DNA of 64,000 nucleotides, from contig OZ024740.1 in NCBI GenBank assembly GCA_964016885.1, positions 112,778,001 through 112,842,000 of the forward strand, given 5' to 3'. Made by a program: the position numbers and the translations under genes. This document shows, one piece after another, positions 1 through 64,000 of the stretch (within the stretch, counting starts at the first letter, position 1; every line of letters begins with the position of its first letter). The DNA is from Eledone cirrhosa (taxonomy: Eukaryota). Below the pieces are notes generated by a model. It was not told the origin of the DNA. It did no database searches and saw nothing but the letters and a program-made list of their open reading frames with translations.

Positions 1-338
1 GATCTTTCTGCACTTGTCGTCACATGGTACCATGGGCCCAGCACTATGTGTCAATAATTGTCACAAGTTTAGTGTTTGTACCAAAGTTTTCAAGTCGCTG
101 GCTGGACTAAAAAGCCACACTCGTTCAGCGTATCGGTAGGGGTTCTCCTACATGGATATAAAGTAGTGGCCGTACTCGAAAACGAGTTGGCAGTCACCAT
201 GTATGTATGTATGTATGTATGTATGTATGTATGTATGTATGTATGTATGTATGTATGTATGTATGTATGTATGTATGTATGCATGCATGTATGTATGTAT
301 GCATGTATGTATGTATGTATGTATGTATGTATGTATGT
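1..338 (+). mobile_element. 3' part of RTE-like non-autonomous retroelement with (ATGT)n tail (cut by window start)
   Basis: 1-202 is near-identical to about 745-945, 27449-27645 and about 30705-30903. It encodes a C2H2-like remnant (CxxCTRVFKSLAGLKSH in the better copies) and is followed by (ATGT)n. Confidence 0.7.
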
Positions 339-1030
339 CAGGTCACCAGTTGGTGCTACTGGTAACATTATCCCAGTACAACCAGTCTCATGGTCGGGTC
401 GTTGGCGACTAAACTGGCAACCCCACCAAGGTTTCTTGGTGAGGAGGGTGACTTTGGACATCCTGCAGGACTAAAAACAAAACCTGTCAAAGGGCAAAGG
501 AGCTCTTAAGAGTCAATTGCCATCCAAAATCACCGGGAGAGATGACCCCTTAGCCTTTGTCAAGGCAGAATTGTAGGAGAAGGAAAACTCTGATATAACA
601 CCTGCAACCCTGATGGTATCCAATGATGTTGACTTGTTCTTCTTTTTGGTAAATATCATCTTGGTTAAGAGAGTGGGACTGGCTTTGTGCAGTGTCTTTG
701 CTCACTATAAAAGCTTCACGGCACAGGCATTGCTTTATATCTGGAGATCTCTCTGCACTTGTCGTCACATGGTACCATGGGCCCAACACTATGTGTCAAT
801 AATTGTCACAAGTGTAGTGTTTGTACCAGAGTTTTCAAGTCGCTGGCTGGACTAAAAAGTCACACTCGTTCAGCGCATCAGTAGGGGTTCTCCTACATGG
901 ATATAAAGTAGTGGCCGTACTCGAAAACGAGTTGGCAGCCACCATGTATGTATGTATGTATGTATGTATGAATGTATGTATGTATGCATGTATGTATGTA
1001 TGCATGTATGTATATATGTATGTATGTATG
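339..1030 (+). mobile_element. About 600-bp bipartite RTE-like SINE/non-autonomous LINE with (ATGT)n tail
   Basis: Near-identical copy at 30297-30903. Contains TAGGAGAAGGAAAACTCTGA (resembles RTE 5'UTR motifs) and a C2H2-like 3' end, with no RT. (ATGT)n lies on both sides. Confidence 0.7.
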
Positions 1031-1225
1031 TATGGATGGATGGATGGATGGATGGATGGATGGATGGGTATATATTATATAACTTTGCCCATCATTTCCC
1101 GTTTAGTGGTTTTATACGCTCCGTTTTTATTAGACTATTTTGTTTCATCAAAGTTATGGCGAAATCTTCTCATTCAATTTACAAGCTCCGCTCACCATTT
1201 TCTAGAGATACGTTCTTTCTTTGTA

Positions 1226-1790
1226 TATAACAGGCCACGGGGGTAGCCATGGGCACAAGAATGGGCCCAAACTATTCCAACCTTTTCGTTGGCCATGTTG
1301 AGGCCCAAATCTTTGCCCGGTATACCGGCCCCACGCCCGAACTGTACGGTCGTTACATCGACGACTGTATCGGAACCACGACCCTCACCCGAGAACAGCT
1401 CGACTCCTTTCTCTCCTTCTTCTGCTCCTTCCACCCCTCCCTCCACTTCACCACCTCTATCTCCACTACCCACGTCCTCTTCTTAGATATCTCCGTCGAC
1501 ATCGATTCCTCCCACCGCTGCCTCATCACCTCCGCCTTCTGCAAACCCACCGACTCCCACTCCTACCTAGACTTCACCTCCTCCCACCCTACACACACAC
1601 TAAACACTCTATTCCCTACTCCCAACTCCTCCGGATCCGCCGCTTCTGTAGCCGAGATGCTGATTTTGAGTCCCAGGCCCTTTCCCTAGTCAGCCATTTC
1701 ATTCGGAGAGGTTACCTCCCCTCGTCCACACCGCCCTCATTCGCGCCCGTGCTGTCCACCGCTCCACCGCCCTCACCCCACGCCACCGCA
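1226..1790 (+). pseudogene. PLE reverse transcriptase C-terminal part (frameshifted)
   Basis: GVAMGTRMGPNYSNLF, YGRYIDD, FLDI and KPTDSHSYLDFTSSHP, then in a shifted frame IPYSQLLRIRRFCS...RRGY. These are characteristic PLE RT/thumb motifs. Confidence 0.88.
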
Positions 1791-3162
1791 CACCCACCCA
1801 CTGCTTAACAAAACTAACACCCCCACCCCACCCCACCCCACCCGGCCCTCCCCCAACTAACAATACTAACATCCCCACCCTCCCCCTAGCACCCGCGCAC
1901 CCACACACCCCGCACACACACACGCACCTGTACATATATACACGCACTCACACTGCCCACACACCTACTACCACCACTAACCTCCACTCCGACACCCCAC
2001 AACTATTATCACTAACACCCCCCGACCTCACGCACACGAACACACAATCACCCACACACCCATCCACACCTACGTACACCACCCACTCCACACACTCAAC
2101 CACCACTAACCCCCACTTACACACCCTCATTCAAACCTTTCCCCACCACCAGTATACTAACACCCATTAACACCCCCTCTACCACAACACACACTCATCC
2201 AAACACGCACACACACACCAGTGCACTACACTCCCTCAACCGTCCCCAACACTTTTTCTCTCCCTCTACCCGCTCCACCTACACCCCCCTCACACACACA
2301 TCCCACTAACACCTCTACTAATATACATCCCACCCCCCACATCACCACCTTCCCCATCCACCTATCACACCTACCCATCCTCTCCCCTGTCAACCGCACC
2401 TTTGCACACACAGACACACAGTCCTCACCACATACAGACCATTTCTCCACCTGTCATCTTCCTCTACTACTATCTCTTCACCCTGCCTTGACCCTCTGAC
2501 CACTTCCTGTAGCGCGCGCACCCCACATCTCTCCACTTCCGACCACCACTATGGATTCCACACCACCGGTCATTGTTCCAGCTATCCACTCTATAACGTG
2601 AAAAATATCCAACAACTCTTCTCACACTCCACGGAACTACCTTAGGAACATACCCACGAACAAACACCCATATTTTTTTTCGAACCACGCCACCTACATC
2701 CACTCACGTATAAACACAAACACACACGTGCGCACCCACACATATACACACTTAGCCTCCGGATTCCCCCCCCCCCCCCGACCCCTCTCCATCCACACGC
2801 ACGCACACACCGACTTACACCCCACCCCACGCACACACCTTTTCCTGAACATGGAACCTCGTTCTTCCCCCAACTCTCACATTCACATACACCCGCACAC
2901 ACACATACGTACACCTACACATACACAAACACCACCTTCAGCCCTCCTCGCTTGGAACCCCCGCCTCTCTCCCAACTCCACCCGCCACCACTCCTACACA
3001 CTTCACACCCTTCCACCACTTGTTTATTTTTATGTTTATTTTTATTTTTATTTTTATTTGTACTTCTTCAATCGTTTTTTCCTCCCTTTTCTCTCCCCCT
3101 CTTTTTTCTAAATGTCTTTCCACCACTCCCTTACACACCCTCGGAACTCTCTTGCGACCCAC

Positions 3163-3203
3163 TTTTCTCCTGATGAAGGGCTTATGCCCGAAACGCCGTT
3201 CTC
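3163..3203 (+). ncRNA. Minimal type I hammerhead ribozyme-like motif (degenerate) in PLE pLTR
   Basis: CTGATGA-A-GGGC-TTAT-GCCC-GAAAC. Stems I and III are imperfect. Confidence 0.6.
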
Positions 3204-3406
3204 CCCCCCCCCCACACACACACTATCACAAACGTGAACTAATAAACTCTTATTTCTACTGCCTCTGTTTTTGTCCCCGTCTAAGTTTTAACTATATATA
3301 TATATAGTATTCCACTTATGACTCTCTACTTAATGAAAGTAGAGTGTAGATATTATTACAGGGGCCCTTTGTTTAAAGGCTAAGCTTATACCATTTCGAT
3401 AGTAAA

Positions 3407-3473
<67 letters not shown>

Positions 3474-3476
<3 letters not shown>

Positions 3477-4160
3477 GAGGGGCAACTGAAAAGTTTTGAG
3501 CCTCACACAGAAAACAAATAGGTATGCAAATGAAATTTTGTTTGTGAGATCTGTGACGCTCTTACATTGCTAGCCATGTTTTATGGTCTAAACACTTTTT
3601 TCTTTTCTTTTCGTAGGTTCTTAAAGTTGATGTACTCAGGTGTTTCATGAAAATTGGAAAACTCGAGTATTGAGCAGTGATCAAGTATCTGCAGCTGAAA
3701 GGCTTAATCCCAACTGAGATCAATAAAGGCATGCAAGAGACATTGGGTGAAGATGCCCCGTCATATGTCACGGTCAAGGATCGGTCAAAGAATTCAAGCG
3801 TGGCAAGGAAGGTGTAGCAGATGACCCGAAGTCTAGGAGGCCATCAAGAGTGACCACACCAGAGAACACTGATTTTATCCTTAGGATTGATCAACGACAG
3901 TCATCTCATCAGATAGCAAACATGTTAGGCATCTCCCAGGACAATATTCTGGTGAACGTGCTTGGTTTGAGAAAAGTTGTCTGCACGCTAGGCTCCATGA
4001 CTTTTGATTGAGGAACAAGAAGGCACCCGTCGCGCCATGTCCTTCAAACATTTGAAATATTTTGACGCTGATCCGGAAGATTTCCTGGCACAATTTGTTA
4101 CCATGGACAACACCTGGGTCCATCACTACCAACCTTAAACAATATGTATAAACGGCCTCG
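3474..4160 (+). mobile_element. Mariner/Tc1 transposon remnant, internally deleted
   Basis: TA-CGAGGGGCAACTGAAAAGT left end after (TA)n. Decayed transposase N-terminus (AVIKYLQLKGL...LGEDAPSYVTV...DDPKSRRP, and FVTMDNTWVHHY resembling TGDETW). Confidence 0.8.
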
Positions 4161-4162
4161 GT

Positions 4163-4164
<2 letters not shown>

Positions 4165-4200
<36 letters not shown>

Positions 4201-4422
4201 GTGTGTGTGTCTGTGTGTGTGTCTGTGTGTGTGTGTGTGTGTCTATGTGTCTGTGTGTGTGTCTATGTGTCTGTGTGTGTGTGTATGTGTGTATGTCGGT
4301 ATGTGTGTGTGTGTGTGTGTATGTCTGTGTGTGTGTATGTCTGTGTGTGTGTATATATGTGTGTATGTCTGTGTGTGTGTATGTCTGTGTGTGTGTGTAT
4401 ATGTGTGTATGTCTGTGTGTGT
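4165..4422. repeat. (TA)n plus degenerate (TG)n microsatellite
   Basis: Direct inspection. Confidence 0.95.
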
Positions 4423-4552
4423 GGTTGTGGATTGTTTTGTGATTCATTTATTTAGAATGTTATATAGTGTCACAAAATACAGGATAGTGTATATTTTGTA
4501 TAACTATGCATGCATAACTCCATATTGTAACACGTTATTTTGGAAAAAGGAA

Positions 4553-4779
4553 ATACTACAACTACTACTACTACTACTACTACCCCCTCCGCCCACCACC
4601 ACCACCTCCGCGACCACCACCAACACTACTACTACTACTACTACTACTACCCCCTCCGCCCACCACCACCACCTCCGCGACCACCACCAACACTACTACT
4701 ACTACTACTACTACTACCAGCACCACCAGCACTACTACAACTACTATCAAACCCTCTACCACCACCACCACTTCAGCCG

Positions 4780-4865
<86 letters not shown>
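4553..4865. repeat. (TAC)n/(CAC)n/(TGC)n compound trinucleotide repeat
   Basis: Direct inspection. Confidence 0.95.
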
Positions 4866-4866
<1 letters not shown>

Positions 4867-5072
4867 GCCGTGTATTGGCAGAATCGGTAGAACGTAAGAG
4901 AAAATGCCTTGCGTTATTTAGTTACGGCTCTTTACATACCGAGTTAAACCTCTCCGATGTCAGCTTTACCTTTTACTCTTCCAAGGTCGATAAAATAAAG
5001 ATTGTTTACATCGACCTTTTCCTCCCCAACAATTACTGGCCATATAACTAAATAAGAAGCTCTTATTGTTAT
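4866..5072 (+). mobile_element. tRNA-derived SINE, diverged copy
   Basis: TGGCAGAATCGGTAGA A-box-like head, GAGTTAAAC B-box-like, GTCGATAAAATAA body. Homologous to 25427-25833. Confidence 0.65.
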
Positions 5073-5185
5073 TAGTGTTATGGGTACTGTTTGAATTGAA
5101 CGTATCTACTGCGTAATGTATTATATATCTATCTAGCGGTTAATGTTGCTAATATAAAAGGTTGTGAGATATTACATTGCATTAG

Positions 5186-5630
<445 letters not shown>

Positions 5631-7032
5631 CTATTAATAGCACTATCCATATTCTTATCTTCAGATTTTTGTAATGAGATAGCTTCACAAATCCCTTTAC
5701 AAGCCATGGTTTTGGTCAGAAGGGACTGAAATGCCAATCATTCTATACAGAAGATTTTCTGTCTAGTTACAGCTCATAAGACGATACCAGGGTACTGGTT
5801 TAAAATATCATGGATTATAGCCCTACCCCAGAGAATTGTAACTTTATCATATCTAGTCTTTTTTATTTTTTATCCGGAGACTCAAGTTAGGGTGTGTTTT
5901 TATTCATATCATATAGTTGTTGTTCTTCGTATCTAAGAATGATGCTTAATTTTGTCATAAAGGTCATATGTTTTGGGGCTGATGTATGTAGTTAATGACA
6001 CTGACACCAGTGTATGAGATGTGCTTAAGGTAGCGAATTGGCAAAGTCATTAGAATGTTGGATAGATTGTTTTACATGATATATTCAGGCTTTCTGCATG
6101 CTGAGTTCACAAATTCCACTTTTGATCCTTTCCAGATCGATATATAAAGTACAAGTACAGTACTGGACTATATTCTCCCCACCCATCTCTGGAAGAAATC
6201 AGTTGTGTCCAGATGTCGGGATGGATAATTATACAGTAACAACTTGATGTTAGATAAACTGGGTTTTAAATGATTATATATTATTGTTCTTGAAGACGCC
6301 CTATGATCGAATTGTTAAGACGCTCGTTCCACAATCACGAGGCCCCGAGTTCAATGCCACTTATGCAAGAGTCATTTACCACAACCTCGGGTCAATCCAA
6401 ACCTTCTGAATAAAATTAAGTGGGCGGAAAATGACTGACAATCTGTCGGTTGGATCGACCCTTTAATTTACATTGTGTCAGCTTGAATTTACCTGTGAGT
6501 TACTGGTACTAATCTCTTTGGAGTGCTCAGCTCAGCCACTTGTTTATTATTTTCGCAAGCAGACTGTTGTTGTAATCAAATAACTATCACACTCATAGTT
6601 GAAATTGACGGAAGACCATTTCAATTTTATCCAAATGGAGTTAATTTGACTGCAGGTACAATGATTTCTAAATGTAGTATAAGGTCATAAACTGGGGACA
6701 GGCGATATTATTTAATCGAATACAAACAATATTGACATCTGATAGGATGAAAAGCAACATTGACAATAGTCAGATTTGAACTCAGGGCGTAAAGGGGTGT
6801 AAAAAATATATCATAACAAGGCATTTTCCCCATCACTCTGCTGGTTCTGCCAATTCGACATAGTGATTGGACGTTAAAATATATACTTGGGTGACCTGGA
6901 AGACGGCATAGTTAGATATGTTGAACTCCTAACACTTGTAATCACCCTATAAAAATTAATTAGCTTTCTGCCTGGTTAAAAAAATTCCTTGTTACTTTCC
7001 TCTACTACATTTCTCATATGAGTGCAGTAGAG

Positions 7033-9416
7033 CAGGCATGTCAAACTGAGGATCCCCAAGGGCCGCATGTCTCACATAGGTGTTGTCTGAGGGCCGCACA
7101 CAACAAACAACTAATTGTGCACATTACAACTAATTAAAGTCATTTAATAAAATTTATTGCATAAAAATGTGTTACTTAAATTTAGAAACATACAATGTAC
7201 ATACAAATGTTTTAGCAGCATTCATGAATACAAAGTAATGAAGTGTTTGACAAAAAACTAGAATTTTAAATGGCAACATATACTTGCAGCTTGCAACAGC
7301 AACAGATACATTGTACAAAAATTACAATAGTTCAAAACTGAACATTTATTTGCTACTATTCAACCATTTTTAGTGTTTTGTCCTGAGGCTTGACACACCT
7401 TTTTGTTGACAATTTTTGGTATGTCTGACTGAAATGTCTGTACAGTTCCGACTTTGATGAGAGATGACAAGTGTTGATCAGTCAGCCTTGTTCTCTGAGA
7501 AGTTTTTGTTAATTTCATTAAGGAAAATAACTGTTCACACACATAGGTAGAATTAGACATTGCCATAATCTTTGTGGCAAACTTTCTGAAGTTTTTAAAC
7601 TTTTCAGGAAGGTATGAAATGAAACCAGGTATCCCCACTTCAAGATACTTTGCTGTGAGTGTAGAATCTGACTGCATTTCCAATAGTTCCATCTGCAGGC
7701 TTTCTTCTGCCTTGAAACATCAAAGCTGAATGGTGTTGAGAATAATGCAAACTGATGTTCAAAAGATGAGAAATCACAAAATCTTTCCTGAAATTCCTTT
7801 CACAACAATTCCAAGTGACTGTCATAATTAGCAAAGCTAAGTACAGAATCAGTATTGGCAGTTTTTTCCAGCTCTTTGCACGTAGGAAAATGAACTAAAT
7901 TTTCATTTGACAACTGTGACTTCCATAAGCTTAGTTTTCTAATAAAGCACTTGATGTCATCATTCAACCGATGAGTTTGTTTTTACCTTGTAATTTCAAA
8001 TTAAGATCAGTTAGTTGTGCAGTAATATCCACCGCAAAAGCCAGATCTTGGAGCCATCTTTTATTTCATCTGTATTTTGACCTAACATCTCCAAAAACTT
8101 AATTATTTTTTGTCTCAACAAATAGAATCTTTTCAGCACTTTGTGACATGACAACCAGTAAACTTCTGCGTAGGATGGAACATCTGTGAACTGATTATCC
8201 ATATCTTCCAACAACTGGCTGAACTGACGGTGGTTGAAAGCACGGTCTCTGATATAGTTTACTGTCTTTGTGAACAAGCTAAGCACATCATGCAATTTTA
8301 AAATCTTTGAACACAAATTTTGCTGAAGAATAATACAGTGCAAATGTACAAACGATGAATCTGGATGCGAGTTTTCTATTTTTGTTCGTAATTTGGCAGT
8401 AACACCATTATATCTGCCAACCATATTCGCAGCACCGTCAGTAGATAAGCATGCAAGTTTACTGAAATCAAAACCATAGTCATGCAGAACTTGCTCGGCC
8501 TTCTCAAAGATGTCCTGGCTTGTTATAGTGTCATGCATGGGGACCAGTTCAATCAGTTCTTCATAAATATTAAATTCACTGTTACAGGCCCTGATGAAGA
8601 ATGCAACCTGTGCTATTCCAGTGATGTCAATGGTCTCATCAATAGCAATAGAAAAATGTACAAGCCTTGATGATACAGCCTTCAACTGTTGTTTCAGATC
8701 ACCTGACATTTCATCAATCCGTTCAACAACAGTGTTCCTGGTTAATAAAATGTCTTTAAATAACTGTGCTTTCTCTGGACATAATATTTCAGCTGTTTTT
8801 ACAAAGCATTGCTTTACAAAATCTTTTCACTGTAAGATTTCTCACTCATGGCGATCATTTGGCTGAGTTCATAGCCTGCAGTAACAGAAGCAACATTCTC
8901 TTCCTGAATTTAATAAAACAGGTCTGCTGCTGTGTCAAGTTAGCCTTCAATTCTTGAGTCTTGAAACACGCATTGGGTCTTCATAATTATCGTAAGATCG
9001 ATGGTTCGTTTCATAATGCCTTTTCAAATTGTACTCTTTTGGCGTGGCGATGCAGTTGTTGCAAATTAAACAGTGTAACTTTCCGTTCACTGTTGTGCAA
9101 AAATACTGTAATTCTCACTTTTCTTGAAACACTCTCCCTTCTTCGTTCAATTTCCTTTTATCTTAGCTGGAGGAACAATAGACATTTTAAAAGAAAAAAA
9201 CGTTTGAAATTTTGAAAGAAAGTTTTCGGTTTACAACTATTAATGAGCTGCGCGTGATTCGTCGGAAGTTAAAAGTAGTTGACAAAAATCGCACAAGAAA
9301 ACAATCGTATCGAAATTTTTTATTTCATATTACGAAGAAAAAACATGCTTGCGCTGTAAAAACTTTTGTGTGGGCCGAGGGTGTGTTTGCAGAGGGCCGC
9401 ATGTTTGACATGCCTG
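7033..9416 (-). mobile_element. hAT DNA transposon (Charlie/Buster/SPIN-like), decayed
   Basis: 14-bp TIRs CAGGCATGTCAAAC (7033) and GTTTGACATGCCTG (9403-9416), subterminal AGGGCCGCA repeats. The 8-bp flanks CAGTAGAG and GTCTAGAT share a central TA. Confidence 0.92.
7360..9160 (-). pseudogene. hAT transposase (GTF2IRD2/SPIN-like), frameshifted
   Basis: FSIAIDETIDITGIAQ, STDGAANMVG, HCII, STYVCEQLFSLMK...RTRLTD dimerisation domain, split across several ORFs. Confidence 0.9.
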
Positions 9417-9974
9417 GTCTAGATAGATGAGAAACAAAACGAGGATGTAGTTTATGGAACACCCAAATGATTTAGAAGTCGACCTTAAGTAAGAGCAATA
9501 ACATTAAGAAAGTGAGGAATGACACCAACATTTTGAAAGTAGGTTTATAAGTATGAATTTCATGAGATTTTTGTAGCCGATTTTCATGGCCGAGTGGTAG
9601 GTACTAGAGACGGTGGCGATCCTGGTGTTGGGCTCAATCTTGGTCAAGAGGTACATGGAATCTGTTTCCGTTTTTATTTTACATCCCATAGAAAAAAACC
9701 TGAAAAGGGTTTAACGGAAACCCTACTACCGACCAGGATCGAACTTCAGACCTGGATCACCACCGACTATGATTTCTCCAGCTAGGACGTCGAGACAGCT
9801 ACAAAAATATGATGAAAATTAGTAATTATAGATCAAAATCAAATTAAAAAAGATGTGGTATCGTTCATAGCTTTCTTAGTGCTATTAGTCATATTCTGGC
9901 TCTTTTGTAACGACCTTATTTATCCTATTGTGTTTAACTGGTGAATTAATTTGATTTGATTATTTTAACAAACA

Positions 9975-10010
<36 letters not shown>

Positions 10011-10247
10011 GATGTGGGATGCTTAAAGCGTCCGTATGCGGTAGGCCGTTTGAGTACTCGATGCTCTTACAGAGTATTTGGAAACTCTGCTTCGAAAGAT
10101 CGAGATGTATCTGAGGATCTTGCGATTTCAGAGTCAGACTCGATCATCGCATCGATCGTACCTCGATCTGGTCGCCAGAGAAACGATTGTAATATGACTA
10201 ATAAATTTTAATTCGTTACACCACTGATTTTCCGTTTCTTATGTGTG

Positions 10248-10305
<58 letters not shown>

Positions 10306-10310
<5 letters not shown>

Positions 10311-10503
10311 AACCAGTAAGACCCCGACAGCTGAGCTCAAGCCGTTTCGACGGCTAATTCTGAATTAGTCCAGAATTAGCCGTCGAAACGGCTTGAGCTC
10401 AGCTGTCGGGGTCTTACTGGTTCCTATTACCCACTCTACTACCTCAAGTATTGAGTACTTTGGTGCGTTATAGTCCACCTGGTTCCTTACCACATTTCCT
10501 TCG

Positions 10504-10506
<3 letters not shown>
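10306..10506 (+). repeat. Perfect 57-bp-arm hairpin element with unique tail, in (TA)n
   Basis: 10306-10362 is the reverse complement of 10371-10427. A related element is inverted at 50350-50524. Confidence 0.85.
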
Positions 10507-10543
<37 letters not shown>

Positions 10544-10634
10544 AATGCCAATCATTGTAAGTTTGAATCTAACTGACATTCAAAAGCATATATATATGAA
10601 TAAGGTAAGCCCAAATCATAGTAGATTCAAATAT

Positions 10635-10636
<2 letters not shown>

Positions 10637-10711
<75 letters not shown>

Positions 10712-10728
10712 TGAGGGAGAGAGAGAGA
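10637..10728. repeat. (GA)n microsatellite
   Basis: Direct inspection. Confidence 0.95.
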
Positions 10729-11069
10729 TGAAACGGTTCATGTCGTATGTAAAATGAGTAAGATGGAAGACGAATAAGGTTTATGTGATTCTGTAGTACA
10801 TGTTCGGTGATATGTCTAATTATACACCTATACATACGTACACACACACACATACACAAACACGCACACACACACACAAACACAAACGCAGACACACACA
10901 CAAACACGCACACACACATATATATATATACATATATACATACATAATACATACACATATATTCACATATAAATAGATACATAGATACATAGATATATAC
11001 ATAAATACATATTATGGCTGCCCCCTCGTTACCGAGTATGGCCATTGCACGATATAACATTGTTAATAG

Positions 11070-11920
11070 TTATGCCACGAAACTACGTAGTCGAGGAATC
11101 TAGGGGCAGTTTAGGTATGATTCATTTTATTACTAATTATATCTAAATGTTCCTTCTCTCTTCATAATGTATTTTTAACTCTGATACTGGTTCAGTCTAC
11201 TTCAACCGGATTGGTCTGTCCCAGTCATTCATTGAGCAAATCGGTAAGGTTAGCACCATTAACTCACGGTTGGATGTGGAAGCATTCATGTATATGTGTG
11301 TGTCCGCATGTATCTGTGTGTTTCTAAATATATTGTTCATAACTCCCTCTGGTCGAGTAATCTTTGAAGTGTGGTGACTGCTGGAAAGCTGCCATTACTC
11401 ATACTTCTCGTCTCCTTTACCACCTCTTCTACGGCTTCGATATAAATACCCCCTACGCCTCCGTGGTATTTTCTTCGGGGTTATAAGAGGCTTAGCTCTG
11501 TTTCTCGACCGTTATATCGCGTGACTATCTCCCCCTCCGCCTTTTGGGATTCTTTCTCACGTCGTGTAGACGCGTTCTTGAAGCTAGTAAAATGAGGTAT
11601 CCTCTTGATAAGTCGGCAGACCTCGCAAAGGCTCTATATCTTTATGATGTACTGTTTTTGTTTATGCCACGAAACTACGTAGTCGAGGAATCTAGGAGCA
11701 GTTTAGGTATGATACATTTTATTACTAATTATATCTAAATGTTCCTTCTCTCTTCATAATGTATTTTTAACTCTGATACTGGTTCAGTCTAGTTCAACCG
11801 GATTGGTCTGTCCCAGTCATTCATTGAGCAACATCGGTAAGGTTGGCACCATTAACTCACGGCTGGATGTGGATGCATTCATGTATATGTGTGTGTCCGC
11901 ATGTATCTGTGTGTTTCTAA

Positions 11921-11927
<7 letters not shown>
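11070..11927 (+). mobile_element. Direct-repeat (about 265 bp) element with hammerhead motif: PLE pLTR tandem or retrozyme-like
   Basis: 11070-11334 is repeated at about 11662-11927 (period about 592). No coding capacity. Ends in (TA)n. Confidence 0.7.
11600..11689 (+). ncRNA. Type I hammerhead-like motif with variant core
   Basis: Stem I TCCTC/GAGGA, core TTGATAA (vs CTGATGA), stem II GT-C-GGCA...TGCC-AC, GAAA, palindromic stem III ACTACGTAGT, GTC cleavage triplet. Confidence 0.6.
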
Positions 11928-11998
<71 letters not shown>

Positions 11999-12034
11999 CA
12001 CACATGCATACGTATACATACATATTTACACATT

Positions 12035-12182
12035 TTTTGGATGGCCGTTGACTCTTAAGAGTTCTTCCGCCCTTTGTCAGGTTTTGTTTTTTGTCTTGCA
12101 GGGTGTCCAAAATCACCCTCCTTACTAAGTAAATTTGGTGGGGTTGCCGGTTTAGTCGCCATGCGACAGGTTGTACTGGGTT
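12035..12182 (-). mobile_element. 5' fragment of the RTE-like element (relative of 339-530)
   Basis: The reverse complement matches CCCAGTACAACC...GGCGACTAAAC...TTAAGAGTCAA...CATCCAAAA. Confidence 0.7.
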
Positions 12183-12811
12183 GAAATACATATATATATA
12201 TACATAAATACGTGATGGCTGCAACTCGATTTGGAGTAATGCCATCGCTTGATACTTACGCATGAGCATCACGGACATTTTAGTCCTGCTAGGAGCTTAC
12301 CTATCGCCAGCCATAACATGCATCGCAAAAATGTCACATATCAAGCGATGCCTGTGTTTGAAGTTTTTTTAAGTGAGGAAAAATTTTGCAGGGGCCTATC
12401 CCACTCGCTGAACATCGAAAGCATTTGCTCCCAAAAGAAGAACTGATCTACACCATTGGATGCAAATGAAGTCGCAGGTTTTATATCAGAGTGATTTCTC
12501 GTAGAGAAATGTCTTAACGAAGACTAGGAGTCTCTCGCTCAAAAAAAAAAAAAAAAAGAATTACGTATATACATATATAGATATATACATACATGTATAT
12601 ATGTATATATCTATATCGACACAGGAATACATACATATACATATATACATATAAACATATATACATACATGCACATATACTTATATACAATTCGGTTGGC
12701 AACCACATCACTTCGAGTGTCCCATACCTATCACCTTGGACAAGCCTCTATAAATATCTCTCTCTCTCCCTCTCTATCTATCAATCATTTTCTCTCTCTC
12801 TCTCTCTCTCT

Positions 12812-13931
<1,120 letters not shown>

Positions 13932-13936
<5 letters not shown>

Positions 13937-14063
13937 ATATATATATATATTTTTTGTATATATATATATATATATATGTGTGTATGTATGTGTGTATGTA
14001 ATTTTGTGTACGTATGTGTATTTTGTATGTATGTGTGTGCATGTGTGTATATATATATGTGTA

Positions 14064-14106
<43 letters not shown>

Positions 14107-14113
14107 GTGTGTG

Positions 14114-14145
<32 letters not shown>

Positions 14146-14545
14146 TGTATGTATGTATGTATGTATGTATGTATGTATGTATGTTTGTATATGTGTGTAT
14201 GTATATATGTGTGTATGAGTGTGTATATATATAAATATATATAAGGTAGTGCGTATGTATGTGTGCGCACGTATGTGTGTGTGTACTGTATGTTTGCGTA
14301 GGCCATACTTGTCCGACCGTATATGGCGCGACTTAATCAGCCGTTATAAGGCTTGTGGCGATATGTATCTAGAAGTGGGTGTGACTGGGTCCGTGGAAGT
14401 GAGGGAGAGCGTGTGTGTGTATATATACATATATGTATGTGTCTGGGTGTGTGTGTGTCTACGCATGTATGCGTACGTGTGTGTATGCACGCATGTGTCT
14501 GTGTCTGCATGTGTGTGTATATGTGTGTGTATATTCGTATGTGTG
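13932..14545. repeat. Compound (TA)/(TG)/(ATGT) microsatellite tract
   Basis: Direct inspection. Confidence 0.85.
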
Positions 14546-15071
14546 GGTGCTTACTCTGGAGTGTGAACAGACGTGTGAGATGCTGAACCCAGCATGACTC
14601 CATTGAAGTGTGTCGGACGGAAAATGGCTGATGACCCGTGTAGCAGTAAATACTGACCAGAACTTAAGATGACGTGGAGTAAAAACAGCCAATGGCATAA
14701 CAAGAGTGGAAGAGGTTTTTTTTTAGGGTGTTTTTTGATGATAACACCCCAGTGATAAAATTTGCTCCGAACGAACTACCCGTGTCTGAAAGAACCTGCA
14801 GCCGTAGAATCAGCCAGATCCATACAGGGACCATGTCTCGAGCTACCTGCCAGCGAAACAATTGTAACACGCAATAAATTAAGTCCAGATGCATCACTGA
14901 TTTTTCGTTTTCTTTATACTATATATAATCAAAGATTAATATGGTTCATTGATTACTCAATGAATGTAGTTTTACAATAGATTAAAAGCACTCTACAAAA
15001 ACATTTCCTGGAATTATTAATATTATTCAGAATATTAATAAATGAAGACATTCACATAATCAAAATATATG

Positions 15072-15133
15072 TTTTATTATATATATTTCGGAGGTACTGT
15101 GTTGTTTTTTCAGTACGTCCTCGTCAGATAAAA
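15072..15133 (-). ncRNA. Type I hammerhead ribozyme, canonical core
   Basis: Minus strand: TTTTAT CTGACGA GGA-C-GTACTG..CAGTAC-C-TCC GAAA TATATA TA ATAAAA. All three stems can be drawn, and stem III is palindromic. Confidence 0.8.
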
Positions 15134-15305
15134 TACATAAATTGATGTATGACATACCTCAACGGTCTTGATAGTTCAATTCCAGTATTGGCAATACTGG
15201 AATTGAACTATCAAGACCGCAAACTGAGCACACAACACACACACAGAAACAAAATGGCATAGGACAGAAGAAAGGAAAGGCACAGAAACAAAGAAAGGAA
15301 TCCCC

Positions 15306-15350
15306 AGTCACTGAAGAGGTCACATAGTGTGTGACGAAAGGACTATGACT
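15306..15350 (+). ncRNA. Minimal type I hammerhead ribozyme
   Basis: AGTCA CTGAAGA G GTCACA tagtg TGTGAC GAAA GGAC TA TGACT. Confidence 0.78.
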
Positions 15351-15508
15351 ATATATAAACAACTATCTGGTTGTGGAACCAACTAACGAACCAGAAATTT
15401 ATAAGTTTGTAGATTTGTAAATTTATAAATTTATAAATATATAATAAATTGAAGTGAAAGCAACTGGTGCGTGTGTTTCTTATTGGCAACATGACCCTCC
15501 CAAAGTAT

Positions 15509-15557
<49 letters not shown>

Positions 15558-16321
15558 TACTAACCTACCCATTATATATCTACTTAACTATCAAGCCACC
15601 AACTAGCAAAGCAACTAAACCACATACATAATAACTAACCCATCTAGCAATCCACACACACACACATACACATACACACACACACACTCTCTCTCTCTTA
15701 CACGCACACGCACATGCACACACACAGACACACAAACGCCCGTATTTACACACATAAGCATACACTCGTACATAAATACATATAATCAGACATCAGACAC
15801 ATGCACACATACATACACACTTACAAATACATATATACACACTTAAAAGCACTCACACAGTGGCACACACAACCGCTCCACTTTATATACCAGAGACTTG
15901 TTGTCTCCAAGTGTTATTTTGAAACTCTTCTGTTCCCTGTAAAACATGGCTGACCGCCTGTTTGTCTGTCGAATCTGTATGCCTGTCTATCCATATGTCT
16001 GCTTGTCTATCTGTCTGTCAATCTGCCGTTTTGCCTGCGTATATGTCTATCTCTCAGCCTGTCTATCTTTCTGCTTCTCTACCTGTCTCTCGCTCTGTCT
16101 ATCTGTCTGTGTGACTGTTTGCCTGTCTCTCTCTCTGTCTGTCTGTCGTTGATAGTAGACGTCTTTCACATCGGCTCTTCGATTTTGAATCATTACTTGG
16201 TTATTTGTGAGTGTATTATTTAAATTGTGTTACTACTGTTGACTCTAACCTCTCGTCTGGGACTGTAGACGTAGAGTAAATATATGTTTGCCCCTTTTGG
16301 GGTGAAAATCTTTAATTTAAA

Positions 16322-18083
16322 ATGTTTATCGATATCGTTGAAAAAGAGGAAGCCATATTGCAAGCTAACGCCACGGCCACCAAAAATAGCGAGAAAGTGG
16401 GAACAACAATTCAAACTGTTGAACAACCCCTCCTCTCGAATGGAAAAAAGACTGTTAATTCGAGTGAAAAGCCAAATTTTGAAAAAAATAACAGGGAAAA
16501 AAATACCACAAAAGATGAAACCAACAACATTGCAACAACAAGCAACAATGAACGAAGCGAAAGCAACAAAGACAGCAAAGTTTATTTTGCCTAAACGGTC
16601 AGGAAAGCTATCAAATACAAGCCCATAGACATTACTAACGCTAAGCAGAACTTGCTAAATGCCAGAAAATACGTATCTTTTGGGGAGGATGGTTCTTTTA
16701 CGATTAACTCCCCAGAAGAAGTTCGTCAACAGGTATATAGGAATACCATAACCTTCAGGACTATATCCAACGCAACAAGAAAGCCAGCTCAATTGACAGA
16801 AAGTCAAATTGAGCTGGTTCTGAAAGACATAAAAAAAGACATACTCTTTATTGAAAGAGGAAAGCTGTATGCCAGCATTATGGTCCGAATGAAGGACGAA
16901 ATGCTGGCTCAAAAATGCTCGGTGGCACCTATAGTGTCACCACATTACACCTTCTTCCCCACATACAAAAGAAGAAGAACACAAAGACTAAGAAGGTGGA
17001 GCTCAACGCCAGAAGTAAACATCTGGTCCGTCCTGACAGAATTCACGGACCTAGAAAAGGACATCCTAATATCAGCAGGTGAGTACACCAGTGGACTGTT
17101 CGGGGGGAAAAGTCTGGAGGTTCTCTTACAGATGACACCTGAGAGAATCGCCGGAATACCCGACCGAGTACTACTGGATGGTCGAACCTTTATTAATATT
17201 ACGGTGGAAGGCAGGAGGCCCTCATGTTACCACTGCGCTGGCAGAGGTCACCTGAGGACTACCTGCCCTCTACTAACAACAAAAAAACCACTGCTACAAA
17301 CACCACAACAACAACAAAAACAACCAGCACCACCACCACAAAAACAACAAAATACACCACCATCACCACCACAACGACAACAAAAAACAACAACACCACC
17401 TCCAGCACCACCACCACAACAACAACATCAACAACAACAGCTCAAGAAAACAACCCAAAACACGGTCCCACCCAGCCCCTCCCCACAGAACACAAATACA
17501 AAAACACACGCAGTGCAAATACAAGCTGGCAATATACCCCTCCCCTCCAATACGGAAGAGGAGCTCATATCCTCGGAAGACGAGGGGGCTCCCTTCCAAA
17601 AAGTTAAAACGAAAAAACGTACATACACCACACAGAGAAAAATAACCCCACCTGACAACACAACACAGACAACAAAACGCAAGCTCACTCAAGAACAACA
17701 AGCAAAAACAAACACAACAACACAAAAAACTCTACACATACATAAACAAAAACACTAAAAACTTAACAGAAAAAATAGACAACAACCCTTCGGTACAAAC
17801 CAAAGGGCCGAATTTTGCAACAGCAACGGGACTCCCTAACCTGAAAATGGTGAAAGTCCCACTTGACATTTTCAAAACATTGAAAAACATTTACCCTGAG
17901 GACGTGGAGCCACCCTGCACCAGGCCACTCAACCGCGTCCTCCTGAAAGGTTTTCCCCTCCCCTCCTCAAACACCCCACAATTCCAAACACCCCAACCCC
18001 TCCACACACTAATAACCCCCACACACCACAACCCCCACCCCATGGAAACTGAACAGCCCGGACCCCGGGACGCAGAGAGGTAA
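16322..18083 (+). pseudogene. Tx1 ORF1 (gag-like zinc knuckle), frameshifted
   Basis: EGRRPSCYHCAGRGHLRTTCP. Similar to ORF1 of elements B and C. Confidence 0.8.
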
Positions 18084-18106
18084 GTGCCTCTTTCTTTACC
18101 ACCAAC

Positions 18107-21100
18107 ATAGCTGTGTTAAGAGTAGGTTGTCTAAATGCGCGTCGCCTGGGCTCACCTTGGAAGCAAGCTAAACTTCTAAATGACCTCAGGTCACGATGTA
18201 TAAATGTGATGGTTATTTGCGAGGCCCGGATCAGCAGCGTGCGACAACTAGCCCCCACCTTTGATGACTTTGAGATGTACGCATCTCTGTCAGCCTGGAG
18301 GTGGGGGTGGGGTTGTGGTTCTGCTGCAAAAACATCTGGGTCTCGCTACACAGACGGTACACTTGGACCCGGAGGGTCGACTCGTGGTTCTAGACCTTGG
18401 CAGTGATGAAGGCGAAGCCTTTAGGCTTGTCGCCGTTTACGCCCCCTTTGGGGCAATGCGGTCGGACTTCTTCCATCGTCTGGAGACTTTTCTAGTGACG
18501 TCCCGCTCCTTGCTTTTAGTGGGGGACTGGAATGGTATCCTAGATGCACGTTGGGACTATGTAGGGGCATGTCCCGATAGAGGGGGGTGTAACAACCTCA
18601 AGGGGCTAATCGGCCGATTTGACCTGGCCGATAGATATCGACTAGATTTTCCGACTGTGCCAACCTGGACTTGGACAAATCATAGCGGTCAATCGAGATC
18701 GTACCTAGATAGGCTCTTAGTTAGAATTAAGGATAGAGACTTTTTAAGTTGTCCAGAAATGCTCATGGTGGGCTATTCAGAGCACAAGTTAGTGATCTGC
18801 GTAGTCCACCTTGATAGAACGCATAGGCAGGGACCCGGTTACTGGAAGCTCAACTTGTCCTTACCGACAAGTAGAGCTTACAGGGACCGGATTAGAACCT
18901 TAGTTAAGGAGCGGTTGACGGGCGCCATCGTCAACAGCAGGTGGTGGGGCTCTCTAAAAAGAGAGATTAGAGTAGTTTCAATAGGAGTTAGTAAGGAGTT
19001 AGCCTCAGATAGGAAGGAAAGGGAGTTGGTAGTTAATGTTGAAGAGGCAATGAGAAGCGGCAACGTGGCCGGAGTGCAAGCGTCGAGAACGGCCTTGAGC
19101 CAGTTCTTCGACGCGAAACACGAAGGCTGCGTTGTCCGAAGCAATATACGTGCTCTGGGAAATGAGGGGACCAAAGCTGTTAGCTGGGCCCGCGTGACAA
19201 AGCCAAAAGTGGGATTAGATCCACTATCCGGTCTTTGCGAGACCAGGATGGACGGGTGATCCTTGAACCTAAGCAAATGTGCGAGGCCTTTCAAAGGCAC
19301 TTTGCCCGATTGTTCGGGAGGGGCGGGGGGGGGGGGGGGCGCCGATTGGAGATGTGGATTTCGGTCCATATCTCGACGACCTGCTGCGTCTTTCAGACAA
19401 GGAGGCGAGGTCCTGCGACGGGCCGATCTCAGCTGCTGAAATAGGGGACGTGCTGAGCCTATGCGTCAAACGCAAATCTCTAGGCCTCGATGGTCTGCCC
19501 TACGAACAATATATTAACATGCCGGACTTGTTCCCCGATCTCCTCGAGGCGGTCTACTGCAACTGGCAACAGAACGGGAGAATTCCCTGTTCTGTGACCA
19601 AGGGTGTAGTCTCGCTAGTGAGGAAGGACGAGAACAAGGGGGATGACATTAGTAATTTTAGACCCATAACTCTGCTAAATGCAGAGTTAAAGATTTTGGC
19701 CAAAGTGTTAGCGAAGAGGTTGGCGCTTGTCGTGGGGGGCCTGGTGGGAGTTGCGCAGACATGCGCTATCCCGTCCAGGTCCATCCACGACAACCTCCAC
19801 CTCATGCGATACAAATTTAGATCAGTCTAAAGCTTTCGATAGGGTGGACCATGGTTACCTAGATGCGGTGCTAGCGGCGGCTGGTTTCGAACCCGTTTTC
19901 AGGAGCTGTTCACTGCCATGCACAGCAGCCGTATCTGCTCTAGAGTCAAGGTGAACGGCTACCTCTCGGAGCCGTTCGAAATCACCCGCTCCATCCGACA
20001 GGGGTGCCCTTTCTCCTCCCTTCTGTATGTATTGGCTCTCGAGCCACTACTGCGGAAGTTGGAGTTGTTGCAGGGCATCCCTTTGGAACCGGTATTGCGC
20101 AAAGCGGTGTCGGCCTACGCCGATGACGTAACAGTAATGGTGTTGACCACCGCGGAAATCGAGGCAATCGGCACCTTACTGGAGGAGTACGAAAGGTTGA
20201 CAGGGGCTAAGCTGAACCGGGACAAGTCAGTCGCTTTGCAACTCGGCGAGTGGAGGGGCAAACCGATGTCGTCCGACGGTATCGTCGGACGGTGGACGGA
20301 GGGCCCGGTGAAGTTGCTTGGGGTGTGGTTCGGACCGGACCCCCAGGTGGAGAATAACTGGGGTGAGGTGACGAATAGGGTGCTTGCACTGACCCAGAAG
20401 TGGGTCGAGCGCAAACTATCCCTGAAAGGTCGGGCGGAGGTGGCGAACGCTTATATAGCGTCTGTCATCTATTAACGCTTGACTGTCGTGCCCTGCCCGG
20501 GTAAGATCGTCGCCAAAGTGGAGCGCGCTCTCTTTCACTTCCTTTGGAAGAAGGGGTTTCCCCTGGTGAGGAGATCCATCTGCTGTCAACACCCTTTGAA
20601 AGGAGGGCTGGGGATGCCGTGGCTAAAAATGCGTAAACACGCATTGAGGCTACGGCACCTCCAGGTATTCCTCACCGATCAACCGGTGTGGGCCCCGTTT
20701 GTGAGGCGAGCCTTCCCGAGGCTCGTCTCGCTCACCGAGCTGAAGTCCTGGGTGAAGCAAAGACCGAGAAAACCGGGCGACTGGCACACCGAGTGTGCCC
20801 AGGCGCTTACGGCTCTCTGGCAGGCGGACCCGGCTATTGGTGGAGACTCCACCTCGTCATTCTATAGAGGGCTGGTGGTTAGAAGGTGCGACGACGTCCT
20901 CGGAGAAACCCTAGGCATGGAGGAGGACGAACTGGCCAGCCTATTCGGTAGGACTTTTGGGCCGGGACTTCCAGAAGTCCTTGGCCTGGCAGTGCTACCG
21001 AGGGGCTCTGCCCGTTCAGGATAAGCTCTACAGACACGGGCGCCCGAGTAGGGACCCTTCGAAAAAGATCTGTCCCAGATGCGTGCGCGACGAGGAAACC

Positions 21101-21486
21101 GTCGCGCACGCATTGGTACACTGCCCGGGCATTGCCGATCTGTGGGGCTATGTTGAACAACTGCTGTCACGGGTGGGACCAATTAGGTTGCCCACCGAGT
21201 CAATTGTAACGATGAAGCACCCCCACCCCTCAAAAATGAAGGAGAGGCGGTCTTCCTCTGTGTAATAGCCATGGTAAAAGAGGTTGTATGGTGGACGCGT
21301 CTAAAAGGGCTGAGGTCGGACACCTTTCTTTCCGGCCAACAACTGGTCCTTTTCTTCCGATGCCATTTCGGAAGAAGGATCAGGATGGAGAGAGAGGTGC
21401 TCCACCCCAGCCAGTTTTATGAAAGGTGGGTGAAAGTTGCGAGAATGGCCCGTGTGAATGGGCCTTCTCTCTACCTCAGCCTGTAG
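18107..21486 (+). pseudogene. Tx1 ORF2 (APE endonuclease, RT), multiple frameshifts
   Basis: GDWN, SYLDR, FRPITLLN, SKAFDRV, RQGCP, YADD, CPRC...HALVHC. Confidence 0.92.
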
Positions 21487-21899
21487 GTGGAAAAGGAAGA
21501 AGGGAGCACCCTCTCTTTGTGCTCCCGTGGAGAAGAGTCGCACATTTTTTTTCGGGGGTGTGTGTGACCCCAAAACGATCCCTCCCTATTGAGGACCTTC
21601 TTGTTACAATTTTATTTATTGCATTTTTCTTACTCGATTTATATGTAACCCCCCTCCCCCCATGTACATGTCCCTTTCTTTTGTGCTCTCGTGGCAAATA
21701 AACAGAAATTTGTCTGTCTGAATGGTGTAAGGAAAGGAGATAAAACATGATTCCTTCTTCCCTTCTCTCAGGTTTTTTATTTATCCCCTTATTTTTCGTT
21801 CTCTTCACCCCCCCCGTCACACGTTTCCCTACTCAAGGGCCCTTTTTCACAATAGTTAGTCCATACTCTCTCTCTCGCGCACTGCCCTTCCGTTGTAGT

Positions 21900-22430
21900 A
21901 CATCACCACCACCAAAACCACAACAACCACAACAACCATAACGACAATGACGACGAAGACCACCGTCACTATCACCACCTAAACCACCAGCACCACCACA
22001 ATTACCATCAGCACCACCACTACAATCACTGCCGTCACCACCACAACTACCACCACAATCAGCATCACTACCACCACCACCACAATCACAACCATCTATA
22101 CCACCACCACAATTACCACTATAATCACCAACACCACCACGCCACTACCATCACCATCACCACCATCACCACCATCATCACCACCACCACCAAACCTCTA
22201 CTATCACCATCACCACCATCACCACCGTCATCACCGCCACCATCACCACCACCACCACACCACTACCGTCACCATCACCACCACACCACTACCATCACCA
22301 CCATCACCACCGTCACCACCACCACCACCACCACATCCACCACCACCACATCCACCACACCACCATAACCACCACCACCACAGCCACCACCTGCTATTCC
22401 AAACCCGACATCCAAATACAACAACAATCA
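21900..22430. repeat. Degenerate (CAC/CAT)n low-complexity tract
   Basis: Direct inspection. Confidence 0.9.
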
Positions 22431-23574
22431 CAGTCAGGACATAGGCTACCGTGAAGGTCAATTAGGCTGCCACCAAATGTGTAAACCTCAGCGAGGCCCG
22501 TTTCTAAATCGTAAAATATTGTTTTATATAAATATGTATAATTAACCATACAAAAGTTTCTTGCTATCAATAAACAAATTGCTAAAATCATTGCCCTGTA
22601 GCAGCGTCGTGGAAATATTCCAAACAGCAGAGAGGGTTTTATATTGTGATATATTACATGATTTGGCATGAGTGAATGTGGGTCGTGTGATGGAAAATGC
22701 AGGCTTAGTAATTTTCTTAGTGTGGTCAAAGTAAGAAGTTCATCTGCTTGACACATTTAAGTTGAAATTATTTCATTTGAGAGAATTGGGCTTATTACTA
22801 ATGAAGGGTGTGCGAATTGTAGAGGTAGTTTAGGGCACAAAGTACCCAAACGCCGACTCTGACCTCAGTTCAAGCTATGCATAACTCTATTAGCTTACAA
22901 CAACAACATCAATGGCGGTCGAATATCAACTACAGAACCATCATTCCCAACTTAGCAAAATACTACAAAGAGCTGCATAAAGTAAATAGGCCGCCACCAG
23001 TTTCCACGATGAGTATTCTAGATGTTCTATTAACGGTTAAATTAACCAAGAGTGGCTGAGTATTCTACAGACAAATATACTTTTAACGCAATTCTCAGGC
23101 AGAATCAGTGTGATACTATATTTGACAAGACTGAACTTTGGAATTACATATACTATCTACCGATGGTCTTCCCTCTATCCACTGTTACTCGCCAGGCTTA
23201 GATGCCATGGTAAGATACACTTGCACAAGATGTCAGGCAGTGGGTTCGAACTCTAGACCCTATGATTACGAAGCGAACTTCTAAACTATTCGACCATGCT
23301 ACGAGTACACACATCTTTCTAGCTTTGGTTATCGTCCAGTAGTAGAGATAGTAGAGGCTAGAATAGAATGCTTTGCAATATTAAGTTACGATCCTGTGTT
23401 CAGATTTTGCTAAGATTGATTTTACCTTTCATCTTGCTTGGGTCGATAAAATAAAATACCTGTCAAGTCCTGGGTCGATTGGATCAATTGCTCCCCATCA
23501 CTTCTCTAATTTATTTTGTATTTTTGTCTTTTGCCTATATTAAGAAATAAATATGATCTTTAATCTGCCATCAA

Positions 23575-24010
23575 CACATTTACCACCACTACCCCCACCA
23601 CCAGCAGTGTCACCACTACGCCCCTCCCCCCACGACTGCCAACACGATAAACCACCACCACCACCACCAGTATTACCACTACCCCACCCACGACTGCCAA
23701 CACGATAAACCACTACCACCACCACCAGCAGTATCACCACTACGCCGCCCCCACCACCACCACCACAACCACTGCCAACACGATAAACCACCACCACCAG
23801 CAGTATCACCACTACGCCGCCCCCACCACCACCATCACAACCACTGCCAACACGATAAACCAACACCACCACCAGCAGTATCACCACTACGCCGCCCCCA
23901 CCACAACCACTGCCAACACGATAAACCAACACGACCACTACCCCATTCCCCATCAGTGTCACCACCACCACTACCACCAGCAGCAAGAGCACTACTACAA
24001 ACACCACCAC
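23575..24010. repeat. About 60-bp minisatellite with core CTGCCAACACGATAAACCA embedded in (CAC)n
   Basis: The core recurs five times, near 23636, 23694, 23771, 23843 and 23909. Confidence 0.85.
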
Positions 24011-25103
24011 CACCACCACAATAACCACCAATAATAACACTACTACCAGCTCCACCTGCCACACCAAATCGCCACTAATATATTCAACAATACCACATAC
24101 CAACACCACCAGGAATACGAACAGCATCGCCACGAACGTCTCCACCATCTCGTTCCTCTTACACACACCCATACTTATTCCCTGTCTGTTGCTGTAACTT
24201 GCCCCTTCGTCTTCAACATGTCCTCACATTAACCCCTTATTTCCTTCACCAACTATCTTATCCCCCACCCCAGATATTGTCCAATAACAACATACCGTTT
24301 CCCTACCCTAATTTCTTATTTCAATATACAGGTTCCTGACATTTTGTCTTTCTTTTCCAGCCTCATTCTTGAACTACTAACCTCACTAGTCATTCTGTGT
24401 CACTGCCTTCATCGCCTTCAACCTACCTCCCCCAACTCCTTCACAACGCCCTGCTTCTATCTCTCTCTACCTCTCTCAATTTCTCTGCCCCTCTCTCGTT
24501 TTCTCTATCCCCTTCTCTCTCACTCTCTCACATATATGCAATTTCTTTCTTTCTACAATTTCTTAGTCTATCTATCTAACTTATTCTCACCTTCCATTCT
24601 ATCTTTCTCCGTTTTACTGTTCTCTTTTGTGTTTTCTCTACCGCGTTTTCTTTCGTTATTTGTTTTTTCCTGTTTTCTTTGTTTGTTTGTTTCTTTCTTT
24701 CACTCACACTCACTCACTCATTCACACTCTCACTTACTCACTCTCTCTACGACTATATATCTCTTTATGTATCTGACTTTCATTCACTTTCCCTAACTTT
24801 CAGTGTCATTCTCTGTGTTTCTGTTCCACTCACCCCGGTCTCTCTATTTCTGCCCCACCTACTACCGTACCTCCTCCCCATCCAGTCACGTATTCTCGTC
24901 TCAACTTATTTCTCACCCTCATTTGTTGACAGCCTGACATTCCACCCACAGCCGGTAGGGACTCTCACACATGCAATATCCTCCTACATATATGGAACCC
25001 GATGGACTCGTAGTGGCGCCGCCATGACACAGTGCGTGTTATGAACATTTTAAAACTGGTGGAGCCCATCCGCTCTCCATGTCGGATCACAAGCACTTTT
25101 CTT

Positions 25104-25140
<37 letters not shown>

Positions 25141-25266
25141 GAAAAAGAGATTTTAGAGGGAGAATGAAAAGTAAAACTGACCCCTGGCAATTCGCCGCCG
25201 CATACGCAATATAGTGAGTTGAAAAACTCGGACCATCTCACTGCAACCAGCCAATAAAGTTAATTT

Positions 25267-25339
25267 ATTCTATGGCGCAATACGGATTAGCACTCAGGAC
25301 TCTGATTCCAGCGATCCGAGCTTGAGTGGCGATAGAATC
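25267..25339 (+). pseudogene. tRNA-Gln(CTG)-like pseudogene
   Basis: TTAGCACTCAGGACTCTGATTCCAGCGATCCGAG matches the eukaryotic tRNA-Gln pattern. Acceptor-like stem ATTCTAT/ATAGAAT. The T-loop lacks TTC. Confidence 0.65.
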
Positions 25340-25426
25340 CGGAGAATGCTTGGAGTTTTATATTATGGTACCATAAAGTAAACTATTGTTGAAAGAACCT
25401 GTTTATATTATTTCTAAGAGCAGGAG

Positions 25427-25833
25427 GGTGGTAATTGGCAGTATCGGTAGAGAGTCGGACACCGTCCTTTGCAGCATAGAGTTACGGCCCTTTATGGTCT
25501 GAGTTAAAAATCCAGCTGAGGTTAACTTTGTCTTTCATCCTTACCGGATCGATAAAATAAAGCACCAGTAATGCACTGGGGTCGATTTAATCGACTTTCC
25601 CCTCGCCCCAAATTACTGGCTTTGTGCCTGTACTAGAAATCATTATCTAAGGGTGGTGAATTGGCAGTATCGGTAGAGGGTCGGACATGCTTTCCAGCAT
25701 AGTTACGTCCCCTTACGATCTGAGTTCAAATCCCGCCGAGGTTAAATTTGCCTTTTATCCTTACGGGGTCGATAAAATAAAGTACCAGTAACACACTGGG
25801 TTAATTGCTGGCCTTGTGCCAAAAGTAGAAACA
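25427..25833 (+). mobile_element. Tandem dimer of tRNA-derived SINE with one 20-bp TSD
   Basis: Two monomers with A-box TGGCAGTATCGG and B-box GAGTTCAAATCC. TSD ATTATTTCTAAG(A/G)GCAGGAG at 25407-25426 and 25834-25853. Confidence 0.85.
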
Positions 25834-26621
25834 ATTATTTCTAAGGGCAGGAGTTTAAACAGTGTAACTGAAAGAAAGGAGAGGGGTGGGAGAAGGAGGG
25901 GTAAACTTCATATCCCTGGCTAGGCAGCATATTTTAGCTGCACCGTGTGGATAAAATAGCGAAAGTATTGCCGCAGAGAATACCCAATACATCAGCCACT
26001 CCACCTCACAGGGCTTTTGCTCAGGCGGGATGCACTCTTCCCGATTTTGTGGAGGAAATGGGGAGTCAGATGAGCGAGTCCATCGGAGTTCTCAACGGCG
26101 ACCGACACCAAACGGAAGCGGTTTTACTAGTCCCTGTATTTGGATATCTTCCTTTTCTTAACGTTACAGGTGGGAGTACCCGGTTTGTGACCAAGGTGAC
26201 GGAGACAAAAACTACATATAATGGTGTTTAAAAAATCTAAAACAAAAAAAGCGCACACCCCTTGAGGGAGTTTTATCTAGTAATTGCATGGAAAAATCTG
26301 AGTTAAACGAAGTTGTTTTTCAAGTAACTACATTATATATCTTGGACCGTGTGTGTGTGTGTGTGTGTGTATTTAGAGTAGAAGGAAACGGTGGAATCCT
26401 GTCGGATGTATATTGCCTGTAAATCAAAGGACCAGTCTTGTCACACATTGTGATGCTGATGATTTTCCTGAGAATACAGTAAAGGTATACATATCTGGCG
26501 AATACTCAACCACATACACGCTAATTCATGAATTGGACTTTCGGTTGATCGGACAAATAGATGCTCATCGTCGAAGCCAACGTAGAGTCCATTCTCATTA
26601 TTATCATCCTTACTGTGTATA

Positions 26622-26720
26622 TAAAATAAAGTACCAGTCACGCACTGGGGTCGATTTAATCGACTTTCCCTCCCCAAAAATTGCTAGCCTTGTGCCAAAA
26701 TCAGAAACTATTATTATCAT
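26622..26720 (+). mobile_element. SINE 3' half
   Basis: AAAATAAAGTACCAGT...CACTGGGGTCGATTTAATCGAC...GCCTTGTGCCAAAATCAGAAACTATTATT. Confidence 0.75.
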
Positions 26721-26823
26721 CCTACAGATGGTAGGCGTTCACATAAGTTTATAATATATTATGGCCGACTCAAAGGTCGACATCTGTCCGCCACTGTATC
26801 TAAATCTTTGATAAACAAATAAT

Positions 26824-27010
26824 TGTTTCTACTTTTGGCACAAGGCCAGCAATTACTCAGTTCATTACTGGTACTTTACTTTATCGACCCCGTAAGGATG
26901 AAAGGCAAAGTTAACCTCGGCGGGATTTGAACTCAGAATGGCAAGGGCCGTAACTCTATGCGTTAAAGCATGGCGTCCGACCCTCTACCGATACTGCCAA
27001 TCCACCGCCC
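26824..27010 (-). mobile_element. Full-length tRNA-derived SINE with 17-bp TSD
   Basis: TSD TTTGATAAACAAATAAT at 26807-26823 and 27011-27027. A and B boxes are on the minus strand. Confidence 0.9.
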
Positions 27011-27448
27011 TTTGATAAACAAATAATCCTTGAAAATCTGCTCAATATTTCTAGTTCACAAATTTCAGCCAGCTTCTGGCCTCAAGATCATTTCTATATA
27101 TTTTTCTTATGTATAAATTACATAAATTAAAATAAACACAAACATGTTTACTTTCGTTCTATTTTTATAAAAGGAACGGAATGTGAAAATATCAAAATAT
27201 ATGTATGTATGTATGTATGTATCTATGTATGTAATTGTGTGTATGTATGTATGTGAGTATATATGTATGTATATGAGTATGTGTGCATGTCTATATGTAT
27301 GTGTCAATGTATGTATGTATGTATGTATGTATGTATGTATGCATGCATGTGAGCAGGTATGTATGTATGTATGTATGTATGTATGTATGTATGTATGTAT
27401 GTATGTGAGTATGTATGTATGTGAATATGTATGTATGTATGTATGTAT

Positions 27449-27657
27449 CTCTCTGCACTTGTCGTCACATGAAACCAAGGGCCCAGCACTATGTGTCAAT
27501 AATTGTCACAAGTGTAGTGTTTGTACCAGAGTTTTCAAGTCGCTGGCTGGACTAAAAAGTCACACTCGTTCAGCGCTTCGATAGGGGTTCTCCAGATGGA
27601 TAAAAAGTAGTGGCCATACTCGAAAACGAGTTGGCAGCCACCATCTATGTATGTATG
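27449..27657 (+). mobile_element. 5'-truncated RTE-like element 3' end following (ATGT)n
   Basis: Matches about 748-945 and encodes HKCSVCTRVFKSLAGLKSH. Confidence 0.75.
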
Positions 27658-28740
27658 TTGCCACTACTTGCAACCGCATGAATTAACCGATGAAATGTTA
27701 CGTTCTTTCGTTCGCTTTCTCCCTCTCTGTCTCTCTTTCTCTCCCTCTCTCCCTCTCCCCCCTTTCTCTTGAATGTTGCCTCATGGTCTCAACGGACAGA
27801 ATTGTAAATACGTCACCCCGGAGGATAGCGAAGCAGATCCGTTGAAAGAGTCAGTATAATTTGTGAGGCTCATTCGCTCATTTTCATTCCAAGATTGATT
27901 TCTTCAAAAAAATTCAAAACGCCACTAAAGAATTATATTGAACAAAAAAGTAAAATATTTTGGATGCAAAACAACCTTGAGTGAAGAAAATATTGCTTTT
28001 TTTTTTACAAAGACATGAACATTTTAAAGGTAGATTTTACAAAATATTTTCCACAAGTCAGAAATGTATTCTCAATACGCATGTCACATCCTAGCCCGGA
28101 AGGAAGTCAGCTGCAGCTTTCATTTTTATTTTCCAAAGCAAACTGGGTATGTTCTCATCAATATTTTCTTCGCCAATTTTATATACAATTCTTGTTGAAT
28201 GATGAAAGTTTAGTTTTCTTCTTCTTCTTCTTCTTTTTCTTTTTCTCTTTTTTTTTTTCTTTTTCCTCTTTTTCCTCTTTTTCTTTTTCTTCTTTTTCTT
28301 CTTTTTCTTCTTGCTACATCCACATCCACAAAGCCACCATGCTGCCAATAAGGAAGCCAGAAGGAAAACTGTGTTCATTGAATTTCAAATATTTCTCACC
28401 GCCAGAATTAGCTTTCAGATTGTGTTGACAACGTCATCAACACCGACGAAAATATTTAATTGCCCCCCCCCCCAAGTAAAACATATAAATAAATAAAGGA
28501 AAGAAAGGGAAAAGAGAACATGTGACCAAAGTTTTAAATCCTTCGATTGTCAATAGGGGAGCTACTTGTTCATATTTGTTTCATTTCTTTTATATTTATA
28601 ATTATTTAATTTAATTTTTTTTTGTTTTTACCTGTTGGAATGTATGTTGACGTGTATTGCCCAATAGTGCGCATGTCAATCTTGACAAAAACTTAAAAAA
28701 TTACCAGCAATTCCGAATATTTATAATTTATATATATATA

Positions 28741-28876
28741 TATATTTATTAAAATAACATTAAAGTTTAAGCAAATAATCGCTGCTTTCACCCGTAACGG
28801 GATCTTCAGAAGATCCCGTTAAGTGTGGAAGCAGCGATTCTTTGCTTAAACTTTAATCTGTTATTTTAATAAATAT
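28741..28876. repeat. Imperfect palindrome (about 65-bp arms) in (TA)n
   Basis: ATTTATTAAAATAACA..AACGGGATCTTC A GAAGATCCCGTT..TGTTATTTTAATAAAT. Confidence 0.85.
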
Positions 28877-29061
28877 TTGCTCTACGGTTCTTATATATTT
28901 GATATATATTTATCCTTATCGAGCCCTCTTTGGATTTTAGTCTTCAAATTTATTATTATTACTATATATATATATATCAAGGGCGGTGCCCCAGCATGGC
29001 CTCAGCCGGATGGCTGAAACAGGTAAAAGAATAAAAGAATATATATATATGTCCTACGCCA

Positions 29062-29330
29062 GAAAAGAAACCCCAGTCATGAAGAGGTCACATAATGTGT
29101 GACGAAAGAACTTTGACAATATATGAACAACCGTCCGGTTGTGGAACCAACAAACCAACCGGAAATTTATAAATTCTTAAATTTATAAATTTAATTTATA
29201 ATAAATTGGAGTGAAAGCAACTGGTGCGTTTGTTTCTTATTGGCAACATGACCCTCCCAAAGTATAACAATATCGGTTTCAACACACGTTTTCAGATAAA
29301 GAATCTTGCTAAACAAATTCAGAAACGAAA
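29062..29330 (+). mobile_element. Second copy of the hammerhead-bearing pLTR-like repeat at 15290-15512, core mutated
   Basis: Homologous from CCCCAGTCA to CCCTCCCAAAGTATAACAA. The C of CTGAAGA is lost. Confidence 0.8.
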
Positions 29331-29414
29331 TATATATATATAAGTATGTATACGGACATACATATCAGCCGTACTAAGAGTGAGAAATGAAATTGCGTTT
29401 CATTCTTTTCCATT

Positions 29415-29506
<92 letters not shown>

Positions 29507-30296
29507 ATTTGAACTTTCGAAGCATTGAGATAGAAAATTTAGGAAAACTCAAAAGCAGTAAAACAAATATATATATTGTAAATATGCATTAACACAAAAC
29601 AGTTTATTTTGTTTATTTGTGTTGTGTATGGATCCACTCTATACATTTTAAACTGTTTATTTTGACTCATAAATCCCAAATTGATGATTCTTCAGTCGCC
29701 TTCGTTTGAATATCTTCACTGTTGATGAGATGGTCATGTCAAGAGTAAATATTGGCCTGAAGAAATTAAACAAATCTGTTTTTTTTTTTTTATTCAAAAT
29801 ATTTATCCGTTTATCCCTTGTAATTATTTTCCTTACATATAAACACTCCACGTTTGATGGAAAGCGGTTGTTTGAATTATGTAAAAACATAATAGGAACA
29901 GATAATGCAACCCGCCTCACCACACACAAAAAAATCAATAAAGAAATACAAAAGAAAAAAACACTGGAAAAACGGCAACAACAACATCAACGACAGAAAA
30001 GTAATCACACTACTATATTTAAAAAAATATATATCTCTTCATGAATAAAACAAATATTGTGAAAGAACCTTCTCAATTTCTTCCCTTGAAATAATAGCAG
30101 ACAATACGTTTTATTTTAAGCCAGCGGGGAATGATTCTTTCTTGAAAAAGCAATTACTCGGAATTACTCAGAGAAAATGAAAATTTGGAACAATTTTCTG
30201 TCATCAAAAGTTTGTGAGTTAACGACATTTTCAAATTTTTTTCTTGTGTATGTATGTATGTATGTATGTATGTATGTATGTATGTATGTATACTGT

Positions 30297-31105
30297 CAGG
30301 TCACCAATTGGTGCTACTGGTAAAATGTATCCCAGTACAACCTGTCCCATGGTCGGGTCGTTGGCGACTAAACTGGCAACCCCACCAAGGTTTCTTGGTG
30401 AGGAGGGTGACTTTGGACATCCTGCAGGACTAAAAACAAAACTTGTCAAAGGGCAAAGGAGCTCTTAAGAGTCAATGGCCATCCAAAATTACCGGGAGAG
30501 ATGATCCCTTAGCCTTTGTCAAGGCAGAATTCTAGGAGAAGGAAAACTCTGATATAACACCTGCAACCCTGATGGTATCCAATGATGTTTACTTGTTCTT
30601 CTTTTTGGTAAATATCATATTGGTTAAGAGAGTGGGACTGGCTTTGTGCAGTGCCTTTGCTCACTATAAAAGCTTCACGGCACAGGCATTGCTTTATATC
30701 TGGAGATCTCTCTGCACTTGTCGTCAGATGGTACCATGGGCCCAGCACTATGTGTCAATAATTGTCACAAGTGTAGTGTTTGTACCAGAGTTTTCAAGAC
30801 GCTGGCTGGACTAAAAGGTCACACTCGTTCAGCGCATCGGTAGGGGTTCTCCTACATGGATATAAAGTAATGGCCGTACTCGAAAACGAGTTGGCAGCCA
30901 TCATGTATGTATGTATGTATGTATGTATGTATGTATGTATGTATGTATGTATGTATGTATGCATGTATGTATGCATATATGTATGTAACTATCTATGTAT
31001 GTATGTATGTAACTATGTATGTATATATGTATGCATGTATGTATGCATCTATGTATGTATGTATGACCGTATGCATGTATGTATGCATGTATGTATGTAT
31101 GTATT
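30297..31105 (+). mobile_element. Bipartite RTE-like non-autonomous element with (ATGT)n tail
   Basis: Near-identical to 339-945 and preceded by (ATGT)n. Confidence 0.75.
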
Positions 31106-31834
31106 TATGTCTTTGTCAGGGCATTCTTCTAGGAGAAGGCATCTCAGGAAACTGGCATAACTCCGATATAAAACCTGCGGCTCAGTAGATGATGTTGATC
31201 TTTTCTTCTTTTCGGGTTATAGCTACTGTCGCTCAGATAGTGGGATTGGCTCAGTGCACAGTCTTTCCTCACTTTAAAAATATCTTCACGCAAATGCATT
31301 GCACGATGGAATTAATTAATAATTATTAATAATGGTATATCGTGCAATGGTCATACTCGATAACGAGAGGGCAGCCATCATGTATTTATGTATGTATTTA
31401 TGATGTATGTATGTATGTATTTATATATGTATCAATGTATGTATGTGTTTATGTCTGTCTGTCTACATGTATGTATGTATTCTACTTTAGGTACAATTTT
31501 GGGGTGGGTAAAGTCGATCAAATCGATCCAAGTCCGTGACTGGTACGTACTTTATTTCATGGACTCCGTATGGATGAAAGGCAAATTTAACCTCTGCAGA
31601 ATTTGAACTCAGAGTACAAAGGGACGGCAAATCTTGGTGTCCGATGCTTTATGTAGATCTCTGCCGGGGACTAACCATAGTTAAAAAAAGTACTCAATCC
31701 GTTGGTAATATAAGCGTCTTTATTATATATAGAAATAACGTCTACATGACTAGAATTGTTTCATTCGTATGACATCATCAGTAATGTCCTGATGATATCA
31801 TACGAATTAAACATTTCTAGTCCCGTATAAGTCA

Positions 31835-32341
<507 letters not shown>

Positions 32342-32344
32342 AAT

Positions 32345-32562
32345 AGGAACGATCGACTTTCGTCAAATCGGACCGAGGGAACAATGTTTCCGTTGGTCTT
32401 TCCAATTGCTAATACTATCTATCGGTCGCAACTCCAGGTAGAAGGAGCAACGTGAAATAAAGTGTCTTGCTCAAGGACATAACGCATCGCCTGGTCCAGG
32501 AATCGAACTCACAACCTTACGATTGCGAATCCAATTCTCTAACCACTCAGCCACACGCCTTC
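32345..32562 (-). mobile_element. Second tRNA-derived SINE family
   Basis: Minus strand TGGCTGAGTGGTTAGA..GAGTTCGATTCC..CCTTGAGCAAGACACTTTA. Relatives at 35680-35900 (+) and 38221-38370 (+). Confidence 0.8.
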
Positions 32563-32564
32563 AC

Positions 32565-32809
<245 letters not shown>

Positions 32810-34073
32810 ACACATACAGCAGCAGAAAATGCACATAGTAAAACAGTTATTACATAAGGCGACTATATCTCTACATCATCAACCCCGTACTTGCGTGCGA
32901 TTTCACGTATTAAAATGGGATTGAACATTTAGATCCGGTTTGCGTGACAGATTGGAAAGATGCATACAAAACAATATCAAAGAACGGAGAGGAACATTTA
33001 CTGGAGTCTTTCCTTCAAAACAGGTATAATTACAAAAATAAATACACAGCAGACAGTGTGAAATGTGCAGTACGTCTACCCTGAAAAGATGGAGAAATGT
33101 AGGCTTACGTCAATGAAATGGGTTTGGTGGAACGTAAAACAATTAAATCTGCTCCCAACCGAATCTAAGTGGTAGGTGGAAGAAGATGGGCAGGAAGAAG
33201 ACGAAAGACAAGGAGACAGTAGAAAAGGGAGAAAGAGAGAGTGGGAGGGGGAAGAAAAACAGGAAGAGAACAATGAATAAATAAATAATAAAGATAGCAT
33301 TTTATCAACACAAAGCATGTAGACTTTTTCTATGTAGAATTAGAAAAACAGTTACATAAGACGACAGACAACTGCATCTCTACCTCACCAGCCATCTGCT
33401 GCCGTGCAAATTCACGCTTTGAGGTGTGGCAATTAAAGGAGAAAGTTCAAGGCCTTATTTATACAAATGATACCCAGAGACGTCTCTACCCCAATGAAAT
33501 GTTTAGGATATTACAAGGTTTACCGTCTCCGAACAATAATTTGAACTCAAAGAATGAAATATTTATTTCTTCACCTTAAAGCCCAACTCCTTTTTCAACC
33601 ACCTTTATATTGATTTATATACTTTCTTAATATCTTTTCTTTTTCTTTTTCTTTTGCCATACTTACATAATACAGTACACCTTCTATACTACTCAAATCC
33701 ATTGCCTAATAAATACTAACATCTTTATATTACATACCACCACATAATATCATACATCTGCTATTGCACTCACACTAACATGTGAACAGCTACTTCCCCA
33801 TTTCACATTTGCATCTTTGAGTTATTTCCCTTTATTATACTAAGTTTTCATAAACAAGTTTTCAACATGCTATGTTTTTAACGGCATCTTTTAATATGTT
33901 CAAGCGCCTAAAGGATAGGCCAGAAATTGGTCCCTTTTACGATCTGGATAGATGGTCAATATTGGGTCTTGAAACCTTAGGTAGCGCTTTTGTTCTGTGT
34001 ATGAACATAAATAAATAATATTTCATATATATAATATATATCTTCACACACACACACACGCACACGCACGCAT

Positions 34074-34190
<117 letters not shown>

Positions 34191-34204
34191 TTCATATACA
34201 TATA

Positions 34205-34269
<65 letters not shown>

Positions 34270-34755
34270 TATACCAAGTGTGTGAGAGAGACAAAATGAA
34301 ACAGTGAAGTAGAGGAAAAGAAAGAGAGAGAGGGGGGGGGGAGAAATTGATATATAGGCGGTCTTATACCGAAGGAATCATGTTAAATCGCTTACTGTCA
34401 TTAAAGTGATAAATATTATCAGTATTAAACAGTAATCAAAGTATATATACATAAATAAAAAGGAAATTTATAGCCAAATAATTATTATTCATTAATCCGC
34501 TTCAATATATTCAGAAACGATAATCAAACGACGGCTGACATTTTGTAGTTTTATTAATCATCTGGCAATCGTCTTGGCACTACTCTTCGTTTATGAGATA
34601 AAAATATAGCCCAAACATGATTCATCTGATCAAACGCTTTTTATTTACTAAACCAAATTCTGGTTGTTATTTGGCCCTAGGTCAATTCTGAGGAGGCAGT
34701 GAAATTGAGAGAGGGATAGAGGCAGAAAGAGAGAGAGAGAGGGGGCGAGAGAGTG

Positions 34756-34817
<62 letters not shown>

Positions 34818-34858
34818 AGTGAGTGAGTGAGTGAGTGTGTGTGTGTGTGTGTGTGTGT

Positions 34859-34893
<35 letters not shown>

Positions 34894-35679
34894 TGAGAGA
34901 GAGAGAAAGAGAAAGAGACGCTCACCACTTTTTCCCTCCAGCTTTCTGAGCCTCTGAAATCAAATCCCACCATTGCCACTTTGTCTTTGTTCTCTCCATA
35001 GCAAGAGTTTAGTGGAATCGTTAGAGAGTCGGATCACATGCCTCGCATTATTTTTACTGACTTTCTATGTTCTGAATTCAAATCCCACAGAATTTAACTT
35101 TTTCTTTCATACTTTCGGAGAGTCAATAGAATAAGGTACCGCATTTGCGGAATTTTTAAAGCGTTCCATGAGATCCTTTGTGGTGTTTGTTCTGACCCTT
35201 TGCATTTAGAGGTCAAATTTCACTGTGGCCTACTTGAGTGGTAGATTTAATCCATCCCTTGGTTTAATACCTTTAGTCGTGTCCAATCTGTGATAAGGTT
35301 CTGGACACTCCTCTTGCCTACCCGAATGAAAAAATATTAAGGATTTATGATGGAAGGCATTCCAAGCATGAATTGGTGTGCGTAGTCATAGATGTCTGGT
35401 TAAAAGATCGCTTCGCACTTACATGTTTCCAAGTTCAATTCCAGTGCATGATCTCTGCCATAGCTTCAGCTACACCAATGCCTTGGGAGCAGAATTTGCT
35501 AGATAAAAAGTATGTACATCTTATATATGTGCCTGCATCTCTCTCTATATATGTTTGAAATCTGAAATGTCTTTCAACTTTCAAATTGTTTTCAATTATT
35601 CTCCATCAAACTCTCCTTTTACTCTTTTAGCTATAGGTTTAACATCTTCTGAAAAGTCATAGTTGTTGGCCAGCAGCTC

Positions 35680-35900
35680 TTTAGCGTAGTCGTTAACGCC
35701 CTCACTCGACATCTAAACGATTTGGGGTTCAATTACTTACAGATTCCTGGACCGGGTGATGCGTTATGTCCTTGAGCAAGACACTTTATTCGACGTTGCT
35801 CCTTCTACCTGGAGTTGCGACCGATAGATAGTATTAGCAACTGGAAAGACCGACTAAAACATTGTTTCCTCGGTCCGATTTGACGAAAGTCGATCGATTG
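35680..35900 (+). mobile_element. tRNA-derived SINE (second family)
   Basis: Reverse-complement match to 32345-32510. Confidence 0.75.
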
Positions 35901-35931
35901 AAAAATATATATATATATATATATATATATA

Positions 35932-35970
<39 letters not shown>

Positions 35971-36056
35971 AAAGGTAAACAGAAATAACAACACAATCGG
36001 TACAGTATATGAAGGGATATATTAGGTTAACGCTTGATATAGCAGGAAGGGGGGGG

Positions 36057-36094
36057 GTCTTAACGTTTCGGATGTTAGTCGCTTCATCAGAAGA
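36057..36094 (-). ncRNA. Degenerate hammerhead-like motif in PLE pLTR remnant
   Basis: Minus strand TCTT CTGATGA agcgactaacatcc GAAACGTT AAGA. Stem II is broken. Confidence 0.5.
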
Positions 36095-36786
36095 AAGAAT
36101 GAGAAATAATATAGATTGAGGGGACGGGTGGGTTGGAATTGGAAAAAATGTCTTTAGATAAAAATAACGGGTCCATTCATGTTGACATCTCTTGCAAAAC
36201 TGTTGGTGCTGGCGTTTCGTGTATGATTTGTTTTTTTAGAAAAGTGGATGATGGAGCGCGTCTACTTAAAATGGAAAAAAAACCGTTTTGTAAAAAGAGC
36301 TATACTTGAGCACGTGAGTAAGCATGTGTGTGTGTGTGTGGTGTGTGTGTGTGTGTTATTATACGTCCGTACGAAGCTAAGAAGAAATGTGGTTGTATAT
36401 GTGAATAAAAGAGTGTGTGTGTGTGTGCATGTAAGTACGAAGCTATGAGCAAAAGTATGTTAATATAAGGGTGTGTATGTGTGTATACAGAGCAGTGAAT
36501 GGAAAAGTAGAGTGAGCATATATAGTCGGCATGTATTAGTTTTAAGAGAAGATGTTAATGATCAAGAGAAAGCGATAGCAATCTAGGGGTGTGATAATGG
36601 ACAGGATATATATATATGGTATTAGGATTGATGCCTTTAAATAGCGATGTATACATGAATGTATGTATAGTATATTTGGCAATATACCGTATGTTTAATT
36701 AAAAACATTTTGAAGACCTTGAGCTATCATTTTTAAAGTAGTGAATATGTCACTTACTTCTTTTTTTCGGCAAAAGAAGGGAGAGA

Positions 36787-36827
36787 AGCTGACAGTCTGT
36801 TTCACACTGTTGGTGATCATCAGAGCT
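36787..36827 (-). ncRNA. Minimal type I hammerhead ribozyme
   Basis: Minus strand AGCT CTGATGA T CAC caaca GTG T GAAA CAG A CTG TC AGCT. Confidence 0.7.
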
Positions 36828-38220
36828 ATAGAAGCTGGATTCTTATAGAATTCCAGTAAAAATCAGGAGCTGATTATATTAAATTTTTTATTATGACTGA
36901 GTGATGAGTTTTGTTACTCTGGAGTATCACCTGTGTACTCCTAGGATCACCAGACAAGATTATATATATATATAGTAGTTAAGAGAAAATAGAAAGACTG
37001 TCATTTAAAGGTCTTCAACCTAGTTGGGTAAAAATTGCAATATTTTCTTTTGTTACTCCCATATATTTTCTATAAGGATTAGAAACCTGAAAGATAGTCT
37101 AGAATTCTAAATATACAGGGTAAGATATAAGAAACCAGGGAGTCCAATATTTACATTCCAAATTATGTTTACTAAAATTCTGCTCATACAGTACGTGAAA
37201 AAAAACCCAGTTAAAGACCATAATTAAAGTAAGTGTTGGAAAAGCTGTCCCCGTTGCTCAATATTCTGTGAACCTTGCAACAAAAATGCATTGACTGCCC
37301 GGTTACTTATGACTCATCCTATATATTAATCTCGAGAATTAATATTCTATTCATAGTTTTACTTCAACAAAAATCGATTTTCTTTCTCTAGATGTTTCAC
37401 ATTTCAACTTTTCCTTCACAAAACATGTAATATATTTCATCCATCGACACACATGTACACACACGTACACACACGCGTGCATGCACGCACACAGATATAT
37501 ACACTCACATACACACACGTACACACGCTCTCGCTTGCTCCTTTTCTCCCTGTTCCTGTCTCTCCTAATGGATAATATTGGGAAATGTCCATACATATTC
37601 TTCTTCATTTTCTTTGATGAGTGTAAATTGGCCGAATCATTTGAGTATCGGGCAGAATGCATTTGCGGAGTTAATTCCTGAAACTTGTGTTCTTAGTTCA
37701 AGCCCTGTCGGTATAAATGCCTTCTTTCATTCTTCTAGGGACGATAAATATATACCTATCTAAGGTGTTGTATTGGTAATTTCATAAGAGTTTTGGGTGG
37801 AATTCTTTGCAATATTTGTTCCCGTTATTTGTGATGAAAGTTTAAAACTTTAATATCCCGTGATTAAAATGTTTAGAAAATTTAGGAAATGCAGAAATAA
37901 ATTGTCACTAGCGCATGTACGTTATGCTGATTACACAAGCTAGTTTAGTTAAGTTCTAGTTTGTGTTTGATATAATTGGCATGCGAGTATTAGTCCTCTT
38001 CGTCGACAAAATGATAAGGGTACTTGGTGTCATATGAACTGCTGACAAGCCGTGAAATATGTAAAGACAATTTATTATTTTTTTTGTATCCAAACAAAAT
38101 AAGGGTTTTCCAGTTTGATTACATTTTTAATGCGAGGCTAATGTAATTATACCGACATTGAACGTATTTTGGATTTTCTAATATGTTGTGCCTGAAAACA
38201 CACACACACACACACACACA

Positions 38221-38375
38221 TGGCTTAGTGGTTAGAGTATTGGGCTTGCAATCGAAAGGTTGTGAGTTCAATTCTCGGACCGGGCGATGTGTTGTTTACT
38301 TTAGCAAGACACTTTACTTCACGTTGCTCCAGTTTACTCAGCTGTAGAAATGAGATGATAAGACTGGGGTCCCTA
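38221..38375 (+). mobile_element. tRNA-derived SINE (second family), diverged
   Basis: TGGCTTAGTGGTTAGAG..GAGTTCAATTC..AGCAAGACACTTTACTTCACGTTGCTCC. Confidence 0.7.
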
Positions 38376-38782
38376 TCATTAAATTACCCAAGACACCTCC
38401 AACGAGATATACCTTGGAGGAGGCCAGCTAAACCTGCATAGGTGTGAGCTGTCACACACACACACACACGCACACACACGCGCGCATATATATGTATAAA
38501 TAATAATAATAATAATAATGATTTCATTTATTGGCCACAAGGGCCGACATATAGGGGACAATACAAAAGACTGGGACAGTGGGGTTTTACAGAAAAATCG
38601 AGAAAACAATATGAATAAACAAAGTAACAATAAAGTAACAAGAAAATTACAACAAGAAACCATTCCCCAATAGGGGGGGGATGACCCCCTAGGGTTCGCT
38701 CAGGTATCCCACCAGTCCTGAACGACCCGAGGCTTAGAGAGAACCCTGGAAGGGCACCCCTCTCCTCTTCAAATTTACCTAC

Positions 38783-41700
38783 CTACAGCCGCATGACCAG
38801 AGTAGGCCCACTCACACGGGCCATTCTCGCCACATTCACCCACCTTTCAGCAAATGTACTGGGAGGGGGGGGGGGGGCAGCACTTCTCTCTCCACCCTCA
38901 CCTTCCTTTCCAAGTGAAACTTGAAAAAATTGACGGGGGATTGGCCGAAGAGAAAAGTGTCTGTCTTCAGTCCTTTCAACCTCGTCCACCATACAACCTC
39001 TTTCGCTACTGCCACCAGACAGGAAAATTCCCTGCCCTTCCTGGCCAAAAGAAGGCGGCGGGTCGATCTTCACTATGGACTCGGCCGATAGCCGGATCCG
39101 TTCTACACGCGACAACAGCTGTTTGACATAACTCCACAAGTCAGTAATGCACGGACACTGGACGAGTGCGTGCAGAACGGTTTCGTCGCTCTGCGCGCAT
39201 CTCGGGCAGGTCCGTCTGACAGCACTTCCGTGCCTGTAGAGTTATCTCGAACCGGTAGTGCCCCCCGGTAGCACTGCCAAGCGAGGGATTTTTGGAAATT
39301 ATCCATCGTCCCCGGCTCGAAAGTCTTCCGGTACAGACTGGTTAGTTCAACTTCGTTGACTCCCAGAGCCTCTCCGAGTGCGTCGTCGCACTTGCCCACC
39401 ACTATAGAACTCGAGAGTGGAAGTTCCACTGACCGCATTGCCCGCTTGGTAGAGGGCAGTGAGTGCCTGGCAACATTCCAGATGCCAGTCACCCAGTCTC
39501 GGTCTCTTCTTGACCCAGGACTGCAACTCAGTCAAAGAAACGAGCTGCAGAAAGGCCCGTCTGACAAACGGCGACCACACCTGTTCACCGTTTAGGCAGA
39601 ATATCTGGAGATGCCGCAGCCTCAGCGCGTGCCTGCGCATCATTAGCCACGGCATGCCCAGCCCTCCACGTAGAGGGTGCTGGCAGCAGATGGACCGCCT
39701 CACCAGCGGAACCTGACCCCTCCACAAGAATTTGAAGAGGAGCCGCTCCAAGATGGCGAGGCGCGAACGGGGGCAAGGGACGACAGTCAGACAGTAGTAG
39801 ATGACGGACGCGATGTACGCGTTCGCCACCTCCGCCCGACCTTTCAGTGATAGCTTTCTCCCAGCCCATTTCTGGGTGAGACTGACTACCCTGCCCGTCA
39901 CCTCGTCCCAATTCTTACCCACCTGGAGGTCTGGCCCGAACCAAACCCCTAACAACTTTACCGCTCCGTCCGTCCAGCGCCTAACGACGCTGTTGGACGG
40001 CACGGACTTGCCTCTCCAGGTACCGAGTTGCAAGACCACTGACTTTCCGGGTTAAGTTTTGCTCCCGTCAACCTTTCATATTCCTCCAATAAGTTGCCGA
40101 CCACCTCGATTTCTGAGGTGTCCGACACCATCACGGTGATGTCGTCCGCATAAGCCGACACAGCCTTTCCGCGTCCCGGTTCGAGTGGGATGCCCTGCAA
40201 CAGCTCCAGCTTCCGCAGTAAAGGCTCGAGAGTCAATACGTACAGAAGGGAGGTGAGAGAGCACCCTTGACGGACCGATCGGGGGACCTGAAACGGTTCC
40301 GAGAGGTGACCATTAATTTTGACCACCGAGCAGGTGCCGCTGTGCATTGCAGCGATCTAGCTTCTGAAGACGGGGCCGAAGCCAGCCGCCTTGAGGACAG
40401 CCTCCAGGTACCGATGGTCGACCCTATCGAATGCTTTAGATTGATCTAAATTGATCAGAGCCCCACCGAAGCCAGGTTTACACCCTACCCTCTCTATGAT
40501 GTATCGCATTAGGTGGAGGTTGTCGTGTATGGACCTGGTTGGGATTGCACAAGTTTGCGCCTCCCCAACCAAATCCCCGACGACAAGCGCCAACCTCTTC
40601 GCTAACACCCTGGCCAAAATCTTAAACTCTCTGTTGAGCAGAGTTATGGGCCTGAAATTGTCTAATGTGTCCCTCTTGTTCTCGTCTTTCCTTATCAGCG
40701 TCACTACGCCCCGGCTCACAGAACTGGGAATACTCCCGTTTTGCTGCCAGTTGCAGTAGAGCGCTTCGAGGAGATTGGAGAACAAGTCTGGCATATTTAC
40801 GTAAAGCTCGTAGGGCAGACCATCCAAACCGGGTGACTTGCGCCTCATGCAGCCTACAAGGGCATTCTGAATCTCGGCTGAAGTAATTGGCCTTTCGCAG
40901 CGCCCAGTGTTAGCGTCGAGAGTTGCGGCAAGCCTTCGAGGTAGGGACTGAAGTCCGCCACCATCTCTGACCCGCCACTTCCCCCGAACAACCGAGCAAA
41001 ATGTTGGCGAAAGGCCTCACACATCCTTTTGGAATCGCTCAGAGGAGCCCGTCTCGGTCCGTCAAAGACCGAATCGTGGTTTTATTACCACGCCGCGCCT
41101 CTGCCACGCGGGCCCATCGGACAGCTTTGGTTCCCTCGTTTCTCAGAGCACGCGCCTTAGCTCTGACAATGCAACCTTCGTGTTTCGCATTGAAGAAATG
41201 GTCTAATGCCATTCTCGCCGCTACCACATCAGTTGCAATGCCACTACCAATAGCCTCGTCTAACTTATCTACCAGCTCTCCCTCCTTTCTATTTTTCTCT
41301 AATGCTACTTCTTTGCTAAACTCTATCGACATTACTCTAATCTCTCTTTTGAGAGCCCCCCCACCATCTATTGTTGACGACTCCCCCTGTCAACTTTTTC
41401 TTAACTAAATTGTTGACCTGGTCCCTGTAAGCCTTACGTGCCGGAAATGACATGTTTAGCTTCCAGTAACCAGGTCCTAACCTACGCGTCTTATCTAGGT
41501 CGACCATACAGATCACAAACTTGTGATCTGAATAGGCGACCGTTTCAAAACGTGGACAGCTTACACTATTTCTGTCTATTTTCCTAATGAATATCCTGTC
41601 TATATACGATCTAGATGACCCTATGCGGTTAGCTCAGGTCCACACTGGCGCATTAGGGAAATCTAGTCGGTACCTCTCAGACAGTTGGAACTGGCTGATC

Positions 41701-42161
41701 AGGTTCTTGAGACTTTTGCACCCCCCGCTCCTATCGGATACTCTCACACAGTCCCAGCGTGCGTCTAAGATGCCGTTCCAGTCCCCCGCTAACAGTAAAG
41801 GGCGAGACGTACCCAGAAAGGCTTCCAGGCCTCTAAAGAAGTCCGGCCGTCCTGCCCCAGTAGGAGCATAGACGGCCACCAGGCACCACCTTCATTATTG
41901 TTCACGTCCAGGACCACAAACTTCCCGTCCAGGTCCCGGAAGATCGACCTTACCTCGAGATCCAGGCCTTTCCTAAACAGCACTGCCACCCCGCCTCCCA
42001 TTCCCGGCTGGCTAACAGATGCAAATATCTGATAGTCGTCGAAAATCGCTGACTGCAATTACATCCATTTCTATAGACCTGAGGTCGTTGAGCAGGTGAC
42101 CCTGCTTCCAGGACGACCCCAGGCCTCGAACATTTAAACATCCTACTCTTAATACGGCCAT
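38783..42161 (-). pseudogene. Tx1 ORF2 (EN-RT), frameshifted
   Basis: Fragments closely similar to 44641-48060 (GDWN, KSPGLDG, QSKAFDRV, YADD). Confidence 0.92.
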
Positions 42162-42192
42162 GTTGGCAGGTTAAACACAGAGAGAGGAAGGT

Positions 42193-44159
42193 TTACTTCC
42201 CTTCCGGGCTCTTGTGAAGGTCGGGTTGTTCGACCTCCATAGTTAGTGGGGTTTCTTTTGGGAACCCCTTTAAAAGTCTTGAAGTGGGTGTTACGTTCGG
42301 GGTTCCCACGTCCCGAGGAAAGCTGTCTCGTATTTCTTTGAATATGTCGAGCCACATTCGCACCAGAACCAAATCTTCCGGCACGCGAAATGTGCCCTAT
42401 TTAAACATTTCCCCCTCTTTTTGTATATTTTCACTTCGTGCTACGAGGGCCATCAGTTCCTTGTCGGCCCTCCTGACGAGCACGAAGTTTTGTATATTTT
42501 GTTGGTGTGATTTTATTTGTTTGCGTGGCTGTGGTGTTGATGGTTTTGGTGGTGTTGTTTCGGTTGTATCTGTGTTTGTTGTGAGTGCGATGTCTGTGGT
42601 TTCAGATGTTTGTGTGTATATTTGTTCTTGCGTCTGTTTCGGTTGTTTTCGTTTGGGGGATTCTGGTGATGGTGGTGGTGGTGTTGATGTTGGTGTTATT
42701 GGAGAGATGTTTGCGTGGGTGGTGTCTGCGTTTTTTTATTGTGGGCGCTTTTGTGCTTTGTTGAGCTTTTTTTTTTCTTTTTGTGTTTCCTTTTTTTGTA
42801 TTTTGGGGGATTTTGGATTTCCCTCATCTTCACTACTGGTAGATGAAAGGATCTGTGTCTGTAAGTGTGTTTGTATGTATGTTTAAGGTTTTATTGGTGT
42901 GTGTAATTTTGGGAGGAGGGGGAATTTGACAGCTTTCCTCGTTTCCCCCCTGGGTGGTCAATGTTGGTGGTGTTTTTTCTATTGGTGTTGTTGTTGGTGG
43001 TTTTACCGGTGCAGGTGTTGGTTGTGATATTCGCCTCGGCGTCGGCAGCAGTGGAGCCTTTTGACCCCTTGCCTCTTTCAGCAGTTGAGGGCAGAAGGCC
43101 CGCAAATGGGTTTTTCCCCCCACAAACAAAACACTGCGGCCTTTTGCCTTCGGTCATAATGTGAATGACCGTCCCATTCTGAAGTCGGATATGGTCTGGG
43201 ATTGTCTTCACATTCTCGGGCCTGATCTGGAGAAGGATCTCCAGGTCAACCCCGGACCAGTCCTCTCTGGCTGTTCTGGTCACTTCTATAGGGACTGTAT
43301 CCGTCCCCTCCACAATCACACATCCCAGAAGCCACCACATGTCAAGTCCTGGTGGGATTCAGGGAATGCGGAGACGGGCCGTTCTTTTTCCCATGTGGGA
43401 GGAGTACATTATGACCTTGCTGGTTTTGCAAGGAGTCATGGCGTGTTTCATCGCGAGGGCTTCTGACTTGAACAACACCGAAATGGTGCCGTACTGTCTG
43501 CCCCTCTCTATGTACTGGGTGTCTTCTCTGATGCACCTCAGCGCGACTTCGATATCTTCTTGTTGGATTAAAGCTTCCCTTTTGGTCTGTGCTGAGATGC
43601 ATCTATAATGCACCGTTTGCGCTCCACTGCCTCAATAGCTTCTACCGGGACAGTTAAGTTGGCCCAAGTTTGCTCTAGCTTGATGAGCTTCCATGCCTGG
43701 GCCAACTTTTCATCTTTGTTTGAGAGGTCCATGTTGAAGCATGGCCTCTTTTTTGCTGCTGCCGCAGCGAAAGTGGTCTTGTTTTCGTTGGGGGTGTTGT
43801 TGACGTTGTTCTTGTTGGTGTTGTTGTTAAGCACTGTCGCTGTTATCATTGTTGTCTTTGCTGCCACCGTTGTTCTCGGTGCAGTTGGTGTTGTCGCTAT
43901 TTGTTTTCATGTTAGTGGTGTTGATATTGTTGTTGTATTTGTTATTTTTTTTTTTGTTATCTGTATTTTCGTTGTCGCTGTTACTGTCATTTTTTTTCAA
44001 ATTAGAGTTCTTATTGGTATCATTGGTGTCTTTGTTTACCTTGTTTGTGGTGGTGTTTGTGTTATCAATGTGTGTTAATTTCGCTGTAGCGCTCTGCTCA
44101 ACTTCTACGTCGTTGTCGCACGACAGCCGACATATTGCTGGGGGGCGTGGCTCAGCCAT
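42193..44159 (-). pseudogene. Tx1 ORF1, disrupted
   Basis: MAEPRP start, EGKRPQCFVCG knuckle, ends PEGK*. Confidence 0.85.
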
Positions 44160-44640
44160 GTTTTTTTTCTTCGTAAATTTTTTACCATGTAAAAAAAGTT
44201 CAAATATTTGGGCCAAAAGGCCCAAATATTATTATTTCCCCTTCACGGGGCAAAGTCTAAGGGCTTATATCCCTTATACAACAAGAAATATTTAACAACA
44301 AATAATTTAAACAGGCAAATAAAGCGACTTACTGTGAGCGAGCAAAATACGTCCGCTTAGACCAATAATAATAATAATAATAATAATGATTTCATTTATT
44401 GGCCACAAGGGCCGACATATAGGGGACAACACAATAGACAGGGACAGTGGGGGTTTACATAGAGATCGAGTAAGTATAAATAACAAAAAAACAAAATAAC
44501 AATAAAAATACAACAATGAAAGTTCCCCAATAAGAGGGATCACCACCCAGGGTTGACTCAAGCACCCCACCAGTCCTGAGCCACCCGACGCTCCTAGGGC
44601 ACCCGGGAAGGGCACCCCTCTCCTTCTCGAATTCACCAGC

Positions 44641-47600
44641 CTACAGGCGCATGATCAGAGTAGGCCCACTCACGCGGGCCATTCTCGCCACATTCACCCA
44701 CCTTTCAGTAAATGTACTGGGGGGCAGCACTTCTCTCTCCACCCTCACCTTCCTTTCCAAGTGAAACTTGAAGAAGTTGATGAGGGATTGGCCGAAGAGA
44801 AAAGTGTCTGTCTTCAGTCCTTTCAACCTGGTCCACCATGCAACCTCTTTCGCTACTGCCACCAGGCAGAGGAAAATTGCCTGCCCTTCCTGACCAAAAG
44901 AAGGCGGCGGGTCAATCTTCACTATGGACTCGGACGATAGCCGGATCCGTTCTACACGCGACAATAGCTGTTCGACATAACCCCACAAGTCAGCAATGCA
45001 CGGACACTGGACGAGTGCGTGCAGAACGGTTTCGTCGCTCTGCGCGCATCTCGGGCAGGTTCGTCTGACAGCACTTCCGTGCCTGTAGAGTTTATCCCGA
45101 ACCGGCAGCGCCCCCCGGTAGCACTGCCAAGCGAGGGATTTCTGGAAGTTATCCATCGTCCCCGGCTCGAAAGTCCTCCGGAACATACTGGTAGGTTCTA
45201 CTTCGTTGACGCCCAGAGCCTCTCCTAGTACGTCATCGCACTTGCCCTCCACTAATCCTCTATAGAAATCTTGAGTGGAAGTTCCACTGACCGCATTGCC
45301 CACCTTGCAGAGTGCAGTGAGCGCCTGGCAACATTCCAGATGCCAGTCGCCCAGTCTCGGTCTCTTCTTGACCCAGGACTGCAGCTCAGTCAAAGAGATG
45401 AGCTGCGGAAAGGCCCGTCTAACAAACGGCGACCACACCTGTTCACCGTTTAGGCAAAATATCTGGAGATGTCGCAGCCTCAGCGCATGTCTGCGCATCA
45501 TTAGCCACGGCATGCCCAGCCCTCCACGAAGAGGGTGCTGGCAGCAGATGGCCCGCCTCACCAACGGGACCCGTCCCCTCCACAAAAATTTGAAAAGGAG
45601 CCGTTCCAAATTGGCGAGGCGTGGACGGGGGCAAGGCACGACGGTCAGGCGGTAGTAGATGACGGACGCGATGTACGCGTTCGCCACCTCCGCCCGCCCT
45701 TTCAGTGATAGCTTTCTCTCAGCCCATTTCTGGGTGAGGTTGGCTATCCTGCTCGTCACCTCGTCCCAATTCTTATCCACCTGGAGGTCTGGTCCGAACC
45801 AAACCCCGAGCAACTTTACCGGTCCGTCTGTCCAGCGCCCAACGACGCTGTTGGACGGCATGGACTTGCCTCTCCAGGTGCCGAGCTGCAAGCCCACCGA
45901 CTTTTCCGGGTTAAGTTTTGCTCCCGTCAACCTTTCATATTCCTCCAAATGGGTGCGGATCACCTCGATTTCCGAGGTGTCCGACACCATCACGGTGATG
46001 TCGTCCGCATAAGCGGACGCAGCCTTTCTACGTCCCGGTTCGAGCGGGATGCCCTGCAACAACTCCAGCTTCCGCAGTAGAGGCTCAAGAGTCAATACGT
46101 ACAGAAGTGAGGAGAGAGGGCACCCTTGACGGACCGATCGAGAGATCTGAAACGGTTCCGAGAGGTGGCCATTAACTTTGACCACCGAGCGGATGCCGCT
46201 GTACATTGCAGCGATCCAGCTTCTGAAGACGGGGCCGAAGCCAGCCGCCTCGAGGACAGCCTCCAAGTACCGATGGTCGACCCTATCGAATGCTTTCGAT
46301 TGATCTAAATTGATCAGAGCCCCACCGAAGCCAGGTTTGCACCCAACCCTCTCTATGATGTATCGCATGAGGTGGAGGTTGTCGTGTATGGACCTGGTCG
46401 GGATTGCGCAAGTTTGCGCCTCCCCAACCAAATCTTTGACGACAAGCGCCAACCTTTTCGCTAACACCTTGGCCAAAATCTTAAACTCTGTGTTGAGCAG
46501 GGTTATGGGCCTGAAATTATCTAGTGTGTCCCTCTTGTTCTCGTCTTTCCTTATCAGCGTCACTACGCCACGGCTCACAGAACTGGGAATGCTCCCGTTC
46601 TGCTGCCAGTTGCAGTAGAGCGCTTCGAGGAGATCGGAGAACAAGTCTGGCATATTTACGTAAAGCTCGTAGGGCAGACCATCCAAACCGGGTGACTTGC
46701 GACTCGAGCAGCCGACAAGGGCGTCCTGAATTTCGGCTGATGTTATCGGCTCTTCGCAGCGCTCAGCGTCGGCCGTCGAGAGGCGTGGCAAGCCGTCGAG
46801 GTAGGGACTGAAGTCCGCCGCCGTCTCCGACTCACCCATCCTCCCGAACAATCGAGCAAAGTGCTGGCGAAAGGCCTCACACATCCGCTTGGAATCGCTC
46901 AGTTCGTGTCCATCTCGATCCGTCAAAGACCGAATTGTGGTTTTATTTCCACGCTGCGTCTCTGCAAAGCGAGCCCATCGGGCAGCTTTGGTTCCCTCGT
47001 TCCTCAGAGCACGCGCCTTAGCTCTGACAATGCAACCTTCGTGTTTCGCATTGAAGAAATGGTCTAGTGCCATTCTCGCCGCTAGCACGTCTGTTGCAAT
47101 GCCACTACAAATAGCCTCGTCTAACTTAGCTATCAGCCCCTCCTCCTTTCTATTTTTCTCTATTGCTACTTCTTTGCTAAATCCTATCGAGGTTGCTCTA
47201 ATCTCTCTTTTGAGTGCCCCCCACCACCTGTTGTTGACAACCCCCCCTGTCAACTTTTGCTTAACTAAGTTGTTGACCCGGTCCCTGTAAACTTTACGTG
47301 CCGGAAACGACATGTTTAGCTTCCAGTAGCTAGGTCCTAACCTACGTGTCTTATCTAGGTCGACCATACAGATCACAAGCTTGTGATCTGAATAGGCAAC
47401 CGTTTTAAAATGTGGACATCCTACACTATTTCTATCTCTTTTCCTAATGAAAATCCTATCTATGTACGATCTAGATGACCCTATGCGATTGGTCCAGGTC
47501 CATACTGGCGCATTAGGGAAATCTAGTCGGTACCTGTCAGACAGTTGAAACTGGCTGATCAGGTACTTGAGGCTTTTGCACCCCCCGCTCCTATCAGATA

Positions 47601-48060
47601 CTCCCACACAATCCCAGCGTGCTTCTAAGATGCCATTCCAATCCCCTATTAACAGTAAAGGGCGAGACGTAAGCAGAAAGTTTTCCAGGCGCCTAAAGAA
47701 GTCCGGCCGACCGGCCCCAGTAGGGGCGTAGACGGCCACCAGTCTAAAGGCACCACCTTCGCTATTGCTCACGTCCAGGACCACCAACTTTCCGTCAGGA
47801 TCCCGGAAGATTGACCTTACCTCGAGATCCAGACATTTCCTAAACAGCACAGCCACTCCACCTCCCATTCCCGGCCGACTAACAGATGCAAAGATCTGAT
47901 AATCGTCGAAAATCGGCGCCAGTGCGCGTGTGTCGGAAATTCTGGTCTCGCTGATGGCAATTACATCCATTCCTAGTGACCTGAGGTCGTTGAGCAAGTG
48001 ACCTTGCTTCCAGGGCGACCCCAGGCCACGAACATTTAAACTTCCTACTCTTATGGCCAT
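44641..48060 (-). CDS. LINE ORF2: APE endonuclease, reverse transcriptase and C-terminal CCHC (1139 aa)
   Basis: SLNVRGL, SET, VYAP, GDWN, SYIDRIF, SDH; FRPITLLN, DQSKAFDRV, RQGCPLS, YADD, LGV; CPRC..ETVLHALVQC. Confidence 0.97.
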   Translation of the reverse strand: MAIRVGSLNVRGLGSPWKQGHLLNDLRSLGMDVIAISETRISDTRALAPIFDDYQIFASVSRPGMGGGVAVLFRKCLDLEVRSIFRDPDGKLVVLDVSNSEGGAFRLVAVYAPTGAGRPDFFRRLENFLLTSRPLLLIGDWNGILEARWDCVGVSDRSGGCKSLKYLISQFQLSDRYRLDFPNAPVWTWTNRIGSSRSYIDRIFIRKRDRNSVGCPHFKTVAYSDHKLVICMVDLDKTRRLGPSYWKLNMSFPARKVYRDRVNNLVKQKLTGGVVNNRWWGALKREIRATSIGFSKEVAIEKNRKEEGLIAKLDEAICSGIATDVLAARMALDHFFNAKHEGCIVRAKARALRNEGTKAARWARFAETQRGNKTTIRSLTDRDGHELSDSKRMCEAFRQHFARLFGRMGESETAADFSPYLDGLPRLSTADAERCEEPITSAEIQDALVGCSSRKSPGLDGLPYELYVNMPDLFSDLLEALYCNWQQNGSIPSSVSRGVVTLIRKDENKRDTLDNFRPITLLNTEFKILAKVLAKRLALVVKDLVGEAQTCAIPTRSIHDNLHLMRYIIERVGCKPGFGGALINLDQSKAFDRVDHRYLEAVLEAAGFGPVFRSWIAAMYSGIRSVVKVNGHLSEPFQISRSVRQGCPLSSLLYVLTLEPLLRKLELLQGIPLEPGRRKAASAYADDITVMVSDTSEIEVIRTHLEEYERLTGAKLNPEKSVGLQLGTWRGKSMPSNSVVGRWTDGPVKLLGVWFGPDLQVDKNWDEVTSRIANLTQKWAERKLSLKGRAEVANAYIASVIYYRLTVVPCPRPRLANLERLLFKFLWRGRVPLVRRAICCQHPLRGGLGMPWLMMRRHALRLRHLQIFCLNGEQVWSPFVRRAFPQLISLTELQSWVKKRPRLGDWHLECCQALTALCKVGNAVSGTSTQDFYRGLVEGKCDDVLGEALGVNEVEPTSMFRRTFEPGTMDNFQKSLAWQCYRGALPVRDKLYRHGSAVRRTCPRCAQSDETVLHALVQCPCIADLWGYVEQLLSRVERIRLSSESIVKIDPPPSFGQEGQAIFLCLVAVAKEVAWWTRLKGLKTDTFLFGQSLINFFKFHLERKVRVEREVLPPSTFTERWVNVARMARVSGPTLIMRL

Positions 48061-48089
48061 GCTGGCAGGATGAATGGGAGAGGAAAGGT

Positions 48090-49993
48090 TTACTTACCTT
48101 CCGGGGTCTTGTGAAGGTCGGGTGGTTCGACCTCCATGGTTTGTGGGGTTTCTTTTGGGAACCCCTTTAATAGTCTTGACGTGGGTTTTACGTTCGGGGT
48201 TCCCACATCCCGAGGAAAGCTCTTTCGAATTTCTTTGTATGAAGCGAGCGACATTCGCATCAGAAGCAAATTATCTGGTACGCGAAATGTGCTCGCTTCA
48301 AATGTTTCCCCGTCTTTTTCGATGTTTGTGCTTCGTGCTACATGGGCCATCAATTCCTTGTTGGCCCTTCTGGCAAGCACGAAGTTTTTAATGTTTTGTT
48401 GCTCGGGTTTTATTTGTTCGTGTGATTGTGGTGGTGATAGCTTTGTTAGTGTTGTTTCTATTGTGTCTGCGTTTGTTGTGGGTGGGGTGTCTGTAGTTTC
48501 TGATGTTTGTGTGTCTATTTGTTCTTGTGTCTGTTTAGCTTGTTTGCGTTTGGGGGATTTTGGTGGTTGTGTTGGTGATGCTGTGGGGAAAATGTTTGTG
48601 TGGGTGGTGTGTGTATTTTTTTTGTGGGGGTGTTTGTGCTTTGTGGATTTCTTTTTTTTTTGTGTTTTGTTTTTTGTATTTTGGGGGACTTTGGTTTTCC
48701 CTCATCTTCACTGCTGGAGGATGAGGGGTCTGTGGCTGTGAGCGTGTTTGTGTCTGAGTGAGTGTTTATGTTCTTGTTCGTGTGTGTATTTTGGGGGGGA
48801 GGGGGAATGGGAGAGCTTTCCTCGTTTCCCCCCTGGGTGTGCGATTTTGGTGGTTCCATTGTTGACGGTGTTGCTGGTGGTCCTTGTCCCGGCGTCGCCA
48901 GCAGTGGAATCTTTCGACCCCTTGCGCTTTTCGGCAGTTGAGGGCAGAAGGCTCGCAAGTGTGTCGTTTCCCCACAAAGGAAACAATGCGGCCTTTTGCC
49001 CTCAGTCATTATATGCAACACCCTCCCGTTTTGGAGGCGGATGTGGTCCGGGATCGTTTTTACGTTTTCGGGTCTGATTTGGAGCAGTATCTCCAGATCA
49101 ACCCCGGACCAGTCGTCCCTGGCAGTTCTCGTTGCCTCTACCGGGACTGTATCCGTTCCTTCCACGATTACGCAACCCAGGAGCCACCACATATCAAGTC
49201 CTGGTGGAATCCTGGGAATGCGCACACGTGCTATTCGTTTTCCCATGTGGGAGGGGTACATTATGACCTTGCTGGTTTTGCAAGGGGTCATTGAATGCTT
49301 CACAGCGAGGGCTTCAGACTTGAACAGCACCGAAACGGTGCCGTATTGCCTGCCCCTCTCTATGAAGTCTGTGTCCTCTCTGATGTATTTCAGTGCGGCT
49401 TCTATGTCAGCTTGGGCGATTATCGCTGCCCTCTTTGTCTCTACTGAGATGCATCTGAAATGCACCGTTCTTTTTTCCACTGCCTCAATGGCTTCTGCCG
49501 GGACAGTTAAGTTTGCCCAGGTCTGCTCTTGATTTATGATTTTCCAGGCCTGGGCCAACTTTTCCTCTCTGTTGGTTAAGTCGATGCTGTAGCATGGTCT
49601 CCTTTTAGCCGCTGCCACAGCAGCGAAAGTGTTCTTGTTGGTGTTGTCACTGTTGTTGTTCTTGTTGGTGTTGCTGCTGCTATTGCTGTTGTTGTTCTCC
49701 CCTGTGTCGTGGTTACCTTCTGTGCTGTTGGCCTTGTTGGTGCTGCTGCTGTCGCTACTATTACTCTCTGTGCTGTTCGTTTTGTTGGTGCTCTCGCTAT
49801 TACCACCTTCTGCGCTGTTCGGCTTGTTGGTGTTGTCGCTGTTACCACCTTCCGCGCCGCTCGGCCCGTTGGTGCTGGCACTGTCGCTGCTCACATTCGT
49901 GCTGGTGGCGCTCCTCGCCTCACCTCTCCTCTCAACGCTCAAGTCGCCGTTGCACGACAGCAGACCCGCCTCTAGGGGGCGTGGCTCCGCCAT
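48090..49993 (-). CDS. LINE ORF1 (zinc knuckle, nucleic-acid binding); frame broken in A-homopolymers near 48615-48661
   Basis: CFLCGETTHLRAFCP. ORFs 48515-49993 and 48090-48380 join into about 633 aa if two A's are removed from the poly-A runs. Confidence 0.8.
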
Positions 49994-50282
49994 GTTTTTT
50001 TTGAGAAAAAAATTATGATTTTTCCAAAATAAAGTTCAAATATTTGGGCCAAAAGGCCCAAATATTATGAGTTATTCCTTCACAGGATACAAATTAATGT
50101 CTTATAATGCTTCAGCGGTACAAAAAATAAACAATTCTCTACAATTAATCCTCAAAAAATTGCTTACTCACGGAGCTTCAAAAAACGTACATCCACTTTC
50201 GTCAATAATAATAATAATAATAATATTTATACTTAATCTATATACAATTATAAATAAGAAAGGGTAATAGTTTGTATTACCC

Positions 50283-50331
<49 letters not shown>

Positions 50332-50349
50332 TCAGTATAGAACTAGTTA

Positions 50350-50524
50350 GACTATTACCCAACAGAGTACTCGATACTTGGGGTAGTAGTGTATAGTTAT
50401 ATTATAAAGAGTCGGGACCCCGACGGCTGAGGTCTTGTCGTTTCAACAACTAGTTACAGAGTCTAGAATTAGCTGTTGAAACGGCAAGAGCTCAGCCGTC
50501 AGGGTCCCGACTCTTTATAATATA
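50350..50524 (-). repeat. Hairpin element related to 10306-10506
   Basis: Palindrome 50398-50524. Shares ACCCCGAC.GCTGAG and GAATTAGC..GAAACGGC, and the tail CTAC.CAAGTAT.GAGTACT. Confidence 0.8.
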
Positions 50525-50917
50525 TATATATATCATTGTCATCAACATCCTACGCACGTTTTTCCATGTTTGGTAAAAACTATCTTACTGGGAAAGAGAA
50601 GTCAATACATTCGTAGAGTAAGTATTGTTATTGAAGGCATTAAAGGAACAATGTCTTACAGCTATAGAACAGATTTCTCTTAACAGAGAGCCTCTCATCA
50701 AGCGCTACCTTTACTAGAGACCATTCTGTTGAAAGCATTCGGGTCGGGTGTCTTTGTGTGTGGTCGCGTGCATGTGTATGTGTGTGTATGCGTTGGGTTG
50801 TATGTGTATATACAACGCATGATGGAGACGACAACTGACTGCAAAAGCGTCTGGATTTGCATTCCAACGTCTGGCTGCACCAGTAGCGGGATCACGATGA
50901 GGATGATGATGATGATG

Positions 50918-51015
<98 letters not shown>

Positions 51016-52011
51016 ATATGTATGTGTGTATGTGTGTGTGTATGTGTGTGTATGTATATGTATATATATATAAGTATATTCATATATATATGTATATATA
51101 TATGAATATATATATATGTATATACATAGAAGTGAAAGTCTAAATATGATAAGTGAACAGAATGTAGGTTAAATATTTAAAATAAGATAGACAGGTAGAT
51201 ATATACGTTTGTGTAGACAGATGATACACAGGCTGTTATCATCAGTTAAGTGAGTACATTGGGCCTTGTTAACGCTTTCTTCATAACAAACACTTCATAA
51301 GAACGCCATATTCATATTTATTATTTTATATCTTCACTGTTTCTTCTTTTCTTTTTTCCTTTTTCAAACAAAAGCTAATTACATCCGGCGCCATTGCTCC
51401 TCAGTTTTGGAGTAAAAAGCTAAGTGTGGTCATTATTGTATACTCTTGACTTCTTATCAACATCAATAAAGAGAGTTAATGTGTATGTTTGTTGGTGTCA
51501 ATGTGAAATCACTTGGTGGTCCTTCTATATATTTGACCTACCACGTTGATAATCTACTTTTACATAAATCAAACTATCAGAAGTCAGACAGACTATCGCT
51601 TCGTTCTACGATTGTATAGATTCGGATTATAAAGAACAGCATTAGTTAGCTAATCTACAACTAATTGTTGTAGGCGGCAAATTAATAGAAGAAACATTAG
51701 ATTATCGGATGAAATGCCACACGGTAGTAATTCCGGTTCTTTGCATTCTGTGTTCAAATCACACCAAGATCGACTTTGCCATCATCAACTTTGCTTTTAT
51801 TCCACCTCCATCTTGCTGAAGTCAACTATGATTTTATTACTTCTGGGGTCGATAAATAAAGTAAAATTTCAGAACGATGAAATGGCGGAAACGCTGGAGT
51901 TTTTGCAACTGAGTTTAAATGCTGCTATGCACTACTTGGACGGCAGTCCTTAATCCGCTCTCCTCTCTAACATCACTACCTGTATCAACCTTAATAAAAT
52001 ACATTTATCTA

Positions 52012-52044
<33 letters not shown>

Positions 52045-52516
52045 TAACTATAATAAAGAAAGAAGTGAGGGATGCATCCAGAATATATTTTTTTTATCCC
52101 GTTTGTAAAATAAGTTGGATTACTTTGATTAAATAATGAATGGATATTACATAATTTATCTACTAAATTTCGTAATTCTTGATTAAATATAAATAATTTT
52201 ATTACTTATTTTAAGATTCACTTCTTTAAAATTTTTAAATGTCAACACTTCCGGTTAGCGATTGCTTATAAAAACATCACATATTTCCGTCACTATTTTT
52301 TTTTCTAATGCAGTTTATATATAATATCGTCTTTTTTAAATGTATCATGGCTTACAGAAGAGAGTATAATGCAGACTTCGTTCAATTTCTGTGCATATTG
52401 TCAATTACGATTTCATTTGATGTATCATATCTACATGCATATATATTTGCGTATAATATCAATATACACACTACACATGTTAGCAGAAAAACCACCAGAA
52501 GAGTGGTTTTCTGCTA

Positions 52517-52641
<125 letters not shown>

Positions 52642-54756
52642 AAGACATATATAAATTTATATAGTACGTTTATATACAGTAAATATATGGGTTACCTCGC
52701 TACTGAAGAAAGATACTTTTTCGTAACGTGTCAAAGACAAAAAAAACAAAACGTTTTTCTATATTTTCCTCAGCGAATTTGACATCGAGTTGTCAATATG
52801 TTCTGAGAATGTCAGATAGCGCTGTTTCAAGATTTTTTAATCTTTCAACAGTGACACTCACTCAGAACTTACTAGCATGGAATAGACAATACTCTATATA
52901 AAATTTTGCGTGATGGTCACTTGCTGGAGATGCTCATTTGCATAAAGCAGAACAGAAAGCGTTGAATTGAAGTTGTCATTTGCATACACTGCAAGCCTGA
53001 CTGGTTATATTTAATTGGTGGTAGTACTAAAACAGCATTTAACCATAATAGATGTGTATAGAAGACATTTGTAAACATATATAAAACGTTTATTTACAAT
53101 AGCAATTTCACTCATAATATGTTGGTCGACCCGAGACCTCAGCAGAAAAGTAGAAAACACTTGCCTAAGATACCACGAAGTGTTATTGAAGCCAAACCCA
53201 CGTAATTACGAAGTGAATTCCTTAACCATAGAGTGGCTCTGTGCCTTGTTGAAAATTTCCTAATATTACATTAATAATCTATCCAAACGCAAACACTAAT
53301 CTAATACATACTCGTTCGTTTTATAAAATTAAGCGGTTTCTAATCCTCTAATGAAATCTAACCCCGGCAAGTAACAAACATAAAAATTTTAAATTATACG
53401 GAAGCAAGTTTACAAATAGTTTTGAAATCTTTTAATTCGACACCAAATTCAAATTCTTAGCTGCCGTCTTTCTTTGAAATGTGGATTAGTTTTTGAATCC
53501 ACAGTAGGTCAATTTTTATAGAATAGCTGCTTTCATAAACTAAAGTAATGATTCTCAAACGGGATACATCTAACTACCAGGGGAGGAATTTCAAACTCCA
53601 AGAGTTCGTTAAAGGAGGAATTGAGGCGGAGTTTAGGCCACGGGAGGAATCGGAACTGGGAAAGGATAGTGTATATTGTGTATATACACCAAATGAAATA
53701 CCAGTTATAAAAACGATCAGTAATAAACATTTCACAAAGGTAATTCTGCCCCAGACCTAATCTCATTTTGAGCTATATGATGTTTGAGGTTTGAAAAACT
53801 TTCCCGTGTTAAGATGGTGTTTAGATGAAAAATACTAGATGATACTCTAAAATAAATATTGCAAAAGGAAGAATGTGTCCTGGGATTTCAAGAATTACTG
53901 AACGAAACCGACTCTATGTTTTACTAATGGTTACTATATCGACTTCTTCTGGGATTTGAACTCATAACAGAAAGGTATAAAACTATATAATTTATACAGA
54001 TTCTCTCTCTTCATTCTTGATTATTTCTCATAAAAAATAGCAGAGATATTTCATAAAAGGAAGGAATACAATATCTGGATTACTAACTTACGAGTAGAAA
54101 ATCACCTATTTTGGAGAGGATATGGTCGATTTCATCCTCACCAATAAATTACTGGTACTTTATTTTATCGACCCAGGTAGAATGGGTAGTTGTCATTATT
54201 CTTCCGGCTAATTGTCGTGGTAGAAATATAGATATGGCTTTACTACCTATAAAGTTGTTGTCATCGTTGACATTGCCGTTGTTATCCATTTTTTAAACTA
54301 GAAGTATTTTAATCTTTCTTACATGAAGTGGTAACCATGAAAATTATTTGAATTAAATAACGTATAAAGAAAACAAGAAATACTAAAAGGAAACAAATAA
54401 ACAGCAAAATATCCCTGAAGCATAAAAAATAAACAAAGTAAAAATCGCTGTTAATTAAAATCTTTAATAAAAAGATTTAAAGTCTGCAACAAAAATATCC
54501 AATTTGAACTTGTTCCTTAATTAAGTCATAATTTAATTAATATTCAGATATATTTCTAAAGTTATTTGCAATACCATGCATGGCTACTTCTACCGTAGCC
54601 ATAATATACACTGTACATTAATATTGCTGTACATTAGAGTAAAATTAGAGTAAAACCTCTGGTTTAACGGACATTGATTTAATGGATTTGGGGATTTAAA
54701 GGACAAAATAATAATAATAATAGTAATAATAATAATAATAATTATTATTATTATTA

Positions 54757-54857
54757 TTTCTACTTTGGGCACAAGGCCACCAATTATCCCAGTGCATTAC
54801 TGGTACTTTATTTTATCGACCCCGTAAGAATGAAAGGCAAAGTTAACCTCGGCGGGA
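54757..54857 (-). mobile_element. 5'-truncated SINE next to (AAT)n
   Basis: Matches 26824-26925. Confidence 0.85.
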
Positions 54858-55022
54858 ATAATAATAATAATAATGATTTCATTTATTAGCCACAAGGACC
54901 GACATGTAGGGGACAATACAAAGACAGGGAGAGTGGGGTTTACAATAAGGTCGAGTAAAAGTGTACAATGGCAAGACTAATTTAACAATGAAGATATAAA
55001 AATATAAAATAAACTATGCATA
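54858..55022 (-). mobile_element. Tx1 3'UTR fragment (B/C type)
   Basis: (AAT)nGATTTCATTTATTAGCCACAAGGACCGACATGTAGGGGACAATACAAAGAC, matching 38520-38590. Confidence 0.85.
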
Positions 55023-55023
55023 A

Positions 55024-58000
55024 AATAATAATAATAATAATAATAATGATTTCTTTATTGGTCACAAGGGCTGACATCAAGAAAAACATTACAGACAGCA
55101 CAGGACGGTACAGGACGGTACGATGTGGGTTTTGTGCGTGTAAAGATTTTTATTATTTACACAAGAAAAGAAAAAAAAAAGACATAGAAACATATATATA
55201 TAAACAATAAAAATGAAAATTGAAACAATAAAAAATTTTCCAATATGGGGGAAACCTCCGAGGGTTACTCGTGGCGAAAACCACACAAAAGACAACGGCC
55301 ACCCTGACCACCAGGGCAAGCGCCCTCTCTCAATTTTTCCATTTCTTAAACTACAGGCGTATATTCAGAGCGGTCCCGTTCACTCGGACCATTCTCGCTA
55401 CATTCACCCACCTTTCAACAAACTTGCTAGAAGCCAGCACTTGCCTCTCCACCCTGATTTTCCTCTTCAAGTGAAACTTGAAAAAGTTAATTAGGGATTC
55501 GCTGAAGAGGAAAGTGTCTGTCTTTAACCCTTTCAACCTTGTCCACCACACAATCTCTTTCGCCATGGCCACCAGGCAGATGAAAACCGCCTGCCGTTCC
55601 TCCTCGAAGGAAGACGGCGAGACCATCTGCACAATGGACTCAGTCGATAACCGGACCAGTCCTACATGCGACAGCAACTGTTCGACATAGCTCCACAAGT
55701 CAGCAGTGCTCGGGCGCTGAAAGAGTGCGTGCCCGCGGTTCCGTCGCTCTGCGCGCATCTCGGACAGGCTCGGCTGACGGCACTTCCGTGCCTGTAGAGC
55801 TTATCTCGAACCGGCAACGCTCCCCGGTAGCACTGCCAGGGATTTTTGGAAGTTATCCATAGGCTCTGGGCTGAAAGTTCTCCGGAAGAGAGCAAACAGC
55901 TGATCTTCTTCGACGCCCAGGATCTCTCCGAGAACGTCGTCGCTCTTCCCCTCTACTAGACCTTTATAGAACGCCGAGGTCGATGTTCCACCGATACTGG
56001 TGCCCAGCTGGCAGAGGGCAGTGAGCGCCTGGAGACATTCCAGTTTCCAAGCGCTATCCCTCGGTCTTTTCCTGACCCAGGACTATAGCTCCGTCAAGCA
56101 GACGAGCTGTGGGAAAACGTGCCTGGCGAACGGCGACCACACCTGTTCACCGTCAAGGAAGCACCAGAGATGCCGCAGCCTCAGCGCATGTTTGCGCATC
56201 ATCAGCCATGGCATGCCCAGTCCTCCACGCAATGTGTGTTGACAGCAGATGGATCGTCTGAACATGGGAGCCCGTCCCTTCCACAAAAAGCGGAAGAGGA
56301 GGCGCTCCATTTTGGTAAGAGATGGGCCGGGGCAAGGGATGACGGTGAGGCGGTAGCAGATGACGGATGCGATGTATGCATTCACCACCTCCTTCGTTGC
56401 TAACACCTTTCAGGGACAGCTTCCTCTCGGCCCATTTCTGGGTGAGGAAGGCCACTTTGCTCGTCACCTCGCTCTAGTTTTTCTCCATCTGGAGGTCTGG
56501 TCCGAACCAGACCCCAAGTAATTTAACCGGTCCATCCGTCCAACGGCCCACGACGTTGTCGGATGGCATGGACTTTCCTCTACAGGTGCCGAGCTGCAAG
56601 CCCACCGACTTTTCCTGGTTTATCGAGAGCGGTGCCGAGCATCTGGACGTGTATGGTGCTCGACACCACCACGGTGACGTCGTCGGCGTAAGCCGACTCG
56701 GATTTCCCGCATCCTAGTTCGCGTGGGACGCCCCTCATCGCCCCCAGTTTGTGCAGTAACGGCTCGAGAGCCAATACGTACAAGAGGGACGAGAGGGGAC
56801 AACCCTGGCGCACCGAACGCATGATGCTGAACGGCTGCGACAGGTGACCGTTCATCCTCACAACTGAGCAGATATCGCTGTACATCGCAGCGATCCAACC
56901 CCTGAAAACGGGCCCGAAACCGGCTGCCTCGAGGACCGCCATCATGTACCGATGGTCGACCCTATCGAATGCTTTGGATTGATCCAAGTTGATCAGGGCC
57001 CCATCCGTGCCAGGTTCCTTAACCACCCTCTCTATGATGTATCGCAAGAGGTGGAGGTTATCGTGTATAGATCTGTCCGGAATGGCGCATGTCTGCGCCT
57101 CTCCCACCAGACCCTTGACGACAAGCGCCAACCTCGTTGCTAACACTTTGGCCAAAATCTTGAACTCTGCGTTTAGCAGGGTTATGGGCTTGAATTTATC
57201 GATAACATCCCCCTTGTTCGGGTCTTTTCTCAGCAGCGCACACCGGTCCCCGGCTCACAAAACTGGGAATGCTCCCGTTCTGCTGCCAGTTGCAGTAGAC
57301 GTCTGCCAAGAGGTCACCGAACAAGTCTGGCACAAATGCATGAAGCTCGTAGGGCAGACCATCCAAACTTGGCGATTTACTCCTCGTGCAGTTAGCCATC
57401 GCTTCCCGTATTTCCACGGCTGTTATTGGCTTTTCGCAACACTGGGCTGCAGTTGTCGAGAGCCCGGGAAGTCCGTCGAGGTATACACTGAAGTCCATAT
57501 CCCGATCCGGCCCGCCGCTGCTCCCGAACAGTTCAGTAAAGTGCTGCTGAAAATCTTCACACATCTGCTCGGGTTCGAGCAACACGCGCCCGTCAGATAA
57601 AGACCGAATTGTGGCTTTGCTGCCACGTCGCGCCTCTGCCACCCGGGTCCAATCGACGGTTTTTGTTCCCTCGTGTTTCAGAGCACGCGCTCTAGCTCTG
57701 ACAACGCAGCCTTAGTGTTTTGCGTTGAAGAATTGGTCGAGTGCCAATCTCGCCGCAAGCACCCCGGTTGCGATGCCTGTCCTAAACGCCTCTTCTAGCT
57801 TTCTGACTAACTCTCCCTCTACTCTATTTTCCTCTATCACTAGCCCTTTGCTAAACCTAATTGACGCTACTTTAATAGCCCTTTTCAGGGCGAACCACCA
57901 CCTGTTGTTGACGACCGCTCCCGTCAACGCCCGCTTAACTAATACGCTAATCCGGTCTCTGTTGGCTTTGCGCGTCGGGAAAGACGCGTTCGGCTTCCAG

Positions 58001-60688
58001 TAACCGGGTCCTTGTGTATGAAGTCTGTCTATGTCGATCTCACAGATCACAAATTTGTGGTCTGTGTAGTCGACTATTTTAAATTGTGGACAACTTATAC
58101 TAGCCTTATCTAGTTCTCTGCAGAATACCCTATCGAGATACGATCTGGATGACCTGATGCGGTTTGTCCATGTCCACATTGGCACATTCGGGTGATCCAG
58201 TCGATACCTGTCAGACAGTTCAAAACGTCTGAGCAGGTTGGTGAGGCTCTTGCACCTTCCTCCCCTATCCACTAGCCCCACACAATCCCAGCGTGCATCC
58301 AAGATACCGTTCCAGTCGCCCACTAACACTAAAGAGCGGGACGTTCCAAGAAAGTTCTCTAGACGTCTGAAGAAATCTGGCCGTCCTGCCCATGTCGGGA
58401 CATAGAGGGCTACTAGCCTGAAAGCATTGCCTTCGGTGCCGCTTACGTCCAGCACCACCGACTTGCCTTCTGGGTCCTGGAAGATGGTCCGTATGGCGAG
58501 ACCCAAGCCTTTCCAGACCAACACAGCCACTCCGCCCCCCGCTCCAGGACGGCACGGAGATGCGTACACCTCGTAACCGTCGAAGATCGGTGCGAAAGCT
58601 TGCGTTTCGGAGATTCTGGTCTCGTTGATGGCCACCACATCTATGTTTAGTGATCTGAGGTCGTTAAGCAAGTGACCCTGCTTCCAAACCGATCTCAAGT
58701 TACGCACGTTTACACTTCCGATCCTGAATACGGCCATGTTGGGTGAGGAACGGGGCAAGTGAGAAAGGATCACTTACCTTGATCGCCTGGTGAAGGGACC
58801 CTTGTATCGTCCCTTCGGCTGGTCGTCGGCTCTTCTGTGAGTATATCCGAGTATACTCTCCGGTTGAGTGTCCCTCCTAGGTCTCTTAAATCACCAACTG
58901 CGTTGGGGAATTTCATTTTAATGTTTGTGTATTGTTTCTGTGATATTCTTACCAGTCTTATGTTCGTTGGTGTTTTGATTGGTGCTAGTATTATGTAGTC
59001 GTGCTGTGAAATGTCTGTGTGTTCAATTATGTAAGTCATTAGTTTCTTTTTGTGTGTATTTATTGCTGTGCATTTCTTTTTCTGGGGGTGGGGTGTGGTT
59101 CTGATATTTTCTTGTCGTTGGTGCTGGGTGTGTGTGTTTTGTTGTTGTGTTTGCGATGTTGGTGCTTGTGATGGTGTTGTTGTTGTTGGCGGTGGGGTTG
59201 TCGCCGGTGGTGATGGTAGTGCTAGTGTGGGTGGTGATGGTGTTGGTAGAGTTGCTGCTGTAAGTCTCTTTGCAGTAGCCTTCACCCTTTTTTCATTTCT
59301 TCCCTCCATTTTCGAAGTTGAGTGCCGTTATCGAAGTCTATCACATCCGGGATAGCTTCGATGCACTCCTGGTTGGTTTGAATTAACATCTCAATGGAGG
59401 CGCCGACATAATCTTCTCGTACTTTTTTCTGTACTTGCAGTACGGTTGTTTTGTCCTCGATTTCGACGAGGACAGACGCGGCCAGCCAAGAAGGAGCCAT
59501 CCGGGTGGGGGGAGGGGGAGGACTTAGGTCAGTTTGACCCTCACAATTTTTTGCCCGCAGTAGGAGGGCACCAACACCATTTCCTCGCTCCTTAGGGTTA
59601 CTAAGGATTGAGCCTTTGCCTCCTGGGTGTGGCAAAAAGCACGTCCACGGTGGCATATTTCTTGCCTCGGGTGATATGCGTTTTCCGCTGCCACACAGAC
59701 CCTAAGGCTTTTTGTATTTGAGCCCCTGTGGCTCTTTCAACCCTACGTGATTTTGTGCTTACTGTACGGTACGTGACCGTACAGTGCTATTGGGTTTCGA
59801 AACATTCTTCGGCTGCCTTTCAGATTGCTTGCTGTCCGGTTTTCGTCTACATCTTCTTTGCTTCCTCTAATTCCTCATTTGTTATAAGGATGGTTTCCAG
59901 GTTCTTTGCGATACCTGCAAACGAGATTGGTTTTTCTTTCTTGTTGTTGTTGTCGTCAGAGCTGCTGTTACTTTTGTTGTTGCTGCTGGTACTACGACCG
60001 CCGCCGCCGCTGTTGATGTTGTTGTTGTTGTTGTTGCTGTTGCTACTGCTGCTGTTGTTGTTGCTGTTGCTGCTGCTGATGTTGTTGTTTATGCTGCTTC
60101 TGATGTTGTTGCGGCTGCTACTAGTATTTTCCTCGCCACTGTTGCTGTTGCTGCTGTTATTACGGCTGCTGCTGCTATTCTTCATGACGTCAGACGAATG
60201 AAATGGCTTTCCGTATTTACCGCACACATCTTTCATGTTGTCGTCGTCGTGGAGAAATGTTCCGCGGTACGCGCGTTTTCTTGATGAAGAACGCTACGAG
60301 AAACAACATTTTTTCTTTTTCTTTAATGGCGTCGCTCACAAAAGAGGCGACAGGGGCGACACCACATTTAGAGAAGGGAGGAGAGAGAGAATCTTCTCTC
60401 TGATGTAGTGACGATTGGGGAAGAAGAAGACGGAAGGAGTGAGAGTAACTTGTGAAAATTCTCTTTTGTAGCCATGTTTTTTTACGGTTTAAAATGAATA
60501 TTGGGCACAAATCCCCAATAACTGGTTATTTAACCCCGAAGGGCCAAATAACGGACAGAAAGACCCCTCTCACGAGGAGGAGGGTGTCTTTATCTACAAT
60601 TTGGTTCCAGTTTTAAACAATTTACAATTGTTATAACGGTTAAAAATTACAATATCTTACAGAGCCGAGTTTCCGTCAACAATGGCAT

Positions 60689-60690
<2 letters not shown>
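55024..60690 (-). mobile_element. Tx1/L1-clade LINE (element D), full length, decayed, (ATT)n on both sides
   Basis: ORF2 remnants 55351-58737 (GDWN, QSKAFDRV, YADD) and a divergent ORF1 remnant 58770-60475. Confidence 0.92.
55351..58737 (-). pseudogene. Tx1 ORF2 (EN-RT), frameshifted
   Basis: Track ORFs 57712-58773, 57196-57642, 56580-57155, 56083-56406 and 55351-55758 are homologous to C ORF2. Confidence 0.92.
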
Positions 60691-60725
<35 letters not shown>

Positions 60726-62340
60726 TAATAATGATGATAATGATGATGATGATGATTTCTTTATTAGCCACACAAGGCCCACATTAAGAAAACTTTAAGG
60801 ATGGCACTGAATATTACAGGACGGTACAGGACGGTACGGGGTGGGTTTTAGTGTGTAACAATGTTTTTAGTAAAAACAAGGATACGTTAAAATTCAAACA
60901 AAATAAATTCCTCAATAAAGGGAAGTTGCAAGCGTGACACTTTGAGAAAGCCCACAAAAGTCCATGGTCACCCTGACCGCTAGGGCAAGTGCCCTCTGCC
61001 AGTTGTCCTCCTCCAATTTACAGGCGCATAATAAGAGCAGGCCCATTCACTCGGGCCATGATCATCTCTCACGCACCTTTCAACAAATTCTTTGGAAGGC
61101 AGCACTTCCCTCTTCACCCCGATTTTCCTCTTCAAGGGAAACTTCAAAAAGATAAACAGGGCTTCTCCAAAGAGGAAAGTGCTTGACATAAACGACCTCT
61201 TTCGTCATGACCACCAGGCAGATAAAAACTGCTTCCCATTCCCGGCTAATGGAAGGCGGTGTGACAATCTTGACGATGGACTCAGCTGATAGCCGGATCA
61301 CTAACAAGCGCCAATCTCGTCGCTAATACCTTGGCCATAATTTTAAAGTCTACATTTACCAGAGGTATGGGCCTAAAATTATCAATATCGCATCCCTTGT
61401 TCTGGTCCTTTCTCAACTGAAAATTCTCCCGTTCGCCTGCCAGTTGCAGTAGACGTCACCCAAGAAATCACCGAACAGGACTAGAATGTAAACGTAAAGC
61501 TCGTAAGGTAGACAACCCAAACCAGTCGATTTGATCCTCGTGCATCCAGTCATAGCCTCCCGTATCTCCGTGGGTGTTATCGTTTTTTTTTGCATCTCTC
61601 TGTCTCCGTGGTCGAGATAGTCACTAAAGTCCATCTCATGATCCGGCCGTCCACCGCTCCCAAACAGCTGAGCGAAGTGCCGCTGAAAAGCTGCATACAT
61701 CTGCTTGGGATCGAGTAACATGCACCCATCGTGGTCCACCAAGAACAGGATTGTGGCCTTGTTGCCACGTCACTCCTCCACCACTCGGGCTCACCGAACA
61801 GCTTTCGTCCACCGTGTCTAAGAGCACACGCCCAAACTCTGACAACGGAGACATCGAGATTGCGTTGAAGAATTGGTCGAGAGACAATCTTGTCGAAAGC
61901 ATGTCAGTTAGCGCCTCTTCTGTCTAGCTGACATCAAGTTTAGTTTTCTCTTTCACTACTCCTTTACTAAAGCTCATCGATCTACTCTAATCACCCTGTT
62001 TAGGGCAATCCACCATTTGTTGTTGACGATGTCGTCTCTGAGGTCAACTACGTTGAATTATGGACAGCCTATGCTAGCTGTATCTACATCCCTACAAAAT
62101 AATCTATCTAGATACGATCTGGATGGCTCGATACGGTTTGTCCATGTCTACATTGGTACATTTGGAAAATCCAGTTGGTACCAGTCAGAGAATTTGAAAA
62201 GACTGTGCAGGTGTGGGAGGCTTTTTACACACTCCTCCTATATCTGCGAGTGCCACACAGTTCCAGCGTACGTCTAAGATACTGCGCCAATCGCCCACTG
62301 ACTTTAAAGCGCGGGGCGTTTCTTGAAAAGTCTCTATCTT
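60691..62340 (-). mobile_element. Tx1 LINE (element E), old, truncated, internally deleted
   Basis: 3' end GGCTAATAAAGAAATC(ATC/ATT)n. ORF2 remnants (YCNWQANG, RLSAESIVKI). The RT core is deleted at a junction near 61300. Confidence 0.85.
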
Positions 62341-62684
62341 TGTGAAAGATAAGCAACACTAGAACATATAGTGTCTCTATGGCTTATACTAAAGTTGGTG
62401 TGAAACCTTAGATGACAAGCAACAGTATTGAGAAATTATTTATAATAATCTATTCTAGATCTGTAACTAACATAGAGCGATCTTCTTTAAGTATTATACA
62501 GAAACACTTGGCATTACATATATTTATCCATATATATATATTTATCCATATATATATATATATAGTTATACTTGGGGAGGGTCATATTTGTGTAATATTG
62601 CCAGAATTAATAACAGAACACACTCACTGTTTAGTTGGTTTTCGCTTTTCGCTTCTGTGTCTTTTATATCGGTTAATATAAAAA

Positions 62685-62792
<108 letters not shown>

Positions 62793-62807
62793 ATATATAT
62801 GTACATG

Positions 62808-63428
62808 CCAATGACCGGGTTCTGCAGGAACCCGGTGACATCATCAGGTGTTACGAAAATTATCTAATAAATGAATATAATAATGGTAGACACAATCCAA
62901 GGGGCTGAAAAGTAATGAGAAATATTTATGACCTTTTATTGGAATTACCAATTCTTTGCTCATCAGTGGGTGTAAAATTAGTAATCCTTTCACTTCTAAG
63001 TATCTCAGAAGACTGAATATTGTGCTACTAAAAATAGCAGCCAAGAATACAAAAAGTTTAAGGAGCCGACTATATTGAGTTAGAAACTCAAAATAGTCTC
63101 TTACAATTAAATAGCTCAAAGGAAGAAATTTTTCTGAGCCGTGTAATATAATTGAATATAAAAGAGAGATAAACACAGATATGAACATACATGTGTTCAA
63201 ATCGTAAGGGACCAAGAATTGGTAATTTTCCTTCGCTAAAATTGCGAAAAAGCATACCAAAGCTGTCTGGGTGTTCCGGCAGCTTTGTTTTTCTTGATTT
63301 ATTATTTTAAATTAAGTCTGGCAAACCGTATTGTTAATAATTAGTATTTTTTCACCCTAGCGATCTGGCCCCTTACGATTTGAACACATGAATATCTTTG
63401 TTTATCTCTCTTTTATATTCAATTATAT
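62808..63428 (-). mobile_element. PLE pLTR-like remnant with truncated hammerhead and inverted terminal segment
   Basis: Minus strand CTGATGA TGTC ACCGGGTTC ctgca GAACCCGGT. 63146-63212 is inverted at 63366-63428. Flanked by (TA)n. Confidence 0.5.
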
Positions 63429-64000
63429 ATATATATTTAATACATTAACAGAGAAAGCTTTTAGCGATACTCCGACCAACTCCCATCTCACTCAATAAAC
63501 ATTATGATATACCTAAGTATAATCCCAATTATGCGTTTGGGGTGCTAACTATATTGTATTTTGTGGATAGTCAGCTGTATTATTTTATATGAGACATAAT
63601 TAAATAAATCTCTCTTTCCATACGATCGTTTCGTTATAAGATTTCTACAAGGTGGGAAAATAATGTCCAAGTTATGTAGAAGCTTGCATATAATTAATTC
63701 ATCAGTGGATGCCCAGGCAATATCAATATAAAAAACTACATTGATATTAATATTTAGCGATAGTCTCTGTCAGTGTTAGAAGGACCGCCAAGTTTGAAAG
63801 TCCAGCAATCCTTCAAAAGAAATTTCACACAGTCCTCAAATGGGAAATATATATATATTATATATATACATATTTATATATATATACATATATATATAAA
63901 TACGGATATGTTACATAAGTAAAACAGATAGTTTACTCAAGAATAATTAATATTTTAGTCTCGTCTTCTTCGATAACACCTACAGATTACGAAAGTATGA

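Follow-up and report, generated by a model that had tools for sequence, protein, structure and literature searches.

Which enzyme copies an abundant short repeat of this genome is the question raised by the 64,000-nucleotide stretch of Eledone cirrhosa DNA analysed here (the window). The sharing of a 3′ tail between a SINE and its LINE is textbook knowledge, and a preliminary description of the window had proposed, from a hairpin loop and a target motif found in both, that a stringent-type Tx1 element mobilizes an abundant tRNA-derived SINE.

LINEs and SINEs of the window

The window contains five related LINEs (A to E), one Tx1 3′ fragment and five tailed SINE copies (Table 1). The ORF2 of element C has endonuclease, reverse transcriptase (RT) and zinc finger domains (Pfam PF03372, PF00078 and PF13966); its ORF1 is split over two frames in this copy, and a relative (L318) has one frame of 642 aa with a CCHC knuckle. 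In phmmer comparisons, the C ORF2 reached 343 bits with the Tx1 ORF2 of Xenopus (P0317; 30% over 900 aa), 196 bits with human L1 ORF2 and 82 bits with R2, the Tx1 and L1 values being taken at equal database size. By this measure the window LINEs are Tx1-like, since their ORF2 is closer to Tx1 than to L1. The Xenopus match was reached via a search through a turtle protein, the initial homolog search having given no Tx1 name; among named sequences, one from Argonauta hians comes closest to the LINE ORF2 (69% across the RT region).

Elements B and C end, as previously described, in GGCC-CTTGT-GGCC followed by AATAAA, GAAATC and (ATT)n, and the ends given for the 3′ fragment and for element A were likewise confirmed. 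Two Tx1 ends absent from the preliminary description, those of D (AGCC/GACC) and E (6-nt loop), fit worse. The D end is a mutated copy (seven family relatives read GGCC), and a longer-loop register for the Tx1 hairpin, taken from element D, was rejected because family relatives restore the 5-nt-loop register. Element B begins right behind the (ATT)n tail of C. Head-to-tail chains of Tx1 copies, at 38520-50203 and 54755-62336 of the window, recur in many of the fetched loci; they arise as every (ATT)n tail offers a fresh site for insertion.

The SINE is short (about 185-215 bp) and non-coding, with A and B boxes. Its designation as a tRNA-SINE held in part: both boxes were found in three window copies, judged against the A/B box consensus, but ARAGORN and Rfam returned no tRNA in the window. 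The SINE heads beat 300 of 300 shuffles when compared with some tRNA-like repeats, mostly at the boxes, in a comparison comprising 14 tRNA-like loci only. The SINE may be one of the octopus SINEs OK, OR1 and OR2. The end TGGC-CTTGT-GCCA ascribed to it is present in two of the five tailed window copies (S2 and S4) and not in the other three, which have TAGC at 26685, an end in GCCC at 54767 and the loop TTTGT at 25617.

S2 lies directly behind the ATTAT following S1, and a shortened copy of the duplication enclosing both lies at 25642-25653. Where two measurable SINE duplications, of 17 and 20 bp, had been reported, we observed three: the one of 20 bp stands with one mismatch, that of 17 bp is in fact 18 bp and exact, and a third, of 13 bp, flanks S3. 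All three begin with ATTATT, as stated before, but genome-wide the start is ATTAT in 64 of 69 duplications and the longer ATTATT in only 47 of 69.

The window also holds an open reading frame on the minus strand (8011-8826) whose DUF4371 match is weak and falls short of the Pfam cut-off, possibly a remnant of a hAT-like transposase; long near-perfect inverted repeats of 259 and 410 bp (97%) at 11070-11920 and 12946-13932; and a 760-bp repeat at 292-1050 and 30247-31009.

Table 1. Tx1-like elements, SINE copies and target duplications in the window
Feature	Position	Strand	Remarks
Tx1-like element A, other family	16595-21712 (5′ boundary approximate)	+	hairpin 21684-21696, TGCT-CTCGT-GGCA; short TGTC tail, not ATT
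20-bp duplication around S1+S2, 5′ copy	25407-25426	+	3′ copy 25834-25853, one mismatch
SINE copy S1, longer subtype	25427-25641	+	A box 25436, B-box-like 25501
S1 hairpin	25617-25629	+	loop variant TTTGT
SINE copy S2, short subtype	25651-25833	+	A box 25662-25673, B box 25722-25731, hairpin 25809-25821
SINE copy S3, 5′-truncated	26610-26709	+	13-bp duplication 26597-26609 / 26710-26722
SINE copy S4	26824-27009	-	hairpin 26836-26848; 18-bp exact duplication 27010-27027 / 26806-26823
Tx1-like element B	38520-44362	-	about 85% identical to C; ORF2 interrupted; hairpin 38533-38545
Tx1-like element C, 5.8 kb	44388-50203	-	ORF2 44641-48093, 1150 aa; hairpin 44401-44413; (ATT)n on both sides
SINE copy S5, 5′-truncated	54755-54857	-	directly behind (ATT)n tail of the Tx1 3′ fragment
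Tx1 3′ fragment	54875-54959	-	hairpin 54888-54900, stem GGTC/GGCT
Tx1-like element D	55048-60689 (5′ boundary approximate)	-	ORF2 interrupted; end 55060-55072; starts after E tail
Tx1-like element E, decayed	60754-62336 (5′ boundary approximate)	-	6-nt loop variant, (ATC/ATT)n tail

The 3′ end of the SINE and of the Tx1-like LINEs

The SINE is as abundant as had been claimed: its exact tail pattern occurs 179,511 times in the 3.0-Gb genome (pattern control, 0), and 57 copies with body and tail were found in 600 kb of evenly spaced genome sample. Complete heads are present in 137 of 205 copies, the remainder including 5′ truncations, and the median divergence from the SINE's own majority is 4.2%. 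Family C is one of many Tx1 families in the genome, which lie mostly 0-3% from their nearest neighbour. Its youth is seen in the last 326 bases, identical in 40 of 40 scored matches, and in the 34 fetched C-type loci, all of which share 98.8-99.7% identity with C along some 5-6 kb (a full-length comparison with C as reference, leaving five family-F loci and one other unplaced).

We observed that the last ~30 bases of the SINE match the 3′ end common to the genome's Tx1-like LINEs. Twelve Tx1 and eight SINE end variants align without gaps through the stem, the CTTGT loop, a fixed spacer, GAAA and ATTAT, family C having one extra base. Families D and H match the SINE end at 17-18 of 26 positions and family F at 14-16; family C, in which the extra base shifts the register, matches at 12-14. 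The CUUGU loop is thus common to both, as the preliminary description held, and the likeness extends beyond the loop on different stems that it described, taking in the spacer length and the GAAA before ATTAT. The stretch is short, with a stem of only 3 bp. The top scorer against each of three SINE variants among 2,804 random 30-mers lying before ATTAT was a Tx1 tail, and 0-1 of the 2,804 reached the score of family D.

A stem of 4 bp, as first drawn, was not borne out: the fourth pair is formed in 61 of 99 Tx1-type and 113 of 190 SINE tails, which leaves a conserved stem of 3 bp. Pair 1 is C-G in both SINE and Tx1; pair 2 is C-G in 93 of the 99 Tx1-type tails and G-C in 172 of the 190 SINE tails; and pair 3 is G-C, or A-T in 10 family-F tails. 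Compensatory double changes are therefore found in two of the three conserved pairs, in few independent events. These tails were picked with a loop-like pattern, so that loop counts in the set are biased. The suggested check for covariation gave a score of 0.40 against at most 0.09 in slid controls (20 hand-picked variants), a value inflated by related rows and reflecting two or three independent events. In SINE copies selected by their body (109 alignable of 130), the stem-loop and GAAA columns are conserved at 0.87-0.98 and spacer columns down to 0.56-0.88, variation concentrating in the spacer and pair 4. The predicted probability of the hairpin in nine SINE variants is 0.73-0.98 in four, among them the three commonest, 0.49 in one and 0.04-0.15 in four; for Tx1 it is at least 0.8 in seven of nine variants folded and 0.01 in the one family-F example, a truncated copy.

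The loop is also conserved across Tx1. Among 10,133 loop-agnostic matches to ATT-type Tx1 ends, 7,954 (78%) carry the exact loop at the same distance (pattern control, 0), and other-tail Tx1-type ends contribute a further 7,585 matches (control, 9); in most of 30 such loci a Tx1-like ORF2 lies upstream and the tail is (TATC)n or (TA)n. Every Tx1 family here has the hairpin, which is not specific to B and C, and it is only the target that points to the ATT families as partner. In B, C, D, F and G one endonuclease segment has the sequence NRIGSSRS or NRIRSSRS; in A, whose tail is of another type, it is NHSGQSRS. By analogy with L1, this segment may set the target. The other-tail loci (L091-L120) come from several Tx1-like families that share the hairpin, end in (TATC)n or (TA)n and have flanks to match; one of them (L097) shows a clean 20-22-bp duplication.

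These features bear on whether the hairpin matters at all. Tx1 might move the SINE in a relaxed manner, by pairing of AUUAU with the target alone, the hairpin being baggage or serving LINE 3′ processing near AATAAA; a hairpin that is identical in Tx1 families with different targets confers no family specificity, the stem is weak, and the SINEU-Tx1 pairs described in PMC4494074 have poly(A) tails. However, the SINE tail, unlike the Tx1 ends, has no AATAAA and yet has kept stem, loop, spacer length and GAAA, and the double change preserves pair 2. Moreover, SINE copies stop at ATTAT, with the next TTTT a median of 86 nt downstream, which suggests a start set from the hairpin. We thus regard relaxed recognition as unlikely, and infer stringent-type recognition by Tx1 from the conserved tail. 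The stop at ATTAT is compatible with priming at an internal site or with source genes whose terminator lies close by.

Target sites and the candidate partner

An exact duplication of at least 11 bp was found in 89 of 196 SINE copies, and 69 of those 89 begin exactly at the SINE end; the clean ones (n = 44) span 11-20 bp. A mismatched-flank control gave 0-3 cases in 20 rounds, compared with 57 observed. A pyrimidine, C or T, precedes the site in 36 of 40 cases (background 57%, p 7e-6), and in 33 of the 36 copies that themselves end in A. As the pyrimidine is present even where the SINE ends in A, annealing alone is no full explanation, which points to endonuclease choice as well. The SINE target core is Y/ATTAT, with duplications of 11-20 bp. 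As empty-site controls, one ATT-rich stretch of a dispersed repeat contains three SINEs, and seven other copies of it are empty, and four SINE insertions lie at one ATTATT site of the CR1 3′ UTR.

The Tx1 families have target preferences of their own, in that ATT or TATC flanks match each family's tail. Among truncated ATT-family copies, the 5′ junction is an ATT run or ATTATT in 11 of 17 rows (one duplicate) and lacks ATTATT in six; in other-tail families it is TATC-like in 12 of 18 rows (40 of 57 ATT-family and 12 of 30 other-tail rows being too long for the 5′ end). All 33 readable full-length C-type copies sit behind (ATT)5 or more, part of which can belong to the element itself (L334); one further C-type copy was unreadable at the 5′ end. 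The comparison of targets and ages proposed for SINE and Tx1 gave a common ATTAT core and overlapping divergence, but the SINE occupies isolated sites far more often: (ATT)3 starts only 12 of 67 SINE duplications, whereas Tx1 copies are mostly in ATT runs. The use of isolated sites might be due to the SINE RNA pairing over a shorter stretch.

The same difference would suit a partner that is an extinct or unsampled Tx1 family, with a SINE-type stem and a looser target, rather than B, C, D or F, as would the ~22% of loop-agnostic ATT-type ends without the exact motif. No LINE with the exact SINE stem plus AATAAA was found, however: of 13 genome matches none has ORF2 upstream, and one (L365) is a chimera of a SINE stem with a Tx1-C end. 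SINE copies 1-3% from the majority need a recently active partner, and this chimera and a site where a Tx1 fragment and a SINE have a common 16-19-bp duplication (L019) involve families C and F. We consider such a family improbable.

None of ten rival LINE ends (three CR1/L2-like, five RTE-like and two R4-like) fits the SINE tail as well as the Tx1 ends do; a better fit would have spoken for a different partner. The ten score 1-17, and five Tx1 ends 18-32. The top RT matches in the genome belong to a young family ending in (ATT)n, which we take to be CR1-like from its motifs; its RT is 92-99% identical among 30 copies and its tail has 2,663 exact matches. Could this or another non-Tx1 LINE move the SINE, the Tx1 likeness being old or accidental? 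Its youth, abundance and (ATT)n end would suit the role, and CR1 and RTE dominate the known SINE pairs (PMC3747384). Its hairpin, GTGC-ACCTGA-GCAC, differs from that of the SINE, however, and its tail scores no higher than background. Of the CR1 junctions that could be measured (BLAST ends, hence approximate; 32 of 60 rows were too long), 0 of 28 show a non-repetitive duplication of at least 11 bp starting with ATTAT. RTE-like ends are TGAA, CTGAGT or GAT repeats, and R4-like ends are (AAT)n on the opposite strand, both unlike the SINE tail. A non-Tx1 partner from the clades compared is thus improbable. An ATT tail had to be discarded as proof of partnership, because the CR1-like family shares this tail type; the diagnostic evidence is the long duplication with a pyrimidine before ATTAT.

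A Dong/R4-like match was also rejected, as ATT/AAT runs are in common but the orientation is opposite. The RTE-like and R4-like clade names are our assumption from PF20049 and sequence motifs. Two Dong/R4-like (AAT)n families share ATT/AAT runs with Tx1 copies, the two kinds meeting tail to tail (L032, L034, L053, L061, L063, L067 and L073), one microsatellite being used from opposite strands by two unrelated enzymes.

Given the overlapping ages, the common motif and the target, the SINE and Tx1 form a well-supported candidate pair. We propose, with a probability of roughly three in four, that the SINE is copied in trans by the ORF2 protein of ATT-family Tx1 elements through target-primed reverse transcription, hairpin binding fixing the start at AUUAU. 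Pol III would transcribe the SINE, and the ORF2 protein of ATT-tailed families would probably recognize and bind the small hairpin in its RNA. The endonuclease would nick the opposite strand at ATAAT/R, a step from pyrimidine to purine like that cut by L1; the freed 3′ end would pair with AUUAU ~12 nt past the stem and prime reverse transcription, and a second nick 11-20 bp on would give rise to the target duplication. The SINE would need no repeat tail of its own.

Three further observations concern SINEs and tRNA-like repeats. Pairs of SINEs in tandem, with three copies of one duplication, were seen at L006, L014, L015, L026, L191, L216 and L237; at L014 the duplication takes in part of the head of the older copy, and thus re-insertion occurred at the upstream site copy. 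At L315 (1500-1800, minus strand), a second tRNA-headed repeat runs into an RTE-like (GAT)n-type end, and is likely to form a second SINE-LINE pair with that LINE. A dispersed repeat on several chromosomes (L303-L313, ~1500-1573) contains a tRNA-like gene with identical flanks and varying anticodons (mostly GGC; also GAC, AGC, GGT and GTC), which suggests a transposon-borne tRNA or pseudo-tRNA.

Comparison with known SINE-LINE pairs

The literature searched holds no Tx1-SINE pair that shares a tail; Repbase, Dfam and SINEBase, which were outside the search, may record one. In the parts of the 2012 survey consulted, three of 58 pairs are L1-tailed SINEs, all from plants or algae, which makes tail-sharing in the L1 clade rare; its Table 1 lists no Tx1 partner and gives no LINE partner for OK, OR1 and OR2 (PMC3747384). 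These abundant, tRNA-derived octopus SINEs were described by Ohshima and Okada in 1994 (cited in PMC4758252 and PMC4824008). SINEs make up 11.6% of the O. vulgaris genome, for which L1-Tx1 is in the list of recently active elements and no partner is mentioned in the supplement (PMC13282606). The partners given for bivalve SINEs are CR1, CR1-Zenon, L2 and Nimb. The sections covered of PMC5786205 contain no occurrence of Tx1 or octopus; further SINE/LINE literature covered in part was PMC8967140, PMC5381603 and PMC11481361.

In these sources, as far as they were available, only the crocodilian SINEU is described as mobilized by Tx1. There, too, the link between SINEU and Tx1-Mar comes from a shared target and overlapping ages (Kojima 2015, PMC4494074). 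The heads of SINEU are of snRNA type, its tails are poly(A), and its case rests on target, age and shared heads (PMC4494074), whereas the present SINE has a tRNA-like head and the 3′ hairpin end itself is shared with Tx1. A Tx1-SINE link by target was therefore already known, and a Tx1-SINE pair sharing a structured tail may be new; if the proposed pairing is true, it would be the first. The Kibi, Koshi and crocodilian TTCC/TTTC families of Tx1 target microsatellites, as do those described here, which use (ATT)n and (TATC)n; the passages seen of PMC4494074 mention no partner SINE for Kibi and Koshi.

Among L1-clade elements, maize ZmSINE2/3 with LINE1-1_ZM and Chlamydomonas SINEX-3 with L1-1_CR have shared 3′ ends, as here, and in the maize pair the hairpin has compensatory changes (PMC3472496, PMC3747384). 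These stringent L1-clade pairs are from plants and algae only, in contrast to the animal Tx1 of the present case, which, if true, would supply the missing animal example for the idea that recognition in the L1 clade was ancestrally stringent. With its covarying hairpin, a Tx1 pair allows the model of a stringent ancestor to be tested on the animal side, in the sister branch of L1. We lean towards a wider picture in which animal Tx1 is stringent and one 3′ hairpin persists through a whole radiation for RNA recognition, with endonuclease and tail repeat shifting the target together, a tRNA-type SINE having taken the hairpin, dropped the poly(A) signal and joined the most abundant repeats of an octopod genome. 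A likely engine would thereby be named for the SINE expansion that marks octopus genomes, and the Tx1 families with different targets form a ready-made series in which to see how target choice depends on endonuclease and tail. Retrotransposition assays are realistic because the LINE family, with all 40 scored 3′ ends identical, is very young.

The closest structural parallels are eel UnaL2/UnaSINE and zebrafish ZfL2, in which, as here, a small 3′ stem-loop precedes a short repeat (PMC4176376). In UnaL2 and ZfL2, assays showed that the loop is specific and the stem exchangeable, and the pattern of conservation suggests the same for the SINE described here. Those elements belong to the L2 clade and their recognition is assay-shown, whereas the present pair, of the Tx1 clade and with a 3-bp stem, is known from sequence. 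Unlike in the UnaL2 and ZfL2 pairs, one loop here serves many LINE families.
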